This document shows, piece after piece, positions 1 to 64,000 of a stretch of 64,000 bases of DNA. The position numbers and the translations under genes were made by a program. Numbering within the stretch: position 1 is the first letter of the stretch; every line of letters begins with the position of its first letter. A model generated the notes under the pieces. The model was not told where the DNA came from and made no database searches. It was given only the letters and a program-made list of their open reading frames with translations. Location: assembly GCA_963782535.1 (NCBI GenBank), contig CAWAKE010000003.1, positions 780,730 through 844,729 of the forward strand. The letters run 5' to 3'. The stretch comes from an uncultured delta proteobacterium (GTDB lineage Bacteria > Desulfobacterota > Binatia > Binatales > Binataceae).

Positions 1-1
1 G

Positions 2-913
2 GTGAACTTCCAGGGTATCGCGCGAGTTGGTCCGACGCTGATGCAGTGGGGCACACCCGAACAGAAGGCGCGCTTCATTCCGAAGATTCCTTCGGCCGAA
101 GAGATTTGGTGCCAGGGCCTGTCGGAACCAAATCACGGGTCGGACCTTGCCGCGGTGGAAACCCGGGCGGTCGATAACGGCGATCATTTCATAGTGAACG
201 GGGCGAAGGTGTGGACCTCGAATGCGCATCATGCGGACTTTTCGACCCTGCTTTGCCGCAGCGATACCAGCGCGCCAAAACATCGCGGACTGAGTTATCT
301 ACTGGTAGATCTAAAAAGTCCCGGAGTGACTATTCGGCCGTTGGTCCAGATTACCGGCGAAAGCGGCTTCAACCAGGTGTTTTTCGAAGACGTCGCGGTG
401 CCAAAGTCGAATCTGGTGGGTCAGAAGAACCAGGGCTGGATGGTCGCGATCACCAATATGATGTTCGAGCGCACAATCCACGGCGGGCGAACCGACATGA
501 TGGTCGAAGTGCGGCAGCTCGGCGAATTGGCGAAACACGTCGACCGCAACGGGCGGCCGGCGATCGAAGACGGATACGTGCGTGGGCGGATTGCGGCGTT
601 TGCGTGCGAAGCCGAGGGCTTGAAGTACACCAGCCTGCGCCAGTTGACGCGCCAACTGCGCGGACTGCCGCCAGGGCCTGAGGGGTCGGTGATGAAGCTG
701 GGCACGACCGACTTGAACCTGCGGATTCAGAAGTTCGCGATGGAGTTGCTCGGTCCCTATAGTCAGTTCGAATACCGCGCGCCCGGGGCGATCGATCGGG
801 GAAAATGGTCACATCGGATGCTGGCGGCGCGGCGCGGTACAATTGCGGCGGGCACCAACGAAATTCAGCACAACATCATCGGGGAGCGGGTGCTCGGCCT
901 GCCTAAAGGATAA
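2..913 (+). CDS. acyl-CoA dehydrogenase, C-terminal part (5' end outside window)
   Basis: ORF runs off the left edge; ACAD-like C-terminal domain (GLSEPNHGSDLAA..., IIGERVLGLPK); TAA stop at 911-913. Confidence 0.85.
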   Translation: MNFQGIARVGPTLMQWGTPEQKARFIPKIPSAEEIWCQGLSEPNHGSDLAAVETRAVDNGDHFIVNGAKVWTSNAHHADFSTLLCRSDTSAPKHRGLSYLLVDLKSPGVTIRPLVQITGESGFNQVFFEDVAVPKSNLVGQKNQGWMVAITNMMFERTIHGGRTDMMVEVRQLGELAKHVDRNGRPAIEDGYVRGRIAAFACEAEGLKYTSLRQLTRQLRGLPPGPEGSVMKLGTTDLNLRIQKFAMELLGPYSQFEYRAPGAIDRGKWSHRMLAARRGTIAAGTNEIQHNIIGERVLGLPKG

Positions 914-915
914 TC

Positions 916-1713
916 ATGCCTGGTAAACTCGAGGGGAGAGTCGCAATCGTAACTGCGGGTGGAGCGGGGATCGGCGCGGCTACCGTGCGTCGCTTCGCCA
1001 AGGAAGGGGCGGCAGTAGTAATCGCAGACCTGAGCGGCACTCGGGCGCAAGCGGTCAGCGACGAAGTCAAAGGAGCCGGCGGCCGTGCGGTATGCATCAA
1101 AATGGACGCGTCCGATGCGGAGGCGATACAGGCGACGATCAAGCTGGCACTGGACACTTACGGCCGCCTCGACGTGATGTTCAACAACGCCGGCATGGCG
1201 GAAGTATCACTGGTTCACGACACTACGCTCGAATCGTGGAACCGCGTGATGGCGGTGACGCTGACGAGCACGTTTTTGGGAATCAAGTACGCGGTTCCGA
1301 TTATGCGCAAGCAGGGAGGCGGGGCGATCGTCAATACGGCGTCGATTTCCGGGATGCACGGCGATTACGGGATGGCGTCGTACAATGCGGCCAAGGCGGG
1401 TGTGATCAATCTGACTCGCGCGGCGGCGCTGGAGAACGCGAAGCACAAAATTCGCATCAATTGCGTATGTCCTGGCGGTATCAATACGCGCGTCGCACAG
1501 GTACTTGGGGGCGATCGCGCCGACGAATTTCGCCGGACTATGGGGGCAAGTCATCCCGTGGGCCGCATGGGCGAGCCAGAGGAAATAGCCAACACGGTGA
1601 CGTTTCTCGCGTCCGACGAAGCCTCATTCATCACGGGAGCGAAAATCGTCGTGGACGGCGGGGTTAGTGCGCATACGGGAATGCCGGCCTTCATTCCGTC
1701 CGCGAAGAACTGA
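916..1713 (+). CDS. SDR family oxidoreductase (3-oxoacyl-ACP reductase-like)
   Basis: N-terminal TAGGAGIG Rossmann motif; NNAG and YxxxK (YNAAK) catalytic motifs; ATG 3 nt after the upstream stop, preceded by AAAGGA. Confidence 0.85.
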   Translation: MPGKLEGRVAIVTAGGAGIGAATVRRFAKEGAAVVIADLSGTRAQAVSDEVKGAGGRAVCIKMDASDAEAIQATIKLALDTYGRLDVMFNNAGMAEVSLVHDTTLESWNRVMAVTLTSTFLGIKYAVPIMRKQGGGAIVNTASISGMHGDYGMASYNAAKAGVINLTRAAALENAKHKIRINCVCPGGINTRVAQVLGGDRADEFRRTMGASHPVGRMGEPEEIANTVTFLASDEASFITGAKIVVDGGVSAHTGMPAFIPSAKN

Positions 1714-1795
1714 CTATTGAGCGACGATTGAGAATCGGCGTTTTGAGATGGCTCAGACGGCACCAGATTCGACTGAGTAATCGTGAGGTATTGCG

Positions 1796-2830
1796 ATGGA
1801 TAGTGATTCGATACTCCGTACACCGCTGTGCGATCGCCTGAAAATCAAGTATCCGGTGTTTCAGGCCGGAATGGGGTTCGTGGCGAAAGCCGAACTCGCG
1901 GCTGCCGTATCCAACGCGGGTGGCCTGGGCTGTATCGGATCGGGGGCTATGTCCGCGCATGAATTGCTCGATCAGATTCGCAAATGCCGTGAACTGACCG
2001 ACAAACCGTTCGCCGTTGACATTCTATTCGCGCAAGTCAAGGCGGACCCCAACGCGCAGGAAGTAATTCGCTATGCCTCCAACGTGCAGCGCCTGATCGA
2101 TGTAACTTTCGAAGAGAAGGTTCCGGTGATCGTCTCGGGTCTCGGCAATCCCGCCGGTATTATAGAACGCGCACATCAGCAGGGCGTGGTGGTGATGTCG
2201 CTGTGCGGCAACGTCAAGCAGGCACGCAGGCTGGAAGCCTCGGGTATCGACGTAATCATCGCGCAGGGACACGAAGCCGGCGGTCATACCGGGCGTATCG
2301 GCACAATGACCTTAACTCCGCAAATTATCGATGCTGTGAGTGTGCCGGTTCTGGCTGCAGGCGGGCTCGCCGATGGTCGCGCGTTGATCGCCGCGATTGC
2401 GCTTGGCGCGCAGGGCATTTGGATGGGTTCGCGGTTTATCGCCACAAACGAAGCTACGGCACATATCAACTATAAAAACCGCATCGTCGAGATCGACGAA
2501 GAGGGCACAACCATTACCCGCTGCCATTCAGGTAAGCCATGCCGGTTGATCCGAAATAAGTTTACTGATTCATGGGTTGGCCGCGAGAGTGAGATTCAGC
2601 CGTTTCCGTTGCAGATGGCAAAGGTCGGGTTTACCGCGGCCCAGAGCGCGCGCTATGACGGCAAGATTGAAGACGGCGGCCTCGCTTGCGGGCAGAGCGC
2701 CGGGCTCATACGGTCGATCAAGCCGGCGGGGCAAGTAGTTGGAGACGTGATGGAAGAGGCGAGGTTGGCTCTGGAAGCGCGTTTTTTCCGTCCGAGTGGG
2801 GAATCCCATAAGCGTTCGACAGCGGCCTGA
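1796..2830 (+). CDS. nitronate monooxygenase / FMN-dependent enoyl reductase family protein
   Basis: GMGFVAKAELAAAVSNAGGLGCIGSG and HEAGGHTG motifs typical of the NMO/FabK family. Confidence 0.8.
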   Translation: MDSDSILRTPLCDRLKIKYPVFQAGMGFVAKAELAAAVSNAGGLGCIGSGAMSAHELLDQIRKCRELTDKPFAVDILFAQVKADPNAQEVIRYASNVQRLIDVTFEEKVPVIVSGLGNPAGIIERAHQQGVVVMSLCGNVKQARRLEASGIDVIIAQGHEAGGHTGRIGTMTLTPQIIDAVSVPVLAAGGLADGRALIAAIALGAQGIWMGSRFIATNEATAHINYKNRIVEIDEEGTTITRCHSGKPCRLIRNKFTDSWVGRESEIQPFPLQMAKVGFTAAQSARYDGKIEDGGLACGQSAGLIRSIKPAGQVVGDVMEEARLALEARFFRPSGESHKRSTAA

Positions 2831-2971
2831 CGCGCGGCACCGATAATTGAAATACTCGCCACCTTCGCCGACCAAGGCGTGCCCGCGCTTACATCAATGG
2901 TGCTGAAGGGCGGTCTGACTCGCGTCGACGGCTCCGGTGGCGGCGATTAATCGCGCCTGACCCCAACGCGT

Positions 2972-3010
2972 AAACGGAGCGGCTCACAAAGCCACTCCGT
3001 TTCCTTTTCA
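2972..3010. terminator. GC-rich hairpin plus T-run between convergent NMO and boxB (possibly bidirectional terminator)
   Basis: ACGGAGcgg...ccACTCCGT stem followed by TTCCTTTTC. Confidence 0.4.
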
Positions 3011-3077
3011 GGTAGATTGGAAATCCTACAATTTCGCGATCAAGCCGCTGCGAAGAAGAAATCCGGAGTTGGAGGAT

Positions 3078-4496
3078 CTACGGCTTGACGTACGCGAAGT
3101 CGAGCGGCTGATGGTTGATTCCGCGCGCAGGCGGTGCGATCCATCCGGCGAACTTTCCGGGTTCCGTCACTCCGACCATCAGCGAGCCGACAAACTCCTG
3201 GTCCTCGGCGGTGGGCAGCCATTGCGGATGAGCGGCGGTCCACTCGGCGTCGGTAAGCAAATGTCCCTCGGGGGAGGTATTGACCGCGGCGCAATCGCCA
3301 ATGGCGCGATGAAATCCTCGATGCGGCAGGCGCAATTCGAAGTCAATTCCCGCGGTCTTGATTAGCTTGTTCCAACGCGCGAGGCCGCGCGCACAATCGG
3401 CGATGTAAGCGTCGCGAAGACTTTCGTTGAGGGCAAGCAGGGCGGGCCGATCCTGGTGCACAATCCGGTCATGATCGACTTGAGTGATCCGGTAGGACGC
3501 GGATTTCAGTTGATGGTCGTCGTCACGCGATTCCTCGTTGAAGCGGCCCTTTAGTCCCATGCTGAAATAGTTTGCCGCGTTGGTGGAGAGTTCGGCGCCG
3601 AACAAATCAAGTGAGACTGAGTAATGGAAATTCAGATATTTCTGCAGCAGTGTCAGGTCGATTCCACCAAAGCGTCCGACCTTGTCGGTGTCATGCTCCT
3701 TCATCAATTCACAGGTGCGCTGCACCACGCGACCGATTCCGGTCTCGCCGACGAACATATGATGGGCTTCTTCAGTGAGCATGAAGCGGCAAGTGCGCGA
3801 GAGCGGATCGAAGGCTGATTCGGCGAGACTCGCGAGTTGGTATTTGCCGTCGCGATCGGTAAAGAAAGTAAACATCAGGAAGGATAGCCAGTCGGGGGTC
3901 TGTTCGTTGAATGCGCCAAGGATACGCGGATTATCGGCACTGCCGGAGCGCCGCTGCAGGAGCGCGTCGGCCTCCTCGCGTCCGTCGCGACCGAAATAGG
4001 CGTGTAGCAGGTAGGCCATGGCCCAAAGGTGACGCGCCTCCTCGACATTGACCTGGAAAAGATTGCGCAAGTCGTAGAGCGACGGGCTAGTGCGGCCCAA
4101 TAGGCGCTGCTGTTCGACCGAAGCGGGCTCGGTGTCTCCCTGGGTGACGATCAACCTGCGCAATGCGCCACGATATTCACCCGGAATCTCCTGCCAGACG
4201 GGGTCGCCTTTGTGATCGCCGAAGGCGATGTGACGATCGGGGTCGGCGTCGGCAAGGAAGATTCCCCAGCGATATTCGGGCATCCGGACGTAGCCGAAGG
4301 TGGCCCAGCCGTGCGCATCGACCGACGTAGCGGTGCGCAGATAGACCTGCCGCGCCTGAAAGCCGGCGGGACCCATGTCGGCCCACCAACTCTGGAAGCC
4401 CGGCTGCCACTGTTCGAGCGCGCGCTGGAGGCGGCGGTTGTCGGAAAGATTCACGTTGTTGGGAATCCGCTCGGCGTAATCGATGGTCATCGTCAT
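3078..4496 (-). CDS. boxB: benzoyl-CoA 2,3-epoxidase (benzoyl-CoA oxygenase) component B
   Basis: 472 aa; strong resemblance along the whole length to Azoarcus BoxB (ERIPNNVNL..LQRALEQWQP, VTQGDTEPASVEQQR, NVEEARHLWAMAYLLHAYFGRDGREE, TEEAHH di-iron ligands); ATG overlaps the boxC stop (ATGA). Confidence 0.9.
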   Translation of the reverse strand: MTMTIDYAERIPNNVNLSDNRRLQRALEQWQPGFQSWWADMGPAGFQARQVYLRTATSVDAHGWATFGYVRMPEYRWGIFLADADPDRHIAFGDHKGDPVWQEIPGEYRGALRRLIVTQGDTEPASVEQQRLLGRTSPSLYDLRNLFQVNVEEARHLWAMAYLLHAYFGRDGREEADALLQRRSGSADNPRILGAFNEQTPDWLSFLMFTFFTDRDGKYQLASLAESAFDPLSRTCRFMLTEEAHHMFVGETGIGRVVQRTCELMKEHDTDKVGRFGGIDLTLLQKYLNFHYSVSLDLFGAELSTNAANYFSMGLKGRFNEESRDDDHQLKSASYRITQVDHDRIVHQDRPALLALNESLRDAYIADCARGLARWNKLIKTAGIDFELRLPHRGFHRAIGDCAAVNTSPEGHLLTDAEWTAAHPQWLPTAEDQEFVGSLMVGVTEPGKFAGWIAPPARGINHQPLDFAYVKP

Positions 4497-6142
4497 ACCC
4501 TCCGCGCGTCGAATTCCGCGCGCCGGCCGGTGCCGTAGAGTTTCAGCGCACCCTTCTCACCGACGGCATTGGGCCGCTGGAAAATCCAGTTCTGCCACGC
4601 TGAGAGCCGGGCGAAAATTTTGGTTTCCATGGTTTCGGGGCCGGCGAAGCGCAGCGACGCTTCCATCCCGGTCAGCGCGTCGGGCGAGAACGAAGCCCGT
4701 TCCTCGATCGCAATCCGCAGTTCGTCGTCCCAGTCGATTTCGTCAGGCGCGAAGGTTACCAGTCCAAGCTTTTCGGCCTCCTCGGCATGGAGGTCGTCGT
4801 CGATGCGGCCGCGCAGCTCCTCGAGATGATTGGGATCGTCGATAAAGCGCGTCTCAATACGGGCGAGCCCGTTCAACATCGGAAAGGCGCGAAAATTCGA
4901 TCCGGTCAGGGTGAGGGCCGCAGCGGGCGCCGGATCGCTTTCGCGCTGCCCGTTCATCATATAGATACGGTCGGCGGCGAGAGCGAGTTCGAGCAACAGA
5001 CCGGCGAAACATGAACCCGGTTCAATCAAGGCGAAGAGCGAGCGGGAAGTGACGTCGAGGCGGGCGAAGGTCCGTTTGAGGTAGAGAGTGATTTCGCGTA
5101 ATAGCCAGTCGCTCGCAAATTCCGCGAGCAGCCGATCGTGCGACTCGACCAATTGGCGGTCGCCCTCGGTGCGGATTATCCAGGTGCCGATGGATTCCTC
5201 GTTGAAGCGCAGATGCAAGATGGCGTCTTCGAGTTCACGTGCGATCGCGAGCGGCCAGAACGACGTGCCCAGCCGGTGGATATCCTCGGCCGAGGCGGGA
5301 GCCGCGGATGAGGGGCCATAAACGGTAATGTTCGCGACGCCGCGCGCGCGATCGATTTCGATCGCAAGGTGTTCGTAGCGCACGCCGTCTTCAGCGGCGT
5401 CGCGAGCCAGGGGCGACAACTCGATTCCGCGAACACCGCGGGGGTGCGGCGAAAGTTCCGCGAGCTCTGCGGCCTTTCGATGGGCGGCGCCAAACAGCGC
5501 GGTGCGCGGTACGACCTCGTCAACCAGCCGCCATTGGACCGCGCGTTTACCGCGCACGCCCTCTTCGGTGGTGCAGAAAAAGTCGGCCAGATCGCGTCGC
5601 ACACGCCGCTTGTCCACCAGCCGTGTAAGACCGCCGGTGCCCGGCAACACGGCGAGCAGCGGTAATTCCGGAAGGGACACGCTGGTCGCGCCGTCATCGG
5701 CCATCATGATGTAGTCAGCCGCCAGGGCGAGCTCGTAGCCACCGCCGGCGCACGATCCGTTAATTGCGGCGATGTAGGTTTGTGCCGAGTTGCGGGTCGC
5801 ATCTTCGATCGCGTTGCGGGTCTCATTGGTGAACTTGCAGAAGTTGACCTTGAAGGAATGATTAGCGAGACCCAGCGCGCGGATATTTGCGCCGGCGCAA
5901 AAAACCCGCTCCTTGCCGGAGGTAAGAATGACGCTCGCGACCTCCGGATGCTCGAAGCGCAGACGCTGCACTGCGTCGTTAAGTTCGATATCGACCCCAA
6001 GGTCGTAGGAATTGAGCTTGAGTTCGTAGCCGGGCGCGATCCCGCCGTCCTCGGCGACGTCGAGCGCCAGCGTCGCCACGGGGCCGTCGAAAGTGAGCTT
6101 CCAGTGCCGGTAATTTTGCGGGTTGGTTCTGAAATCGATCAT
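4493..6142 (-). CDS. boxC: benzoyl-CoA-dihydrodiol lyase (crotonase superfamily)
   Basis: 549 aa, the unusual length of BoxC; N-terminal enoyl-CoA hydratase fold (VFCAGANI); immediately upstream of and overlapping boxB. Confidence 0.85.
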   Translation of the reverse strand: MIDFRTNPQNYRHWKLTFDGPVATLALDVAEDGGIAPGYELKLNSYDLGVDIELNDAVQRLRFEHPEVASVILTSGKERVFCAGANIRALGLANHSFKVNFCKFTNETRNAIEDATRNSAQTYIAAINGSCAGGGYELALAADYIMMADDGATSVSLPELPLLAVLPGTGGLTRLVDKRRVRRDLADFFCTTEEGVRGKRAVQWRLVDEVVPRTALFGAAHRKAAELAELSPHPRGVRGIELSPLARDAAEDGVRYEHLAIEIDRARGVANITVYGPSSAAPASAEDIHRLGTSFWPLAIARELEDAILHLRFNEESIGTWIIRTEGDRQLVESHDRLLAEFASDWLLREITLYLKRTFARLDVTSRSLFALIEPGSCFAGLLLELALAADRIYMMNGQRESDPAPAAALTLTGSNFRAFPMLNGLARIETRFIDDPNHLEELRGRIDDDLHAEEAEKLGLVTFAPDEIDWDDELRIAIEERASFSPDALTGMEASLRFAGPETMETKIFARLSAWQNWIFQRPNAVGEKGALKLYGTGRRAEFDARRV

Positions 6143-6216
6143 ATGCGGTACCGCCGTTCGAACTTACCCGAGTGCCGCGCGAGATTGGGCAGTCGTGCGA
6201 AGCGATTTAATCGTAG

Positions 6217-6230
6217 TGCATTATAATGCA
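6217..6230. promoter_or_regulatory. perfect palindrome TGCATTATAATGCA (TGCA-N6-TGCA), candidate BoxR/BzdR operator overlapping a TATAAT-like -10
   Basis: read directly; 14-bp perfect inverted repeat in the 121-bp gap between the boxR stop and the boxC start. Confidence 0.55.
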
Positions 6231-6263
6231 TATCGAGAGCGCGAGGGTCAAACATCATGAGCA

Positions 6264-7220
6264 TCAGCCGGAACTCGCTTTGGCGCGCGCGTCAGCGACG
6301 AGCCGCAGAAGTTCGCGCAACGATTGCGCCGGGCTCTTGTCGCTGGTGTCGAGGTGGGAGTCGGCTTTGCAGTAAAGCCGCTCGCGCTGCGCGAGGATGC
6401 GCCGCATATCGGCCATTGCCTGGGCCTCGCCGGCACCGGCGCGAACGCGATAATCGCCGGCCTTGCGCACGACGCGTTCCCAATGGTCCTCGGGCGTGGC
6501 CTGGAGCCAGACGACGTAACAGGAGGCGAGCAGCGGCTCGAAGCTTGAGAGTTCCGCGACGAGTCCGCCGCCGGTCGCGATGACGATGCGGTTGCGCGTA
6601 CGGACGAGGCGTTCAATCGCGCGCCGCTCGTAGCGGCGGTATGCGGCTTGACCCCAGAGATTGAATATTTCAGTGACGCCCACGCCGGCTTCGCGCGCAA
6701 CCTCGCGGCTCAGTTCGACGAAGTCCCAGTTGAGGCGGCGTGCGAGACCGCGACCGAGGGTGCTCTTCCCGGCACCGCGCAATCCGATGAGTGCGACCCG
6801 CTCCAGGCGTTCGACGCCGTCGCCGAAACGGCGCGCCAGTATCGAGGAGGCCTGGGTCAGTTCGGACGGACCGAGGCGCCGGAGCCGCTCGGTCAGCAGC
6901 TGGAATTCGATTGGCGGCTGGTCTTCGCTCACGAGGTTCGAAATTGAGATATCGATGGCGGCGGCGACCCGGCGCAGGAGAACGATCGAGAGGTTCCCGC
7001 GCCCGCTCTCGAGTTGCGCGAGATAACGTTCGGAAACCCCGGAATCATGTGCGAGCATGCGCCGGGTCATCCCGTGGCGTGCGCGTGCGTCGCGCACTCG
7101 TTCGCCGAGGATGCGGAGGTAGGGAGCGCTTGCGCAGGCGCCGTTGGGGTGCGGCTGTGAAGGGGAGGGCGAGACAGCGCCGGGAGCTTTCAACAGGGTT
7201 GCCATAAGCAAATTCAACAT
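6264..7220 (-). CDS. boxR: transcriptional regulator, HTH-XRE domain fused to a shikimate-kinase-like domain (BoxR/BzdR family)
   Basis: HTH_XRE (LGERVRDARARHGMTRRMLAHDSGVSERYLAQLESG) followed by a Walker A (GLRGAGKSTLG) shikimate-kinase fold; ORF-track start 7340 trimmed to internal Met (7220 or 7205) to avoid overlap with the divergent ligase. Confidence 0.8.
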   Translation of the reverse strand: MLNLLMATLLKAPGAVSPSPSQPHPNGACASAPYLRILGERVRDARARHGMTRRMLAHDSGVSERYLAQLESGRGNLSIVLLRRVAAAIDISISNLVSEDQPPIEFQLLTERLRRLGPSELTQASSILARRFGDGVERLERVALIGLRGAGKSTLGRGLARRLNWDFVELSREVAREAGVGVTEIFNLWGQAAYRRYERRAIERLVRTRNRIVIATGGGLVAELSSFEPLLASCYVVWLQATPEDHWERVVRKAGDYRVRAGAGEAQAMADMRRILAQRERLYCKADSHLDTSDKSPAQSLRELLRLVADARAKASSG

Positions 7221-7233
7221 GCAATATAGTTCA
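7220..7233. promoter_or_regulatory. imperfect TGCA-N6-TTCA element in the boxR/ligase divergent promoter region
   Basis: TGCAATATAGTTCA in the AT-rich 100-bp intergenic region. Confidence 0.3.
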
Positions 7234-7317
7234 ACTATTCTTAGAACAGACACGGACGTAATGCTATCCCCCGGCATCAAGGTGAAGCGCGTGGAAGATT
7301 CGGTCGAGGCCCCGTAA

Positions 7318-8901
7318 GTGAGTAATGCACCGGCGGACATTCAGTCGCGTTGGGTGACGGTTGCGCGCGAATACAACGCCGCCGAGCACTTCATCGATCG
7401 CCATCTGCGCGAAGGGCGTGGCGGCAAGATTGCGTATATCGACGATCGCGGGAGTTACAGTTACGGGGACCTGGCGGCACGGGTGAATCGCGCAGGCAAC
7501 GTGCTCAGGCGTGCGGGCGTGCAGATGGAGCAGCGGGTACTGCTGTGCATGCACGACGGGATCGATGTCGTGGCGTTATTCTGGGGGGCCGTGAAGATTG
7601 GCGCGGTGCCGGTGCCGGTCAACACGCTGCTGTCGGCGGCCGATTACGAGTTCATGCTGCGCGACTCGCGCGCGCAACTGCTGGCGGTCACGGCGCAGGT
7701 GCTGGAGCGGTTCGAACCGATTATCGAAGCCCAGCCGCATTTGAAAAAAATTCTTGTTAGCGGCGGCGAGGCGCCGATCCAGGACGGGCGAATCGAGAGC
7801 TTCGAGGTGTTGACGAATACCGCGGACGCGAGTCTCGAAGCGGCGCCGACGGTGGCCGACGACGTGGCGTTTTGGCTTTATTCGTCGGGCTCCACGGGGC
7901 GTCCGAAGGGCGTCATGCATCTGCATAGCAGCCTGGTGCAGACGGCCGCGTTGTACGCCGAGGGAATCCTCGGGATACGCGAGGATGACGTCGTCTTTTC
8001 GGCGTCGAAACTGTTTTTCGCGTATGGGCTTGGCAACGCGATGAGTTTTCCTCTGCATGCGGGAGCAACGGCGATCCTGATGGCCGAGCGGCCGACGCCG
8101 GCGGCGGTGATGGGTACGATGCAGCGATATCACCCGACGATCTTCTGCGGGGTGCCGACGCTGTACGCGGGAATTCTCGCCGATGAGTCGCTCGAGTGGG
8201 TAACGAGCCTCTCGGGGTTGCGGCTTTGCACGTCGGCCGGAGAGGCGCTGCCGGAGCCAGTCGCACGGCGATGGGCAGAACGCTATGGGGTAGAGATTCT
8301 CGACGGGCTGGGCTCGACCGAGGCGCTGCATATTTTTCTTTCGAATCGCACGGGCGCGATCCGCTATGGCAGTTCGGGTCAGCCGGTTCCGGGGTACGAA
8401 CTATCGTTGCGCGACGAGAGCGGCAAGGAGACGGGCGACGGTGCGATCGGCGACCTGTGGTGCCGGGGGCCTTCGATCGGCGCCGGCTACTGGAACAATC
8501 GCGAGGCCTCGAACTGTAGTTTCGTTGGCGGATGGTTGAAGACCGGCGACAAGTACGTGCGCGACGCGGATGACTATTATCATTTCGCGGGCCGTTCGGA
8601 CGACATGCTCAAGGTTGGCGGTATCTGGGTATCGCCGTTCGAAGTCGAGACAGCGCTGCTGGAGCATCCGCAAGTGAGGGAGGCGGCGGTGGTCGGCGCT
8701 GCGGATGCGCAATCTTTAATCAAGCCGAAGGCCTTCGTGGTGCTCAAGGATACGAGCGATGGGTCGGCCGCGCTCGCGGAAGAACTGAAGGAATTCGTCA
8801 AGGCGCGGGTGGCGCCGTACAAGTATCCACGCTGGATTGAATTTCGCGCCGAACTGCCGCGCACCGCGACCGGCAAGCTCAAGCGCTTCGAATTGAATTA
8901 A
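7318..8901 (+). CDS. bclA: benzoate-CoA ligase (AMP-forming)
   Basis: 527 aa; AMP-binding motif YSSGSTGRPKGV; C-terminal KYPRWIEF..TATGKLKR; divergent from boxR as in box clusters; GTG start. Confidence 0.85.
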   Translation: MSNAPADIQSRWVTVAREYNAAEHFIDRHLREGRGGKIAYIDDRGSYSYGDLAARVNRAGNVLRRAGVQMEQRVLLCMHDGIDVVALFWGAVKIGAVPVPVNTLLSAADYEFMLRDSRAQLLAVTAQVLERFEPIIEAQPHLKKILVSGGEAPIQDGRIESFEVLTNTADASLEAAPTVADDVAFWLYSSGSTGRPKGVMHLHSSLVQTAALYAEGILGIREDDVVFSASKLFFAYGLGNAMSFPLHAGATAILMAERPTPAAVMGTMQRYHPTIFCGVPTLYAGILADESLEWVTSLSGLRLCTSAGEALPEPVARRWAERYGVEILDGLGSTEALHIFLSNRTGAIRYGSSGQPVPGYELSLRDESGKETGDGAIGDLWCRGPSIGAGYWNNREASNCSFVGGWLKTGDKYVRDADDYYHFAGRSDDMLKVGGIWVSPFEVETALLEHPQVREAAVVGAADAQSLIKPKAFVVLKDTSDGSAALAEELKEFVKARVAPYKYPRWIEFRAELPRTATGKLKRFELN

Positions 8902-8932
8902 CCTACTCGGCAATCCACTCGAATCGTAGGCA

Positions 8933-8962
8933 GGACGCTTCGCGAGGGGTGGAGAAGCGTCG
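8933..8962 (+). terminator. hairpin downstream of ligase (GACGCTTC...GAAGCGTC), no clear T-tract
   Basis: 8-bp perfect stem, 12-nt loop. Confidence 0.3.
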
Positions 8963-9112
8963 GATTGCGCGTGCAATTCGTGTCACCCTGAATTGTCGCC
9001 CAACGTGTATCGGTATTGCGGATTCGGTGCGGCGTGCAAGCACGCTGGCGCGCAGCGGGCTGCGGTGGTAACTGAGGGTCAGTCATGTGCCGCGGCGAAG
9101 GAAATTAATTCG

Positions 9113-9871
9113 ATGAAAGTACTATTCGAAAAGAAGGGGCCGATCGCGTACGTCACGATCAATCGGCCGGAGCGGCTCAACGCCTGCGACTTCGAGGCTT
9201 ACGGAATGCTCACCGATATATGGTGCGAGTTTCGTGACGACGCGGCCTTGCGAGTCGCGATTCTTACGGGGACCGGTGACCGCGCCTTTTGCGCCGGCAG
9301 CGATATCAAAGACAATTACGTCGCGCGGCCGGACGAAGCATTGCTCAAGTCGCCATTCGCGGTGATGTACGATTTGTACAAGCCAATCATCGCAGCGATT
9401 AACGGCCATGCCAATGGCGGGGGTCTCGAACAGGCGCTCGCTTGCGATATCCGGGTGGCGGCGCATCACGCGCAATTCGGCCTGGGCGAAGTACGGCTGG
9501 GATGGCTGCCGGGCGGAGGTGGTACACAGCGCCTGCCACGATTGATATCGATTGGGCGCGCGCTCGAGATGCTATACACGGGTGGCCGGATTGGCGCCGA
9601 GGAGGCGATGCGACTGGGTCTGGTGGATTATGTAATGCCGATGAGCCGCATCATGAGCAAGTGCGAGGAAATCGCCACTGAGATTTGCAAAAGCGCGCCG
9701 TTGGCGGTGCAACGAATCAAGCAAGCGGCGATGCGCGGGCTCGATATGCCACTGGCCGACGGGCTCAAGCTCGAGCGCGAACTCTACAAATGGTTGCAGT
9801 CCACCGACGACGCACGCGAGGGCGCTCTGGCCTTTGCCGAGAAGCGCGCGCCCGAATGGAAGGGGAGATAG
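9113..9871 (+). CDS. enoyl-CoA hydratase/isomerase family protein
   Basis: crotonase fold (AFCAGSDI, GGGLE); start moved to ATG 9113 (MKVLFEKKGPIAYVTINRPERLNA); upstream part of the 8993 ORF is non-coding-like. Confidence 0.8.
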   Translation: MKVLFEKKGPIAYVTINRPERLNACDFEAYGMLTDIWCEFRDDAALRVAILTGTGDRAFCAGSDIKDNYVARPDEALLKSPFAVMYDLYKPIIAAINGHANGGGLEQALACDIRVAAHHAQFGLGEVRLGWLPGGGGTQRLPRLISIGRALEMLYTGGRIGAEEAMRLGLVDYVMPMSRIMSKCEEIATEICKSAPLAVQRIKQAAMRGLDMPLADGLKLERELYKWLQSTDDAREGALAFAEKRAPEWKGR

Positions 9872-9885
9872 GCAAGGTCGGGCGG

Positions 9886-10410
9886 CTATGGCGATGGGGC
9901 CGGCTTTAAGACAGGCGCCGTCGCGGATTTCTGCGATTCGCTTCGCAACTGGTTGAACAGGCTGCCGTTGAGATTGACGATCTGCCCGAGCGCCGCAACA
10001 ATCTTCGCTGACATTTCGGGGAAGGTGTCTTTACCGACGCGGAACACCGATGAATCCGCATAGACTTCGCCCGGCAATTTCGCGGCGAAGATAGTGAAGG
10101 TGATCGATACCGCTGAAATGCGCCCGACCATGCTGTCGCTGATACCTTCCCACAAATCTACCGACGCAATATGCACGCCGATGCCGTAGCCAGCGGTGGT
10201 AGTGGGTACCAGACGATAGCCGGGTGACTCGTCGATCTTATGTTTGAGAGCGACGCAAAAGCCCGCACCGACCGAATCGGGGCAATGGCAGGTAACTGCA
10301 ACCCCGACGCGCGAGTCGTTGGCGGCGGCATACACGGTTGTCGGGAGTACGCCGTCGATCATCAGCGCAAATGCGGCCGCAGCAAAAAAGATCAATCTTA
10401 GTGTTTTCAA
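9886..10410 (-). CDS. hypothetical secreted protein
   Basis: N-terminal signal-peptide-like segment (MKTLRLIFFAAAAFALMIDG); no recognisable domain. Confidence 0.5.
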   Translation of the reverse strand: MKTLRLIFFAAAAFALMIDGVLPTTVYAAANDSRVGVAVTCHCPDSVGAGFCVALKHKIDESPGYRLVPTTTAGYGIGVHIASVDLWEGISDSMVGRISAVSITFTIFAAKLPGEVYADSSVFRVGKDTFPEMSAKIVAALGQIVNLNGSLFNQLRSESQKSATAPVLKPAPSP

Positions 10411-10474
10411 GACCAGTGAAGGCTGACAAATGGCGAGGGCGCGCGCAACCGCCCGGCGCCGGCTGTGTGCTCAC

Positions 10475-11374
10475 TCATGCCGCAGCAACGTCAAGGCCTT
10501 GTTGCTCGCAGGTGTTCGCGACATCGGAGACGGTTGCGCGGTGCATTTCACGCGCCCAGCGCAAATCGTCGAAATCCGTGCCGCGATGCATGGTGCAACG
10601 ATCGTCCCACATCACGAGGTCATGCCGGCGCCATCGATGGGTATAGACGAACTGGCGCTGGGTCGCGTGGGCGACGAGACGGTCGATGAGGGCGAAGCTG
10701 TCATCCTCCGACATCCCGCGGATGCGGCCCGCGTGGGATGCGAGATAGAGCGACCGGCGGCCGTTTTCGGGAATCGTGCGCTCGATGACCTGAGGCACCG
10801 GCGGCAGATTGTTACGTTCGCCCTCGGTGAAGCTGTCAAAGCCGGTGCGCGCACGAGAGTACGCCAGCGCGTGATCCGCGATCAGCCCGGGCAGGATTCG
10901 TGCGAGCTCTGCGGGCAGGGCGTCGTGGGCGGCGCGCAAATCGGCAAATTCGGTATGGCCTCCGATTGGAGGGATCTGGCGCGCATAGAGCAGCGACGCA
11001 CGGGCCGGCAGTTACTTGAATGAGCTGTCGGTATGCCACAGGCGGTTGGCTTGCTGGAGGGCGCGGACGCGGCTGTCCTCTTTCCAGATTTGATTGCGCA
11101 GATTCAGATTGGAAACATCGGCCAATTCGGCAGGAATCCGTAACTTTGCGTCCTGGTTGAGCGCGGCCACGCTGGTTTCGAGCGGGCCGAAGTGGCCGGC
11201 AAATTCCAGATGCTGCTGTTCGGTGAGATCCTGATCGGGGAAAATCAGCACGGCGAAATCCCAGAAGGCCTGCTTGATCGCGGCGAGATCATCGGCGCCA
11301 AGCGGCCGGGAGAGGTCAGAGTCGCCAACTTCTGCGGCGAAGCCCGGCGTAATCGGGCAAATAGTGACGGGCAT
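10475..11374 (-). pseudogene. TauD/TfdA-family Fe(II)/2-oxoglutarate dioxygenase interrupted by an in-frame TAA (at 11012-11014)
   Basis: The two ORFs 11012..11440 and 10475..10939 are in the same frame. Together they read ...WHTDSSFK*LPARASLLYARQIPPIGGHTEFADLRAAHDALP, a contiguous TauD motif region. ATG at 11374 is preceded by GGAGG. Confidence 0.7.
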
Positions 11375-11559
11375 TCGGTAAGACCTCCGGGGAACGGCGC
11401 TGCTAATGCTATCGCAAATCGAACGCCGGGCGGTCAACATTGTTATCGCGTGGGCGGGCCAGTGTCGCGACGGACCGCAACAATATGGTACCGATTTGTA
11501 CGCACGAGATGGAAGAACGTCGTGCGCAAGGTCATTGGGATGGGCGGAGGAATTTTTCG

Positions 11560-12018
11560 GTGAATCAGGATCGCAAGGTGCTAATCGGCCGCGCGCTGCC
11601 AGCGTTTACTTGCGTGCTCGACGAGGAAAACGTGCGCGACTATCTGCGCGTCACGGATGAGAATGTTGCGGCCTATCACGACGCCGCCAGTGCCCGCACA
11701 TCTGGCTATGATCGCCGCATTATTCCGCCGTCGTACGCGCCGTGGATTGCGTTGAGCGCGCTGCTCCGCTCGATCGATTGGGAGCGTGATTTCTACCTCG
11801 ACTACCGAACCGGTACGTCAATGTTCGGCGAACAGGAAATGATTTACGCGCGGCCGCTTCATGTTGGTGAATCGTTGACCTTTAGTGCGACCGTTCGCGA
11901 TATCGTCGAGAAGCAGGGAGCGCGGGCATTCGACCTGGTAACGATTAGCTATGACGCGACCGACGAGAGTGGTGCAAGCGCATTGCGCGGCGCCTGCGGG
12001 TTCATACTCTTCAAATAG
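11560..12018 (+). CDS. MaoC/hotdog-fold dehydratase subunit (N-terminal-type)
   Basis: hotdog-fold pattern; GTG 11560 preceded by GGAGG; the upstream part of the ORF overlaps the oppositely oriented pseudogene start and was trimmed. Confidence 0.6.
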   Translation: MNQDRKVLIGRALPAFTCVLDEENVRDYLRVTDENVAAYHDAASARTSGYDRRIIPPSYAPWIALSALLRSIDWERDFYLDYRTGTSMFGEQEMIYARPLHVGESLTFSATVRDIVEKQGARAFDLVTISYDATDESGASALRGACGFILFK

Positions 12019-12044
12019 AAAATCCAGAGACAGGAAATCCCTCG

Positions 12045-12485
12045 ATGGATCAGCGTGCGAAGGCCTTTTTCGAAGAAATGGCTCCGGGAACGGAAATTCC
12101 GCCGGCCAACTATGGTCCGATGGACCGCAACGCCTATATCACGACCGCGATAATCCTGCGCGATGGAAATCCGCTGCATCTCGATCGCGTCTATGCGCAC
12201 GACCGCGGTTTGCGCGACGTGGTGCAACAGGGTCCGCTGAATCAGTCCTATCTATATCGATTCCTCACCGATTGGCTGCATCGGCCGTGGGATCTGCGCC
12301 GCACTAAAATTCGCTTCGTCGCGAACGTCTTTCCGGGCGACGTCTTGAGCTGCCACGGTATCGTTGTCCGTACCTATCATGAAAACAACGAAGCGTTGGT
12401 TGACTGCAAGATATGGCAGGAGAATCAGAGCGGCAAGAAAACTCTTGTCGGCGAAGCGACTTTTACCTTACCGGAACGGAACTGA
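12045..12485 (+). CDS. MaoC-like (R)-specific enoyl-CoA hydratase subunit
   Basis: 146 aa MaoC dehydratase-like domain; forms an adjacent pair with the previous hotdog ORF (HadAB-like two-subunit arrangement). Confidence 0.7.
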   Translation: MDQRAKAFFEEMAPGTEIPPANYGPMDRNAYITTAIILRDGNPLHLDRVYAHDRGLRDVVQQGPLNQSYLYRFLTDWLHRPWDLRRTKIRFVANVFPGDVLSCHGIVVRTYHENNEALVDCKIWQENQSGKKTLVGEATFTLPERN

Positions 12486-12614
12486 CTAATGGAACTGACT
12501 ATGAGGCGCGCAGGTGGAGGCGGAATGGCTACGCTCTTCCGCGGGCAATTTACCTAATACGCGCGTCGAAGCTCAGATCGCTTCGCTCGGACAATCGGAT
12601 TTGTAGGCCACCGC

Positions 12615-13844
12615 TCAAGCAACCGACAGCAGCAACATTCCATTAAACCATAACACGGTTGCGGTCGCGAAAAGCGCCAGGATATTGGTAAGCCTCCCAT
12701 TCGCGTACTCTCCCATCACAGCCGGGCGCATAGTCAGGAAGACCAGCGGAATCAAGGCGAACGGAAGTACGACGCTCAAAGCGATCTGGCTATAGATCAG
12801 GATCCGGAAGGGATCAAAACCCATCGCAAGGATGGCGAGGGCCGGGACCAGCGTGATGGCGCGGCGCAGAAAGAGGTTTGCGCGAATCCCCCAGAATCCC
12901 TCGAAAACGACTTGGCCGGCGAGTGTGGCGGTCGCGGACGATGATATTCCCGCTACCAGCAATCCGAACGCGAAGGCACCGGCGGCCAGTGGGCCGAGCA
13001 GCGGCAACAGGGTTAAGTGAGCCTGCTCGATTGACATCACCGTGCGGCCGTTCTTGTGGAACACGGTTGCGGCCGTGATCAGGATAGCGGCGTTTATCAG
13101 CCAAGAAGCGTTGAGCGCGATGAGTGAATCACCGGCCGTTGACATCAGAGCGAAACGCTTCTCATCCTCGGTATCCCTGCGCACCAGCGACGAGTGCAAG
13201 AAGAGGTTGTGCGGCATTACCGTGGCGCCGACGATGCCAGCCGCGATAGCCGCACTGTCGCGGTCGAGTCGAGGTAAAAAGGTCGATGTGAGAATCGCGG
13301 CCCAATCCGGTGGCGCCATCGTTAACTCCACCACGTAGCAGAGGCCGACGAGCATGATCATAAAAATGAAAAGGCGTTCGACCGTGCGATCGCCGTAACG
13401 GTAAAGCGCCAGGATGCCGAAGGCGGCAAGCACGCTAAGAACTGCGGCAACGAGGCTTCCGAAGCCAAAAAGGAGTTCAAATCCGAGGATCGCACCCATA
13501 AATTCCGCAACGTCGGTCGCAATCAAGCCAATTTCCGCAACAACCCAGAGCGTGACCCAAACGCTGGTTGGAAAATGGCGACGACAGTTCTCGGAATAGG
13601 AATCCCCCGTAACCACGCCTAGCCGGGCGGACAAGAATTGAACGATGAGCGCGATCAAATTGCTGGCAAAGATCACCCACAAAAGCTGATAGCCAAAACG
13701 GCTGCCGGCCTCGAGGTCGGTCGCCCAGTTGCCGGGGTCGATGTAGCCGACGGCCACCAGAAAAGCGGGGCCGATATATGAGGCAAATCGCACAAAAGCG
13801 TGACCGCGCTGCGGTGCACGCTCGAAAACTTCAGAAGCTGCCAT
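12615..13844 (-). CDS. mntH: Nramp-family divalent metal (Mn2+/Fe2+) transporter
   Basis: GYIDPGNWATDL signature; about 11 predicted TM segments; 409 aa. Confidence 0.9.
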   Translation of the reverse strand: MAASEVFERAPQRGHAFVRFASYIGPAFLVAVGYIDPGNWATDLEAGSRFGYQLLWVIFASNLIALIVQFLSARLGVVTGDSYSENCRRHFPTSVWVTLWVVAEIGLIATDVAEFMGAILGFELLFGFGSLVAAVLSVLAAFGILALYRYGDRTVERLFIFMIMLVGLCYVVELTMAPPDWAAILTSTFLPRLDRDSAAIAAGIVGATVMPHNLFLHSSLVRRDTEDEKRFALMSTAGDSLIALNASWLINAAILITAATVFHKNGRTVMSIEQAHLTLLPLLGPLAAGAFAFGLLVAGISSSATATLAGQVVFEGFWGIRANLFLRRAITLVPALAILAMGFDPFRILIYSQIALSVVLPFALIPLVFLTMRPAVMGEYANGRLTNILALFATATVLWFNGMLLLSVA

Positions 13845-14330
13845 GCGCAGCGACCGTACCAGCTTTGAACTTCACCGGAAACAGCGCAACCCCGGCGGCT
13901 GCCGTTCTCGCGCCGTACACGGCAGCGAATGGAGCCATGCTGATTGCGGCATCCCGATTTGCAAGTTATTGATCAGTTTGCCACTATTGGCGGCGAAATT
14001 ACTGCGGCAAAAAGGTGCGAGTGCGGCCGCTCTGAATGCGTGTAATCTGAGCTTCGAGCGGCCCGATAGAAATTGCGTCCGGGAGGTCTCGCGCCGGCGG
14101 ATGGACAGGCTCCAGTCAAGCGCAGGAATATCCTCTGATTTTATGCGAGGAGCTTTGCGGTCTGGCCACCTGATTGAATAATCGAGCAGTATCCGGGGTT
14201 TGACTTTCCAGACGATATGTAGAAGGAAATCGTCGAGGGATTGACGCGTGTAAAGATAGCGCGAGCTGGCGGGTTGGGCTCTGCCGGCCTCGGCGGCATC
14301 GAGATTGAGTTGCGAAAAGGCAAGATCGGA

Positions 14331-14345
14331 TCGCGATAATCGCGA
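14331..14345. promoter_or_regulatory. 15-bp palindrome TCGCGATAATCGCGA upstream of the SDIMO operon (candidate activator/UAS site)
   Basis: perfect odd palindrome about 50 bp upstream of the sigma54-like element. Confidence 0.3.
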
Positions 14346-14392
14346 TTTCGGATGATGATTTATTAACGGAATTACCGGGCCAATGGCTACGA

Positions 14393-14407
14393 TGGCTCGC
14401 CAAGTGC
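14393..14407 (+). promoter_or_regulatory. putative sigma54 (-24/-12) promoter TGGCtcgccaagTGC
   Basis: GG and GC dinucleotides separated by 10 nt, matching TGGCAC-N5-TTGC spacing, about 50 nt upstream of the ATG at 14456; AAGGAG RBS at 14443-14448. Confidence 0.3.
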
Positions 14408-14455
14408 CGGAGCCACCTCGGCCAGATAGAGAAGACGCACAATAAGGAGACGACT

Positions 14456-16120
14456 ATGGCTAGCGGACTTAACCTCTCAAAGATTAAGGCTCAACGAGGA
14501 ATTCCGTTAAGCGAAGCGGCTCGACTGGTCTCCGACCTGGATTGGGTGCCCTCATACGCCAAGGAAGCCGCCAAGTATCCTACCGACTATAAGATCACGA
14601 AAGCTCCCAAAGACCCGACCAAATCAGTTCTCCGTTCGTATTTTCCGATGCAGAACGAGAAGAACAACCGGGTGTATGGCGCCCTGGATGCGGGGCTGCG
14701 CGGGGACATGTTCCGCAATGTCGAACCGCGCTGGATGGAGTGGATGAAGCTGTTTTTGGGCATCATCCCTTTTCCGGAAATCTCTGCAGCGCGTTCGATG
14801 GCGATGGAAGCGCGAGTGGTGCCGGGCGCCAACCTGAAGACCGGATTGACTATGCAAATGGTCGATGAACTCCGGCACTCCACGATCCAGATGAACCTTA
14901 AGAAATGGTACATGGAGAACTATATTGATCCGGCCGGCTTCGATATTCACGCGAAGGGCTTCGGTCGTTGTTACGCGAGTACGATTGGGCGGCAGTTCGC
15001 TGAAGGATTTCTGACTGGAGACAACATCACGGCTACCAATATCTTCCTGCAGGTGGTAGCCGAGACTGCATTTACCAATACATTGTTCGTCGCGATGCCT
15101 TCCGAGGCTGCCCGCAATGGCGACTATGCGATGCCGTCGGTCTTCCTGTCGGTGCAGTCCGACGAATCGCGGCACATGAACAACGGTCATGCGGTTCTGA
15201 TGTCGGTGCTCAATCACCCGGAAAACCATCAGCTATTGGAGCGCGATCTTCGGTACGCGTTGTGGCAGAATCACGCGATCGTGGATGCCGCTATCGGCGT
15301 GATTATTGAGTACGGCACCAAAGATCGGAGCAAGGACAAGGAATCATACCTCGAGCTTTGGCACCGGTGGGTTTACGACGACTATTACCGCAGCTTCCTG
15401 CTGCCGCTAGAAAAATACGGCGTTAAAATCCATCACGATGACATCGAAGAGATGTGGAACCGCATCTCCAAGAAGTGGTACGTGCACGAAGTTGCGCAGT
15501 TCTTTTCGGCCGGATGGCCGGTCAATTACTGGCGTATTGGCGGAATGGATGAGCGCGACTTCGAGTGGTTCGAGTACAAATACCCCGGTTGGTATAATCG
15601 GTTTGGGAAATGGTGGGAAAACTATCGGAAGCTCTCCAAGCCCAACCAGAAGCCGATCGTCTTCGAGGATACGGGATACAAGTATCCGATCCGCTGCTGG
15701 AGTTGCCTGGTTCCCGCTTTGATTCGCGAAGATTTCGTCTACGACGAAGTTGACGGTGAAGTTTTCGCCTACTGCTCCGAGATTTGCCGTTGGACGCACA
15801 AGGTTGCCTTTCAGGGCGAATACGAAGGTCGCCCGACCCCGGCGATGGGGCGTTTCACCGGCAAGCGAGAATGGGAGACCTGCTATCACGGGTGGGACTT
15901 GGCGGACATCCTGAAGGATCTCAAATTCCTGCGCAGCGACGGCAAAACGCTGATCCCGCAGCCCCATCTGTTGTGGGACGAAAAAGATATGTGGACCCTC
16001 GATCATATCAAGGGGTTGGAGTTCCGTAGCCCGCTGGTCGATTTCCGTGCGATGACGCCCGAACAAAGAGCGAAATGGGCTGAAGAATATCGCAAAGGCT
16101 TCACGGTACACTCGATCTAG
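14456..16120 (+). CDS. soluble di-iron monooxygenase (SDIMO) hydroxylase alpha subunit, propane/phenol (PrmA/MimA) type
   Basis: 554 aa; both di-iron E...EXXH motifs present (DELRH, DESRH); group 5/6 length; C-terminal C-X2-C...C-X3-C cluster. Confidence 0.9.
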   Translation: MASGLNLSKIKAQRGIPLSEAARLVSDLDWVPSYAKEAAKYPTDYKITKAPKDPTKSVLRSYFPMQNEKNNRVYGALDAGLRGDMFRNVEPRWMEWMKLFLGIIPFPEISAARSMAMEARVVPGANLKTGLTMQMVDELRHSTIQMNLKKWYMENYIDPAGFDIHAKGFGRCYASTIGRQFAEGFLTGDNITATNIFLQVVAETAFTNTLFVAMPSEAARNGDYAMPSVFLSVQSDESRHMNNGHAVLMSVLNHPENHQLLERDLRYALWQNHAIVDAAIGVIIEYGTKDRSKDKESYLELWHRWVYDDYYRSFLLPLEKYGVKIHHDDIEEMWNRISKKWYVHEVAQFFSAGWPVNYWRIGGMDERDFEWFEYKYPGWYNRFGKWWENYRKLSKPNQKPIVFEDTGYKYPIRCWSCLVPALIREDFVYDEVDGEVFAYCSEICRWTHKVAFQGEYEGRPTPAMGRFTGKREWETCYHGWDLADILKDLKFLRSDGKTLIPQPHLLWDEKDMWTLDHIKGLEFRSPLVDFRAMTPEQRAKWAEEYRKGFTVHSI

Positions 16121-16211
16121 TGTCGGTCGTGAGCGTTGAAGTGAGTAAACAAAGACCTCGTGATTCGGCGGCCGCACAGCGTGCGTGTCGCCGACTGATT
16201 GCGGAGTAGTC

Positions 16212-17243
16212 GTGTCGAAGTCTTACAACGTTCGCCTGGAGCCGGTCGGCGTCGAGATGGAGGTCGAGGAAGGCGAAACAGTGCTATCCGCGGCCTTTCG
16301 TCAGGGTATCATGCTGATGCATGGCTGTAAGGAAGGGCAGTGCTCCAGTTGCAAATCGATTTTGCTCGACGGCGATATCGAATTACTCAAGTATTCTACT
16401 TTTGCGCTGGCCGACTATGAACGGGACGAGAACTATATACTACTTTGCCGGACCTTGGCGCACAGTGATCTATCCGTTGAGCTACTGAGTTATGATGAGG
16501 ATCTTCTAACGCACTCGATCCCGGTGCGGAACTATCCCGCGAAGGTTGTAGCAATCGATCGCCTCACGCCTGACATCTGCGGACTCGGGCTCGAGTTGGG
16601 CCTGCCGTTCAAGTTCTTTGCAGGTCAGTACGTTGACATCACGCTTCCCGGCAGCGGATTGATCAGATCCTTTTCGATGGCCAATCCTCCCGGCGACAGC
16701 CGGCTAGATTTTATCATCAAGATATATCCGGATGGCGCGTTTTCGTCGGCGCTCGACAAGGAACTCAAAATCGGCGACGAACTCGATATCAAAGGCCCGT
16801 ACGGAATCTGCTTTCGACACGAGAATCGATCAGGTCAGATGATTCTCGTTGGCGGCGGCTCTGGGATGGCGCCATTGTGGTCTATCGTAAATGATCTTGT
16901 GCGTAGCGGGGAGCAGCGTCCGCTAACATTTTTCTATGGTGCGCGCACTCAGCGCGATCTATTTTACCTCGATCGGATCGAGGCGATTGGCAAGGTCCTG
17001 CCGGATTTTCGCTTCATCCCCGCGCTTTCCAATGAGCCGGCAGGAACCGACTGGAAGGGCGAAACCGGTTTCATCCATGAGGTAGTCGCCCGCCACCTGC
17101 GCGGCGCCGATATCGACGATCAGGCGGAAGCCTATTGCTGCGGGCCGCCGCCAATGATCGAGGCGACAGTACCGGTACTTCAAGTAAGCGGAGTAGAACC
17201 GGAGCGCATCCACATGGAGAAGTTTACTCAGGCTTCGCATTGA
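16212..17243 (+). CDS. SDIMO NADH oxidoreductase (plant-type [2Fe-2S] ferredoxin + FAD/NAD(P) reductase)
   Basis: C-X4-C-X2-C ferredoxin motif (CKEGQCSSCKS), RSFS FAD motif, GGGSGMAP NAD motif; GTG 16212 with a GGAG RBS is preferred over GTG 16185. Confidence 0.85.
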   Translation: MSKSYNVRLEPVGVEMEVEEGETVLSAAFRQGIMLMHGCKEGQCSSCKSILLDGDIELLKYSTFALADYERDENYILLCRTLAHSDLSVELLSYDEDLLTHSIPVRNYPAKVVAIDRLTPDICGLGLELGLPFKFFAGQYVDITLPGSGLIRSFSMANPPGDSRLDFIIKIYPDGAFSSALDKELKIGDELDIKGPYGICFRHENRSGQMILVGGGSGMAPLWSIVNDLVRSGEQRPLTFFYGARTQRDLFYLDRIEAIGKVLPDFRFIPALSNEPAGTDWKGETGFIHEVVARHLRGADIDDQAEAYCCGPPPMIEATVPVLQVSGVEPERIHMEKFTQASH

Positions 17244-17309
17244 TTTTGGGCAAAGCGATCCTGCAGCAATCACGTATTATATTCATGGAAATCAGAACAG
17301 GAGGCTCAG

Positions 17310-18377
17310 ATGGCGGAGTCTGAAAAAGAGTCGGCGGCGGCGGGCGCCAGGACATTTCCCGGGTCGGATAGCCGTAAGTTTGACTATTTTGAACCGCAAG
17401 GGCGGACTGCGACACTGTATGAAGACCTGACCGTGGATGTTCAGCCGGATCCCGAACGCTACCTCCTGCAGGGTTGGATACTCGGGTTTCCCGACGGTTC
17501 GCCGACCTACACGGAAAAGCGAACTGCGGTAAAAAGTTCTAATTGGCATCAGTTTCGTTCGGTCGATCAGGAATGGGACCGCACGCACTATCAACGCCAA
17601 GCCGCCGTTGAAAGCGCGATTAAAATGATCAGCGAGAATGCCCGGGCCCAAGGCGCCCCAGCCGCATTCGATCCTAGTTGGGTTTCAGTTCTGCAAAATC
17701 ACGTCGGCGCACTGAAGCATCCCGAATACTCACTCGGAATAACTTTCATGCAGGCGCAGCGCGACGGCATGAGCCAGATGATCAACACCACGATTCTGAC
17801 GAACGCATCTTACAAGCTGCGATTCTGCCAGGATTTGACACTCTATCTGGCGGAAATCGGTCTGGATCTCAGCAAGTTCGATACGGCTGCGGGTAAACAA
17901 TCCTGGCTGAACGATCCGGTTTGGCAGGACAGCCGCAAGGGGATCGAGACTATCAGGGGTATATCCGATTATCTTGAGGGCGTTTTCGCTGCGAATCTGC
18001 TCTATGAAAACCTGGTGACCAGCCTGGTGCGTAAATTTGTCGTGCGGTTCGGTGCCGAGCATGGCGATTTTGCGACACCCAGCGTAGTAGGCTTCGGCCA
18101 GGCAGATTACGAACGCAATCTCGCAAACAGTATCGAATTGTTTCGCGTTCTGCTCAACGACGACAAGTACGCTGAGACTAATCGTGACTTGGCGAAGCAC
18201 TGGATCGAGAAATACGCGCCGCTGTGTGTAAAGGCGGCTCAGGGACTGCTGCCGCTGTGGTCGCAGACCCGGATTAAGTGCGCTACTTTCGAAGACGCCT
18301 TTGAACATGTCAAAAGCAATACCGTCGAGAGCTTGTCGCAGATAGATCCGGCGCTCGCGAAGGGAGTGAAATTCTGA
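17310..18377 (+). CDS. SDIMO hydroxylase beta (small) subunit
   Basis: 355 aa, position and size as PrmC/MimC; GGAGG RBS; stop overlaps the next start (TGATG). Confidence 0.8.
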   Translation: MAESEKESAAAGARTFPGSDSRKFDYFEPQGRTATLYEDLTVDVQPDPERYLLQGWILGFPDGSPTYTEKRTAVKSSNWHQFRSVDQEWDRTHYQRQAAVESAIKMISENARAQGAPAAFDPSWVSVLQNHVGALKHPEYSLGITFMQAQRDGMSQMINTTILTNASYKLRFCQDLTLYLAEIGLDLSKFDTAAGKQSWLNDPVWQDSRKGIETIRGISDYLEGVFAANLLYENLVTSLVRKFVVRFGAEHGDFATPSVVGFGQADYERNLANSIELFRVLLNDDKYAETNRDLAKHWIEKYAPLCVKAAQGLLPLWSQTRIKCATFEDAFEHVKSNTVESLSQIDPALAKGVKF

Positions 18378-18739
18378 TGGCAGAACGACCGCAAGCGAAC
18401 ATCGACGTTCATGGCGCTCGTGAAGACGCGGTCTCCCATAAGTGTGGAGTGACGCTGAACGATAGCGTGCAGAGCCGCGAGATCGTCAAGGTGATGGAGC
18501 ATAAGCCCGGGGTTGTAATTACCCACTATCCTTCGATGATCAGGATCGATGGCCAGGACAAGCTCGAATTCGACATGAAAGAGTTGAGCGAGGCGTTGGG
18601 CCGCGAATACGATCCCTACGATTTTACGATCGAGATGGCTACGCACTACGGGCGGATGGTCATGTTCGATGACAAGCTGGTTTTTTTCGGCAAGCTTGAA
18701 GATGCGCTGCCCTATGAAATGGCGGACGAGGACACCTGA
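18377..18739 (+). CDS. SDIMO coupling/effector protein (MmoB/DmpM family)
   Basis: 120 aa; start overlaps the beta-subunit stop; size and position as PrmD/MimD. Confidence 0.75.
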   Translation: MAERPQANIDVHGAREDAVSHKCGVTLNDSVQSREIVKVMEHKPGVVITHYPSMIRIDGQDKLEFDMKELSEALGREYDPYDFTIEMATHYGRMVMFDDKLVFFGKLEDALPYEMADEDT

Positions 18740-18770
18740 CGCCGGCGGGTTGCGAGACTCAGAGGCGTTA

Positions 18771-18801
18771 GCTTCCGACCGCGGAAGCCTTCAATTTTCA
18801 A
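18771..18801 (+). terminator. weak hairpin (GCTTCCG-ACCG-CGGAAGC) plus T-rich tail between coupling protein and chaperonin; possible attenuator
   Basis: 7-bp stem followed by CTTCAATTTTCAA. Confidence 0.3.
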
Positions 18802-18820
18802 CTCTGACTGGAGATAGCGG

Positions 18821-20461
18821 TTGCCCAAACTAATCCTTTATCAGGACGAGGCACGGATCGCGCTGGGACGCGGCGTGGACAAACTGACCCGCGCGGTTCG
18901 AGCGACACTCGGCCCCAAGGGCGGCAATACGATCATTGATCGCACGATCGGTCCGCCGATCGTGTCGCGCGACGGCGTCAGTATCGCCGACGAGATCGAA
19001 CTCGAAGATCCGTTTGAGAATGTTGGCGCTCAAGTCGTACGCGAGGTTGCACGAAAAACCAGTGAGACCGTCGGAGACGGGACTACTACGGCGACGGTGC
19101 TCGCGAACGCAATTTTGCAGCGCGGGCTGGAAGCCCTCGCACGCAAGGCAAATCCAGTTGACCTTGTGCGGGGAATTGAAAGCGCCGGCGAATTCGTCAT
19201 TGCAACGCTTCAGCGTTCTGCCCGGCCAATTGCTAGCGACAAGGAATTGGAAGCGGTCGCCGCCATTGCCGCCGGCGAGGATTTCACCGGCCAGTTGGTC
19301 GCACAGGCTATCCAGAAAGTTGGCGCCCAGGGTGTCATTACGACGGAAATCGGCCAAGCCCTGATAAGCACCCTGGAAGCGGTCGAGGGTATCGCATTTG
19401 ATCGCGGCTACCTCTCTCACTACATGGCAACCAACCCCGAAAAGACCTTGGCCACGCTCGACAAGCCATATCTTTTGATGACCGATCAGCGCATCGGATC
19501 GGTGGAACAGATCGCACGAATTGTAGAGGTCGTGAAAGGTGTTGCCGGTTCGCTCCTGATAATTGCCGAAGACATTACTGGCGAGGTTGTTGCCGCACTG
19601 ATGGCCGCGAGTTCGCCCGACACGCCGATTGTCGCAATCCATCCGCCCGAGTACGGGAAGTGGCGACAAGCCACGCTTGAAGATCTTGCGATCATGACCG
19701 GGGGGCGGGTGCTTGCGCGAGAGACCGGAGGTCGTCTCGAGACGGCCCAGCTAAAGGACCTCGGAAGAGCGCGAGCAGCGACAATTTCGGGCCAGCGCAC
19801 GGTGATTACCGGTGGCCAGGGAGATGCCGGGGAGATAGCCGCGCGCCGTGAACTGATCGGCCAGCAACTGGCCGATGCTTCTGAACAACCGACCGAGTTG
19901 GACAAGCTCAAGGAGCGCATGGCGAAACTGTGCGGCGGTAGTGCGGTAATTCGGGTCGGCGGGGCTTCGCTCAGCGAGCAGCGCCGGCGCTCCCAGATGA
20001 TCGAAAACGCGATCAATGCCGCACACGCCGCGGTTGAGGAAGGTATACTTCCCGGCGGTGGAACCGGACTGATGCGCGCCGTGCCGAAATTGCAGGAGCT
20101 CATCGATTCGGCATCGGGCGACGTGAAGGAAGGGATGCGAATCGTTCAGCGCGCTGCGGCCGAGCCGCTGCGATGCATCGCCGAAAATTGCGGCGTCGAT
20201 CCGGATGAAACCGAACAGCGCGTTTCGAAGTCCGGCCCGGAAATCGGATTCAATGCTCGTAACGGCACGTTCGAAAATCTGATCGCCAGCGGCGTCATAG
20301 ATCCGGTCAGAACCTGTTGCACCGCATTGCGAAGCGCAATTTCGGTGGCTGGTTTGCTCTTGACGACCAATACCGTGATTGTAACGAGGCCGGATTACGT
20401 GGATGTCACGACTAGTGCAGCCCGCGGCGGTGGCATGGAAGAAGTCATCGACGAATCATAA
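18821..20461 (+). CDS. groL: GroEL-like chaperonin paralogue dedicated to the SDIMO (MimG-like)
   Basis: 546 aa Cpn60 (GDGTTTATVLA, AVEEGILPGGG); no C-terminal GGM repeat tail; actinobacterial-type N-terminus (KLILYQDEAR); TTG start with GGAG RBS. Confidence 0.85.
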   Translation: MPKLILYQDEARIALGRGVDKLTRAVRATLGPKGGNTIIDRTIGPPIVSRDGVSIADEIELEDPFENVGAQVVREVARKTSETVGDGTTTATVLANAILQRGLEALARKANPVDLVRGIESAGEFVIATLQRSARPIASDKELEAVAAIAAGEDFTGQLVAQAIQKVGAQGVITTEIGQALISTLEAVEGIAFDRGYLSHYMATNPEKTLATLDKPYLLMTDQRIGSVEQIARIVEVVKGVAGSLLIIAEDITGEVVAALMAASSPDTPIVAIHPPEYGKWRQATLEDLAIMTGGRVLARETGGRLETAQLKDLGRARAATISGQRTVITGGQGDAGEIAARRELIGQQLADASEQPTELDKLKERMAKLCGGSAVIRVGGASLSEQRRRSQMIENAINAAHAAVEEGILPGGGTGLMRAVPKLQELIDSASGDVKEGMRIVQRAAAEPLRCIAENCGVDPDETEQRVSKSGPEIGFNARNGTFENLIASGVIDPVRTCCTALRSAISVAGLLLTTNTVIVTRPDYVDVTTSAARGGGMEEVIDES

Positions 20462-20537
20462 GGGCGTTCCTCTGATACGCAGTCGCGCGTCTTCAAAGAT
20501 TGCGCGGAGCGATCGAAAGCAAGAAAATCCAGCAGTC

Positions 20538-20576
20538 AGCGCCAGCCGATCTTTCGGCTGGCGCTTTTTATTTTTC
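20538..20576 (+). terminator. rho-independent terminator of the SDIMO-groEL operon
   Basis: AGCGCCAGCCGA-tcttt-TCGGCTGGCGCT followed by TTTTTATTTTT. Confidence 0.65.
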
Positions 20577-20682
20577 AAGTTCAAGCGCGCAATTCCAAGA
20601 GACGCACGAATCGGCGCCTTAGGCCGAGCGGAAAGAACGCGAAATCGCCAAGGTTTGTCAAAATATTACAAGCTAAGAAAAA

Positions 20683-20754
20683 TGCCCCGGCCGGGAATCG
20701 AACCCGGACTTGAGGTTCCGGAGACCTCCGTGATGTCCTTTTCACTACCGGGGC
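20683..20754 (-). tRNA. tRNA-Arg (anticodon CCG)
   Basis: Cloverleaf folded by hand: acceptor GCCCCGG/CCGGGGC, D-stem GTGA/TCAC, anticodon stem GAGGT/ACCTC with loop CTCCGGA, T-arm CCGGG-TTCGATT-CCCGG, discriminator A; CCA not encoded. Confidence 0.8.
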
Positions 20755-20884
20755 ACAAGGCAAGCGGCTGACGAAAGCAGTATATCAGGCGAGCAGGGCG
20801 GACAAGAGCATGCCGCGAAAACCGCCCGATGCGACCGCGTCGCGGCGCCGTCACAGCGCGGCGGATTTCGCGACCTTTCTCGCT

Positions 20885-22093
20885 TCAGACCGCTTCCGCA
20901 TCACGCAAGGCTCCGATCTCCTCCCATGAATAACCGAGTTCGAGCAGGATTTCCTCGGTGTGCTGCCCGTGCTCCGACACCGGCTTCGCTTCCGTCGCAA
21001 TCTCGCCGTTAAGCGATACCGGGCAGCCGGTCACCGTGATCTTTCCCGCCACCGGATGATCGAGGTCGAGCAGGTAGCCATTGGCGCGCGCCTGTTCGCT
21101 ATTGAGCACCTGGTGATGGTTCGCAACTTCGGTCACCAGGATGTCAGCCGCGGTGAGCTCGGCGAGCCATTCCTGCGTGGTCTTATTCGGGAAAATCTCG
21201 TCGAGTATTCTTTCGATTTTTTCGCCGCGAAAGTTGCGCGTGGCATTGTCGAACTCGGGGTCGTCTTGAAGCTTCTCGATACCCATGATGCGGCAGAAAT
21301 CCGGCCAGCGTTTGTCATCGACGCCGGCGATACAGATGAAGTTGTCTTTCGTGCGAAACGCGCCCCACACTCCGTGCAGAAACGGATGGCCGCGGCCCGC
21401 GCGCGGCGGCTCCTCACCGGTCAGCGACGCGTAGTTGAGCTCGAAGCCTTGCGACGCGATCATGGTCCCGTAAATCGACGCATCGACCTTCTGGCTCTTG
21501 CCGGTGCGCTCACGCGCGAACAACGCCGCCATCACACCGCCCGCCAGCGTCAACGCTCCGGTCTGGTCCGCGATCGCCGCACCGGCCGCCAGCGGCGGGT
21601 CCGACGGCATCCCGGTCTTCGACATCAACCCGCTGGCCGCTTGCGCGAGCGTATCGCGGCTCGGTCGTGAAACCCACGGGCCGCGCGGACCCCACGAACT
21701 GGCTTGCGCATAGACGATTTTCGGATTGAGCTTGCGCACGTCCTCGTAGCCGAGTCCGAGCCGGTCGAGTACGCCCGGCCGATAGTTGGTCAGCAGCACG
21801 TCATGGGTCGCCACCAGCCGTTTGACGACTTCGATCCCTTGCGGCTTCTTCAAATCGACCGTAATGCTGCGCTTGCCCCGGTTCATCGCAATGAAATAGT
21901 GCGAGACGTTCGCGTTCTTCGTGTCCGGCCCTCCAATCAGGGCGGCCAGCAGCCAGCGGCTCAGATCACCGGTTTCGCGATTTTCGACCTTGGTGATTTC
22001 GGCCCCGAGATCGGCCAGGAACAGCCCCGCGAACGGACCCTGGATCTCCTGCGCGATCTCGATAACCTTAATTCCTTCAAGCGGCTTACTCAT
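20885..22093 (-). CDS. CoA-transferase family III (CaiB/BaiF) protein
   Basis: Starts MSKPLEGIKVIEIAQ...; typical family III fold, about 400 aa; the 717-aa ORF-track call has a spurious 314-aa N-terminal extension overlapping the divergent methyltransferase. Confidence 0.8.
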   Translation of the reverse strand: MSKPLEGIKVIEIAQEIQGPFAGLFLADLGAEITKVENRETGDLSRWLLAALIGGPDTKNANVSHYFIAMNRGKRSITVDLKKPQGIEVVKRLVATHDVLLTNYRPGVLDRLGLGYEDVRKLNPKIVYAQASSWGPRGPWVSRPSRDTLAQAASGLMSKTGMPSDPPLAAGAAIADQTGALTLAGGVMAALFARERTGKSQKVDASIYGTMIASQGFELNYASLTGEEPPRAGRGHPFLHGVWGAFRTKDNFICIAGVDDKRWPDFCRIMGIEKLQDDPEFDNATRNFRGEKIERILDEIFPNKTTQEWLAELTAADILVTEVANHHQVLNSEQARANGYLLDLDHPVAGKITVTGCPVSLNGEIATEAKPVSEHGQHTEEILLELGYSWEEIGALRDAEAV

Positions 22094-22294
22094 GGTTTCG
22101 AACCCCCGCACCAAATTGCTGTGCTTCGACGAAGCGGGCGCATTATCACGCGCTTTCGCCGCGCTCTTCAAGCCCGTCGCGAAATTCGCTGAACGCTGTG
22201 CCCGGTAAATCTCTCCGCGAGCTACTGAATTGCCGAGATGCGGGCCGCATCGTGCCATTTTGCAGTTGCACCGACCGCGGCTAAGCTGCGCGCC

Positions 22295-23077
22295 ATGGAA
22301 ACGAGCATTTATGAATTCCCCGATATCTTCCGCCGCGTACATATGGAGCGGCCGGGTGAGGTTGAACAGGAGACCGAATTCTTGCGCGAAGTCTGGCGAC
22401 ACCATTATCGGCGCCCGGTCCAGCGCGTGCTCGACATCGCATGCGGTAATTCGCCGCACGGGCAAATTCTGGCGCGGGCTGGAATCGCGGCGGTGGGCGT
22501 GGATAACTCGCCGTCGATGATCGCTGCGGGGCGCACCGAGTCGCGGAGGTCCGGCGACATGCGCTTCTATCGCCGTAAAATCGAGCGCTTCAAACTGTCC
22601 GAACGCCCCTTCGACGCCGCCATCTTCATGTGTGAGACCTTTCCGGTGCTCCGGACCAACGTCGCATTGATGTCGCATCTGAAGTCGGTCGCGAGACTGC
22701 TCAAACGCGGCGGCCTCTATTGCATCGATATCGATCGTCACGACGGCGTCGAGCTGGTCACGCGCCGGCGCCTGTGGCGCGAGCGCAAAGTTAAAATCGG
22801 GGCGGTCGGCGTGGACGTGTGCGAATTTCATCGCCCGATTGCATGGGACGATGCGATGCACTCGATGTACGAACTCGAATGTACAATTCGCTTCCCCGAT
22901 CGCAAAGTCGTTACGCGCGACCTTATCCCGGTGCGCTATACCACGCCGCCACTGATGGACCTGCTGGCGCGCGCATCGGGCTGCTTCAAATTGCTCGCAT
23001 GCTATCCCGATCTTTCGTTCACGCGGCCGCTTGCCCAATGCGACGGTCGCTGGCTCGCCGTGCTCAAACGCTCTTAA
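22295..23077 (+). CDS. class I SAM-dependent methyltransferase
   Basis: VLDIACGNSPHG motif I; start trimmed to ATG 22295 (METSIYEF...). Confidence 0.75.
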   Translation: METSIYEFPDIFRRVHMERPGEVEQETEFLREVWRHHYRRPVQRVLDIACGNSPHGQILARAGIAAVGVDNSPSMIAAGRTESRRSGDMRFYRRKIERFKLSERPFDAAIFMCETFPVLRTNVALMSHLKSVARLLKRGGLYCIDIDRHDGVELVTRRRLWRERKVKIGAVGVDVCEFHRPIAWDDAMHSMYELECTIRFPDRKVVTRDLIPVRYTTPPLMDLLARASGCFKLLACYPDLSFTRPLAQCDGRWLAVLKRS

Positions 23078-23085
23078 TTATTTGC

Positions 23086-23114
23086 TTTCGCTTTCTCGCG
23101 TCGCGAAATTTTAT
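23086..23114. terminator. hairpin TTTCGC...GCGAAA plus TTTTATT between convergent methyltransferase and thiE
   Basis: 6-bp stem, 11-nt loop, T-run. Confidence 0.3.
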
Positions 23115-23139
23115 TGGCCCGGTGAGTGCGGTCGCGTCA

Positions 23140-23745
23140 TCACGATGCGATTGCGCTGACCAAGTCGCGCATCGCCGCGGCCGGATCCGGCGTATCGTAG
23201 ATGGCGCCGATAGTCGCGATACCAAACGGTCCGTGCGCGCCCGCTGCGGCCCTCGCAGTTCGTAGTTCCCGGATGCGGCTCGCCGTGATTCCCCCCAGCG
23301 CATATAGCGGAATCGACGCAGCGCGACCGGCCTCGATCATTCCTTCCGCACCGCGCGCGACGGTGTAACCGGCTTTCGATAGCGGATCGAATATTGGCCC
23401 GTACACTATAAAGTCTGCGCCGGCCTGTGATGCGGCGAGCACCTCGCCGTTCTCGTGCGTCGATACTCCAACCAGCCGGTTGTGTCCGATCAGCGTGCGA
23501 GCGTCGGCAACCGAAAATGAATCCGCCGGCAGATGAACGCCGTCTGCGCGCACCGCGCTCGCTACGTCGAGGCGATCGTTCACCAGCAGGCGCGCGCCGT
23601 TGCGATCGCAGATCGTGCGGAGCTGCCGTCCCAGCTCGACCAGCTCGCGCGCGTCGAGGTCCTTCTCGCGCAATTGCACCGCGACAGTTGCCGGCGGCGC
23701 CGCCGCCAGCGCTGCCGCAGTCATCGCGATCAGCCCGCCGCGCAC
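23140..23745 (-). CDS. thiE: thiamine-phosphate synthase
   Basis: ThiE fold motifs (LLVNDRLDVA, GVHLP, LVGVSTH, YGPIF). Confidence 0.85.
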   Translation of the reverse strand: MRGGLIAMTAAALAAAPPATVAVQLREKDLDARELVELGRQLRTICDRNGARLLVNDRLDVASAVRADGVHLPADSFSVADARTLIGHNRLVGVSTHENGEVLAASQAGADFIVYGPIFDPLSKAGYTVARGAEGMIEAGRAASIPLYALGGITASRIRELRTARAAAGAHGPFGIATIGAIYDTPDPAAAMRDLVSAIAS

Positions 23746-23806
23746 GGCCGCGAGCTTGCGGTCCGTGATGAGGTAAATCTTGAATCTCGGTTCGATCGCT
23801 CGCGCC

Positions 23807-24583
23807 TCAGCGAATCAATCCGCCGAGCGGACTCGATGCCGTCGCGTAGAGCTTGCGCTCGATGCGCCCGGCTCTGTATGCGAGGCGGCCCGCTTCCACA
23901 GCAAGCCGCATCGCCCGCGCCATCGCGACCGGATCCTTCGCGCTCGCAATCGCCGAATTGATCAGGAGCCCGTCGCACCCAAGCTCCATCGCCTCGGCCG
24001 CGTCGGAGGCCGTGCCTACACCGGCATCGACGATCACTGGAACTTTTGCCTGTTCCATGATGATGCGCAGGTTGAATGGATTGCGAATCCCCATGCCCGA
24101 GCCGATCGGCGCCGCCAGTGGCATCACCGCCGCGCAACCGATCTCTGCGAGCCGCAGGCATGCAACCGGGTCGTCGGTGATGTACGGCAGGACCTTGAAG
24201 CCGTCCTTCACCAGAATTTTCGCGGCTTCCAGAGTCGCCGGCACGTCGGGGAAGAGCGTCGCCTGATCGCCGATAACCTCGAGCTTCACCAGATCGCCGA
24301 CGCCTGCCTCGCGCGCCAACCGGCAAGTGCGAACCGCGTCTTCCACCGTGTAGCAGCCGGCCGTATTCGGCAGGATTTGATATTTTTTCGGGTCAATATA
24401 GTCGAGCAGGTTTTCCTTGCTCGAATCTGTGATATTCACTCGGCGCACGGCGACCGTCACGATTTCGGCCCCGCTTTCCTCGATCGCGGCGCAGGTCTCG
24501 GCAAAGTCCCGATACTTGCCCGTGCCGACGATCAGGCGCGACTTGTAGTGCTTGCCTGCCAGTTCAAAGGAGTCGTCTTTCAT
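23807..24583 (-). CDS. thiG: thiazole synthase
   Basis: 258 aa; RLIVGTGKY and downstream motifs of ThiG. Confidence 0.9.
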
Positions 24584-24625
24584 CTCTATTTCCTGGCGAT
24601 TCGCCGCAGCGATATTTGCGCGCGC

Positions 24626-24838
24626 TCATCCGCCACCCACGAAGTTTACGATTTCTACAATATCACCCGCCGCCAGCGTAACGCTGTCCCAATGCCCCTT
24701 CGGCACGATCTCTCGATTGATTTCCACCGCGACGCGCCCACGTTTGAGCCGCAGGCCTTCGATCAGTGAATTCAAGCGAGCGTCGCCAGTTACGGCATAG
24801 GCCTCGCCGTTGAGGGTGATTTGAATTGTGCTGGACAT
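24626..24838 (-). CDS. thiS: sulfur-carrier protein ThiS
   Basis: 70 aa ending in GG; immediately upstream of thiG. Confidence 0.8.
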
Positions 24839-24990
24839 TGAAAGGCCGCTTCCGACTTTCCCGGGAAGCGGCCGAGCTGCGAAACCCGATCGTTCCGCAT
24901 TGGACTGGCTTCCCTACGCCGGCATTACCCGGATCAGGTTCAAGGGGTCCCCTTACGAGTTCTCAGTGCTTGCGCACGCCCCCAGCCACT
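24839..24990 (-). promoter_or_regulatory. TPP (THI-box) riboswitch with SD-sequestering helix, upstream of thiSGE
   Basis: minus strand reads ...CTGAGAACTCGTAAGGGGACCCCTTGAACCTGATCCGGGTAATGCCGGCGTAGGGAAGCC, the canonical THI element; followed by GGCCGCTTCC...GGAAGCGGCC hairpin covering the GGAAG RBS just before the thiS ATG. Confidence 0.8.
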
Positions 24991-25115
24991 TCGACCTATA
25001 CCACCGCCGATTCGCGCCTGTCAAAACGCGCGGCACGGAATCGGGAACGTCCCCGCTCACGGGTGCCCGTCCCGATTCTGCCACTGTCGATCTGCGGCGT
25101 TGAAGCTTGTGTGGC

Positions 25116-25385
25116 TTAGATTGGCGAATTCAGGCGTGGATCGTCGCTCGCAATGCAGACCGCATTACCCATCCGGATCGCCTCATCTGCAGATCGGCGC
25201 TCATTTGTCAGCCGGGCATCCTGACACTGTCCCGCCTTGTCAAATGACTGCTCGATCGTCCACCTGCTCATTTGTGCTGAGTTTTCAGTGCGTACAGGGC
25301 CGAACCACCAGATTCTCGTGGTCGGCGGCACTATCAGATACCAGCCCATCATCAAGGCTAGTACGGCGATATGTTTCATCTTCAT
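25116..25385 (-). CDS. small hypothetical protein with N-terminal signal-peptide-like segment
   Basis: MKMKHIAVLALMMGWYLIV...; lies in a lower-GC stretch between the riboswitch and alr; weak support. Confidence 0.3.
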   Translation of the reverse strand: MKMKHIAVLALMMGWYLIVPPTTRIWWFGPVRTENSAQMSRWTIEQSFDKAGQCQDARLTNERRSADEAIRMGNAVCIASDDPRLNSPI

Positions 25386-25576
25386 TGTATGACGGTATCA
25401 GGTCGTCCGGCATAACCCTAATCGAGAATCAAGCGCCAGGTCTGTTGATTCAATTTGCCTGCGCCCATGCCTTTCGATTGCGTGCACCGTTCGTGCAGCG
25501 GATGATCGGCGCGAGGCGTCGGCGCGGACCGTTGCGGCGTCTTGTGCAGAATCACGACAACGGCCCGAGTCTTTTT

Positions 25577-26704
25577 ATGACGACAGCGATCGGACGGCCG
25601 ACCTTCGCGGAAATCGACCTCGGCGCGCTGCGCGCGAATTACCGAGCCCTGTGCGCTTACACCAACGGCGCCTCTATCATGGCGGTGGTGAAAGCCGACG
25701 CCTACGGTCACGGCGCCGAGGAAGTCGCTCGCATTCTGCGCCAGGAGGGGTGCGCTGATTTCGGCGTCGCAACGGTTGAGGAAGCTCGCGAACTGCGCGC
25801 GGCCGGCCTGGGCGAACGTATCTATCTGCTCGCCGGTTATTTCGCCGATCAGGCCCCCGAGATTGTTACCCTCGATCTCGTCGCGCCGATCTTCGATCTC
25901 TCCCTGATTGAACCGTTGGAGCGCGCCGCCAGCGCACAGGGGCGACGCGGCTTTGCCGTACATCTCGAAATCGACACTGGATCGACCCGCCTCGGAATAA
26001 TGCCGGCAGATTTGACCCAAGCGGCCGAACGGCTCCGCCACGCGCCCTCGCTGGCGGTCGAAGGGGTGGGTACACTGCTCGCCAACGCGGGCGATCCGGC
26101 CAGCCCCATTACCTATCGGCAACTCGCGGTGTTTCGCGCCGCGGTCGCGGCCCTGAATGCCGCCGGTTTCAAATTGCCGGTGCGCCACGCCGCCAATTCC
26201 GCCGCGATGGTCCTGCGCGCCGACGCTCACTTCAGCTTGATGCGCCCGGGGCTCGCGCTCTATGGATTGCCGCCGGTGCAGGCGGTGCGCGACCACCTCG
26301 AATTGCGCCCCGTCATGACCTTCAAGACCCGCGTATTGCAGGTCAAACGCGTACCAGCCGGATGCGGGGTCAGCTACGGGCATACCTTCGTCGCGCCGCG
26401 CGAGAGCGTGATCGGTGTGCTCGCGGTCGGCTACGCCGACGGCTATCGCCGTGGGTTGCAGCACGGCGGCGAGGTTCTGGTGCGCGGGCGCCGGGCGCCG
26501 ATCGTCGGCGCGGTATGCATGGACCTGACGATGGTCGATTTGACCGAGGTTCCGGGCGTGGAAATCGGCGATGAGGTAATCTTGTGGGGCGGTACCGGCG
26601 AAGCGATGATCAGTGTCAATGATATCGCGCGGCTCGCGCAGACCATTTCCTACGAGATGCTCTGCACGGTCGGCCGCCGCGTGCCGCGTATTTATCGGAG
26701 TTGA
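25577..26704 (+). CDS. alr: alanine racemase
   Basis: PLP site AVVKADAYGHG; start trimmed to ATG 25577 (MTTAIGRPTFAEIDL...); upstream 159 codons of the ORF-track call are non-coding-like. Confidence 0.85.
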   Translation: MTTAIGRPTFAEIDLGALRANYRALCAYTNGASIMAVVKADAYGHGAEEVARILRQEGCADFGVATVEEARELRAAGLGERIYLLAGYFADQAPEIVTLDLVAPIFDLSLIEPLERAASAQGRRGFAVHLEIDTGSTRLGIMPADLTQAAERLRHAPSLAVEGVGTLLANAGDPASPITYRQLAVFRAAVAALNAAGFKLPVRHAANSAAMVLRADAHFSLMRPGLALYGLPPVQAVRDHLELRPVMTFKTRVLQVKRVPAGCGVSYGHTFVAPRESVIGVLAVGYADGYRRGLQHGGEVLVRGRRAPIVGAVCMDLTMVDLTEVPGVEIGDEVILWGGTGEAMISVNDIARLAQTISYEMLCTVGRRVPRIYRS

Positions 26705-26711
26705 ATTCATC

Positions 26712-28277
26712 ATGGCAATTTCAAGCGTAAAGATTGGACGGGCGCTTCTCGGCGTATCGGATAAGCGGGGACTGACCGAACTGGCCAGCGCGCTCGCGCG
26801 TCACGAGGTCGAGATGCTCTCGACCGGCGGCACCCAGGCGGCTTTGAAGCAGGCGGGCATCGCCGTCAAGTCGGTCGAGGAGTTTACCGATTTTCCGGAG
26901 ATTCTCGGCGGCCGCGTTAAGACTCTGCATCCGAAGATCCATGGCGGCATCCTCGCGCGGCGCGACGATCCAACCCATCAACGCGAAATGGGCCGTCACG
27001 GTTTCGAGCCGATCGACATGGTGGTGGTAAATTTCTATCCGTTCGAGCAGACCGTCGCGCGCGCCGGGGTGACCCTCGGGGAGGCAATCGAAAATATCGA
27101 TATCGGCGGACCGACGCTGGTTCGCGCAGCGGCCAAAAACCACGCCGACGTCGCGGTCGTGGTCGATCCCGCGGATTACCCGGCGATCATTCGTGAGCTC
27201 GACGAAAACGAGGGATTCATCTCGGTTGAGACGCGCTGGCGCCTCGCCCGCAAAGCCTTTGCCCGGGTCACCGCCTACGATTGCGCCATCTCGAACTACC
27301 TCGGCAGCTACGCCGGCGGCGAGGCCGGTCCCCTCGGCGACACCTTCAGCCTCTCGCTACCTCGCGCCCAGATGTTGCGCTACGGCGAGAACCCTCATCA
27401 GATTGGCGCGCTCTACGGCGACTTCCCGCGCATCGCCGAGCAACTTCACGGCAAGGAGCTTTCCTTTAACAACGTCTTCGACATCAGCTCGGCGATCAAC
27501 CTGATGTGCGAATTCGAAGATTTCGATCAGGCGGTGGTCGCGATTCTGAAACACAATACGCCCTGCGGCGTCGGCGTCGGAGCGACCCTCAAGGCGGCTT
27601 GGGACAAGGCTTTCGCCACCGACCCCGACTCGCCGTTCGGCGGCATCATCATCTCCAATCGCCCTTGGGATCTCGAGTTTGCGCGCGCCGTCGATGAACT
27701 TTTTACCGAGGTTCTGATCGCGCCGGACTATCCGGCCGAGGTGGTCGAGTTCCTGCGCAAGAAGAAAAACCGCCGCGTGATGCGCTTTCATCCCAACGCG
27801 ATCAATCGCCGCGAACTCGATCTCAAAAAAGTTGTCGGCGGACTGCTGGTGCAAACGCCCGACTTGAGTATCGAGGATCCGCGGGCAGCCAGGGTTGTGA
27901 CGAAACGCGTGCCGACCACGGCCGAGATGGACGCGCTGCGCTTCGGCCTGCGTGTGTGCAAGCACGTGAAATCCAACGCGATCGCTTTCGTCGCCGCGGA
28001 TCGCACTTTGGCCGTTGGCGGCGGCGCGACCTCGCGCATTGACCCGGTTTTCGCGGCGCGCGAAAAGGCTTCACGGCTGGGTGTCTCGCTCAAGGGTTCG
28101 GTGCTGGTGTCGGAGGCCCTGTTTCCCTTCCCCGACGGACCCACGCTCGCGGCCGAGGCTGGCGCTACGGCGATCGCTCAGCCCGGTGGAGCCGTGCGCG
28201 ACGAAGAGGTGATTGCGACCGCCGACAAGCTCGGCCTCGCGATGGTGTTCACCGGCGTTCGCCACTTCCGCCATTGA
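26712..28277 (+). CDS. purH: bifunctional AICAR transformylase / IMP cyclohydrolase
   Basis: MGS-like N-terminus (ALLGVSDKRGL) and AICARFT domain; start trimmed to ATG 26712. Confidence 0.9.
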   Translation: MAISSVKIGRALLGVSDKRGLTELASALARHEVEMLSTGGTQAALKQAGIAVKSVEEFTDFPEILGGRVKTLHPKIHGGILARRDDPTHQREMGRHGFEPIDMVVVNFYPFEQTVARAGVTLGEAIENIDIGGPTLVRAAAKNHADVAVVVDPADYPAIIRELDENEGFISVETRWRLARKAFARVTAYDCAISNYLGSYAGGEAGPLGDTFSLSLPRAQMLRYGENPHQIGALYGDFPRIAEQLHGKELSFNNVFDISSAINLMCEFEDFDQAVVAILKHNTPCGVGVGATLKAAWDKAFATDPDSPFGGIIISNRPWDLEFARAVDELFTEVLIAPDYPAEVVEFLRKKKNRRVMRFHPNAINRRELDLKKVVGGLLVQTPDLSIEDPRAARVVTKRVPTTAEMDALRFGLRVCKHVKSNAIAFVAADRTLAVGGGATSRIDPVFAAREKASRLGVSLKGSVLVSEALFPFPDGPTLAAEAGATAIAQPGGAVRDEEVIATADKLGLAMVFTGVRHFRH

Positions 28278-28394
28278 TGGGACGCATCATCGCCAGTTCC
28301 GTTGCCGGGTTTGCGAGCTGTGCGGAAATTTCTCCATGCCATCGGTGAAACCCTCAGGCGAATTGCTGTTGCAGCATCGCTATAATCGTCTCTG

Positions 28395-29717
28395 ATGAAA
28401 GTTCTTGTCGTCGGCAAAGGCGGCCGCGAGCATGCGCTCTGCTGGCGCCTCAACCAGAGCCCGACTGTGTGGGGTCTCTACTGCACCGGTGGTAGTCCGG
28501 GAATCAACCAGGTGGCGAAGCCGGTCGCGATCGCGCCCGAAGATTTCGCCGGACTGGTGCGCTTCGCTGCGGACGAAAAAATCGATTTGACGATCGTCGG
28601 TCCCGAGGCGCCGCTCGCCGGCGGCATCGTCGATGAGTTCGAGCGCGCTGGCCTGACGATCTTCGGACCGTCCCAAGCGGCCGCGCAACTGGAAGCGAGT
28701 AAGGCCTTCGCAAAACTCGTGATGCGCGAGGCCGGGGTTCCCACCGCTGATTTCGAAACCTTCGACGATCCGGATGCGGCGCGCCGCTACGTCAAAGCGC
28801 ATCGGGGGCCCTGCGTGGTCAAGGCCGACGGTCTCGCCATGGGCAAGGGCGTTACCGTATGCGAAAACGCCGACGCGGCGCTCGCGGCGATCGGCGAGGC
28901 GATGGAAACGCAGCGCTTCGGCGCGGCGGGCGCACGCGTTGTGATCGAGGAAGTGCTTCGCGGCGAAGAGCTTTCGTTCTTCGCTCTGTGCGACGGCGTC
29001 GATGCGGTAGCGCTCGGCTGTGCCCAGGATCATAAGGCCGTGTTCGACGGCGACCGCGGGCCGAACACCGGTGGAATGGGCGCGTACACTCCGGTGCCGC
29101 GTTACGGCGCCGACTTCGAGGATCGCCTGATGCGCGAGGTCGTGCGGCCCACGCTTTCCGCCATGGCCGCGCGCGGAGCGCCCTTTCGGGGCGTTATGTT
29201 CGTCGGCCTGATGGTCGATGGCGATCGCATCGGCATACTCGAATACAACGTGCGCTTCGGCGATCCCGAATGTGAAGCTCTCATGATGCGCTTCGACGGC
29301 GATCTCGCGGAAACCTTGCTCGCGGTCGCGCAGGGACGGTCGCGCGACGTCACAATCCGGCTGTCGGCGCGCACTGCCGCGACCGTGGTGCTGGCCTCCG
29401 GCGGCTATCCGGGCGAATACGCCAAGGGTCTTCCGATCACCGGCCTCGAACAGATCGACGGGCTTGAACCCTCGGCAGCGAAGGTTCGCTGGGCGATGGA
29501 AAAAACCCGCGTCAAGGTCTTTCACGCCGGCACGACCTCTCGCGATGGCGCACTCGTGACTGATGGCGGTCGTGTGCTGGCAGTCACGGCTCTGGCCGAG
29601 GGACTCGAACGCGCAGTTGCGGCTGCTTACGAAGCAGCCGCCATGATCGAGTTCGACGGCATGCACTACCGGCGCGACGTCGGTGCGCGCGCATTGAGCG
29701 CGGGACGCTCACGGTAG
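28395..29717 (+). CDS. purD: phosphoribosylamine-glycine ligase
   Basis: MKVLVVGKGGREHAL N-terminus; ATP-grasp motifs. Confidence 0.9.
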   Translation: MKVLVVGKGGREHALCWRLNQSPTVWGLYCTGGSPGINQVAKPVAIAPEDFAGLVRFAADEKIDLTIVGPEAPLAGGIVDEFERAGLTIFGPSQAAAQLEASKAFAKLVMREAGVPTADFETFDDPDAARRYVKAHRGPCVVKADGLAMGKGVTVCENADAALAAIGEAMETQRFGAAGARVVIEEVLRGEELSFFALCDGVDAVALGCAQDHKAVFDGDRGPNTGGMGAYTPVPRYGADFEDRLMREVVRPTLSAMAARGAPFRGVMFVGLMVDGDRIGILEYNVRFGDPECEALMMRFDGDLAETLLAVAQGRSRDVTIRLSARTAATVVLASGGYPGEYAKGLPITGLEQIDGLEPSAAKVRWAMEKTRVKVFHAGTTSRDGALVTDGGRVLAVTALAEGLERAVAAAYEAAAMIEFDGMHYRRDVGARALSAGRSR

Positions 29718-29723
29718 TCGATC

Positions 29724-30419
29724 GTGCCGGCGGACAGCAGCGGAAAGATTTGCGGAAATACTTTGGCAAAATCCGAAATCGCTAACTCATCGGAACTTGT
29801 CGCTGCGTCTGACGAAACGACTGCACAGGCCGTCGCGGCGTTGCGCGCCGGTGCGGTCGTGGTCTATCCGACCGAGACCTTTTACGGAATCGGGGCGGAC
29901 GCTTCCGACCCGGCGGCGCTCGAGCAAATCTTCGCCATCAAGGGACGCGACGCGGCCAAGACCATCGCACTGATTGCGCATGACCTAGAGGCCGCGTTCG
30001 CAATCGCAAGCCAGGTTCCGCCCAGCGCGCAAACCCTGGCGCGCGCCTTCTGGCCGGGTCCGTTGACCCTGGTGATTCCAGCGCGCGCGGGGATTCCGGC
30101 GACGCTGGTCGGACCCGACGGCGGCGTCGGTGTGCGCGTTTCGTCCCATCCGGTGGCCCGCGCGCTCGCACGGGGAGTGGGCCGGGCGATTACGGCGACC
30201 AGCGCCAATCGTTCGGGTGCACCGCCGGCGCGGACTATCGCCGAAGCGCGCGCTGCGCTCGGAAGCGCGGTTGAAGTTTACGTTGATGGCGGGACGCTGA
30301 CCGGCGGACAACCGAGCACGGTCCTCAGATGCGATCGCGCGGGAGTGCGCCTGTTGCGCGCGGGCGCCATCGGTATCGAAGAAATCGAAGCGGTGCTCGC
30401 AACGGGAGTTGAGCGATAG
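29724..30419 (+). CDS. tsaC: L-threonylcarbamoyladenylate synthase (YrdC/Sua5 family)
   Basis: VVYPTETFYGIGAD and WPGPLTLV motifs; true start may be an internal TTG/GTG. Confidence 0.75.
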   Translation: MPADSSGKICGNTLAKSEIANSSELVAASDETTAQAVAALRAGAVVVYPTETFYGIGADASDPAALEQIFAIKGRDAAKTIALIAHDLEAAFAIASQVPPSAQTLARAFWPGPLTLVIPARAGIPATLVGPDGGVGVRVSSHPVARALARGVGRAITATSANRSGAPPARTIAEARAALGSAVEVYVDGGTLTGGQPSTVLRCDRAGVRLLRAGAIGIEEIEAVLATGVER

Positions 30420-31721
30420 ATGAGTGGCAATTTCGAACGCCTCGAACCATTTCGGGCGCTTACATTTAATCGCGACCGGGTCGGCTCCTTCGATCGGGTG
30501 GTCGCGCCGCCTTACGACCTGATCGATCGCGCGCGTCAGGACGAACTTTACGAACGCAGTTCCTATAACGTCGTGCGCCTGGAATTGAATCGCGACCCCG
30601 ATCCGTATGGCGCGGCCGCGGCGACCCTCGCGCAATGGATCGCTGCCGGCGTCGTCGCGCGCAGCACAGGGCCCGCGATCTATTTCTATACGCAACGCTT
30701 CGAGGTCGAAGGGCGGCGGCTGGTCCGCAACGGTTTGATCGCGCGGATACGACTGGACGAGTTCAAAGAAGGGCATATCCTGCCGCATGAACGGACCTTT
30801 CCCAAGGCCAAAGAGGATCGGCTGCGGCTGCTCACGGCCACGCGCGTAAACGTCAGCCCGATCTTTGGGCTTTATCCGTCGGGCGACGCCGCGCTCGCGG
30901 CATTGCTGACCGAAGTTGCGACGCGCGCTCCGCTGATTGAAGTGACCGACGACCTAGGAATCGCCAACGAGGTGCGCGCAATCGAGGACGGGCGAGAAAT
31001 CGGAATTGTGCAAAGGGCGCTGGCGCAAGCGCGCGTACTGATCGCCGACGGGCATCATCGCTACGAGACCGCGCTCGAATATCGGCGCCGCCGCCGGGCC
31101 GAGGATGGAAATCCGCCCCATCCGCAGGGCTACGACTACGTGATGATGACGCTGGTTGGGTTCGACGATCCCGGCCTCGTCATCCTGCCGACCCATCGGG
31201 TAGTTCGGCGCCTTGCGGCGGATGCGATCGCGAACTTCGCGGCGCGCGCGGCCGAGACCTTCGACGCGCAGGAAGTGGCATCGGCCGAGGAGCTGTGTGC
31301 GACGGTGGCCGAGTCCGGGCACGGCGCGATCGGCGTCGCGCTCAAAAGCGATCGCACGCTGCGGGTATTGCGCCTGCGCAATCATGACGCGCTAATGGCG
31401 GCCTTGCCCGATGCGCCCGCGGCTGTGCGCGATCTGGACGTCTCGGTTCTGCACGCGCTGGTCTTCGACCGGATCTTCGGGATCAAGCCGGACGAGGTCC
31501 GTCGCGGCGACAACATTCGCTACACGATTGAAACGCGGAATGCGCTCGCGGAGGTCACGACGGGCGCGGCCGACGGCGCCTTCATCATGGCGGCGCCGAC
31601 CGTGGATGACGTCGAGCGAGTTTGCTCTACCGGCGCGACGATGCCAGAAAAATCGACTTACTTTTATCCGAAACTGCTGACTGGTTTGGTAATGAATCCT
31701 TTGGATGAATCTATCGGATAA
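30420..31721 (+). CDS. DUF1015 domain protein
   Basis: about 430 aa; conserved DUF1015-like N-terminal region (VAPPYDLIDRARQDELY, ILPHERT). Confidence 0.7.
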   Translation: MSGNFERLEPFRALTFNRDRVGSFDRVVAPPYDLIDRARQDELYERSSYNVVRLELNRDPDPYGAAAATLAQWIAAGVVARSTGPAIYFYTQRFEVEGRRLVRNGLIARIRLDEFKEGHILPHERTFPKAKEDRLRLLTATRVNVSPIFGLYPSGDAALAALLTEVATRAPLIEVTDDLGIANEVRAIEDGREIGIVQRALAQARVLIADGHHRYETALEYRRRRRAEDGNPPHPQGYDYVMMTLVGFDDPGLVILPTHRVVRRLAADAIANFAARAAETFDAQEVASAEELCATVAESGHGAIGVALKSDRTLRVLRLRNHDALMAALPDAPAAVRDLDVSVLHALVFDRIFGIKPDEVRRGDNIRYTIETRNALAEVTTGAADGAFIMAAPTVDDVERVCSTGATMPEKSTYFYPKLLTGLVMNPLDESIG

Positions 31722-31768
31722 CTGGTGACGCCGCCGTACAGATGGGCGTGAGGGCGGAGGGGCCACTG

Positions 31769-32419
31769 ATGGGGCGACTGACGCTAGTGCGGCACGGCGA
31801 GACCGTCGGCAATTCGAGCATCCGCTATTACGGGCGCACGGATGTCGAACTGTCGGAGTTGGGGCGTCGGCAAATGCGCGCGGCGAAGCAATGGCTCCGG
31901 GAGCGGTTCGGTGCGGCCGGATTTGCGCCGGTGATCGCGAGTCCGCTGCGACGGGCGGCCGAGGGCGCGGCGATAATCGCCGGGGCGGATTGCGCAATCG
32001 TTAAACTTAAAGAGTTTGTTGAAGTTGACTTCGGCCGGTTCGAGGGATTGACGGCCGACGAGATTCGGCTGCGCTATGCGCAGGACTTCGATCGCTGGAA
32101 TCGAAATCGGCTGGACCCCGGCTTTACCTATCCGGGCGGCGAGAGCCGCGCGGCATTCACGGACCGGGTCGAACGTGGAATTCAACGGATGCTCGAAGTT
32201 ATCGCCGAGGCGTCCGCACGCGAGGAACACGTTGCGGCCGGCGGCGAAGGGGCGGCTCTGGTAGTGGCGCATCGCGGAGTGATCCGAATAATCGTCAAAC
32301 GGATGGTGGAGGTCGAGCCGGCGGTCGAGTTGGGATCGATCCAGGTACTGGAGCAGGCGGGGCCCGAGCGCGCGTGGCGCGCCGAGGCGATCGACGCGGC
32401 CGGCGATCTGGAAGTTTAA
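31769..32419 (+). CDS. histidine phosphatase family protein (phosphoglycerate-mutase-like)
   Basis: RHGE motif (LVRHGETVGN); ATG 31769 preceded by GGAGG. Confidence 0.75.
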   Translation: MGRLTLVRHGETVGNSSIRYYGRTDVELSELGRRQMRAAKQWLRERFGAAGFAPVIASPLRRAAEGAAIIAGADCAIVKLKEFVEVDFGRFEGLTADEIRLRYAQDFDRWNRNRLDPGFTYPGGESRAAFTDRVERGIQRMLEVIAEASAREEHVAAGGEGAALVVAHRGVIRIIVKRMVEVEPAVELGSIQVLEQAGPERAWRAEAIDAAGDLEV

Positions 32420-32435
32420 ATGATCGGCCAGGCGG

Positions 32436-34292
32436 CTACGGCTGGCCTTTGGCGGTTGGCGGTGGCTCAGCGGCCGGAACCGGGGGCGCGGCGACGGCGG
32501 TGACAAAGGCGGGCGAGTCGCTGACGGTTCGCGACTTCGCGCGCCAGATGGCAAACCGGCGCATCAGGCGGCGGACGTCGCCGCGACTGGCGCATACGAA
32601 TGAACAGCCGGCGTTGAGCAGCACGGCGGGCTGGGCCAGGGCGGCGGCGCCGCCGCCAAGAATCATGAGATCGGGCGAGTCGAGCTTCAAGTCCCGCAGG
32701 AGGTCCGCGGCGGCCGGCAGGAACTGGGTGTCCGTGCATGAGAGGCTGACCATGTCGGGTGCGTAGCGATTGACGAAATCGCGCAGTTGAGCGGGCGACT
32801 TGCCGTCGATGAGGTTAGCGGCGGCACCGGCGTGGCGCATCAACTCGAGCAACATCATCAGGCCGAGGTCGTGGACCTCGCCGGGGGCGCAGAACCCGAG
32901 AATGCGCAGCTTGGGGGTGCCGCGCGGTTTGACGAAGCGGTCGCCCATCTCAGTGACCAGGTTGCGCGTGGTCTGGATGACGAACTGGTGGGTGTCCTGA
33001 CCGATATGGCCTTCGGAGCACTGCGTACCGGCGAGGGTGAGCGCGGGGATGAGAACATCGTCGAACGCCGCTTCGAGGCCATAAGTGCCGCAATATTTAA
33101 GCGCGAGGGCGCGAGCACCGGGTTGATCGAGCTCGAGGAGCATCCGGTAGTAATCGTTATAGTCTTCGAGCGTGGTATCCGCGCCGAGCAGGATCGAGAA
33201 GAAGCCGAGTTCCGGGATGTAATCGCCGGCGACCTTCAGGCAAGCAGTGAGCGGGGTGGACAGAAGCAAGCCCGGCAATCCCCAGAGCCAAGCCCAGTAC
33301 ATGGCAGAGACCAGCAATGCGATGGGTGATACGCCGATGCCGCGGCCGATGAGGACCGGTTCGACCAACTGGGCTGCCAACTGGTCGAAGACGACGAAGG
33401 CTCCGAACAACTCGAATGATTTGGTCCATCCGGGGAAGACCGCGAAGGCAACGAGAGTCGGCAGGAGGGCCGCGCTCAATGCTCCAACATAGGGGATGAA
33501 GCGAAGCAGGAAGGCGAGACCGCCCCAGAAGGCCGGGTTGGGCAATCCGATGACGGCGACGATCAGGCCGACGGCGATGCCGAAGCCCAGGTTGATCAAA
33601 GCAAGGAGAATCAGATAGCGGCCGACGGCGCTGCCGGCCGCTTCGATGGCCTGAGAGGCGACTGGGACACGGGCGCGGGCGGCGAGCCGGGCGAAACGGT
33701 TGCGCAAATCATGGCGGCCGTAAAGCAGAAAAAAGAGGAGCACGATGATCAGCAAACCCTCGCCGACGCCAGCGAGTATCGGCCAGGCGGAGACGAAAAC
33801 GTCTTTGAGGACGGGCTGCGGCTGAACCTGAATGACTTTGGGGGTGGCGGCGGCCAGTCGCGGGCTTTTTCTTTCGACTTGGTGCTGAATCTTGTTGACG
33901 CCGTGCTCGAAGTGCTGCAACCAGGCCGGCGTGGTGCCCTGGAGGCGGACGATCTTGGAGGCGATATTGTTGGAGTAGTCGCCGATTTCGGCGGCGACCG
34001 AGGTCAGGCCGACGGTCAAAAAGTATCCGGTCGCACCGAGCGCCGAGATTGCCACAATTACCAGCAGGGCTGCGCTAAGGAAACGCCCGACCAGCGGCTC
34101 AAGACGGCTGGCGAGTGGACTGAAGGCGACCGCGAGGATCGCGGCCATGGCCAAGGGCAACAACAGGTCCTTGCCGAGATAGAGCACAACGGTCGCGACA
34201 ATGAAGGCGATAATTGGCCGGCTGATACCGCCTTCGGAGCCGTCGTCGTGGTCCTCTTGCGAGGCGAGTGTGCGGCGGTCGCTGGGTTCCAC
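32436..34292 (-). CDS. AI-2E family transporter fused to C-terminal cobalamin (B12)-binding domains
   Basis: N-terminal ~350 aa with 8 TM AI-2E/PerM topology; C-terminal helical domain plus Rossmann-like B12-binding region (RILGFCAPGEVHDLGLMMLLELMR, a DxHxxG-like ExHxxG motif). Confidence 0.75.
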   Translation of the reverse strand: MEPSDRRTLASQEDHDDGSEGGISRPIIAFIVATVVLYLGKDLLLPLAMAAILAVAFSPLASRLEPLVGRFLSAALLVIVAISALGATGYFLTVGLTSVAAEIGDYSNNIASKIVRLQGTTPAWLQHFEHGVNKIQHQVERKSPRLAAATPKVIQVQPQPVLKDVFVSAWPILAGVGEGLLIIVLLFFLLYGRHDLRNRFARLAARARVPVASQAIEAAGSAVGRYLILLALINLGFGIAVGLIVAVIGLPNPAFWGGLAFLLRFIPYVGALSAALLPTLVAFAVFPGWTKSFELFGAFVVFDQLAAQLVEPVLIGRGIGVSPIALLVSAMYWAWLWGLPGLLLSTPLTACLKVAGDYIPELGFFSILLGADTTLEDYNDYYRMLLELDQPGARALALKYCGTYGLEAAFDDVLIPALTLAGTQCSEGHIGQDTHQFVIQTTRNLVTEMGDRFVKPRGTPKLRILGFCAPGEVHDLGLMMLLELMRHAGAAANLIDGKSPAQLRDFVNRYAPDMVSLSCTDTQFLPAAADLLRDLKLDSPDLMILGGGAAALAQPAVLLNAGCSFVCASRGDVRRLMRRFAIWRAKSRTVSDSPAFVTAVAAPPVPAAEPPPTAKGQP

Positions 34293-34448
34293 GGGGCGCT
34301 AGAACCGTGGGCGGCGCGCGGGGCGTGACCGCAGGGGCAGGGGACGATTAGGCAACGTGAGCATCAGCAGGCGACACTGAAATTGCATCTGCGCGGCGTC
34401 CGCAGCGGGAGCAGGCGCGGAGGGCGCCGGCAGCGGACGGCGGCAAAA

Positions 34449-34470
34449 GCGGCACGAGCGGCACGAGCGG
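34449..34470. repeat. short tandem repeat (GCGGCACGA)x2.4 in the 400-bp leader of the AI-2E/B12 gene
   Basis: read directly. Confidence 0.5.
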
Positions 34471-34694
34471 TAGCGTTACGGTTTAGAACTAATTCAGGCT
34501 ACCGATTGGCGAGCGTGAAAGCATCGATTGCGGCGAGCGGGAGGCGATTGATCGGCAGTTTCAGTTATGTCGGGAACACTACGGTGTAATGATGGTGGCC
34601 GCGGAATGGAAAGCCGTCCGGGCGGCGGCGGTCGCCGTCCGGACGGGTATGGATCGGTCGAGTCCGGGTATGCGGGGCGCGGATGCATCGCGAA

Positions 34695-35720
34695 TCAGAG
34701 GTGGGGAATGACGGAGTCGCCAAACGCTCGAATCGCACGCAGCGCCTGGTCATGCGAAGGACCGCCGGGCTGGCGAATTCTGAGTATGAGATAATCGGGG
34801 CGAATCGTTTCCTGCCACAGCTTGAGTTGATCGAGGCAGTCTTTGGGCGAGCCGACGATCAGGCGGTCGCGTGCCGCAACTTTGAAAGAGAAGTCCTCGG
34901 GACTCTTCACATCCTTGATGTAATCGTCGGGCACATAGGCGCCGTACTTGAAATAAAAACGATGAGTCACCATGGTGGGCGCACTTGCGGCCTCGGCGGC
35001 GGCCATGGTGTCGGCGATGACGGCGTCGCGCATCAGGCAGATGAAGGGATTGCGGCCGAGCTTCGCGCATTCGGCGCGGTAACGATCGGCGAAGCCCTTG
35101 ATCACGGGTAGCGATTGCACCGGGTCGGCGATCCATCCGTCTGCGATGCGGGCGGCGCGACGCAGACCGGGCGGGGTCCATGACGCCATCCAGACGGGCG
35201 GGCCTGACGGTTGAAAGGGCGGCGGTGTAACCAGGGTCTGCTTGAGCTTGAAGTGCGCGCCCTCGAAGGAGAAGCGTTCGCCCTTCCAACTGCGGCGCAG
35301 TATTTCGAGAGCCTCCTCGGCGCGGCGAGTGCGCGATTCGATTGGAACTTCGAAGGCGTCGAAGTCGTGCTGCTGGTAGCCCACGCCGACACTGAGGATT
35401 AGGCGGCCGTGAGTCGCCTGATCGATGACGGCGCAATCCTCGGCGACGCGCACGGGCTGGTACAGCGGTAGCAGCAGGACGCAGGTGCCGACCTTTATGC
35501 GCCGGGTCTGGACTCCGACGAGTCCGGCGACGACGAGTGGATTAGGCAGATAGCCGTCCTCCTGCTGGTGGTGCTCGGTGATGAAGCATCCGTCCCAGCC
35601 GCTGGCTTCGGCGGCCTGCGCCTCGGCGACGATTTCGTCGATGACGCGGGCCATGTTTTTACCGGCGGGCGGATCTTGCGTGCAGGGCAGATAGCCAACA
35701 GGAAGCATCGGGGTCTCCAT
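34695..35720 (-). CDS. LLM-class (luciferase-like) flavin-dependent oxidoreductase
   Basis: TIM-barrel LLM motifs (CFITEHH, LSVGVGY). Confidence 0.8.
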   Translation of the reverse strand: METPMLPVGYLPCTQDPPAGKNMARVIDEIVAEAQAAEASGWDGCFITEHHQQEDGYLPNPLVVAGLVGVQTRRIKVGTCVLLLPLYQPVRVAEDCAVIDQATHGRLILSVGVGYQQHDFDAFEVPIESRTRRAEEALEILRRSWKGERFSFEGAHFKLKQTLVTPPPFQPSGPPVWMASWTPPGLRRAARIADGWIADPVQSLPVIKGFADRYRAECAKLGRNPFICLMRDAVIADTMAAAEAASAPTMVTHRFYFKYGAYVPDDYIKDVKSPEDFSFKVAARDRLIVGSPKDCLDQLKLWQETIRPDYLILRIRQPGGPSHDQALRAIRAFGDSVIPHL

Positions 35721-35827
35721 CGCAGCTTCATCGACGAAGCGCGAATTTTGGCGGCGGCGCGGCGGATCGAATGAAGCTCGAACCGCCGGCGCCGCCGCTT
35801 CAATTGCGAGGTCGCGAGAACAATTCG

Positions 35828-36544
35828 CTATGCGAAAATCTCGTCGAAAAATGATCTCATCGCTTTCCAGGAGCGCTCATCCACCAACTTGTTGTAAGCG
35901 AGGGCAGGATTACCGATTCGCCCGGCGTCGGGATTCGTGAAGCTGTGCACGGCGCCGCCGTAGCTGATGATTTGCCAATCGGCGCACGACTTGGTGAATT
36001 CCTGGGCCGCGGCATTGACCTGGTCGGGGGGCACGAAGGGATCGTCGGCGCCGGTGCAGACCAGCAAGCGGGCCTTCATCTGGCCGGTGGCGGCCGGGCG
36101 CTGCGTGGCGAGGCCACCGTGAAACGAGACGACGCCGCACAGCGGCGCACCGTCGCGCGCGAGTTCAAGCGAGAAAGTCCCGCCCATGCAATAGCCGATG
36201 GCCGCGAGGCGGCTCGAGTCGACCTGCGGTATCGCAGCGAGCTGATCGAGGGCTGCGCGCCCGCGGCCGCGGAGCTTGGTGGGATCGGACATCAGAGCGG
36301 TGGCGACTTTGACTGCTTCTTCCAGGTTGTCAAGTTCGCGGCCGTCGCCGTAGGGGTCGCCGCCCAAGGCCACGTAGCCGAGTTGAGCGAGCCGCTCGAC
36401 GCTTTTTTTGGCATGGGCGCCGAGCCCGAAGGCCTCGGGCATTACGAGAATTCCCGGACGCTTCCCGCTTTTCTGATCGTCGTAGGCGAGGTAACCGCGC
36501 AGGTTCACGTCACCGTCTTTGTATTCAAAGGTCTGAGTCTTCAT
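35828..36544 (-). CDS. dienelactone hydrolase family protein
   Basis: DLH fold; nucleophile elbow GYCMGG. Confidence 0.8.
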   Translation of the reverse strand: MKTQTFEYKDGDVNLRGYLAYDDQKSGKRPGILVMPEAFGLGAHAKKSVERLAQLGYVALGGDPYGDGRELDNLEEAVKVATALMSDPTKLRGRGRAALDQLAAIPQVDSSRLAAIGYCMGGTFSLELARDGAPLCGVVSFHGGLATQRPAATGQMKARLLVCTGADDPFVPPDQVNAAAQEFTKSCADWQIISYGGAVHSFTNPDAGRIGNPALAYNKLVDERSWKAMRSFFDEIFA

Positions 36545-36656
36545 GTCGAAGCTCCTTTAAGATTGCGAATCTAACAGAGCATGGTCGGAGAATTAGATTT
36601 GTCAATAAGCGGGGTCGAAAATCTGCGGGCGGGCGGTTAAAGGAAAGCACGGGTGG

Positions 36657-37550
36657 TCAGAAATGTTCAGGTTCTATCGGTTTGCGATTGTCGCGCTCGA
36701 GCTGCACGGTCATGTGGCGGATGTCGAACTTGTGTTCGAGCAGGGCGGCCATGTCGCCGAGGACGCGGTCCTGATCGGCAGCTCCGGCAACGACGGCGTG
36801 GGCGGAGAGGGCGAGTTGGCGGCCGGTCAGACACCATACGTGGAGGTCGTGGACCTCTTCGGTGCCGGTGACGGCAAGCAAGTCCCGGCGCAGTTCCTCG
36901 AGGTCGATGTGCGAGGGCACGGACTCCATCAGGATGTCTACTCCGTCGCGCACGAGTTCCCATGAGCCATAAACGATGAGACCCCCGATGAAAATGCTGA
37001 TTAGCGGGTCCGCCGGGCGCCATCCGGTGAAAAAAATCACGGCGCCGGCAATAAGGACGCCGATCGAGCCGAGCAGATCGGAAAGCACATGGACGAAGAC
37101 CGAGCGCACGGCCATGCCGCCGTGGCCGTGATTGGAAGTCATCCAGGCAGAGATGCTGTTGACTGCGATTCCGACGATCGCGATAGCGATCACGATGGGG
37201 CTGTGGACCGCGGGTGGATTTTGCAGGCGCGCGGCCGCTTCATACCAGATGAAGACGACCGCCACCCAGAGCAGCAAGCCGTTCAGGAGGGCGCCCAGAA
37301 TTTCTGCGCGCAGGTAACCGAAGGTCTTGGCGCCGCTGGCCGGGCGCGCCGAGATCCAGAGCGCGAGCAGGCTCAGGCACAGGGCGGCGATATCGGTGAG
37401 GAGATGGACCGCGTCGGTCATCAGAGCGAGGCTGTTGGCGTAATAGCCGCCGATGAGTTCGGCGGAAAAGAACAGCCCGGTGATGCCGAGGACAATCAGC
37501 AGGCGCCGCCGATCGGAGGCGAGCTCGGCAGGATGATCGTGAGGCTTCAC
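36657..37550 (-). CDS. cation diffusion facilitator (CDF) family transporter
   Basis: 6 TM segments; HLLTD motif; C-terminal cytoplasmic domain. Confidence 0.85.
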   Translation of the reverse strand: MKPHDHPAELASDRRRLLIVLGITGLFFSAELIGGYYANSLALMTDAVHLLTDIAALCLSLLALWISARPASGAKTFGYLRAEILGALLNGLLLWVAVVFIWYEAAARLQNPPAVHSPIVIAIAIVGIAVNSISAWMTSNHGHGGMAVRSVFVHVLSDLLGSIGVLIAGAVIFFTGWRPADPLISIFIGGLIVYGSWELVRDGVDILMESVPSHIDLEELRRDLLAVTGTEEVHDLHVWCLTGRQLALSAHAVVAGAADQDRVLGDMAALLEHKFDIRHMTVQLERDNRKPIEPEHF

Positions 37551-37637
37551 CGGTAATCCATCGGTGGCAAGGGCGCGCGCAGCGCATCGCCAGGGAACGA
37601 ACTTCAGGCGCCGGAGCGATAGCGGCAGGACTGGACG

Positions 37638-38159
37638 CTAATCATAGTCGAACAGCGTGGAGCAATTGACGGGCGCGAGACGCTGGCGTCCGCCGAGTCC
37701 TTTTAGTTCGATCACGAAAGCGCATCCGGCGACTTCGCTGCCGAGCTTTTGGACCAGGCGGATGGCGGCAAGTGCGGTGCCTCCGGTGGCCAGCAAATCA
37801 TCGACGATAAGGATGCGACGTTTGCCCATCATCCCGTCCTCATGCATCTGGAGGGCGGCGCTGCCGTATTCGAGGTCATAGCTTTCGTCCACGGTGCGAA
37901 ACGGAAGCTTGCCGGGTTTGCGGGCGATGGTCAGACCGACGCCGAGGCGATAGGCGACCGGCGCGCCGACGATGAAGCCGCGCGACTCGATGCCGAGCAC
38001 CATATCGACCTTGCCGAGCCAGGGTTCGGCGATTCGATCGACGACGGCGGCGAGGCCGCGGGCGTCACCGATTAGCGGGGTGATGTCGCGGAAGAGGATG
38101 CCCGGCTTCGGAAAGTCGGGAACGTCGCGGATGAGCTGTTTGATTTCTTCGATGGTCAT
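37638..38159 (-). CDS. apt: adenine phosphoribosyltransferase
   Basis: 173 aa; PRPP-binding motif IVDDLLATGGT. Confidence 0.9.
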   Translation of the reverse strand: MTIEEIKQLIRDVPDFPKPGILFRDITPLIGDARGLAAVVDRIAEPWLGKVDMVLGIESRGFIVGAPVAYRLGVGLTIARKPGKLPFRTVDESYDLEYGSAALQMHEDGMMGKRRILIVDDLLATGGTALAAIRLVQKLGSEVAGCAFVIELKGLGGRQRLAPVNCSTLFDYD

Positions 38160-38238
38160 TGGCGCAAACTTAAGGGCTGACAGCTAAGTTTCTCGATACG
38201 CGATGCGGCGGAAACTCGCGTATCGGCGCTTCACAATA

Positions 38239-39039
38239 CTAGGAGCCGCCGTTGCGGGCAAAGGTGATACCGGTGGAGGGGCCGGGTTCCGGAAGATACG
38301 CCAGCGGATTTTCGGCCTGGTTATGGTAACGGACCTCGAAATGGAGATTGGGGCCGGTGGCGCGTCCGCTCGAGCCGATCTCGGCGATTTCCTGATCGCG
38401 CGCGACGCTGTCGCCTTTGCCGACGAAGTTGCGCCGGTTATGGGCATAGACCGTAACATAGCCGCCGCTATGCCGGATGATAACGACGTTGCCGTAACCG
38501 TGGAGACTGCCCGAAAAGATCACGGTCCCGTTGTCAGCGGCCAGGACGGGAGTGCCGGCGGGCGCAGCGATATCGACTCCATCATGCATCGCGCCATTGC
38601 GCATGCCGAACGGCGAGGAGACGCGGCCGGCAGCCACCGGCCATGCGAGGCGGTGATCGGCGCGCGGAACCGACCAGGGATCGGGCAGACCGAAGACCGA
38701 CGCCGTGGCAGGCGGCAGGGAGGCGTTGTGGAAATGGGCGCCCGGGATAATCAGGACCCGGCCGACGCGAAGACTTCGAGGATCGGTGATGCGATTGGCC
38801 GCCATCAGGCCCTCGACGCTGACTCCGTAGCGGTGGGCGATATGATAAACGGTGTCGCCGGGCGCAACGCAGTAATCGCCGGTAGAGCGCGAAGGGGATC
38901 GATAGGGCTCGCTCGCAGGAGCTGGAGAGGCCTGACTGGCGCATCCGGCGGCGGCGATGACGAGCGCCAAAGTCAATCCTATGTGCCCGATGTGCGGTTT
39001 CAGCAGTGCATGCCGAACGAAGAATCGCATCCCCACCAC
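38239..39039 (-). CDS. LysM domain-containing M23 family peptidase (lipoprotein)
   Basis: lipobox AAGC; LysM (YCVAPGDTVYHIAHRYGVS); M23 motifs (HDGVDIAAPAGTPV, HLHFE). Confidence 0.8.
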   Translation of the reverse strand: MVGMRFFVRHALLKPHIGHIGLTLALVIAAAGCASQASPAPASEPYRSPSRSTGDYCVAPGDTVYHIAHRYGVSVEGLMAANRITDPRSLRVGRVLIIPGAHFHNASLPPATASVFGLPDPWSVPRADHRLAWPVAAGRVSSPFGMRNGAMHDGVDIAAPAGTPVLAADNGTVIFSGSLHGYGNVVIIRHSGGYVTVYAHNRRNFVGKGDSVARDQEIAEIGSSGRATGPNLHFEVRYHNQAENPLAYLPEPGPSTGITFARNGGS

Positions 39040-39115
39040 CTCATCACACCCTCCTGAAACATCGCTTGCATGCGCACGTCCACCCCATCGGGCCGCGCCG
39101 CGTGGCGCAGCATGA

Positions 39116-39787
39116 TCAGGCTGGAAATCCGCATTTGCCGGTCATCAGCACGAACCGGCATTCACCGAAATATTCCTCGCGCCAGGAGCCGTCCTCGCGG
39201 CTGACGCGCACCAGAGTCTGCAATTCGTCTTCGCCGACCGGAGCAACCAGGCGCCCGCGCGGGCCGAGTTGATCGAGCAGGGGACGGGCGATCGCCGGCA
39301 TCGCAGCAGTGACGATAATCGCGTCGAAGGGGGCAGCCTCGGGCCATCCGTCTGAACCGTCGCCACAGCGCAGATGAAGGTTATCGATCGCCATGGCGGA
39401 AGTGATTGCGTGCGCCCGGTCAAAAAGGTCCGGGATTACCTCGATCGAATAAACCTCGGCGGCGAGGCGGGCCAGAACGGCGGCCTGATAGCCCGAGCCG
39501 GTGCCGATTTCGAGCACGCGCTCGGCGCCGCGGAGCATCGCAACTTCGCACATCAAGGCGACCATGTAGGGTTGCGAAATAGTTTGCGCGGAGCCGATCG
39601 GCATGGGCCCGTCGTCGTAAGCGTGGTCCGCAAATTCGGCCGGTATGAAGCGATCGCGCGCGACCGTGCGCATCGCGGACAGCACCCGGCGGTCGCTGAT
39701 GCCGCGCTGTTCGAGTTGTTCGGCCACCATGCGTTCGCGGGCCTCGGTTAAATCCAGTGCCATGGCAATCTCACCGGTACTGATCAC
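39116..39787 (-). CDS. pcm: protein-L-isoaspartate O-methyltransferase
   Basis: TISQPYMVA and EIGTGSGYQAAVLA motifs. Confidence 0.85.
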   Translation of the reverse strand: MISTGEIAMALDLTEARERMVAEQLEQRGISDRRVLSAMRTVARDRFIPAEFADHAYDDGPMPIGSAQTISQPYMVALMCEVAMLRGAERVLEIGTGSGYQAAVLARLAAEVYSIEVIPDLFDRAHAITSAMAIDNLHLRCGDGSDGWPEAAPFDAIIVTAAMPAIARPLLDQLGPRGRLVAPVGEDELQTLVRVSREDGSWREEYFGECRFVLMTGKCGFPA

Positions 39788-39844
39788 CAGTACATATTAT
39801 AGCGCCGGAGGCAATATAGGGGAGAGCGCAAGCCGCGCATGGCG

Positions 39845-41197
39845 TCACGGTTGCGGGAGCCGTGAGAGCACGCGATCGACCATCGTGGGGGCGAGGCCGA
39901 GGTAGTTGGCGGGATCGAGCAGACGCTCTAGCGCCGCGCGATCGAACACGCGCGCGACCTCATCGTCGGCGGCGAGCAGGTCGAGCAGGGGGCTCGCGTT
40001 GGCCTGCGCGCGGCGGCATATATCCGACACCAGGTGATGTGCGCGTTCGCGGCCGAGCGCCGGAGCGAGCGCCATCATGATGGCCTCAGCGACGATTTGA
40101 CCGCCGGTAAGGTCGAGGTTGGCTCGCATCCGCGCGGCGTCAACCTGCAATCCGGTGATTAGCGCTCGCGAATGGGCGAGGGCGCCGGAGGCGAGCAGGA
40201 AGGTCTCGGGGATGGCGACCCACTCGATTTGCCAGGGACCGCTCGCGCGTTCGTGATCCTCGACCATCGCTTCGAGCAGCGCTGCCACCTGCTGACGGAC
40301 GATTGAAGTCGCGGCAAGGATGTAGTTGCAAGCGACTGGATTGCGTTTTTGCGGCATGGTCGAGCTGGAACCGCGGCCTGGCGCGAAGATCTCGAAGGCT
40401 TCGGCGACTTCGGTCTGCATCATCAACTTCACGTCGGTGGCGATCTTGCCCAGCGTGCCGGTGACTATCGCAAGGAAGCATCCGGCCTCGGCGAAGCGAT
40501 CGCGATGGGTGTGCCATGCGATCTCGGGCTGGGCCAGGCCGAGTTCGTCCATCAGCGCAGCTTGCACCTCGAGCCCGCGCGCACCGAGGGCGGCGAGGGT
40601 TCCGGCGGCCCCGCCGAATTGACCGGTGAGCAAGCGCGGACGAATTTCGATTAGTCGCGCGCGATGACGCTCGATAGCGGCGAGCGCGGCGGCGGCCTTG
40701 TAGCCGAAAGTGATCGGGACGGCCTGCTGGAGATTGGTGCGGCCAGCCATGGGCGAATCGCGGAAGCGACGGGCGAGCGCCGCCAGCGCGCCGGAGATTG
40801 CAGTGAGTTCGGCATCAACGAGCACGAGCGCCTCGCGCATCTGCATGACGGTCGCGGTGTCGGTGAGATCCTGGGTGGTGGCGCCCCAATGGCAGTATTG
40901 GCCGAGGTCGGCTGGGCAGCGCGCGGTGAGTTGCTCGACTACCGGGATGATTGGCGAGCCGACCTGTTCGGTGCGCTGGCGGAGCGTTTCGAAGTCGATA
41001 TTTTCGACCAGCGCTTGAGCGCTGATGGCGGCCGCTGCAGCGTCCGGAATGAGACCGAGGCGGGCCTCGACACGGGCCAGCGCGGCTTCGATCGCGAGGT
41101 ACTGGCGGATGCGATTTTCGTCGGAGAAGACCTGGCGCATCGCGGCCGTGCTGAAGAGGTCGCGAAAGATGGCGGAGTCGATCATGGTTGATGGCAT
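39845..41197 (-). CDS. fumarase/aspartase-superfamily lyase (3-carboxy-cis,cis-muconate cycloisomerase / adenylosuccinate-lyase-like)
   Basis: lyase_1 signature region (GSSSTMPQKRNP); start trimmed to ATG 41197 (MPSTMIDSAIF) with GGGAG RBS. Confidence 0.75.
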   Translation of the reverse strand: MPSTMIDSAIFRDLFSTAAMRQVFSDENRIRQYLAIEAALARVEARLGLIPDAAAAAISAQALVENIDFETLRQRTEQVGSPIIPVVEQLTARCPADLGQYCHWGATTQDLTDTATVMQMREALVLVDAELTAISGALAALARRFRDSPMAGRTNLQQAVPITFGYKAAAALAAIERHRARLIEIRPRLLTGQFGGAAGTLAALGARGLEVQAALMDELGLAQPEIAWHTHRDRFAEAGCFLAIVTGTLGKIATDVKLMMQTEVAEAFEIFAPGRGSSSTMPQKRNPVACNYILAATSIVRQQVAALLEAMVEDHERASGPWQIEWVAIPETFLLASGALAHSRALITGLQVDAARMRANLDLTGGQIVAEAIMMALAPALGRERAHHLVSDICRRAQANASPLLDLLAADDEVARVFDRAALERLLDPANYLGLAPTMVDRVLSRLPQP

Positions 41198-41499
41198 CGG
41201 GGACGCTCCCATCGAATGCGGCTGATTCCGCCCGGCCCGGCTGACGGCGCCGCGGCCGGACGCGGAATGCGCAGGGAATGATAGCATCGCGGAGATTTTG
41301 CGCATCGGTGGCGCGCGAGGAATCGCGAATTCGCCGCAGGTCGGTCCGATGTCGATTCTGGTTTTCCTTTCAAATCTGCTTCGGGTTATAGTGGCGCCTG
41401 CGTCGGGTCTAATCGATGGGGAACCGAAGCGGCCACGTTGCGCTTGGCATCGAACCGATGACGTGATTCGACCAAATCAGACGGCGGAGACATCGCTAA

Positions 41500-42291
41500 A
41501 TGGCAGAAAAGGGATTTACTGAAGAGAAGGTTCGCGTCGGAGAGACAGAGCTTCAGGTACTGAAGGCGGGCAAGGGCAAACCGTTGCTCGTGTTCCATGG
41601 CGAGATGGGCTTTTCGGGCCTGCTCAAATGGCACACGGCGCTGGCCGAAAAGCGGACGTTACACATTCCGCTCCATCCGGGCTTCGGCAAAACGCCGCAG
41701 ACGAAGTGGATCATGAATATGCGCGACCTCGGCGCCTTTTACTCGCGCTACATTCGCGAGCAAAAGCTCACGCCGGTTGACGTAATCGGTTTTTCGATGG
41801 GCGGCTGGCTGGCGGCTGAAATGGCGGCGGCCAACTGCGCTCAGTTCAACAAGATGGTCCTGGTAGGAGCGGCCGGGTTGCGTCCGCCCAGCGGCGAGAT
41901 CATGGATATGTTCACTCGCACCGCGCGCGTCTACCTCAACGAAAACGTCCTCGACTATCAAAACACGCCGGAGTTCCCGTCGCTGTTTGGCGGCGAGCAA
42001 ACGCCGGAGCAGTACGAGGAATGGGAAGAGGCGCGGGCCGAGACCGCACGCATAGCATGGGCGCCGTATATGTTCACGGAGAGCCTGCCGCATCTGCTCG
42101 AAAATGTTACCGGGCTGCCGACCTTGCTGCTGTGGGGCAAGCAGGATCAAGTGGTGCCGCTCAGCGTGGCGGAGCTCTATAACAAGCAGATCGCGGGTTC
42201 GAAGCTGGTGAGTTTCGATAAGTGCGGCCACATGCCGGAAATCGAGAAATCGGCGGACTTCATCAAGCAAGTCACGGATTTTCTGGGCTAA
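41500..42291 (+). CDS. alpha/beta-fold serine hydrolase
   Basis: nucleophile elbow GFSMGG; HGxxG-type oxyanion region. Confidence 0.75.
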   Translation: MAEKGFTEEKVRVGETELQVLKAGKGKPLLVFHGEMGFSGLLKWHTALAEKRTLHIPLHPGFGKTPQTKWIMNMRDLGAFYSRYIREQKLTPVDVIGFSMGGWLAAEMAAANCAQFNKMVLVGAAGLRPPSGEIMDMFTRTARVYLNENVLDYQNTPEFPSLFGGEQTPEQYEEWEEARAETARIAWAPYMFTESLPHLLENVTGLPTLLLWGKQDQVVPLSVAELYNKQIAGSKLVSFDKCGHMPEIEKSADFIKQVTDFLG

Positions 42292-42310
42292 CCACAGCGC
42301 GAGGACGGCA

Positions 42311-43615
42311 GTGCATATAATGTGGTTTACGGAACGTGCCTACCATCACGTTCCCGAGGAAGAGGTGCTCAAGCGGCGGAGTTTCTTCGGCGTTCCGAAT
42401 ACCTATTTCGATGCCGCCAAGGGCGCTGTCCTGCTCAACCAGTATCTCGACGAGAAGATCTACACCGACGAGCTCGGGTTTGACGGGGTGATGCTCAATG
42501 AGCATCACGGCACGCCATTTTGCATGGGCGCGGTGATGGATGTCGAAGCGGCGGTGCTGGCGCGGGCGACTAAACGGGTCAAGATCGTGCTGCTGGGAAA
42601 TCCGATTCCGACGGTAGCCAATCCGCTGCGGCTGGCCGAAGAGCTCGCGATGATCGATATGATCTCGGGCGGACGGCTGGTGCCCGGATGGGTGCGCGGA
42701 GCGGGCAGCGAACAGCTCGCGAACAACGCCAACCCGGCGTACAACCGCGAGTACTTCGACGAGGCCCACGATCTGATTCTGGCGGCGTGGACCAAGCCCG
42801 GTCCGTTTCGCTGGGAAGGCAAGCACTTCCACTATCGCTTTGTAAATCCGTGGGTGCTGCCGCTGCAGAAGCCGCACCCGCCGATCTGGATTCCGGGACT
42901 GATCAGCCCCGAGACCGTGAAGTGGTGCGCGGCGCATAAATACCCGTATGTTGCGCTGGCGACGATGCTCGGGCCGACGCTCAAGATGTGGGACATGTAC
43001 ACCACCGAGGCGGCGCGCCATGGCTACCAGGCGGGCCCGGAGAACTTTGGCTATTTGCAGCCAATCTTCGTGCACGAAACCGAGGAGCAGGCCGATGCGC
43101 TCGGGCGGAATTTCCTGTTCGGCGGCGGCTTCGCGAATTTTGCGCGGCCGGAATGGATGTTCCCGCCGGGGTACAATTCCAAAGAGGCCACGCGGCGGCT
43201 CGCGAAGCTCTACTCGAACCCGAATCTGCCGGGCAAGACGCTGATTCCGCAGCATCTGCATTCCCTGAACGACGTCGCGGCGATCAAGAAGGCGGTGTAC
43301 GACAATTACGACAACGCCAAGGAGTCGATGCAGATAATCACCGGTACGCCCAAGACCGTACTGCCGAAGCTGCGCAAGGTGCTCGAGGTGCTGCGTCCGG
43401 GAATCTTCTCGTTCTGGCTCGACGGTCCTGCGCCGCGCGAGGACCGCATGACATGTCTGCGGCTGCTCGGGACCGAAGTGATGCCGGCGGTGCGCGAGAT
43501 CGGTAAAGAGCTCGGCCTGAGCGATCCGTTCGAGGTGAAGCCGGGTTCGCGTCCGCTGCCCTCGAGCGGCATGCCCGATCGGGTGGGTTCGCCGGAGGCC
43601 TTGCAGGCGCTGTAG
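42311..43615 (+). CDS. LLM-class flavin-dependent monooxygenase (long, ~435 aa type), paralogue 1
   Basis: MLNEHHGTPF, MISGGRL and other LLM motifs; tandem paralogue of 43894..45201. Confidence 0.8.
   Translation: MHIMWFTERAYHHVPEEEVLKRRSFFGVPNTYFDAAKGAVLLNQYLDEKIYTDELGFDGVMLNEHHGTPFCMGAVMDVEAAVLARATKRVKIVLLGNPIPTVANPLRLAEELAMIDMISGGRLVPGWVRGAGSEQLANNANPAYNREYFDEAHDLILAAWTKPGPFRWEGKHFHYRFVNPWVLPLQKPHPPIWIPGLISPETVKWCAAHKYPYVALATMLGPTLKMWDMYTTEAARHGYQAGPENFGYLQPIFVHETEEQADALGRNFLFGGGFANFARPEWMFPPGYNSKEATRRLAKLYSNPNLPGKTLIPQHLHSLNDVAAIKKAVYDNYDNAKESMQIITGTPKTVLPKLRKVLEVLRPGIFSFWLDGPAPREDRMTCLRLLGTEVMPAVREIGKELGLSDPFEVKPGSRPLPSSGMPDRVGSPEALQAL
42497..42964 (+). repeat. near-identical core segment shared with 44080..44547 (recent duplication / gene conversion between tandem LLM genes)
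   Basis: about 470 nt with only scattered, mostly synonymous differences between the two copies (compared directly). Confidence 0.8.
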
Positions 43616-43893
43616 TGGCGTCGCGGCGCGAACATCAATGTGGGAGGGCGATTGCGAGCGGCGGATATTATCGGCGATCGAAGCACGGAAATCTCGCCAA
43701 TTCAAACAAGTTTTGATATGGATTAAACAGGTCTAGGGATGAACGTTGCACTCAGCTTGGGAAGGAACCTCGGGAGCACGGGGAAAATTCTGGAGTGTGG
43801 GTGTCGAAGCGCGTCGCGTCGGCCAACAATGGGAACAGCCGGGGCGGCGCCGAAAACGGTTACGAAAGTTAAAGGCTCCGCGGAGGTCAACAA

Positions 43894-45201
43894 ATGCACA
43901 TAATGTTTTTTACGGAAAGAGCGTATCACGCCGTTCCGGAAGACGAGGTCTTCAAGCGCCGCAGCTTTTTCGGCGTGCCCAACAAGTTCTTCGACGCGCC
44001 CACCGGTGCCCGCCTGCTCAACGAATATATCGATGAGAAAATCATCTGCGATGAGCTCGGCTTCGACGGCCTGATGCTCAACGAACATCACGGCACGCCG
44101 TTTTGCATGGGCGCGGTGATGGACGTGGAAGCAGCGGTGCTGGCGCGCGCGACCAAGCGTGCGAAGATCGTGCTGCTGGGAAATCCGATACCGACGGTAG
44201 CCAATCCGTTGCGCATGGCCGAAGAGCTCGCGATGATCGATATGATCTCGGGCGGACGGCTGGTGCCCGGATGGGTGCGCGGAGCGGGTAGCGAACAGCT
44301 CGCAAACAACGCCAACCCGGCATACAACCGCGAGTATTTCGACGAGGCCCACGACCTGATTCTGGCGGCGTGGACCAAGCCCGGTCCGTTTCGCTGGGAG
44401 GGCAAGCACTTCCATTATCGTTTCGTAAATCCGTGGGTGTTGCCGCTGCAGAAGCCGCATCCGCCGATCTGGATTCCGGGCTTGATCAGCCCCGAGACCG
44501 TGAAGTGGTGCGCGGAACACAAGTACCCGTACGTCGCGCTGGCGACGTTGCTCGGGCCGACGCTCGAGATGTTCAACATGTACGCCAAGCGGGCGGCTGA
44601 ACTGGGTTATCAGGCGGGCCCGGAGAATTTCGGCTATCTGCAGCCGGTATTCTGCGCCGATACCGACGAGAAGGCCGAGGAAATGGGCAAGAATTTCCTG
44701 TTCGGCGGCGGTTTCGCGCATTTCGCGCGCCCCGAATGGATGTTCCCTCCCGGATACAACTCGAAGGCGGCCACTCGGCGGCTGGCGGAGCAGGCGGCTA
44801 ACCCGAACCTGCCCGGACAGGTCACCGGAATCATGGACCATGACCCGGTCGATGATGCCGATCTGCTAAAGCTCAAGAAGCAGCTTTACGATACCTATCC
44901 CCAGTGGCTCAAACAGTCGCAGATGATCACCGGCACGCCCAAGACGATCCTGCCGAAACTGCGGCACGTGCTCGAAGTGCTGCGGCCCGGAATCTTCTCG
45001 TTCTGGCTCGACGGCCCCTCGCCGCTCAAAGACCGGCGCCGATGCGTCGAGCTGCTCGGCAAGGAAGTGGTTCCGGCGATGCGCGATATCGGCAAGGAGC
45101 TGGGTCTCGAAGATCCGTTCTCGAGGACGCCCGGCTCGGTCAAGATTAGCGGAAAAGCCGAATCGGTCGGCCGCCCGGATCTGATCGAGGCTTCTGCCTG
45201 A
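43894..45201 (+). CDS. LLM-class flavin-dependent monooxygenase, paralogue 2
   Basis: same architecture as 42311..43615; central ~155 aa nearly identical, termini diverged. Confidence 0.8.
   Translation: MHIMFFTERAYHAVPEDEVFKRRSFFGVPNKFFDAPTGARLLNEYIDEKIICDELGFDGLMLNEHHGTPFCMGAVMDVEAAVLARATKRAKIVLLGNPIPTVANPLRMAEELAMIDMISGGRLVPGWVRGAGSEQLANNANPAYNREYFDEAHDLILAAWTKPGPFRWEGKHFHYRFVNPWVLPLQKPHPPIWIPGLISPETVKWCAEHKYPYVALATLLGPTLEMFNMYAKRAAELGYQAGPENFGYLQPVFCADTDEKAEEMGKNFLFGGGFAHFARPEWMFPPGYNSKAATRRLAEQAANPNLPGQVTGIMDHDPVDDADLLKLKKQLYDTYPQWLKQSQMITGTPKTILPKLRHVLEVLRPGIFSFWLDGPSPLKDRRRCVELLGKEVVPAMRDIGKELGLEDPFSRTPGSVKISGKAESVGRPDLIEASA
44080..44547 (+). repeat. second copy of the near-identical LLM core segment
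   Basis: see 42497..42964. Confidence 0.8.
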
Positions 45202-45286
45202 GCGTTCGAAAATAGGATAATCGCTCTGAATCTGTCCGCGGCGGGTGGTGTGTTGAGCGCCATCCGCCGCGTGTTTTTGGCGAACT

Positions 45287-46123
45287 GTGATGGCCTGGAT
45301 GCGCTCGGTAGACGATCTCGGATTTAAAGTCGAACTGGAGGCCGAGCCGCGCCGTATCGTATCGCTGGTGCCGAGCTGGACCGAGACCCTGTTCGCCTTC
45401 GGCTGCGACAGCGAAATCGTCGGCGTTACGCGTTTTTGCGTTGAACCGGCCGCCGCAGTGGCCGCGGTGCCGAAAATCGGTGGCACCAAAAATCCCGACC
45501 TCAAAGCGATTATCGACCTGAAGCCCGACTTGGTAATCGCCAACGCCGAAGAGAATCGGCGCGAGGATATCGAACAACTGCGCGCCGCCGGGGTCGCGGT
45601 CTTCACGACCTATCCGCGCTCGGTGGCATCGGCGGTCGAGTCGATCCTGAAGCTCGGCAAGGTCGTCGGGCGTCCGGCGCAGGCCGGTGCGATAGTGCGC
45701 GACATCGTGCGGTCGGTCAGCGAAATCGAGACCGGGCTCGGTGCCTGGAGCAAGCTGCGCTTTCGCGTCTTTTGTCCGGTCTGGAAAAACCCCTGGATCG
45801 CGTTTAACGGCGATACTTACGCCCACGATGTGCTGCGTATGGTCGGCTTCAACAATATCTATGCGACGGCGGGCGAGCGTTATCCGCGCACCACGCTCGA
45901 GGAAGCACTCGAGCTGCGGCCCGACTTCGTCCTGCTGCCCGACGAGCCGTATGAATTCGACACCAAGGATGTCGAGGAGCTGAAGCCGCTGCTGCCGCCT
46001 GCGCTTAGCCGGCGCGTCGTGCTGATTGACGGCCGCGACCTCCATTGGTACGGCGCCCGGATGGTAGCCGGGCTGAAGTCGCTTACGGCGCTGCTGGCGC
46101 GGGTGCGGGCCGCAGCCGTTTAG
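45287..46123 (+). CDS. BtuF/TroA-like (cluster A periplasmic-binding-protein fold) cobalamin/iron-chelate-binding protein, no signal peptide
   Basis: motifs of the class III PBP fold (IVSLVPSWTETLF, DLKPDLVIAN); N-terminus is not hydrophobic. Confidence 0.6.
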   Translation: MMAWMRSVDDLGFKVELEAEPRRIVSLVPSWTETLFAFGCDSEIVGVTRFCVEPAAAVAAVPKIGGTKNPDLKAIIDLKPDLVIANAEENRREDIEQLRAAGVAVFTTYPRSVASAVESILKLGKVVGRPAQAGAIVRDIVRSVSEIETGLGAWSKLRFRVFCPVWKNPWIAFNGDTYAHDVLRMVGFNNIYATAGERYPRTTLEEALELRPDFVLLPDEPYEFDTKDVEELKPLLPPALSRRVVLIDGRDLHWYGARMVAGLKSLTALLARVRAAAV

Positions 46124-46264
46124 CCCCGCACCTGCGATTGCCCTTCGCGGTCCGCGTTTGCGCCGCGCTGGCGAACAATACTAAAGAATCTACGATGCCG
46201 ACGCCGATCCCCTGACCGGCGCGAGCTTCATCGCAGCTTCAAACGAATTCGAGGTATATCGACC

Positions 46265-47473
46265 ATGGCCGCAATCGCGCCGCTCAGTGGAATTAAAATT
46301 CTCGACTTGACCAAGCTCGCTCCTGGACCCCATTGCACGATGATTCTCGGCGATCTCGGCGCCGACATAGTCAAGGTCGAAGAGCCCGGTGCGCCCACCG
46401 GACGGCGCGCCGAACAGGCTGGGGCGACCGGCAAGGTCGGGCGCGTGGTGGGCTTCGGATCGGTACCGACGAACGCCCTGGCGCGCAATAAAAAATCGAT
46501 CGGACTGAATTTGAAAAGCGGCCCGGGCAAGGAAATCTACTTGCGGCTGGCGCAACGTGCGGACGTCGTGGTCGAGGAATTTCGGCCGGGCGTGGCCAAG
46601 CGCCTGGGGATCGATTACGAGACCCTGACGGTGCGCAATCCCAAGCTGGTCTATTGCGCGGTCACCGGATTTGGGCAGACCGGACCGTTCAAAAATTATG
46701 TCGGCCACGATTTGAACTACATCGCGACGGCTGGCGCGCTCTCGATGATCGGACGCAAGGATCAGCCGCCCTCGATTCCGCTCAACCTGCTCGCCGACTA
46801 TGCCGGCGGCGGCATGCATGCGGCGATCGGCGTGCTCGCGGCGCTGCTCGCGCGTCACCAGACCGGGCGCGGCCAGTACGTGGATATCGCGATGCTCGAC
46901 GGCACTATGCTGCTGATCGCGCAGGCGCTTTCCACGTATTTCACCACCCAGAAAATCCCCAGGCGCGGATACACTTCGATGGACGGGGCGGCGCCATATT
47001 ACAATCTTTACGAAACCAAAGACGGCAAGATCATTACGATTGGATCGGTCGAGCCATGGTTCTACGCCAACCTCTGCCGCGCGCTCGGCTGCGAGCAATA
47101 CATCACCGACCAGAATAATCACGCGAAATGGACCGAGATGCTCGAACAATTCGCCGCGATCTTCAAGACCCGCACGCGCGACGAATGGTTCGATTACCTG
47201 AGCCAGTCGGACATCTGTGTCGGTAAAATGCTGACGCTCGACGAGCTCGAACACGATCCGCAGATCCGCGCGCGCAACATGATCGTCGAAGTCGAGACGC
47301 CGACGGGCGAGAAGGTCAAGCAGGTCGGAATCTCGATTAAGCTGTCGGAAACCCCGGGTTCGATTCGATCGCTCGCAGCGAAAGTCGGACAGCATACCGA
47401 GGAAGTTCTCGGCGAACTCGGCTACGCGAAAGACGATATCGAACGCTGGCGTGCCAGCGGCGCGATCCGGTAG
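46265..47473 (+). CDS. CoA-transferase family III (CaiB/BaiF; alpha-methylacyl-CoA-racemase-like)
   Basis: GIKILDLT..PGP N-terminus and conserved Asp region. Confidence 0.8.
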   Translation: MAAIAPLSGIKILDLTKLAPGPHCTMILGDLGADIVKVEEPGAPTGRRAEQAGATGKVGRVVGFGSVPTNALARNKKSIGLNLKSGPGKEIYLRLAQRADVVVEEFRPGVAKRLGIDYETLTVRNPKLVYCAVTGFGQTGPFKNYVGHDLNYIATAGALSMIGRKDQPPSIPLNLLADYAGGGMHAAIGVLAALLARHQTGRGQYVDIAMLDGTMLLIAQALSTYFTTQKIPRRGYTSMDGAAPYYNLYETKDGKIITIGSVEPWFYANLCRALGCEQYITDQNNHAKWTEMLEQFAAIFKTRTRDEWFDYLSQSDICVGKMLTLDELEHDPQIRARNMIVEVETPTGEKVKQVGISIKLSETPGSIRSLAAKVGQHTEEVLGELGYAKDDIERWRASGAIR

Positions 47474-47582
47474 GCCGCGAAGTATTTTTATCAGCGCCGG
47501 GCGCTTCCGGGCCCGGCAACGACCGGCGCTTGAGCGCATAGCGCATAGGGCGAATTGTCGGTAAGCGATCGAAATCCGCGTT

Positions 47583-48923
47583 TTGGTGGCGATAATGGCG
47601 AATCAGACTTCGATGTTCATGAAAAGCCCGTACGATCCGCTCATGATCGAGCGCGCCGAGGGCGCCTGGCTCTACACGCGCGACGGTAAGCGGATTCTCG
47701 ATGCGGGCGCGGGCGCCGTCGTGATCAACGTTGGCCAGGGCCGCGCGGAAATCGCGCAGTTAGCCGGTGACGTCGTCGGGCGGCTCAACTACGTCCTGCC
47801 GATCTGGGATTCGCCGGAGCGGACGCGGCTGTGCCAACGGCTGGCGGGCTGGACGCCGCCGGGCCTCAATCATTTCTTTTTTGCCAGCGGCGGCTCCGAG
47901 GCGGTCGAGGCTGCGCTCAAATTCGCGCTGATGTACCACAAGGTCAAGGGGCGTCCGCAGAAGAAGAAAATCATCTCGCGCTGGTTCTCTTATCACGGCA
48001 ATACGCTGGGCGCGCTCTCGGTCGGCGGCAATCTGTCACGCCGTGCCGACTACGAGCACGTGCTGTTCGATTGGCCGCATATTCCGCCCTCGTACTGCTA
48101 CCGCTGTCCGTGGGGCAAGAGTTATCCGGGATGCGGAATCGAATGTGCGACCGCGCTCGAAGACGAAATTCGCCGCCACGGTGCCGATTCGATTGCCGCG
48201 TTTATTGCCGAGCCGATGATGGGCGCGACCGGCGGAGTGGTGCCGCCGGTCAAGGAATACTGGCCGCTGATCGCCGACATCTGCCGCCGCCACGATATCC
48301 TGCTGATCGTCGATGAAGTCATGACCGGCTTTGGCCGCACCGGCAAGCGTTTCGCCGTGGAACACTGGGACCTCAAGCCCGACGTTCTGATTGCCGCCAA
48401 GGGTTTGACCGGCGGCTACATTCCGATGGGTATGATCGCGGTGGACGATCGATTGATCGGCGAATGCGAACAGCTCGGCGCCGATTTCATGTTCTACACC
48501 TACAGCGCTCATCCGCTGGCGTGCGCGATTGCCGGCAAGGTGCTCGAAATCATGGAGCGCGAACACCTGGTCGAGCGCTCCGCCGAAGTGGGTGCGAGGC
48601 TCGGGGCGCAGCTCAAAGAACAACTGTCGGGCCATCCGCTGGTCGGCGATATCCGCGGCACCGCCATGTTCTGGGGCCTCGAACTGGTGCGCGACCGCGC
48701 GACGCGGACGCCGTATCCGCCGGACCTCCACGTGACCAGCCAGGTGCTGGCCGCCGCGCTCCGGCACGGCCTCTTCATCTATCCTTCGATCGGGATGGCG
48801 GGAAAGGCCGGCGGCGACGGCGTGATGGTGACGCCGCCGTTTGTGATCGAAGACCAGGACATAGACTACATCGTAAGCAATCTGCGCACGGCGCTCGACG
48901 AGGTACATCAGGGCCTGTCGTGA
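47583..48923 (+). CDS. class III (omega) aminotransferase, PLP-dependent
   Basis: SGGSEAVEAALK and DEVMTGFGRTG motifs, PLP-lysine region AAKGLTGG. Confidence 0.85.
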   Translation: MVAIMANQTSMFMKSPYDPLMIERAEGAWLYTRDGKRILDAGAGAVVINVGQGRAEIAQLAGDVVGRLNYVLPIWDSPERTRLCQRLAGWTPPGLNHFFFASGGSEAVEAALKFALMYHKVKGRPQKKKIISRWFSYHGNTLGALSVGGNLSRRADYEHVLFDWPHIPPSYCYRCPWGKSYPGCGIECATALEDEIRRHGADSIAAFIAEPMMGATGGVVPPVKEYWPLIADICRRHDILLIVDEVMTGFGRTGKRFAVEHWDLKPDVLIAAKGLTGGYIPMGMIAVDDRLIGECEQLGADFMFYTYSAHPLACAIAGKVLEIMEREHLVERSAEVGARLGAQLKEQLSGHPLVGDIRGTAMFWGLELVRDRATRTPYPPDLHVTSQVLAAALRHGLFIYPSIGMAGKAGGDGVMVTPPFVIEDQDIDYIVSNLRTALDEVHQGLS

Positions 48924-49106
48924 AACGCGATTGATGCGCGGGCGGCCACTGAAATGTCGCGCTGCAAGCCGCGGCGCGAGACTCGCGTCGCGATCGATTG
49001 CGCCATGCTTTAATCGATGATTGTTCGAGATCGCATCCGCTCCGGACGCCAGCGTTTGCGATAGGCTAAAACTTTAAGGTACGATCTGCAGTCCACGGGA
49101 GAGCCC

Positions 49107-49979
49107 ATGCCGGATATTATCGGCCCAACATCGCATTTCTACTACTCTCAGCGCCTGAAGCTGCACTACGTCGATTGGGGCAACCACGACAAGCCGCTCG
49201 CAATCCTAGTGCACGGCGGGCGCGATCATGCGCGCAACTGGGATTTTGTCGCACTCGATCTGCGCGAGCATTTCCATATCGTCGCGCCCGATTTGCGCGG
49301 ACATGGCGATTCCGACTGGGCCATTGGCGGCGCATATTCGATTACTGATCACGTGCTCGACCTTGGCCAGCTTCTGAATGCGCTTGAGCCCACCGGGCCG
49401 GTGACCCTCATCGGCCATTCGCTGGGGGCCGGTGTTGTATTGCAGCGCGCGGGGGTCTTTCCCGCCTCGGTGGCGGCAGTGGTCGCAATCGAGGGGCTCG
49501 GACCGCCCGGCGCGATGTTGCGTGAAACTCCCGCTTACGAGCGCATGGAAGGCTGGGTTATCGATATGCGCGCGCTCGCCCAGCGCAAACCGCGCGAGTA
49601 CGCGACAATCGAGCAGGCGATGGCGCGGATGCGCGAAGCCAATCCGCATCTCAGCGACGAAATGGCGCGTCATCTGACGATTTACGGCGTACGGCGCAAC
49701 GAGAACGGTACGTTCTCCTGGAAGTACGACAACTATACGCGTGCGACCTCGCCCTACCTGTTTAATCTCAAGGACGCGATGGAAATCTGGTCGCGAATCC
49801 GCTGCCGCACCCTGCTCGTGCGCGGCGATTCGTCATGGGCCGGCGATTGGGAACGGGACGGACGCCTCGACGCGTTTCGATCGGCGGAGCTGGTAACCAT
49901 CAAGCAGGCGGGCCATTGGGTCCACCATGATCAACCGGCCGAGTTTCTGAACGTCGTACATCGATTTCTGCAACTCTGA
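49107..49979 (+). CDS. alpha/beta-fold serine hydrolase
   Basis: GHSLG nucleophile elbow; HGGRDH oxyanion region; stop overlaps the ClC start (TGATGG). Confidence 0.75.
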   Translation: MPDIIGPTSHFYYSQRLKLHYVDWGNHDKPLAILVHGGRDHARNWDFVALDLREHFHIVAPDLRGHGDSDWAIGGAYSITDHVLDLGQLLNALEPTGPVTLIGHSLGAGVVLQRAGVFPASVAAVVAIEGLGPPGAMLRETPAYERMEGWVIDMRALAQRKPREYATIEQAMARMREANPHLSDEMARHLTIYGVRRNENGTFSWKYDNYTRATSPYLFNLKDAMEIWSRIRCRTLLVRGDSSWAGDWERDGRLDAFRSAELVTIKQAGHWVHHDQPAEFLNVVHRFLQL

Positions 49980-52051
49980 TGGCGTCGTCGAAGGTACCCG
50001 GCGCCACTGTAGCGGCGCCGCCGAAACCATTGGTGGATCCGCAGGTGCTCTCGCTGCGGGTCGACCAGCTCGAATACCTAGAACTGATTCTGCTGGCGGT
50101 CGCCGTCGGCATTCTTGCGGCTCTCGGTAATCTCGGGTTTGGTAGCCTCATCGAATTCTTTTCGTGGATCTTTCGCAGCCTCGAATGGAACGCCATGGGC
50201 ATCCGCGAGGGCTCGTCGACCGTCCTGCTCATCCCGCTAATTCTATTGAGCGGTGGCGTTGGCCTCTTGATTCTGAATTATTTCTTTCCCGGCGACGTTC
50301 TCGGCTACGGCTTTCCGAACTTCCTCAAGATGGTCAATCTCGGCAACGGACGCATCAAACGGCGCTGGATCGTTTTGAAGGCGCTCGGCGCGGCATTGTC
50401 GCTGGGCTCTGGCGCGTCGGTCGGCCGCGAAGGTCCGATCGCGCAGATCGGCGGTGCGATCGGATCGGCCGTAGCGCAAGTGCGTCGCATGTCTGCCGAA
50501 CGCGCAAAGGTGCTGATTGCAGCTGGTGCCGGCGCCGGTATCGCGACTACGTTCAACGCCCCGATGGGCGGCCTGATGTTCGCGCTCGAGATCGTCCTGC
50601 TCGGCGAAACCGAACTGACCAATCTGGTTCTCGTGATCGTCGCGACCTTCACTGCCGTCGTTACTTCGCGGACTATCCTGGGCGGGGGCAGCGTAATCTT
50701 CCATCCCGCCGCCTTCGTCATCACGACCTATTGGGAACTGTTCGGCTACGGCCTGATGGGTGCGGCGCTCGGACTGCTCGGAGCGGGCTACATCCGCTTC
50801 TTTCATACCACTGGGCACTTCTTCCGCATGCTCAAAATGCCGCAATGGGCCAAGCTCGCTATCGGCCTCACCCTGGTCGGCGCGATCGCGATCGTCCTGC
50901 CGCAAAATCTTTCCGACGGCTATCCGATTATCGACCTGGCGATAAATGGAAAGATCGAGCTCGAACTGCTGCTGGCGCTGACCGCCGGAAAGTTTTTCGC
51001 GAGCGCGGTCTCGCTGGATTCGGGCGCTCCGGGCGGAGTATTTGGCCCGGTCTTCTTCATCGGCGCGATGGGTGGCGGTGCGTTTCGCGGGATATTGGGC
51101 CTGATCGCACCCGGCATCGCCGGCCCGCACGGCTCCTATTCATTGGTCGGACTCGGCGCGTTCCTAGCCGCAGTTACCCATGCGCCGCTGACCGCGTTGT
51201 TCCTGCTCTTCGAGATGACTCAGCTCAACTACACGGTCGCCCTGCCGGCCATGATCGCGACGATTGTAGCGCTCGTGGTTGCTCGCTCGATCGAAGGCGA
51301 ATCGATCGACACCTACGCGCTCGCGCGCGAAGGCAAGACGCTGGCAATCGGCAAGGAGCGCATGGTCCTGTCGCACCTGCCGGTGGCCTCCGTGATGCAT
51401 CGCGAAGTCGATATTCTGAGCGAGACCTCTACGCTCTCAGAAGTCCTGCGGATGGCCGGGGAGACTTCGCAGGCGACTCTGCCGGTAGTCAATAGCGACG
51501 GTGAACTGGCCGGCATCGTGGTCACGCGCGATTTGCTTGGGGTGCTCGCCGGCGGTACCGAGTTGGGTGCGTTGGTCAACGCGTTCGATTTGAGCCGGCG
51601 CAATCCGCCGGTGGTGACCCCGGAATCGAATCTGGACCAGGCTGCGCAGATGATGGAATACGAGGCCCTGGATGAAATTCCAGTGGTCGAGCATGAACAC
51701 GGCGGTGGGTTCCTCGGCCTGATTTCGCGGCGCAACGTCTCGCAGGCGTTCAATCGCGTAACGGTCTCGCTATCGGCTCAGGAAACCGGCGACCGCGGAA
51801 TTTTCTGGGCCACCGGCTATCGCGTCTCACGCATCAGAATACCGGACGAGGCCAGCGGCAAGACGATTCGCCAACTCGATCCGCGTGCGCGCTATTCGGT
51901 CAGCGTTCTGGCGATCCAGGACGGCAGCGATCCCACCGGCGGATTTGCCCCGCTCGGCCCGGATCGCGCGCTCAAGCCCGGCGACCTGATCGTTGCCGCA
52001 GGCCGTCCGGGGGATCTGCGGCGCTTCGTCCGCGACCTCGAGGCGCTTTGA
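49979..52051 (+). CDS. ClC-family voltage-gated chloride channel with C-terminal CBS pair and TrkA-C domain
   Basis: GREGP, GxxGxxxP and GGVFGP selectivity motifs; 690 aa. Confidence 0.85.
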   Translation: MASSKVPGATVAAPPKPLVDPQVLSLRVDQLEYLELILLAVAVGILAALGNLGFGSLIEFFSWIFRSLEWNAMGIREGSSTVLLIPLILLSGGVGLLILNYFFPGDVLGYGFPNFLKMVNLGNGRIKRRWIVLKALGAALSLGSGASVGREGPIAQIGGAIGSAVAQVRRMSAERAKVLIAAGAGAGIATTFNAPMGGLMFALEIVLLGETELTNLVLVIVATFTAVVTSRTILGGGSVIFHPAAFVITTYWELFGYGLMGAALGLLGAGYIRFFHTTGHFFRMLKMPQWAKLAIGLTLVGAIAIVLPQNLSDGYPIIDLAINGKIELELLLALTAGKFFASAVSLDSGAPGGVFGPVFFIGAMGGGAFRGILGLIAPGIAGPHGSYSLVGLGAFLAAVTHAPLTALFLLFEMTQLNYTVALPAMIATIVALVVARSIEGESIDTYALAREGKTLAIGKERMVLSHLPVASVMHREVDILSETSTLSEVLRMAGETSQATLPVVNSDGELAGIVVTRDLLGVLAGGTELGALVNAFDLSRRNPPVVTPESNLDQAAQMMEYEALDEIPVVEHEHGGGFLGLISRRNVSQAFNRVTVSLSAQETGDRGIFWATGYRVSRIRIPDEASGKTIRQLDPRARYSVSVLAIQDGSDPTGGFAPLGPDRALKPGDLIVAAGRPGDLRRFVRDLEAL

Positions 52052-52078
52052 CCGCGGCTGCAGCGCCCGCCGCAGCCG

Positions 52079-52930
52079 CTAGATTCGGGCCATCACCTCG
52101 TTGCGGAAACGCGCGAGTTCGTCTTCGCTGAATGCCCGCACTGGCAATCCCACCAGCGCCCGGTCGACGCCCATCTCGCCCAGCCGTTTGACCTCATCGA
52201 GCGTGATCGGATGTCCGGTGCGCAGGCTCAGGGTGACTTCGACCGGCCGGCTGCGCCGGGCCTCGCGCTCGAGCCCGCGCAGCCGCTCGATTAATGCGCA
52301 CGCCTCGTCGAGGCTTTTTGCGATCCCGTACCAGCCGTCGCCATAACGAACCGTGCGCTTGAGCGCCAGTTCGCTGATGCCGCCGACCACGATCGGCGGA
52401 TGGGGCTTTTGCTCCGGTTTGGGATAAAAACGCACGCCCTCGACCGCGATCGTCTTGCCGCGATAGACCGGTTCGTCGCTCGTCCAGAGTTCCTTCATCA
52501 GTTCGAGGTATTCGCGCGTGCGTAGCGCGCGATCGTCAAAGGGCGCGCCGACGACCGCAAATTCCTCTGCCCACCATCCCACACCGACGCCAAAAATCAC
52601 CCGCCCGTGGCTCAGTACGTCGAGCGAGGCTACTGCCTTCGCGCTGGCGATCGCATTGCGGAGCGGCACGACATAGATGCCGGTCGCGAGCTTGATCTTG
52701 CTGGTGAGGGCTGCCGCGTAGCCCAGCGCGATCATCGGGTCGTGAAATGGCACGTTGGCGGGCGCGGGAAAGCTTCCGTCGGCCGAATAGGGATATTTCG
52801 ATTTGGAGACCGTCGGCATGATCATGTGCTCGCCGATCCACACCGACTCGAAACCGAGATCCTCCGCCGCTCGGACATGCGCCGCGATTCGTTCGGGCTT
52901 GACGGTGGTGATGAAGGTTCCGAATTTCAT
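52079..52930 (-). CDS. LLM-class (probably F420-dependent) oxidoreductase
   Basis: MKFGTFITTV start with GGAGG RBS (ATG 52930); LLM motifs; ORF-track N-terminal extension to 53158 rejected. Confidence 0.75.
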   Translation of the reverse strand: MKFGTFITTVKPERIAAHVRAAEDLGFESVWIGEHMIMPTVSKSKYPYSADGSFPAPANVPFHDPMIALGYAAALTSKIKLATGIYVVPLRNAIASAKAVASLDVLSHGRVIFGVGVGWWAEEFAVVGAPFDDRALRTREYLELMKELWTSDEPVYRGKTIAVEGVRFYPKPEQKPHPPIVVGGISELALKRTVRYGDGWYGIAKSLDEACALIERLRGLEREARRSRPVEVTLSLRTGHPITLDEVKRLGEMGVDRALVGLPVRAFSEDELARFRNEVMARI

Positions 52931-53048
52931 AACAACCTCCGTGCGCGCTGTGAACCCAGCGTCGGCCCGGCGCCGGTTCAGTTGATCTTTGCCGTTAAAT
53001 CGATTAGACCGGACCGTCTGTCCGCGCACCTCGTCGATTCGATCACGG

Positions 53049-53714
53049 TCATCGCGTCGCCCCGTCGCGCGGAAAATGATACGGGCGCGCGCGGCCCGCG
53101 CGTATTTCGACGCACAACTCTTCGACTGTGCTGACTTCGCGGTCGAGTTCCGTCGCACACGTCAGGAACCAGTTAGCGGTCGAAAAATGCGCGTCGCTGC
53201 CGCCGAGCGCCGTCAGTCCCAGCTTCTCTGCCATCGCCATCGCCGCGGCATTCTGCTCGTGAGAATTCTGCCCGTTGACGGCTTCGATCGCGCCAAGCGC
53301 GGGGCCCAGTTTCGCCAGCAGGCCGTCGAGCCGGACGCCGTAACCGGAATCGCGAAACGGGTGCGCCGGGATCGCAATTCCGCCTTCCCCATGGATCACT
53401 TCGATCACGTGTTCCGCGCGCAACAGGCGCGAATCCAGATCGAAGCGCCGGCGGACCTCGCGCGTGACACCGAAAATCAGCAGATGGCCGAGATTGGTGT
53501 CGGCCTCGACCCCTTTGAAAATATGTACGCCGAAACGCTCCGACAGCTCGGCGTAAGTACGATTGATTTCATCGTCATCCGGGAACAGCCGATGCTCGGT
53601 AAAGCAGATCGCCCCCAGCCGAATGTCGTTGTTTGCGATCGCCTCGAGATACTGCTCGGCGGCGACATAGGAATCCGACGAAAGCTTCGTATGAACGTGC
53701 AAATCAATCAGCAT
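53049..53714 (-). CDS. PHP-domain (polymerase/histidinol-phosphatase-like) metal-dependent phosphoesterase
   Basis: MLIDLHVHTKLS N-terminal His motif and downstream His/Asp ligands. Confidence 0.7.
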   Translation of the reverse strand: MLIDLHVHTKLSSDSYVAAEQYLEAIANNDIRLGAICFTEHRLFPDDDEINRTYAELSERFGVHIFKGVEADTNLGHLLIFGVTREVRRRFDLDSRLLRAEHVIEVIHGEGGIAIPAHPFRDSGYGVRLDGLLAKLGPALGAIEAVNGQNSHEQNAAAMAMAEKLGLTALGGSDAHFSTANWFLTCATELDREVSTVEELCVEIRAGRARPYHFPRDGATR

Positions 53715-53767
53715 ACCGATGAAGTTTCACACGCGGACGCCACACTTGAAAAGGGGCTCCGCGTCCG

Positions 53768-55405
53768 CTAGGGCCCGGCGTATTCGTCACGCACACGCAG
53801 ATTGTCGGTCAGCAACACGGCGCCGATCGTTTGAAATACCAGCATCTCTACGTTGAGCCGATCGAATTCGTCGGGCACCGTTCCCGAAAGTTCCAGGGTG
53901 CCGTGTTCGACGCTGATTTGGACGTTGCGATAGCCGGCGGCGTCGAGCGCCCGGCGCAACGCGGCCAGTCGCGGCGCAACCGCGTTGCCGCCCGGTACGA
54001 AAATAACCGGTGGCCCGGCCGCTCCATTCACCGATCCGCCGGCCGGGTTGGGCGTGGCGGCGTTGATCAGAATCATTTTGATCAGCAGCGATATTGCGAA
54101 TATCGCGACGATCAACAGCACCGGACGGCGGATGCGCCACCGTGATCGCCCCGCGCCCGAATGCCCGTGCATGCGGTCGCGGCTGTGGCCGGCCGTGCGA
54201 TTGGTCCGGTAGCCACCGTTGAGCACCGCGGTTTCGGCGTCGGCGTTCGCCCTGAGGGTCTCCATCGAATTGCGCAAATCGGCTGCGCAGTATGAGCAGA
54301 AGCGCGAGTCCGTCGGAATCATCCGCGCGCAACTGCGACACCTCATCTCGGAAGCGACGCTCAAGATCGTCGGACTCGAAGCACTCGCGACCGCTGGTCG
54401 CGGCGCGGTCGGCGGCCGTACCGCATCCGGCGAACCGCTTGCGCCGGATACGTCGGTAAGCGTTGATGCGGCCGTGCCGCCGGCCGCCGCTTGCGCGTTG
54501 CCGTCCCCCGCCGCGGGCCCCGGATTTCCAAGTGGAAGAGGCAGTTGCGGACGCGCCGCGCCGCGACCGCTGCCCGTCGCCGCAGGCTTGGCCGGCGCGC
54601 TCGCGCCGGTCTTGATCTCGTTTAACCGGCGCTTGAATTCCGCGGCGTCGCGCATCCGGTTGACGACGTCGTAGGCCAACGCCTGATCGACCACCGCCGC
54701 CAGTTCCGGGTCGAGCTCGGGACACAACTTGCGCATCGGTGGAAAACTGAACGGCGGTTCCGCCGCCGGGTCGCGCCCCGAAAGCGCATGATGCATCGTC
54801 GCGCCCAGCGCATATAGATCCGACCGCGTCTCGACCCGTCCGCGATACTGCTCCGGCGGCGCATAGCCCTGCGTACCAATCATCGTCGCATTGGTGAGCG
54901 GTGCGAAATGGCGCGCGATGCCGAAGTCGATCAGTTTGGCCATGCCGTAGCTCGTGACCATCACGTTCGACGGCTTCAAGTCGCGATAGATCACCGGCGG
55001 GTCGAGGTTATGCAGATATTCTAGCGTCGTCAGAATCTGCAGCGCTATATCGATCATCCGCGCTGGCGCGAGCTTCCCGCCGTCCGCACGCAGCTCGTCC
55101 TCGAGCGTCATGCCGTCGATGTACTCCATCACCAGGTAGTGATGGTTGGCCTCGCTGAAGCGATCGAATATCCGCGGTATGTGTTCGTTGGCGAGCTGCG
55201 CAAGCATGTCGGCTTCACGCTGAAAAGCCGCCACCGCCTGCTGCTGCATGTCGGGACTGGTGAAGCTGTCCACCATTTCGGCCAGCGCACACCGGCGCCC
55301 CGCGAGCCGCAGATCCTCCGCCAGATAGACCAGCTTCATGCCGCCGCCGCCGAGCGCTCTGACTACGCGGTAGCGTCCGCCGACTATGGTGCTGGGCGCG
55401 ATCAT
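53768..55405 (-). CDS. Ser/Thr protein kinase with zinc-ribbon, TM segment and C-terminal BON-like periplasmic domain
   Basis: Hanks motifs (YRDLKPSN, DFGIA, APE); CxxC...CxxC zinc ribbon; hydrophobic segment LLIVAIFAISLLI. Confidence 0.85.
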   Translation of the reverse strand: MIAPSTIVGGRYRVVRALGGGGMKLVYLAEDLRLAGRRCALAEMVDSFTSPDMQQQAVAAFQREADMLAQLANEHIPRIFDRFSEANHHYLVMEYIDGMTLEDELRADGGKLAPARMIDIALQILTTLEYLHNLDPPVIYRDLKPSNVMVTSYGMAKLIDFGIARHFAPLTNATMIGTQGYAPPEQYRGRVETRSDLYALGATMHHALSGRDPAAEPPFSFPPMRKLCPELDPELAAVVDQALAYDVVNRMRDAAEFKRRLNEIKTGASAPAKPAATGSGRGAARPQLPLPLGNPGPAAGDGNAQAAAGGTAASTLTDVSGASGSPDAVRPPTAPRPAVASASSPTILSVASEMRCRSCARMIPTDSRFCSYCAADLRNSMETLRANADAETAVLNGGYRTNRTAGHSRDRMHGHSGAGRSRWRIRRPVLLIVAIFAISLLIKMILINAATPNPAGGSVNGAAGPPVIFVPGGNAVAPRLAALRRALDAAGYRNVQISVEHGTLELSGTVPDEFDRLNVEMLVFQTIGAVLLTDNLRVRDEYAGP

Positions 55406-55422
55406 CTAATTGGCGATACCCC

Positions 55423-55818
55423 TCACGAACGCCGGCCGGGCATGGTCGAAAAATTGCGCCGGCGCGGGCCGGGCATCGAACGCGTCAGCGCGTCTTCCTT
55501 GATCGCACCGGACAGCGCCGCATTGCCGGCGCAAATCATATGAACGATAAATCCGAGCGGCGGTGCGGCAGCGTAAATGTACATCACGAACAGGAACCAG
55601 AGCAGGCCGCGCCACGGCTGGCGTTTGTAGAATTGGCCCAGGCCGGGAACGATGCTCAGGCAAAACGCGACGAACGGCCGCCAGGTTATCTCCCGGCTGA
55701 GCCACACCGGTCCCGCCAGCGGTGCTCCGCACTCCTTGCAGAACGCTGCGTCCGCCACCGTCACCGGCTGTCCGCATTGCGAGCAGTAACGCGCTCGATC
55801 GATCGTCGAATCAGGCAT
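55423..55818 (-). CDS. zinc-ribbon domain membrane protein
   Basis: CSQCG...CKECG zinc ribbon then 2 TM helices; overlaps the FHA gene end by 8 nt (operon). Confidence 0.55.
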   Translation of the reverse strand: MPDSTIDRARYCSQCGQPVTVADAAFCKECGAPLAGPVWLSREITWRPFVAFCLSIVPGLGQFYKRQPWRGLLWFLFVMYIYAAAPPLGFIVHMICAGNAALSGAIKEDALTRSMPGPRRRNFSTMPGRRS

Positions 55819-57163
55819 GGAAGGTAAATACGGCGTCGCCGATCCGCACCGTATCGCCGTCGCCGAGCGGGGCTTCGGTCACCCGGGCACCGCCGATAAA
55901 GGTTCCGTTCTGGCTGCCGAGATCCCGCATCCGAAAACGTCCGTTGACCACTTCGATCGTCGCATGATGGCGCGAAACCGACGCGTCAGCCAGCACAATA
56001 TCATTGTCGAGGGCGCGCCCAAGCCGGGTCGTTGCACCGGCGCACAGCGCAAATCGATCGCCGTTGCGGCCAGCCAGACAGGCCTGCCCGGCCGCTGCCG
56101 CGGGCGTAGCCGAGCTTCCTCCGATCGTGTCGCCAACCGTCGCGACCGGCGTCGCCGACGCGACCTGCCGGGACGCGCCGCCAATCGCCGCACCCGCGGC
56201 CTGCGCGCCCGACCGTGTATGGAAGCTCAGCTCGTAGTTGCTGATCCTGATGCGATCGCCGTCGTGCAGCGCGACGGTCTCGATTCGATCGCCGTTGACG
56301 AAGGTCCCTTCCTGCACTGCGAGATTGCGAATCGAGTAGTTCGCACCCTGGCGTTCGATCACCGCGTGACGCGCCTGCACGCCCGCGTCACCGAACAAGC
56401 CGATCGGGTTCTCCTCCGCGCGCCCAATCATCGCGGTCCCGCCTTCGATCCGATACTGGCGTTCACGCAAGCGCCCGGCTTCGACCGCAAGCCACGCCGC
56501 TTTCGTCAACTCCTGCACCAGTCCAATAAACAGCCCGATCGAAAGACCGATCGCGCTTGAGGCGACCAGCCGCGAAAGCATTCCCGAGTGACTGAGCGAT
56601 CCGATAAAATCGAAAACCATCCCGCCGACGAAGCCCCCGACCCATCCGCCCGCTGCGCCCTTGACCACGTTGCGCAGCGACAGCGTCGAAAGCCCCACGC
56701 CCACGCCGAGCATCATCCCCATCAGGGTCCAGCCGGTCAGCCGCGCAAGTATCAGGAAAAAGATCGACCCCGGATGGTTGAAGGTCCAGCCCCCTGCCGT
56801 GAGGATCGCGCCGAAGGCAACGTTCGAGTAGTAATTCGCCGGGATCGCGAGAACGAAGCAGAGCAGAAATCCGCGCAGCGCCAGGCGCCTGGTCTGTGCG
56901 GTGACCTCGATCGCGACAAACGGAAAACCGTCGCGCCGGTTCATTTGCAGCGAATTGTCCTCCGCCGCGAGGATCAACGCGCCTATAATCCCTGCCATCA
57001 GGGCCATCGCGAAAAAATTGCCGACGTACTGACCCGTGGTCTGCACCTGCGTCAGCGAATGACCGTGATTGGCGAGCTCGAGCGGCAGCCATCCCACGGC
57101 TCCGCCGATCAGCCCAGCCAGCGCCTTCAGGGTCAACTCGCGTCGATCGATCGAGCCGCTCAT
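55811..57163 (-). CDS. membrane protein with two C-terminal FHA domains
   Basis: N-terminal polytopic region; two FHA cores (..GRAE/GRAL..N..V.D..VSR.HA.I) in tandem. Confidence 0.75.
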   Translation of the reverse strand: MSGSIDRRELTLKALAGLIGGAVGWLPLELANHGHSLTQVQTTGQYVGNFFAMALMAGIIGALILAAEDNSLQMNRRDGFPFVAIEVTAQTRRLALRGFLLCFVLAIPANYYSNVAFGAILTAGGWTFNHPGSIFFLILARLTGWTLMGMMLGVGVGLSTLSLRNVVKGAAGGWVGGFVGGMVFDFIGSLSHSGMLSRLVASSAIGLSIGLFIGLVQELTKAAWLAVEAGRLRERQYRIEGGTAMIGRAEENPIGLFGDAGVQARHAVIERQGANYSIRNLAVQEGTFVNGDRIETVALHDGDRIRISNYELSFHTRSGAQAAGAAIGGASRQVASATPVATVGDTIGGSSATPAAAAGQACLAGRNGDRFALCAGATTRLGRALDNDIVLADASVSRHHATIEVVNGRFRMRDLGSQNGTFIGGARVTEAPLGDGDTVRIGDAVFTFHA

Positions 57164-57376
57164 TCGGGAATTCCCTTCGCGATCATAATCCGTCGTTACT
57201 GATCAAATATCGCAGTCAGGCGCCGGTTATAATAGTCCCGGCCGCCTCCGCGTAAAATGCCCCTCGCTTACCGGGCAAGCCCGACGGCCCCGAACGGCAA
57301 GACTTATTCGAAGATTCCGGCCTCCTTCGTCGAGAGAGTGCATCTACTGGCATCTGCTGGAGTGATAACCGCCCTG

Positions 57377-57399
57377 GTGATACCAATTAATTCGATCAC
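57377..57399. promoter_or_regulatory. imperfect palindrome GTGATACCAATTAATTCGATCAC upstream of sqr
   Basis: read directly; about 30 bp upstream of ATG 57427. Confidence 0.25.
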
Positions 57400-57426
57400 T
57401 CAGCTTGAATCAGGATTGGGCAGACC

Positions 57427-58668
57427 ATGCAGAAGTACAATGTAGTCGTCGTCGGCGGCGGCAGCGGTGGGCTTGCAGTCGCCGGCAGGCTAAGGCGGCG
57501 TCGTCCGGAGCTGGACGTTGCCGTGATCGAGCCCTCCGGGGATCACTACTACCAGCCGGCATGGACCCTGGTGGGCGGCGGCGTTTACTCGGCCGAGGCC
57601 ACGCGCAAACGCGAGTCCGCCGTAATGCCCAAAGGGGTCGCGTGGATTAAGACCCGCGTCGCCGGCTTCGAGCCGCAGTCGAACCAAATCGTGCTGGAAG
57701 ACGGGACGCGCGTCGAGTACGGGTCTTTGGTTGTGGCGGCCGGAATCCAGCTAAACTGGGGCGCGATCGAGGGGCTCAAAGAGACTCTCGGACACAACTG
57801 CGTCACCAGCAATTACGATTATGCGCTGGCACCCTATACCTGGGAGTGCATCCGTGATTTCCGCGGTGGACGCGCGCTCTTCACCCAGCCCCCGATGCCG
57901 ATCAAATGCCCGGGCGCGCCGCAGAAGATTCTCTACCTTGCCGCCGATCGCTTTCGCCAACGCGGGATTAAGGCCGATATCGAGTTTTTCACCGCCGGTG
58001 CGACCATGTTCGGCGTGCCGTTCTTTGCCAAGGCCCTCGACAAGGTGATGGACGCATATGGTGCAAAGGCCCACTTCGGCCATAACCTGGTCGCCGTTGA
58101 CGGCCCCGGGAAGCAGGCCGTCTTCGAGTATGCCGATGGCGACGAGAAAAAGCGCGTGACGCACGAATTCGAGATGCTGCACGTGGTTCCGCCCCAATCG
58201 GCGCCCGACTTCATTCGCGACTCGCCGTTGAGCGACCAGAGTGGCTGGGTGACGGTCGACAAGCACACCATGCGCCATACCCAGTACGAGAATGTCTTCG
58301 GTCTTGGCGATTGCACCAACTCGCCCAACAGCAAAACCGCCGCCGCCGTCAAGAACCAGGCGCCGGTCGTCGTCGCCAACCTGCTGCGCACACTCGACCA
58401 CAAGGGCCAGGAGATGACCTACGACGGCTACGCGTCGTGCCCGCTCACCACCTCTCTGGGCAAGGTGATGCTGGCTGAGTTCTGTTACGACGGCGTGGTG
58501 ACGCCCAGCTTCGTGGTGGATCCGCGCGTACCGCGAGCCGCCTTCTGGTGGCTCAAGAAGTCATTTCTGCCGCACCTCTATTGGCAATTTATCGTGCCCG
58601 GCAAGAGCTGGCCGATCGTGCACAAAAAGCGCGACTACCCGGAAGCGGTACCGTCCATTTCACCGTAA
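57427..58668 (+). CDS. sqr: type II sulfide:quinone oxidoreductase (FAD-dependent)
   Basis: VVVVGGGSGG FAD motif; conserved Cys in KCPGAPQK and SCPLTTS. Confidence 0.8.
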   Translation: MQKYNVVVVGGGSGGLAVAGRLRRRRPELDVAVIEPSGDHYYQPAWTLVGGGVYSAEATRKRESAVMPKGVAWIKTRVAGFEPQSNQIVLEDGTRVEYGSLVVAAGIQLNWGAIEGLKETLGHNCVTSNYDYALAPYTWECIRDFRGGRALFTQPPMPIKCPGAPQKILYLAADRFRQRGIKADIEFFTAGATMFGVPFFAKALDKVMDAYGAKAHFGHNLVAVDGPGKQAVFEYADGDEKKRVTHEFEMLHVVPPQSAPDFIRDSPLSDQSGWVTVDKHTMRHTQYENVFGLGDCTNSPNSKTAAAVKNQAPVVVANLLRTLDHKGQEMTYDGYASCPLTTSLGKVMLAEFCYDGVVTPSFVVDPRVPRAAFWWLKKSFLPHLYWQFIVPGKSWPIVHKKRDYPEAVPSISP

Positions 58669-58840
58669 GCAACGGTGCGGCAGACCGCGGGTTTTGCGGG
58701 GTCGCTCCGGTTGAAATTGACATTGCGGCAAACATAGACTTTTTTCCAAACCGCAAATCGCAATTCGCCGGACTATTGATGAGTCGCGTCGCGAGTCGCG
58801 GCTATAGAATCGGTTCAGGTTACGCTTTTAAGGAGACTGA

Positions 58841-60079
58841 ATGACCGCAAAATCACTTGTGCCGGAAGCTTTTGGCCCGCTTCAGGGCGTTCGTATCGTT
58901 TCTACCGGAACCTTGATCGCGCAACCCTTTGCTGGCGAACTGGCCGCCGAAATGGGTGCCGAGGTGATTCAGGTCGAACGGCCCGGTGGCGGCGACGCCG
59001 GCTGGCGCACGCTCGGCATCAAGCTGCCGGCTCGCGACGGCAGCGCGCCGGTCGCGACCAACTGGGTTCAGGAACGGCGCAACGTGCTGTGCGTCACGCT
59101 CGATTTTTCCAAGCCGCGCGGGCGCGACCTGTTCCTCAAATTGATTGCGTCGGCTGACATCTGGATGGAAAGCTCGAAGCCCGGAACCTATTCGCGCTGG
59201 GGCCTCGACGACGACACCGTGCGCAAGGTCAATCCTAAACTTGTGATCACTCACGTCTCGGGCTACGGGCAATACGGCGACCCCGCGTACATCCGGCGCA
59301 CCTCCTACGATATCGTCGGCCAGGCCTTTAGCGGCACCATGTACCAGACCGGCTATCCCGATAATCCTCCCACCCGCGCCGCCCCGTGGACCGGTGATTA
59401 CATGACCGCGATGTTCAGCATGTGGTCGTCGCTGGCGGGCTTGACCTACGCTCGCGCACACGGCGTCGGCCAGTCGATCGACATCGCGCAGTACGAGGCC
59501 ATCCATCGCACGCTCGGCGGTACCATGGTCGAATATTTTCAGCAGGAAGTCGTGCGCGAACGCTCGGGCAACCGCGCGCAGGGATTCCAGCCGCTCGACA
59601 GTTTCGAGACCGCCGACGGCTGGATCGCGCTGGGCGCGCTGACCGAGGTTTACAATCGCCTGGTGGCCGCGATCGGGCTCGACCCGGCCGATCCGAAATG
59701 GCAAAGCGCGCGCACCAACCTCGAATCGATAGAAGGCATCGAGCTCGACGCGATGCTGCGCGGATGGATCGCCGAACGCTCGACCGCCGACGTCGTGCGC
59801 ATCCTCAATGAAGCGCAAGTGCCGTGCGCGCCGATCATGACCAGCAAGGATATCGCGCACGACCCGCACTACAAGGCGCGCGATATGCATATCGAGTGGG
59901 AAGACCCTCAGGTCGGACCCGTGAAGGGCATCGGCATCGTGCCCAAATTTTCGCATACGCCGGGGAAAGTCTGGCGCGGGTCGGTGCCGGTCGGTCACGA
60001 CAACACCCGCGTTTACGGCGACCTGCTCGGACTCGGCGCGGCGGAGCTCGAGGCGCTCAAGCGCGACCAGATCATCTAG
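58841..60079 (+). CDS. CoA-transferase family III (CaiB/BaiF) protein
   Basis: GVRIVSTGTLIAQPF N-terminus; third paralogue in the window. Confidence 0.8.
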   Translation: MTAKSLVPEAFGPLQGVRIVSTGTLIAQPFAGELAAEMGAEVIQVERPGGGDAGWRTLGIKLPARDGSAPVATNWVQERRNVLCVTLDFSKPRGRDLFLKLIASADIWMESSKPGTYSRWGLDDDTVRKVNPKLVITHVSGYGQYGDPAYIRRTSYDIVGQAFSGTMYQTGYPDNPPTRAAPWTGDYMTAMFSMWSSLAGLTYARAHGVGQSIDIAQYEAIHRTLGGTMVEYFQQEVVRERSGNRAQGFQPLDSFETADGWIALGALTEVYNRLVAAIGLDPADPKWQSARTNLESIEGIELDAMLRGWIAERSTADVVRILNEAQVPCAPIMTSKDIAHDPHYKARDMHIEWEDPQVGPVKGIGIVPKFSHTPGKVWRGSVPVGHDNTRVYGDLLGLGAAELEALKRDQII

Positions 60080-60100
60080 CGTGATCGTTTGCTACGAAAC

Positions 60101-60140
60101 GCGCCGGAGGCGCTGCGCGAGCGGCACGGCGCCTCCGGTG
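60101..60140. terminator. GC hairpin between convergent genes (CCGGAGGCGC...GCGCCTCCGG)
   Basis: 10-bp stem; no T-tract. Confidence 0.3.
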
Positions 60141-60158
60141 TGCGATCGCAACGCCCTT

Positions 60159-60767
60159 TTACGGCGGAGCCTTTGACTTCGCCCGCAGCTTCCACAGCGC
60201 GACCACGAAATGCTTGTGGCGCGAGGTCGAAATCAGCGTGGCTGGCTGATCGAATTTAGCCAGGATCGCGCGGTCGAACCCGTGCTCGACGGGTTCGAAA
60301 TACATAAACCACAGGCGCCCGTCGGTCTTCGGCAGCGGGACCGTCCGGATAACTTGATTCGGTACGAATTTGCGCTTGCGCGAGCTCACGAAATCGAGAT
60401 CCTTCGCGTGCAAAATCCTGCGGTAATAAATCACGCAAGGCATCGCGGCGCCGCTCGCATAGATTCGATCGCCCGGCTGCCAGTCCGCCGCGATCGCTGC
60501 CACGGCGCCTCGCGGATCGTCGAAGCTAGTGCCCTCAACGACGATATTCTTCACGGCGCTGAGCCCCGCATAGAGCAGCGCCAGGACCGCGGTCGAAGCC
60601 GTTACGACGCGCAACCTGCGCGACCGCTCGCGGACCAGGCCGCCTATCTCGCACATCGTGATCAGCAGCGTCGGGGGTACCAGGAAAAATAGCAGACGGG
60701 GCAGCCACGGATATTTCTGCGCGATCGCGCTTAGGGAAGCTCTGCACAGGCGGCTGTTCGGGAGCAA
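60159..60767 (-). CDS. hypothetical membrane protein
   Basis: two hydrophobic segments; no recognisable domain. Confidence 0.4.
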   Translation of the reverse strand: MLPNSRLCRASLSAIAQKYPWLPRLLFFLVPPTLLITMCEIGGLVRERSRRLRVVTASTAVLALLYAGLSAVKNIVVEGTSFDDPRGAVAAIAADWQPGDRIYASGAAMPCVIYYRRILHAKDLDFVSSRKRKFVPNQVIRTVPLPKTDGRLWFMYFEPVEHGFDRAILAKFDQPATLISTSRHKHFVVALWKLRAKSKAPP

Positions 60768-60859
60768 TTGGCTGAAGTGGTCATGACGATCGGGTGTAGC
60801 GAACCGCGCTGGCGTGAGGATTAGCGCTGCAATGGTCGCGATAGAGTCGATTCACTGCC

Positions 60860-61906
60860 CGAAGGTTCTTCGCCGCGCACTCCTGCCTATGTTGGAAGCA
60901 GTTGTCTGCGAACTTGGTAGAGATTGGCCAATGCGAACATGGTCTGCGCTCGCGCCAGGTTCTTGGCCAAGCCTCGGTATCTCACCTTGGCGAAGCCCCA
61001 TAGTTGTTTGACTATGCGAAAGGCGTGCTCGCCACAGGCTCGGGTCCGCGATCGCGCGCGGTTGATCATCCGCCATCGTTCGCTCAACGGCCGCTTTGAA
61101 GTAGGCCGCCGATTGATCCGATAGTGTATCCCCCACGCCTCGAGAAACTTGCGATGGTCTTCCTTCCAGTACGCTTGATCGCCGAACACCTCGCGCTCTT
61201 ATCCGTGCAGCAGATCAGGCAGCTGGGTGATGTCAGCTACGCTGGCAGCGGTCGCTCTCACCGTATGCACGATACCGCGCTGGTCCGCGCCGATGTGCAG
61301 CTTCATCCCGAAGTGCCAGTTGCGGCCCTTGCGGGTCTGCTTCATCTCAGGGTCGCGAGTCGCACTGGCGTTCCTGGTCGAACTCGGCGCCGCGATGATG
61401 GTCGCGTCCACGATGGTTCCAGAGCGCAGCAACAGCCGCCGTTCTTCCAATAAGTGCGCCACCGCGTCGAAGATGGCGTGGGTCAGGCCATGCTGCTCCA
61501 GCAGATGGCGAAAGCGCAAAATCGTGCTCTCGTCCGGCACCACCTCGTCGCCCAACTCGACCCGTGCAAAGCGCCGCATCGACTCGCTGTCATAGATCGC
61601 GTCTTCGGCCTGCGGGTCCGACAGGTTGAACCACTGCTGCAGGAAGTAAATCCGTAGCATCTTCTCCAGTCCCAGCGGCTGCCGTCCTCGTCCGGCTTTG
61701 GGGTAGTGCGGCTCGATCAGTCTGACCAGCTGCGGCCAGGGAATCACCCCATCCATCTCGCCCAGGAATCGCTCGCGCCGGGTAACTTTGCCCTTCCCAT
61801 TCCATGCCATCGATGCGAACGTCCGCTGATTCCCCATCCCCCCTCCTCCACTCCTGCCGCTCCCACTTACGATTTATACCAAACCGATACACTTGTGCAG
61901 AGGTTC
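60860..61906 (-). mobile_element. IS5-family insertion sequence (boundaries approximate), transposase inactivated
   Basis: single DDE transposase reading frame plus weak terminal inverted repeats around 60860-60875 and 61885-61905. Confidence 0.65.
60887..61837 (-). pseudogene. IS5-family DDE transposase with in-frame TAA (61199-61201)
   Basis: ORFs 61199..61837 and 60887..61189 are in the same frame; they read ...QLPDLLHG*EREVFGDQAYWKED..., a contiguous conserved IS5 motif. Confidence 0.75.
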
Positions 61907-61928
61907 CTTAGGAGTTGATGCGCATCCA

Positions 61929-62763
61929 TCAGAAAACCTCCTTTCTGACCTCTACGTTAGAACTAGCCGCTACAGCGCTACACTTATTCTCTCCGTTGAG
62001 TTGTAGCGGCGTAGCGGCAGAATTTTGCGAACTCGAAAGGATGCAGTATCTACCCCAAACTTCAACGAAATCAGCCGAGAGATAACCCTTCAAAATGGCG
62101 TCGAGCCGCACGTTGCGCGGGGCAATGCCAAACGGCTTGAGAATTCTCGCAACCTGACTGGGGGTTATTGGGCGCCGCGCGCGGCCATATTCCGCCCACG
62201 GTCGCTCTTCCATCTCAGCGAGCGCGTCGCACACCTCCACCGAGCTTAGGCGTTCCCGATCCTTGGCCTCGAAAATGGCGCGAATATCGTTTAGCAGGAT
62301 GATTCCGAGCGATTTACCATCGTCGCCGCGCGCCGCCGACTTGGCGATTGCTATCTCGCGGGTTCGGGCGGGCCATTCGCCGCCGACACGATCGGCGATG
62401 CTGATTAAACCCTCCCACTTGTCCATCTCGCGGCCAGCCATGTCAGGAATCGACGGCCGCACCTCAGTGTTAGGCGGGTTGTCCGCTGTCCAACGGGCGC
62501 ACTTGGCCGCGAGGGGTTCGAGCGCGGCCTTTAGTTCGCGGCGCCGTCCCTTGCTCAATGGCTTTAACTCGGTGGCGGTCGCACGCTTAAGATGGACAGC
62601 GATGCTGCGATCCTCGACGGTCTCCATCCTGCGTAGCGGTCCGATCGAAGCAATCGCGATAGGCACGAACACGTCAAATTCGGCTGGCTTCCAGTCGTCG
62701 CTGCCTTTGACCGAAAACGAGACTTTCGCATCATCGGGATCGCTCGCACTGGCCTGCCCGATC
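61929..62763 (-). pseudogene. 5'-truncated gene fragment (possibly plasmid/ICE primase-helicase-associated), disrupted by the IS3 insertion
   Basis: The first 13 codons of the ORF-track call (MQAQPLLTYEMVQ) are encoded by the IS3 terminal sequence, so the native 5' part is missing. Family assignment is uncertain. Confidence 0.35.
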
Positions 62764-62775
62764 TTTTGTACCATT

Positions 62776-63585
62776 TCATAAGTTAGTAATGGTTGAGCTT
62801 GCAAGCACTCCGATTCGATCAGATTTTGGTGGGCTGATCACCTCTGGCGCCGGTGGCCGATAGCCGAGCGACGAGTGCGGTCTGACCGTGTTGTAGTGGA
62901 CCCGCCAACGTTCGATGACGATTTGTGCCTCCTTGAGGGAGTAGAAGATCTCGCCGTTGAGGCATTCATCACGCAGCTTGCTGTTGAACGATTCACAGTA
63001 ACCATTCTCCCAAGGGCTGCCCGGTTCGATGTACAGCGGCTGGGTGCCCAGCCGTTCGAGCCACTTCCGCACCACAGTGGCGACGAACTCTGGTCCGTTG
63101 TCCGAGCGGATGTGCTCGGGTCTTCCGTGCACGAGCATCACATCGGCCAGGGTCTCGATGACGTCGAGACTGCGCAGTCGCCGCTCGACCCGGATTGCCA
63201 GGCTCTCCCGGGTGTACTCGTCGATCAAGGTTAACATCCTGACTGACCTGCCATCGTGCGTGGCCGCGCTGACGAAGTCGTAACTCCAGACGTGATTGGG
63301 CCGCTGCGGCCGCAGCCGCACGCACGCGCCGTCGTTCAGCCATAGCCGCCCACGCCGGGGTTGTTTCCGCGGCACTTTCAGCCCCTCGCGGCGCCAGATG
63401 CGCTCGACCCGGTCCTTGCCCACTAACCAGCCGGCGCTGCGCAGCAGCGCCGCCACCCGCCGGTAGCCGTAGCGGCCGTGCTGGCCGGCCAGTGAGATGA
63501 TCGCCCGGGTCAGCTCATCCTCGTCGTTGCGCACTCTCGGCGTATAGCGCTGTGTCCCGCGCCACTGGCTGAGCAACCGGCACAC
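62776..63585 (-). CDS. IS3-family transposase OrfB (DDE integrase core); expressed by -1 frameshift from orfA
   Basis: rve core motifs (HSDNGPEF, WENGYCESFN); true N-terminus lies in the frameshift window 63586-63650. Confidence 0.8.
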   Translation of the reverse strand: MCRLLSQWRGTQRYTPRVRNDEDELTRAIISLAGQHGRYGYRRVAALLRSAGWLVGKDRVERIWRREGLKVPRKQPRRGRLWLNDGACVRLRPQRPNHVWSYDFVSAATHDGRSVRMLTLIDEYTRESLAIRVERRLRSLDVIETLADVMLVHGRPEHIRSDNGPEFVATVVRKWLERLGTQPLYIEPGSPWENGYCESFNSKLRDECLNGEIFYSLKEAQIVIERWRVHYNTVRPHSSLGYRPPAPEVISPPKSDRIGVLASSTITNL

Positions 63586-63650
63586 GTGGCGTTCCGAGAG
63601 CGCGTATCGACGCCGGACGTTATCCGCTGCGCAACGCCGCCGCGCGGGGC

Positions 63651-63929
63651 TTACAAGTTTCCCCGCGCGACGTCCTGCAAGATCTGTTTCTCCAGCGACA
63701 GCTCAGCCACCAGCCGCTTGAGCCGCGAGTTCTCGCGCTCCAGTTCCTTGAGCCGCTTGGCCTGCTCCAGCTTCAGCCCGCCATATTCCTTGCGCCAGCG
63801 ATAATAAGTCTGCTCGGTAATCCCCGACTCGCGACACGCCTGCGGCGTCCCCTTGCCGTTGGCTATCGACACCTCCACCTGCCGCAGCACCGTCACGATC
63901 TCTTCCGCCGTGTACCTTCGCTTCGCCAT
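63651..63929 (-). CDS. IS3-family transposase OrfA (HTH, leucine zipper)
   Basis: MAKRRYTAEEIVTVLRQ...QTYYRWRKEYGGL then heptad Leu repeats. Confidence 0.8.
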   Translation of the reverse strand: MAKRRYTAEEIVTVLRQVEVSIANGKGTPQACRESGITEQTYYRWRKEYGGLKLEQAKRLKELERENSRLKRLVAELSLEKQILQDVARGNL

Positions 63930-64000
63930 TCCCAGGGCCCTCCTGTTCCAGCTTCTCTAATTTGTCGGCTGGTACAAAATTCCCCGAGCAGGCCGGTGCC

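Follow-up and report, generated by a model that had tools for sequence, protein, structure and literature searches.

A predicted group 5 soluble di-iron monooxygenase operon with a MimG-like chaperonin gene in Candidatus Binataceae

Layout of the cassette and its components

The window analysed is a stretch of 64,000 nt of contig CAWAKE010000003.1 (GCA_963782535.1), and all coordinates are positions in it. The host belongs to Candidatus Binataceae and is an uncultured soil bacterium. Five genes at 14456-20461 code for the components of a soluble di-iron monooxygenase (SDIMO) and a Cpn60 paralogue (Table 1). The first-pass annotation had described a complete SDIMO operon with a GroEL-like gene, placed between Nramp and tRNA-Arg; the domain profiles of every ORF and the gene order confirmed the former, PF01566 and ARAGORN/Rfam the latter, and the profile search proposed there recovered the expected SDIMO and Cpn60 domains. 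The statement that all gene junctions are tight or overlapping was incorrect, since only the start of the coupling gene overlaps the beta stop (TGATG), the remaining spacers being 91, 66 and 81 nt.

Table 1. Features of the cassette and its surroundings in the window
Feature	Position	Strand	Evidence or description
Nramp/MntH-type divalent metal (Mn2+/Fe2+) importer	12615-13844	-	PF01566, E 3e-113
Conserved 27-nt motif ATTTGCAAGTTATTGATCAGTTTGCCA	13957-13983	.	divergent promoter region
Possible Zn-alcohol dehydrogenase 5'-end relic (weak)	14023-14106	+	blastx
Amidohydro_2 pseudogene relic, last ~70 codons	14139-14351	+	nucleotide match, blastx, collinearity
Hydroxylase alpha subunit, PrmA/MimA-type, 554 aa	14456-16120	+	PF02332, E 1.6e-59
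NADH:oxidoreductase component, 343 aa	16212-17243	+	Fer2 + FAD_binding_6 + NAD_binding_1
Hydroxylase beta subunit, 355 aa	17310-18377	+	PF02332, E 1.6e-58
Coupling/effector protein, MmoB/DmpM family, 120 aa	18377-18739	+	PF02406 (MmoB_DmpM), E 1e-24
MimG-like Cpn60 paralogue, 546 aa, last operon gene	18821-20461	+	PF00118
Intrinsic terminator	20538-20575	+	12-bp stem (9 G-C pairs), 4-nt loop, then TTTTTATTTTT
tRNA-Arg(CCG)	20682-20755	-	ARAGORN + Rfam, 63 bits

Ribosome binding sites precede the gene starts in the cassette. The Cpn60 gene starts with TTG, with GGAG upstream. The reductase ORF opens at 16185, and its start is likely the GTG at 16212, which has GGAG upstream and matches the 343-aa public gene call. 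The G+C content of the operon is 0.56 compared with 0.61-0.63 in the flanks. The predicted terminator is strong and closes the operon. The divergent Nramp flanks the cassette upstream; the tRNA-Arg(CCG) downstream marks the right boundary and has no functional role in the cassette, and no direct repeat derived from it was found elsewhere in the 64-kb window.

The top PDB match of the alpha subunit is MmoX (E 1.5e-67). In the alignment with this protein all six di-iron ligands are intact: E138/H141 lie in DELRH, E237/H240 in DESRH, while E108 and E203 align with E114 and E209 of MmoX. In the reductase the [2Fe-2S] signature C-x4-C-x2-C-x31-C and the motifs RSFS and GGGSGMAP were found. Both the intact di-iron motifs and the complete [2Fe-2S], FAD and NAD motifs claimed before are therefore present. 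The reductase is MmoC-like (246 bits) and the coupling protein scored 116 bits against the NCBIfam MimD model (cut-off 150). Since both proteins stay under the MmoC and MimD equivalog cut-offs, we only infer a functional equivalence with the actinobacterial enzymes.

Group assignment, lost satellite genes and promoter region

In the alpha phylogeny, also proposed in the first-pass annotation, the protein was nested within SDIMO group 5 at 100% bootstrap and not with non-SDIMO ferritin-like proteins. Its clade includes Methylocella silvestris PrmA and Sulfobacillus and is distinct from ThmA and from the references of groups 3, 4 and 6. In group 5 the genes run alpha-reductase-beta-coupling, and the substrates are propane, acetone, MEK, THF and others (PMC11825192). 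The gene order had been taken as a signature of group 5/6; the group 5 part holds, and group 6 membership was rejected because the order in that group is alpha-beta-coupling-reductase (PMC11825192; reference locus L089). By gene order and phylogeny the predicted enzyme is a member of group 5 and not of group 6, and its alpha subunit places it in the Methylocella/Sulfobacillus clade, the 'subgroup C' of a 2025 review, according to which this subgroup has no characterised member (PMC11825192). The sole genetic data for subgroup C come from Methylocella, whose subclade lost a Cys4 motif that is kept in the window protein.

The alpha subunit is 95-97% identical to those of other Binataceae, 77-78% to Sulfobacillus, 71% to Methylocella silvestris and 60-64% to the actinobacterial Prm-type proteins. 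When 22 positions for ligands and pocket were carried over from MmoX, the subunit proved identical to the Prm-type proteins of Rhodococcus, Williamsia and Amycolatopsis and showed a single T/S change relative to Methylocella, whereas the other groups differ. Since prmABC has already been reported in Binatota (PMC8262859), the cassette is a further member of a known enzyme group and its presence in this phylum is not new.

No homologues of Zn-ADH, Amidohydro_2, DUF59 or sigma-54 activators were found in the whole 64 kb by tblastn and Pfam searches, in agreement with the earlier statement that the activator, the alcohol dehydrogenase and the amidohydrolase are missing. The order in the sister Binataceae is Nramp / ADH-amidohydrolase-prmABCD-groEL. 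The 611-nt spacer between Nramp and prmA in the window holds a stop-riddled relic of an amidohydrolase 3' end, which shows 72% nucleotide identity over 98 nt with the 3' part of the amidohydrolase of the sister locus L082 (E 9e-11) and matches residues 268-330 of the Amidohydro_2 proteins of L082, L003 and Sulfobacillus in blastx (E 1e-8 to 3e-6). Translated, the relic aligns collinearly with the C-terminal end of the L082 protein and is broken by in-frame stops, and its end lies as far from prmA as expected. The match of 14023-14106 with residues 3-30 of the L082 ADH (39% identity; E 0.024, with a very small database) is only suggestive of an ADH 5' relic. Judged from the relics and the sister loci, the absence of the two genes is due to a secondary deletion of ~1.9 kb in the lineage of the window. 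Since the ADH and amidohydrolase of the cluster were lost in this way, downstream metabolism and regulation must be located elsewhere; the inspection covered the 64-kb window, and the genes of the downstream pathway are presumed to lie in other parts of the genome. The compact prmABCD-groEL form is the usual one in the Methylocella-type subclade.

TTTGCAAGTYATYGRTSAGTTTGCC is shared by five Binataceae loci in the corresponding spacer (the window, L001, L002, L082 and L003, the last of them though it has no Nramp), and the spacer motif is absent from L092. The 27-nt motif may be an operator or a promoter element. Neither MimR nor any other sigma-54 enhancer-binding protein was detected in the 64 kb by tblastn, and a weak sigma-54-like motif at 14393 has no conserved counterpart in L082, L003 or L092.

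Proposed function and alternative explanations

Taken together, the sequence data make it very probable that the cassette, part of a Candidatus Binataceae chromosome, codes for a functional four-component group 5 SDIMO of the PrmABCD/MimABCD type, and that its transcript also includes the gene of a dedicated MimG-like chaperonin. With the mechanism taken from the enzyme family, the FAD/[2Fe-2S] reductase would accept electrons from NADH and pass them to the hydroxylase, an (alpha-beta)2 assembly, at the carboxylate-bridged di-iron centre of its alpha subunit, and the activation of O2 would be gated by the coupling protein. A small substrate would be hydroxylated, likeliest propane at C2, acetone (to acetol), related short ketones or phenol. 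The Cpn60 paralogue would fold and assemble the hydroxylase, and the divergent Nramp probably brings in Fe2+ and/or Mn2+ during synthesis or turnover of the enzyme.

The Cpn60 gene could be the general GroEL of the organism, adjoining the operon by chance: the ATPase motifs GDGTTT and AAVEEG...PGGG are present, the GroEL subfamily models match, and the view covered the 64-kb window, a separate housekeeping groESL being assumed elsewhere in the genome. However, no groES was found upstream of or beside the gene, the score against the TIGR02348 GroEL equivalog is 546.4 (cut-off 582.1), and the canonical GroELs in the PDB gave only ~400-430 bits. The protein changes faster than the alpha subunit (84-88% versus 95-97% identity in the same genome pairs), the place of its gene after the coupling gene is kept in Binataceae and Alphaproteobacteria, and its closest homologues outside Binataceae (P0148, P0149 and P0217, 52-56%) were found inside group 5 SDIMO clusters in all three cases sampled. 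By these relationships the predicted protein belongs to a clade of SDIMO-cluster chaperonins; the earlier distinction of a dedicated chaperonin from a housekeeping groEL is upheld by the sub-cut-off score, the lack of groES and this clade, and a general GroEL is hardly credible. MimG is required for heterologous MimABCD activity (PMC11825192). It is very unlikely, too, that the whole cassette is a decaying remnant, unused since ADH, amidohydrolase, DUF59 and any regulator nearby disappeared. Pseudogene relics do lie directly upstream, a regulator was not found within 64 kb, and the conserved motif of the promoter region and prmA now lie ~470 nt apart, with a long leader between them. Against this, the five ORFs and Nramp are intact and under strong purifying selection (dN/dS 0.015-0.12; alpha 0.015-0.022, beta 0.06-0.10, Nramp 0.09-0.11) in comparisons with synonymous sites near saturation (dS 0.7-1.6), the reduced form has been retained in four or more diverged lineages (window/L097, L001, L002, L092), and this minimal set of genes is functional in Methylocella.

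If the enzyme is a functional group 5 SDIMO, its substrate and the role of its neighbour are left to be weighed. Propane, acetone or related small molecules are the inferred substrates; a different one, e.g. a cyclic ether, a nitrosamine, a phenolic compound or an endogenous metabolite, is rather unlikely but deserves to be taken into account. Group 5 enzymes also oxidise THF, dioxane, NDMA, MEK and phenol, subgroup C is termed uncharacterised (PMC11825192), and the lineage discarded the secondary-alcohol dehydrogenase and amidohydrolase typical of propane/acetone-type clusters. The MmoX-mapped pocket, however, is that of the Prm-type and unlike the THF enzyme ThmA, and the closest studied relative, the Methylocella PrMO, serves growth on propane, 2-propanol and acetone from a cluster likewise without ADH. 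In case of the Nramp, the protein exceeds the cut-off of the MntH model NF001923 (448.6 bits, cut-off 430) and keeps both metal-site motifs, DPGN (36) and MPHN (210), intact. The divergent arrangement recurs in L001, L002, L082-84, L092 and L097. Of 80 species-representative loci of group 5, 21 have a linked Nramp, as do L092, L096 and L097, and the linkage extends over four phyla (Binataceae, Bacillota, Actinomycetota and a betaproteobacterium). The linked Nramps come from three or more unrelated clades: none of 200 bootstraps recovered an exclusive clade of the Binataceae- and Actinomycetota-linked proteins, and identity is just 21-23% for the Sulfobacillus type. In L096 the operon itself even contains the gene, with groEL and mimR on either side. 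Since the linkage recurs across phyla, positions and unrelated clades, pure accident is unlikely, and the earlier idea of metal supply is strengthened to this extent; the support is correlative and does not prove supply. MntH-type Nramps are chiefly Mn2+ importers and peroxide-induced in enterobacteria. It is quite possible, if not the explanation we favour, that the transporter is no cofactor supplier, the adjacency being accidental or serving Mn2+ import against H2O2 from uncoupled turnover of the monooxygenase. The L092 Nramp adjoins an Fe/Mn superoxide dismutase, the Binataceae locus L003 lacks Nramp, and so do all sampled alphaproteobacterial and Chloroflexota clusters and most actinobacterial ones. 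The linkage counts against accident only and is compatible with Fe supply and Mn protection alike; the recurrent association of Nramp with SDIMO cassettes is a testable lead.

Comparison with known systems

The sister Binataceae (L082-L084, L003) share 95-96% identity in the alpha subunit, the conserved spacer motif and, except for L003, the same Nramp, but they have kept ADH and Amidohydro_2 upstream of prmA and carry a DUF59 (PF01883) gene adjoining Nramp. A PF01883 protein, PaaD, probably aids maturation of another di-iron oxygenase, the phenylacetyl-CoA epoxidase PaaABCDE. PaaD parallels the DUF59 gene found in most group 5 clusters; PaaABCDE differs in being an unrelated oxygenase subfamily, and the window itself has no DUF59 gene in its 64 kb.

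The group 3 enzymes, sMMO and butane monooxygenase, have the same di-iron hydroxylase fold and a cluster-encoded GroEL paralogue, MmoG/BmoG (PMC11825192), but they differ from the window in the gamma subunit, MmoD and the order alpha-beta-coupling-...-reductase (L090), with 34% alpha identity.

MimABCD/MimG of Mycolicibacterium smegmatis and PrmABCD of Gordonia TY-5 and Rhodococcus RHA1, compared through related genera as proxies, represent the actinobacterial subgroup B of group 5. They have four components in the same order as the window and a cluster-encoded Cpn60, which is needed for activity there (PMC11825192), and the ligands and mapped pocket of the Rhodococcus/Williamsia-type proteins are the same. 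Unlike the window, they form a sister clade with only 60-64% alpha identity and have Amidohydro_2-DUF59-ADH inserted between the coupling gene and groEL; the coupling protein of the window stays under the MimD equivalog cut-off.

The Methylocella silvestris propane monooxygenase differs in having an activator of the MimR type (sigma-54) immediately behind the cluster and a strong upstream promoter, TGGCAT-N5-TTGCT, in lacking Nramp and the Cys4 motif, and in belonging to a different phylum. It shares with the window the alpha clade (71% identity, 100% bootstrap), a near-identical mapped pocket and the compact alpha-reductase-beta-coupling-Cpn60 arrangement without interposed ADH, amidohydrolase or DUF59.

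Genes of the cassette and their assignment to group 5

The genes listed in the first-pass annotation (an Nramp transporter, the hydroxylase alpha and beta subunits, the reductase, the coupling protein, a Cpn60 protein and a tRNA-Arg) were all recovered, with the ORF map, Pfam and NCBIfam in agreement. Among PDB structures, which include no group 5 enzyme, the alpha subunit matched MmoX, the hydroxylase alpha of sMMO, best (E 1.5e-67), and in the alignment E108, E138/H141 (DELRH), E203 and E237/H240 (DESRH) corresponded to E114, E144/H147, E209 and E243/H246 of MmoX. All six metal ligands are thus present and the two E...EXXH motifs are intact, as had been proposed, while the [2Fe-2S], FAD and NAD motifs of the reductase were likewise complete (C-x4-C-x2-C-x31-C, RSFS and GGGSGMAP). 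The gene junctions had all been described as tight or overlapping; this is true of the TGATG overlap between the beta and coupling genes only, the remaining spacers being 91, 66 and 81 nt. The dN/dS values were low in all six genes despite the near-saturated synonymous sites.

Features of the cassette and of the benzoyl-CoA cluster in the window, with dN/dS of the window against three diverged Binataceae loci (dS 0.7-1.6, near saturation at synonymous sites)
Feature	Position	Strand	Evidence or remark	dN/dS
boxB	3078-4496	-	TIGR03225, 822 bits	
boxC	4493-6142	-	TIGR03222, 909 bits	
BzdR/BoxR-type HTH + shikimate-kinase-like regulator	6264-7340	-		
Benzoate-CoA ligase	7318-8901	+		
Nramp/MntH importer	12615-13844	-	ORF map, Pfam, NCBIfam	0.09-0.11
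Hydroxylase alpha, 554 aa	14456-16120	+	PF02332, E 1.6e-59	0.015-0.022
Reductase	ORF opens 16185; RBS-preceded GTG 16212	+	343 aa from the GTG, as in the public gene call; Fer2, FAD_binding_6, NAD_binding_1	~0.055
Hydroxylase beta	17310-18377	+	ORF map, Pfam, NCBIfam	0.06-0.10
MmoB/DmpM coupling protein	18377-18739	+	ORF map, Pfam, NCBIfam	0.10-0.12
Cpn60 protein	18821-20461	+	ORF map, Pfam, NCBIfam	0.07-0.09
Terminator, 12-bp stem	20538-20575	+	closes the prm-Cpn60 unit	
tRNA-Arg(CCG)	20682-20755	-	strand opposite to the operon	

The gene order is alpha-reductase-beta-coupling in group 5 (propane-2/acetone/THF monooxygenases) and alpha-beta-coupling-reductase in group 6 (propane-1 monooxygenases) (PMC11825192), and the stretch 14456-18739 has the group 5 order exactly. 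A cut-off of 40% identity is given for the grouping of alpha subunits within group 5 (PMC11825192); the window protein is 60-78% identical to group 5 proteins from outside the Binataceae and 95-97% identical to proteins of Candidatus Binataceae MAG contigs (L001-L003, P0001). The alpha phylogeny was built as a bootstrapped neighbour-joining tree with few references, rather than by maximum likelihood on the full family, and it put the window protein within the Prm clade at 100% bootstrap support. The references came from annotated plasmids and included ThmADBC of Rhodococcus ruber YYL (group 5), EtnABCD of M. chubuense NBB4 (group 4), the alpha-beta-coupling-reductase cluster of Rhodococcus WAY2 (group 6 layout) and an sMMO-like cluster with groL of Rhodococcus ZPP (group 3 layout). 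The window, the other Binataceae, Sulfobacillus (77-78% identity) and Alphaproteobacteria including Methylocella silvestris (71%) formed one clade with 100% bootstrap, sister to an actinobacterial/Chloroflexota Prm clade (60-68%). Within group 5 ThmA branched outermost; the group 3, 4 and 6 proteins fell outside it, the WAY2 protein (L089) being 37.5% identical to that of the window. Of the "group 5/6 signature" suggested earlier, the group 5 part is borne out by gene order and tree, while group 6 differs in both. On these two lines of evidence the cassette is assigned to group 5, and within it to the Methylocella-type subclade.

In order to compare the active sites, 22 ligand and pocket positions of alpha were mapped from MmoX. 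The window residues were the same as those of Sulfobacillus and of the actinobacterial Prm-type proteins, apart from a single A/V exchange in one Rhodococcus; Methylocella had one T/S change, and ThmA and groups 3, 4 and 6 differed from the window. The identity of the pocket, taken with the genetics of Methylocella, supports, short of proof, a predicted substrate range like that of the propane-2/acetone monooxygenases.

The presence of prmABC in some Binatota genomes was described by Murphy et al. in 2021 (PMC8262859). In an SDIMO review of 2025, Binataceae are mentioned under groups 1 and 6, while subgroup C of group 5 comprises Pseudomonadota, one Bacillota and one Verrucomicrobia, without a characterised enzyme (PMC11825192). 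A group 5 SDIMO in Binatota has already been flagged, at the level of KEGG annotation; new here are the deletion history of the cassette and the recurrent, independent linkage of such clusters to Nramp.

Loss of accessory genes and the region upstream of prmA

Across 97 loci, tblastn was combined with Pfam annotation of the public gene calls in each neighbourhood, and four types of layout were distinguished. The usual accessories of group 5 in these loci are Amidohydro_2, a PF01883/DUF59 protein, a Zn-dependent alcohol dehydrogenase (ADH) and Cpn60, often joined by a sigma-54 activator of the MimR type. In the actinobacterial layout the amidohydrolase, DUF59 and ADH genes are inserted between the coupling gene and groEL, in Sulfobacillus they lie with mimR and Nramp on the opposite strand and rpoN follows the coupling gene, and the Methylocella-type Alphaproteobacteria have prmABCD-groEL-mimR only. 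The Binataceae themselves show a long form (L082-L084), in which DUF59 and Nramp on the minus strand are followed by ADH, amidohydrolase, prmABCD and groEL on the plus strand; L003 has the same arrangement without Nramp. The short form, a minus-strand Nramp followed directly by prmABCD and groEL, was found in the window and in L097, L001, L002 and L092.

The 611-nt spacer of the window retains traces of the long form. Over its opening ~140 nt it corresponds to the Nramp-ADH spacer of L082, and at 14153-14250 it shares 72% identity with the L082 amidohydrolase gene in the 3' part of the latter (E 9e-11). Translated, the stretch 14139-14351 lines up collinearly with the C-terminal ~70 residues of Amidohydro_2 in L082, L003 and even Sulfobacillus; in-frame stops interrupt it, and its end lies as far from prmA as expected. 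A weak match to ADH residues 1-30 (E 0.02) lies at 14023-14106. These matches show that the accessory genes were lost by a deletion of ~1.9 kb between the ADH and amidohydrolase genes, the 5' end of the former becoming fused to the 3' end of the latter. The spacer of L097 is 87% identical to that of the window, thus the deletion is older than the split between the two. The satellite genes had been called missing, and outside the spacer no homologue of ADH, amidohydrolase, DUF59 or an enhancer-binding protein was found in the 64-kb window; the relic and the weak ADH match, however, remain. An ORF of 112 aa at 13843-14181 was considered as a gene; it has no family match, shares 2 nt with the start of Nramp and crosses a conserved spacer motif and the relic region, and was therefore treated as non-coding.

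Loci of Arboricoccus, Methylocella, Rhodomicrobium and Sulfobacillus have strong -24/-12 promoters (19.5-22 of 22) upstream of prmA. The best site of this kind in the window, TGGCTCGCCAAGTGCC at 14393 (GG-N10-GC), scored 18.5 of 22, a value reached by 11 sites in 128 kb (~0.09 per kb per strand); it is unconserved in L082, L003 and L092 and is at most a weak candidate for a sigma-54 promoter. No homologue of an enhancer-binding protein, MimR included, was found in the 64-kb window, which together with this score speaks against a sigma-54/MimR operon. The sigma-70 scan upstream of prmA gave no convincing site, and in the Rfam search of 12000-21500 (E<=1) the tRNA was the only RNA detected, with no riboswitch in the Nramp-prmA spacer. 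A motif of 25-27 nt, TTTGCAAGTYATYGRTSAGTTTGCC (window 13957-13983), is kept in five Binataceae spacers, among them that of L003, which has no Nramp. It lies ~470 nt upstream of prmA in the window and ~45 nt before the ADH start in L082, and because of the latter position it probably marks the promoter or operator of the operon. In Sulfobacillus (L085/L086 14250-15587 and L004-L008) rpoN directly follows the coupling gene and a MimR-type activator is also present; this cluster supplies its own sigma factor.

The chaperonin and the recurrent linkage to Nramp

The Cpn60 gene begins 81 nt after the coupling gene within the same terminator-bounded unit. Its product has the GroEL ATPase motifs and scored 546.4 bits, below the 582.1-bit cut-off of the GroEL equivalog TIGR02348; no groES ORF stands beside it in the ORF map, and both features set it apart from a housekeeping GroEL. 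With canonical GroELs of solved structure it scored just ~400-430 bits, and its tail has one GGGM and no GGM repeats. Between the same genome pairs the Cpn60 proteins are 84-88% and the alpha subunits 95-97% identical, which indicates that the chaperonin evolves faster. Among its homologues the Binataceae proteins group tightly (76-97%). The next tier lies at 52-56%, and three of its proteins were sampled (P0148, P0149 and P0217, from an alphaproteobacterial MAG, Inquilinus limosus and Pseudorhodoferax); all three lie inside group 5 clusters of the order alpha-reductase-beta-coupling-amidohydrolase-DUF59-GroEL. A dedicated chaperonin of the MimG type would be expected to show these features, and a separate housekeeping groESL would then be predicted elsewhere in the same genome. 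Heterologous MimABCD activity requires MimG (PMC11825192). Between the coupling and Cpn60 genes a 7-bp G+C-rich hairpin is followed by CTTCAATTTT (18771-18788, + strand); as a putative partial terminator it might determine how much chaperonin transcript is made relative to that of the monooxygenase.

The Nramp protein (PF01566, E 3e-113; above the NF001923 cut-off) has the metal-site motifs DPGN (TM1) at 36 and MPHN (TM6) at 210, by which it is predicted to be of the Mn2+/Fe2+ importer type. An identical protein (P0241) is encoded on a public contig of 1.40 Mb. Nramp genes were found within the fetched flanks of 21 of the 80 species-representative group 5 loci, and additionally in L092, L096 and L097. 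Their positions vary: divergent from prmA in the Binataceae and in L092 (where NCBI labels the Nramp as Terriglobales and an Fe/Mn SOD adjoins), at the end of the accessory operon in Sulfobacillus, immediately 3' of groEL in many Actinomycetes, upstream of the cluster in one Acidimicrobiales genome and between groEL and mimR in Pseudorhodoferax. The window Nramp is 60-64% identical to P0259 and P0261, which adjoin no SDIMO, and only 41-46% identical to the actinobacterial and 21-23% to the Sulfobacillus and Acidimicrobiales linked Nramps; none of 200 bootstraps recovered an exclusive clade of the Nramps linked in Binataceae and in Actinomycetota. By these comparisons the SDIMO-linked Nramps are not one family and were recruited independently at least three times, which makes a chance adjacency unlikely. 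A genome holds roughly 0-2 Nramp genes, and by estimate rather than computation the ~1.5 Mb of loci should contain about one Nramp or fewer. Nramp is an optional accessory, and many group 5 clusters lack it.

The suggestion that the Nramp may supply Fe/Mn gains from the recurrent linkage and the repeated recruitment, which, however, do not separate the supply of Fe2+ to the di-iron centre from an import of Mn2+ against peroxide. We tentatively consider, without rating it as probable, that a module devoted to metal acquisition and maturation belongs to group 5 clusters and that metallation of the hydroxylase in vivo is an assisted, limiting step. Such a module would consist of Nramp (at least three recruitments, four phyla), DUF59/PF01883, a COG0523 (CobW-type) GTPase in some Proteobacteria and Cpn60, and the window would be its minimal surviving form, with Nramp and the chaperonin. 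In the extreme version the Nramp would signal a requirement for Mn, for example in an Mn/Fe cofactor, instead of iron supply. A CobW/COG0523 GTPase, a WD40 protein and an ORF of ~60 aa were seen just upstream of the clusters of Inquilinus limosus (L095 20-2327) and Pseudorhodoferax (L096 1-1515), the GTPase being a further metal-handling gene that accompanies some proteobacterial group 5 clusters. Literature searches on Nramp/MntH or DUF59 at propane/SDIMO clusters yielded no interpretation of the linkage; a bioRxiv paper notes in passing, in a gene map, an Nramp downstream of the dxm/thm cluster of Pseudonocardia dioxanivorans.

Flanks, origin and relation to known enzymes

The closest relative, the L097 contig, shares 92% DNA identity over 13.7 kb and the same layout, and it alone shares the left flank (MaoC, FAS1-type dehydratase, TauD and box genes); L001-L003 have only the Nramp-prm-groEL module in common with the window and their flanks differ. 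A recent horizontal insertion at the tRNA was considered and is not supported: the window contains neither an integrase nor a tRNA-derived direct repeat. Since the module is lower in G+C than its flanks in 7 of the 8 compared loci, including Methylocella, to a lesser degree than in the window (the exception being Sulfobacillus L085), this property is not good evidence of recent transfer. The clade of Binataceae, Sulfobacillus and Alphaproteobacteria makes an older exchange between phyla plausible.

The aerobic benzoyl-CoA (box) cluster at 3078-8901 adds a second di-iron oxygenase to the window; no boxA reductase was seen near it. A TauD-family dioxygenase gene (10478-11374, -) has an in-frame stop at 11012-11014, which is either a pseudogene mutation or a sequencing error; its L097 orthologue is intact (299 aa, 94% identical). 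A reading of TauD as a truncated gene was rejected as an ORF-calling artefact, the sequence being a single gene with this stop, and the 197-aa ORF overlapping it on the opposite strand (10430-11023, +) is probably spurious. The neighbouring 174-aa ORF (9886-10410, -) has no Pfam family and is conserved in L097. The CoA-transferase III ORF (20885-23038, -) has 717 aa from a TTG start; the domain occupies residues 320-694 only, the N-terminal ~320 residues match no Pfam family at E<=0.001, and the true start is probably further downstream. Four luciferase-like monooxygenase genes (34695-35720, -; 42311-43615, +; 43894-45201, +; 52079-53158, -), two of them tandem paralogues of ~435 aa, agree with the large number of LLM/ladA-like genes described in Binatota.

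Taken together, the original observation is confirmed and its interpretation is supported with corrections; the substrate, the regulation and the role of the importer in the cassette are predictions from sequence. The operon is a well-preserved minimal example of group 5 subgroup C from an uncultured phylum suspected of short-alkane oxidation, and is of relevance for enzyme discovery and for how propane, acetone and further volatile organics are budgeted in soil. Of more use is the comparative result that group 5 clusters repeatedly and independently acquire Nramp, alongside DUF59 proteins and chaperonins. If the linkage is functional, co-expression of the importer and maturation genes could improve the expression of group 5 enzymes, which is difficult in heterologous hosts, and the question is raised how cells load di-iron centres.

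The alpha subunit also contains four cysteines (C414, C417, C440 and C444, window ~15695-15787) in a CxxC...CxxxC arrangement, which may be a structural metal site. The motif is kept in Binataceae, Sulfobacillus, Actinomycetota, Chloroflexota and the group 3, 4 and 6 references, is half-lost in Labrys/Rhodomicrobium and is absent from the Methylocella/Arboricoccus subclade. The nearest enzyme with genetic data is the PrMO of Methylocella, the alpha subunit of Methylocella silvestris being 71% identical to that of the window; this sole genetically studied close relative lacks the four-cysteine motif, whereas the window protein has it.
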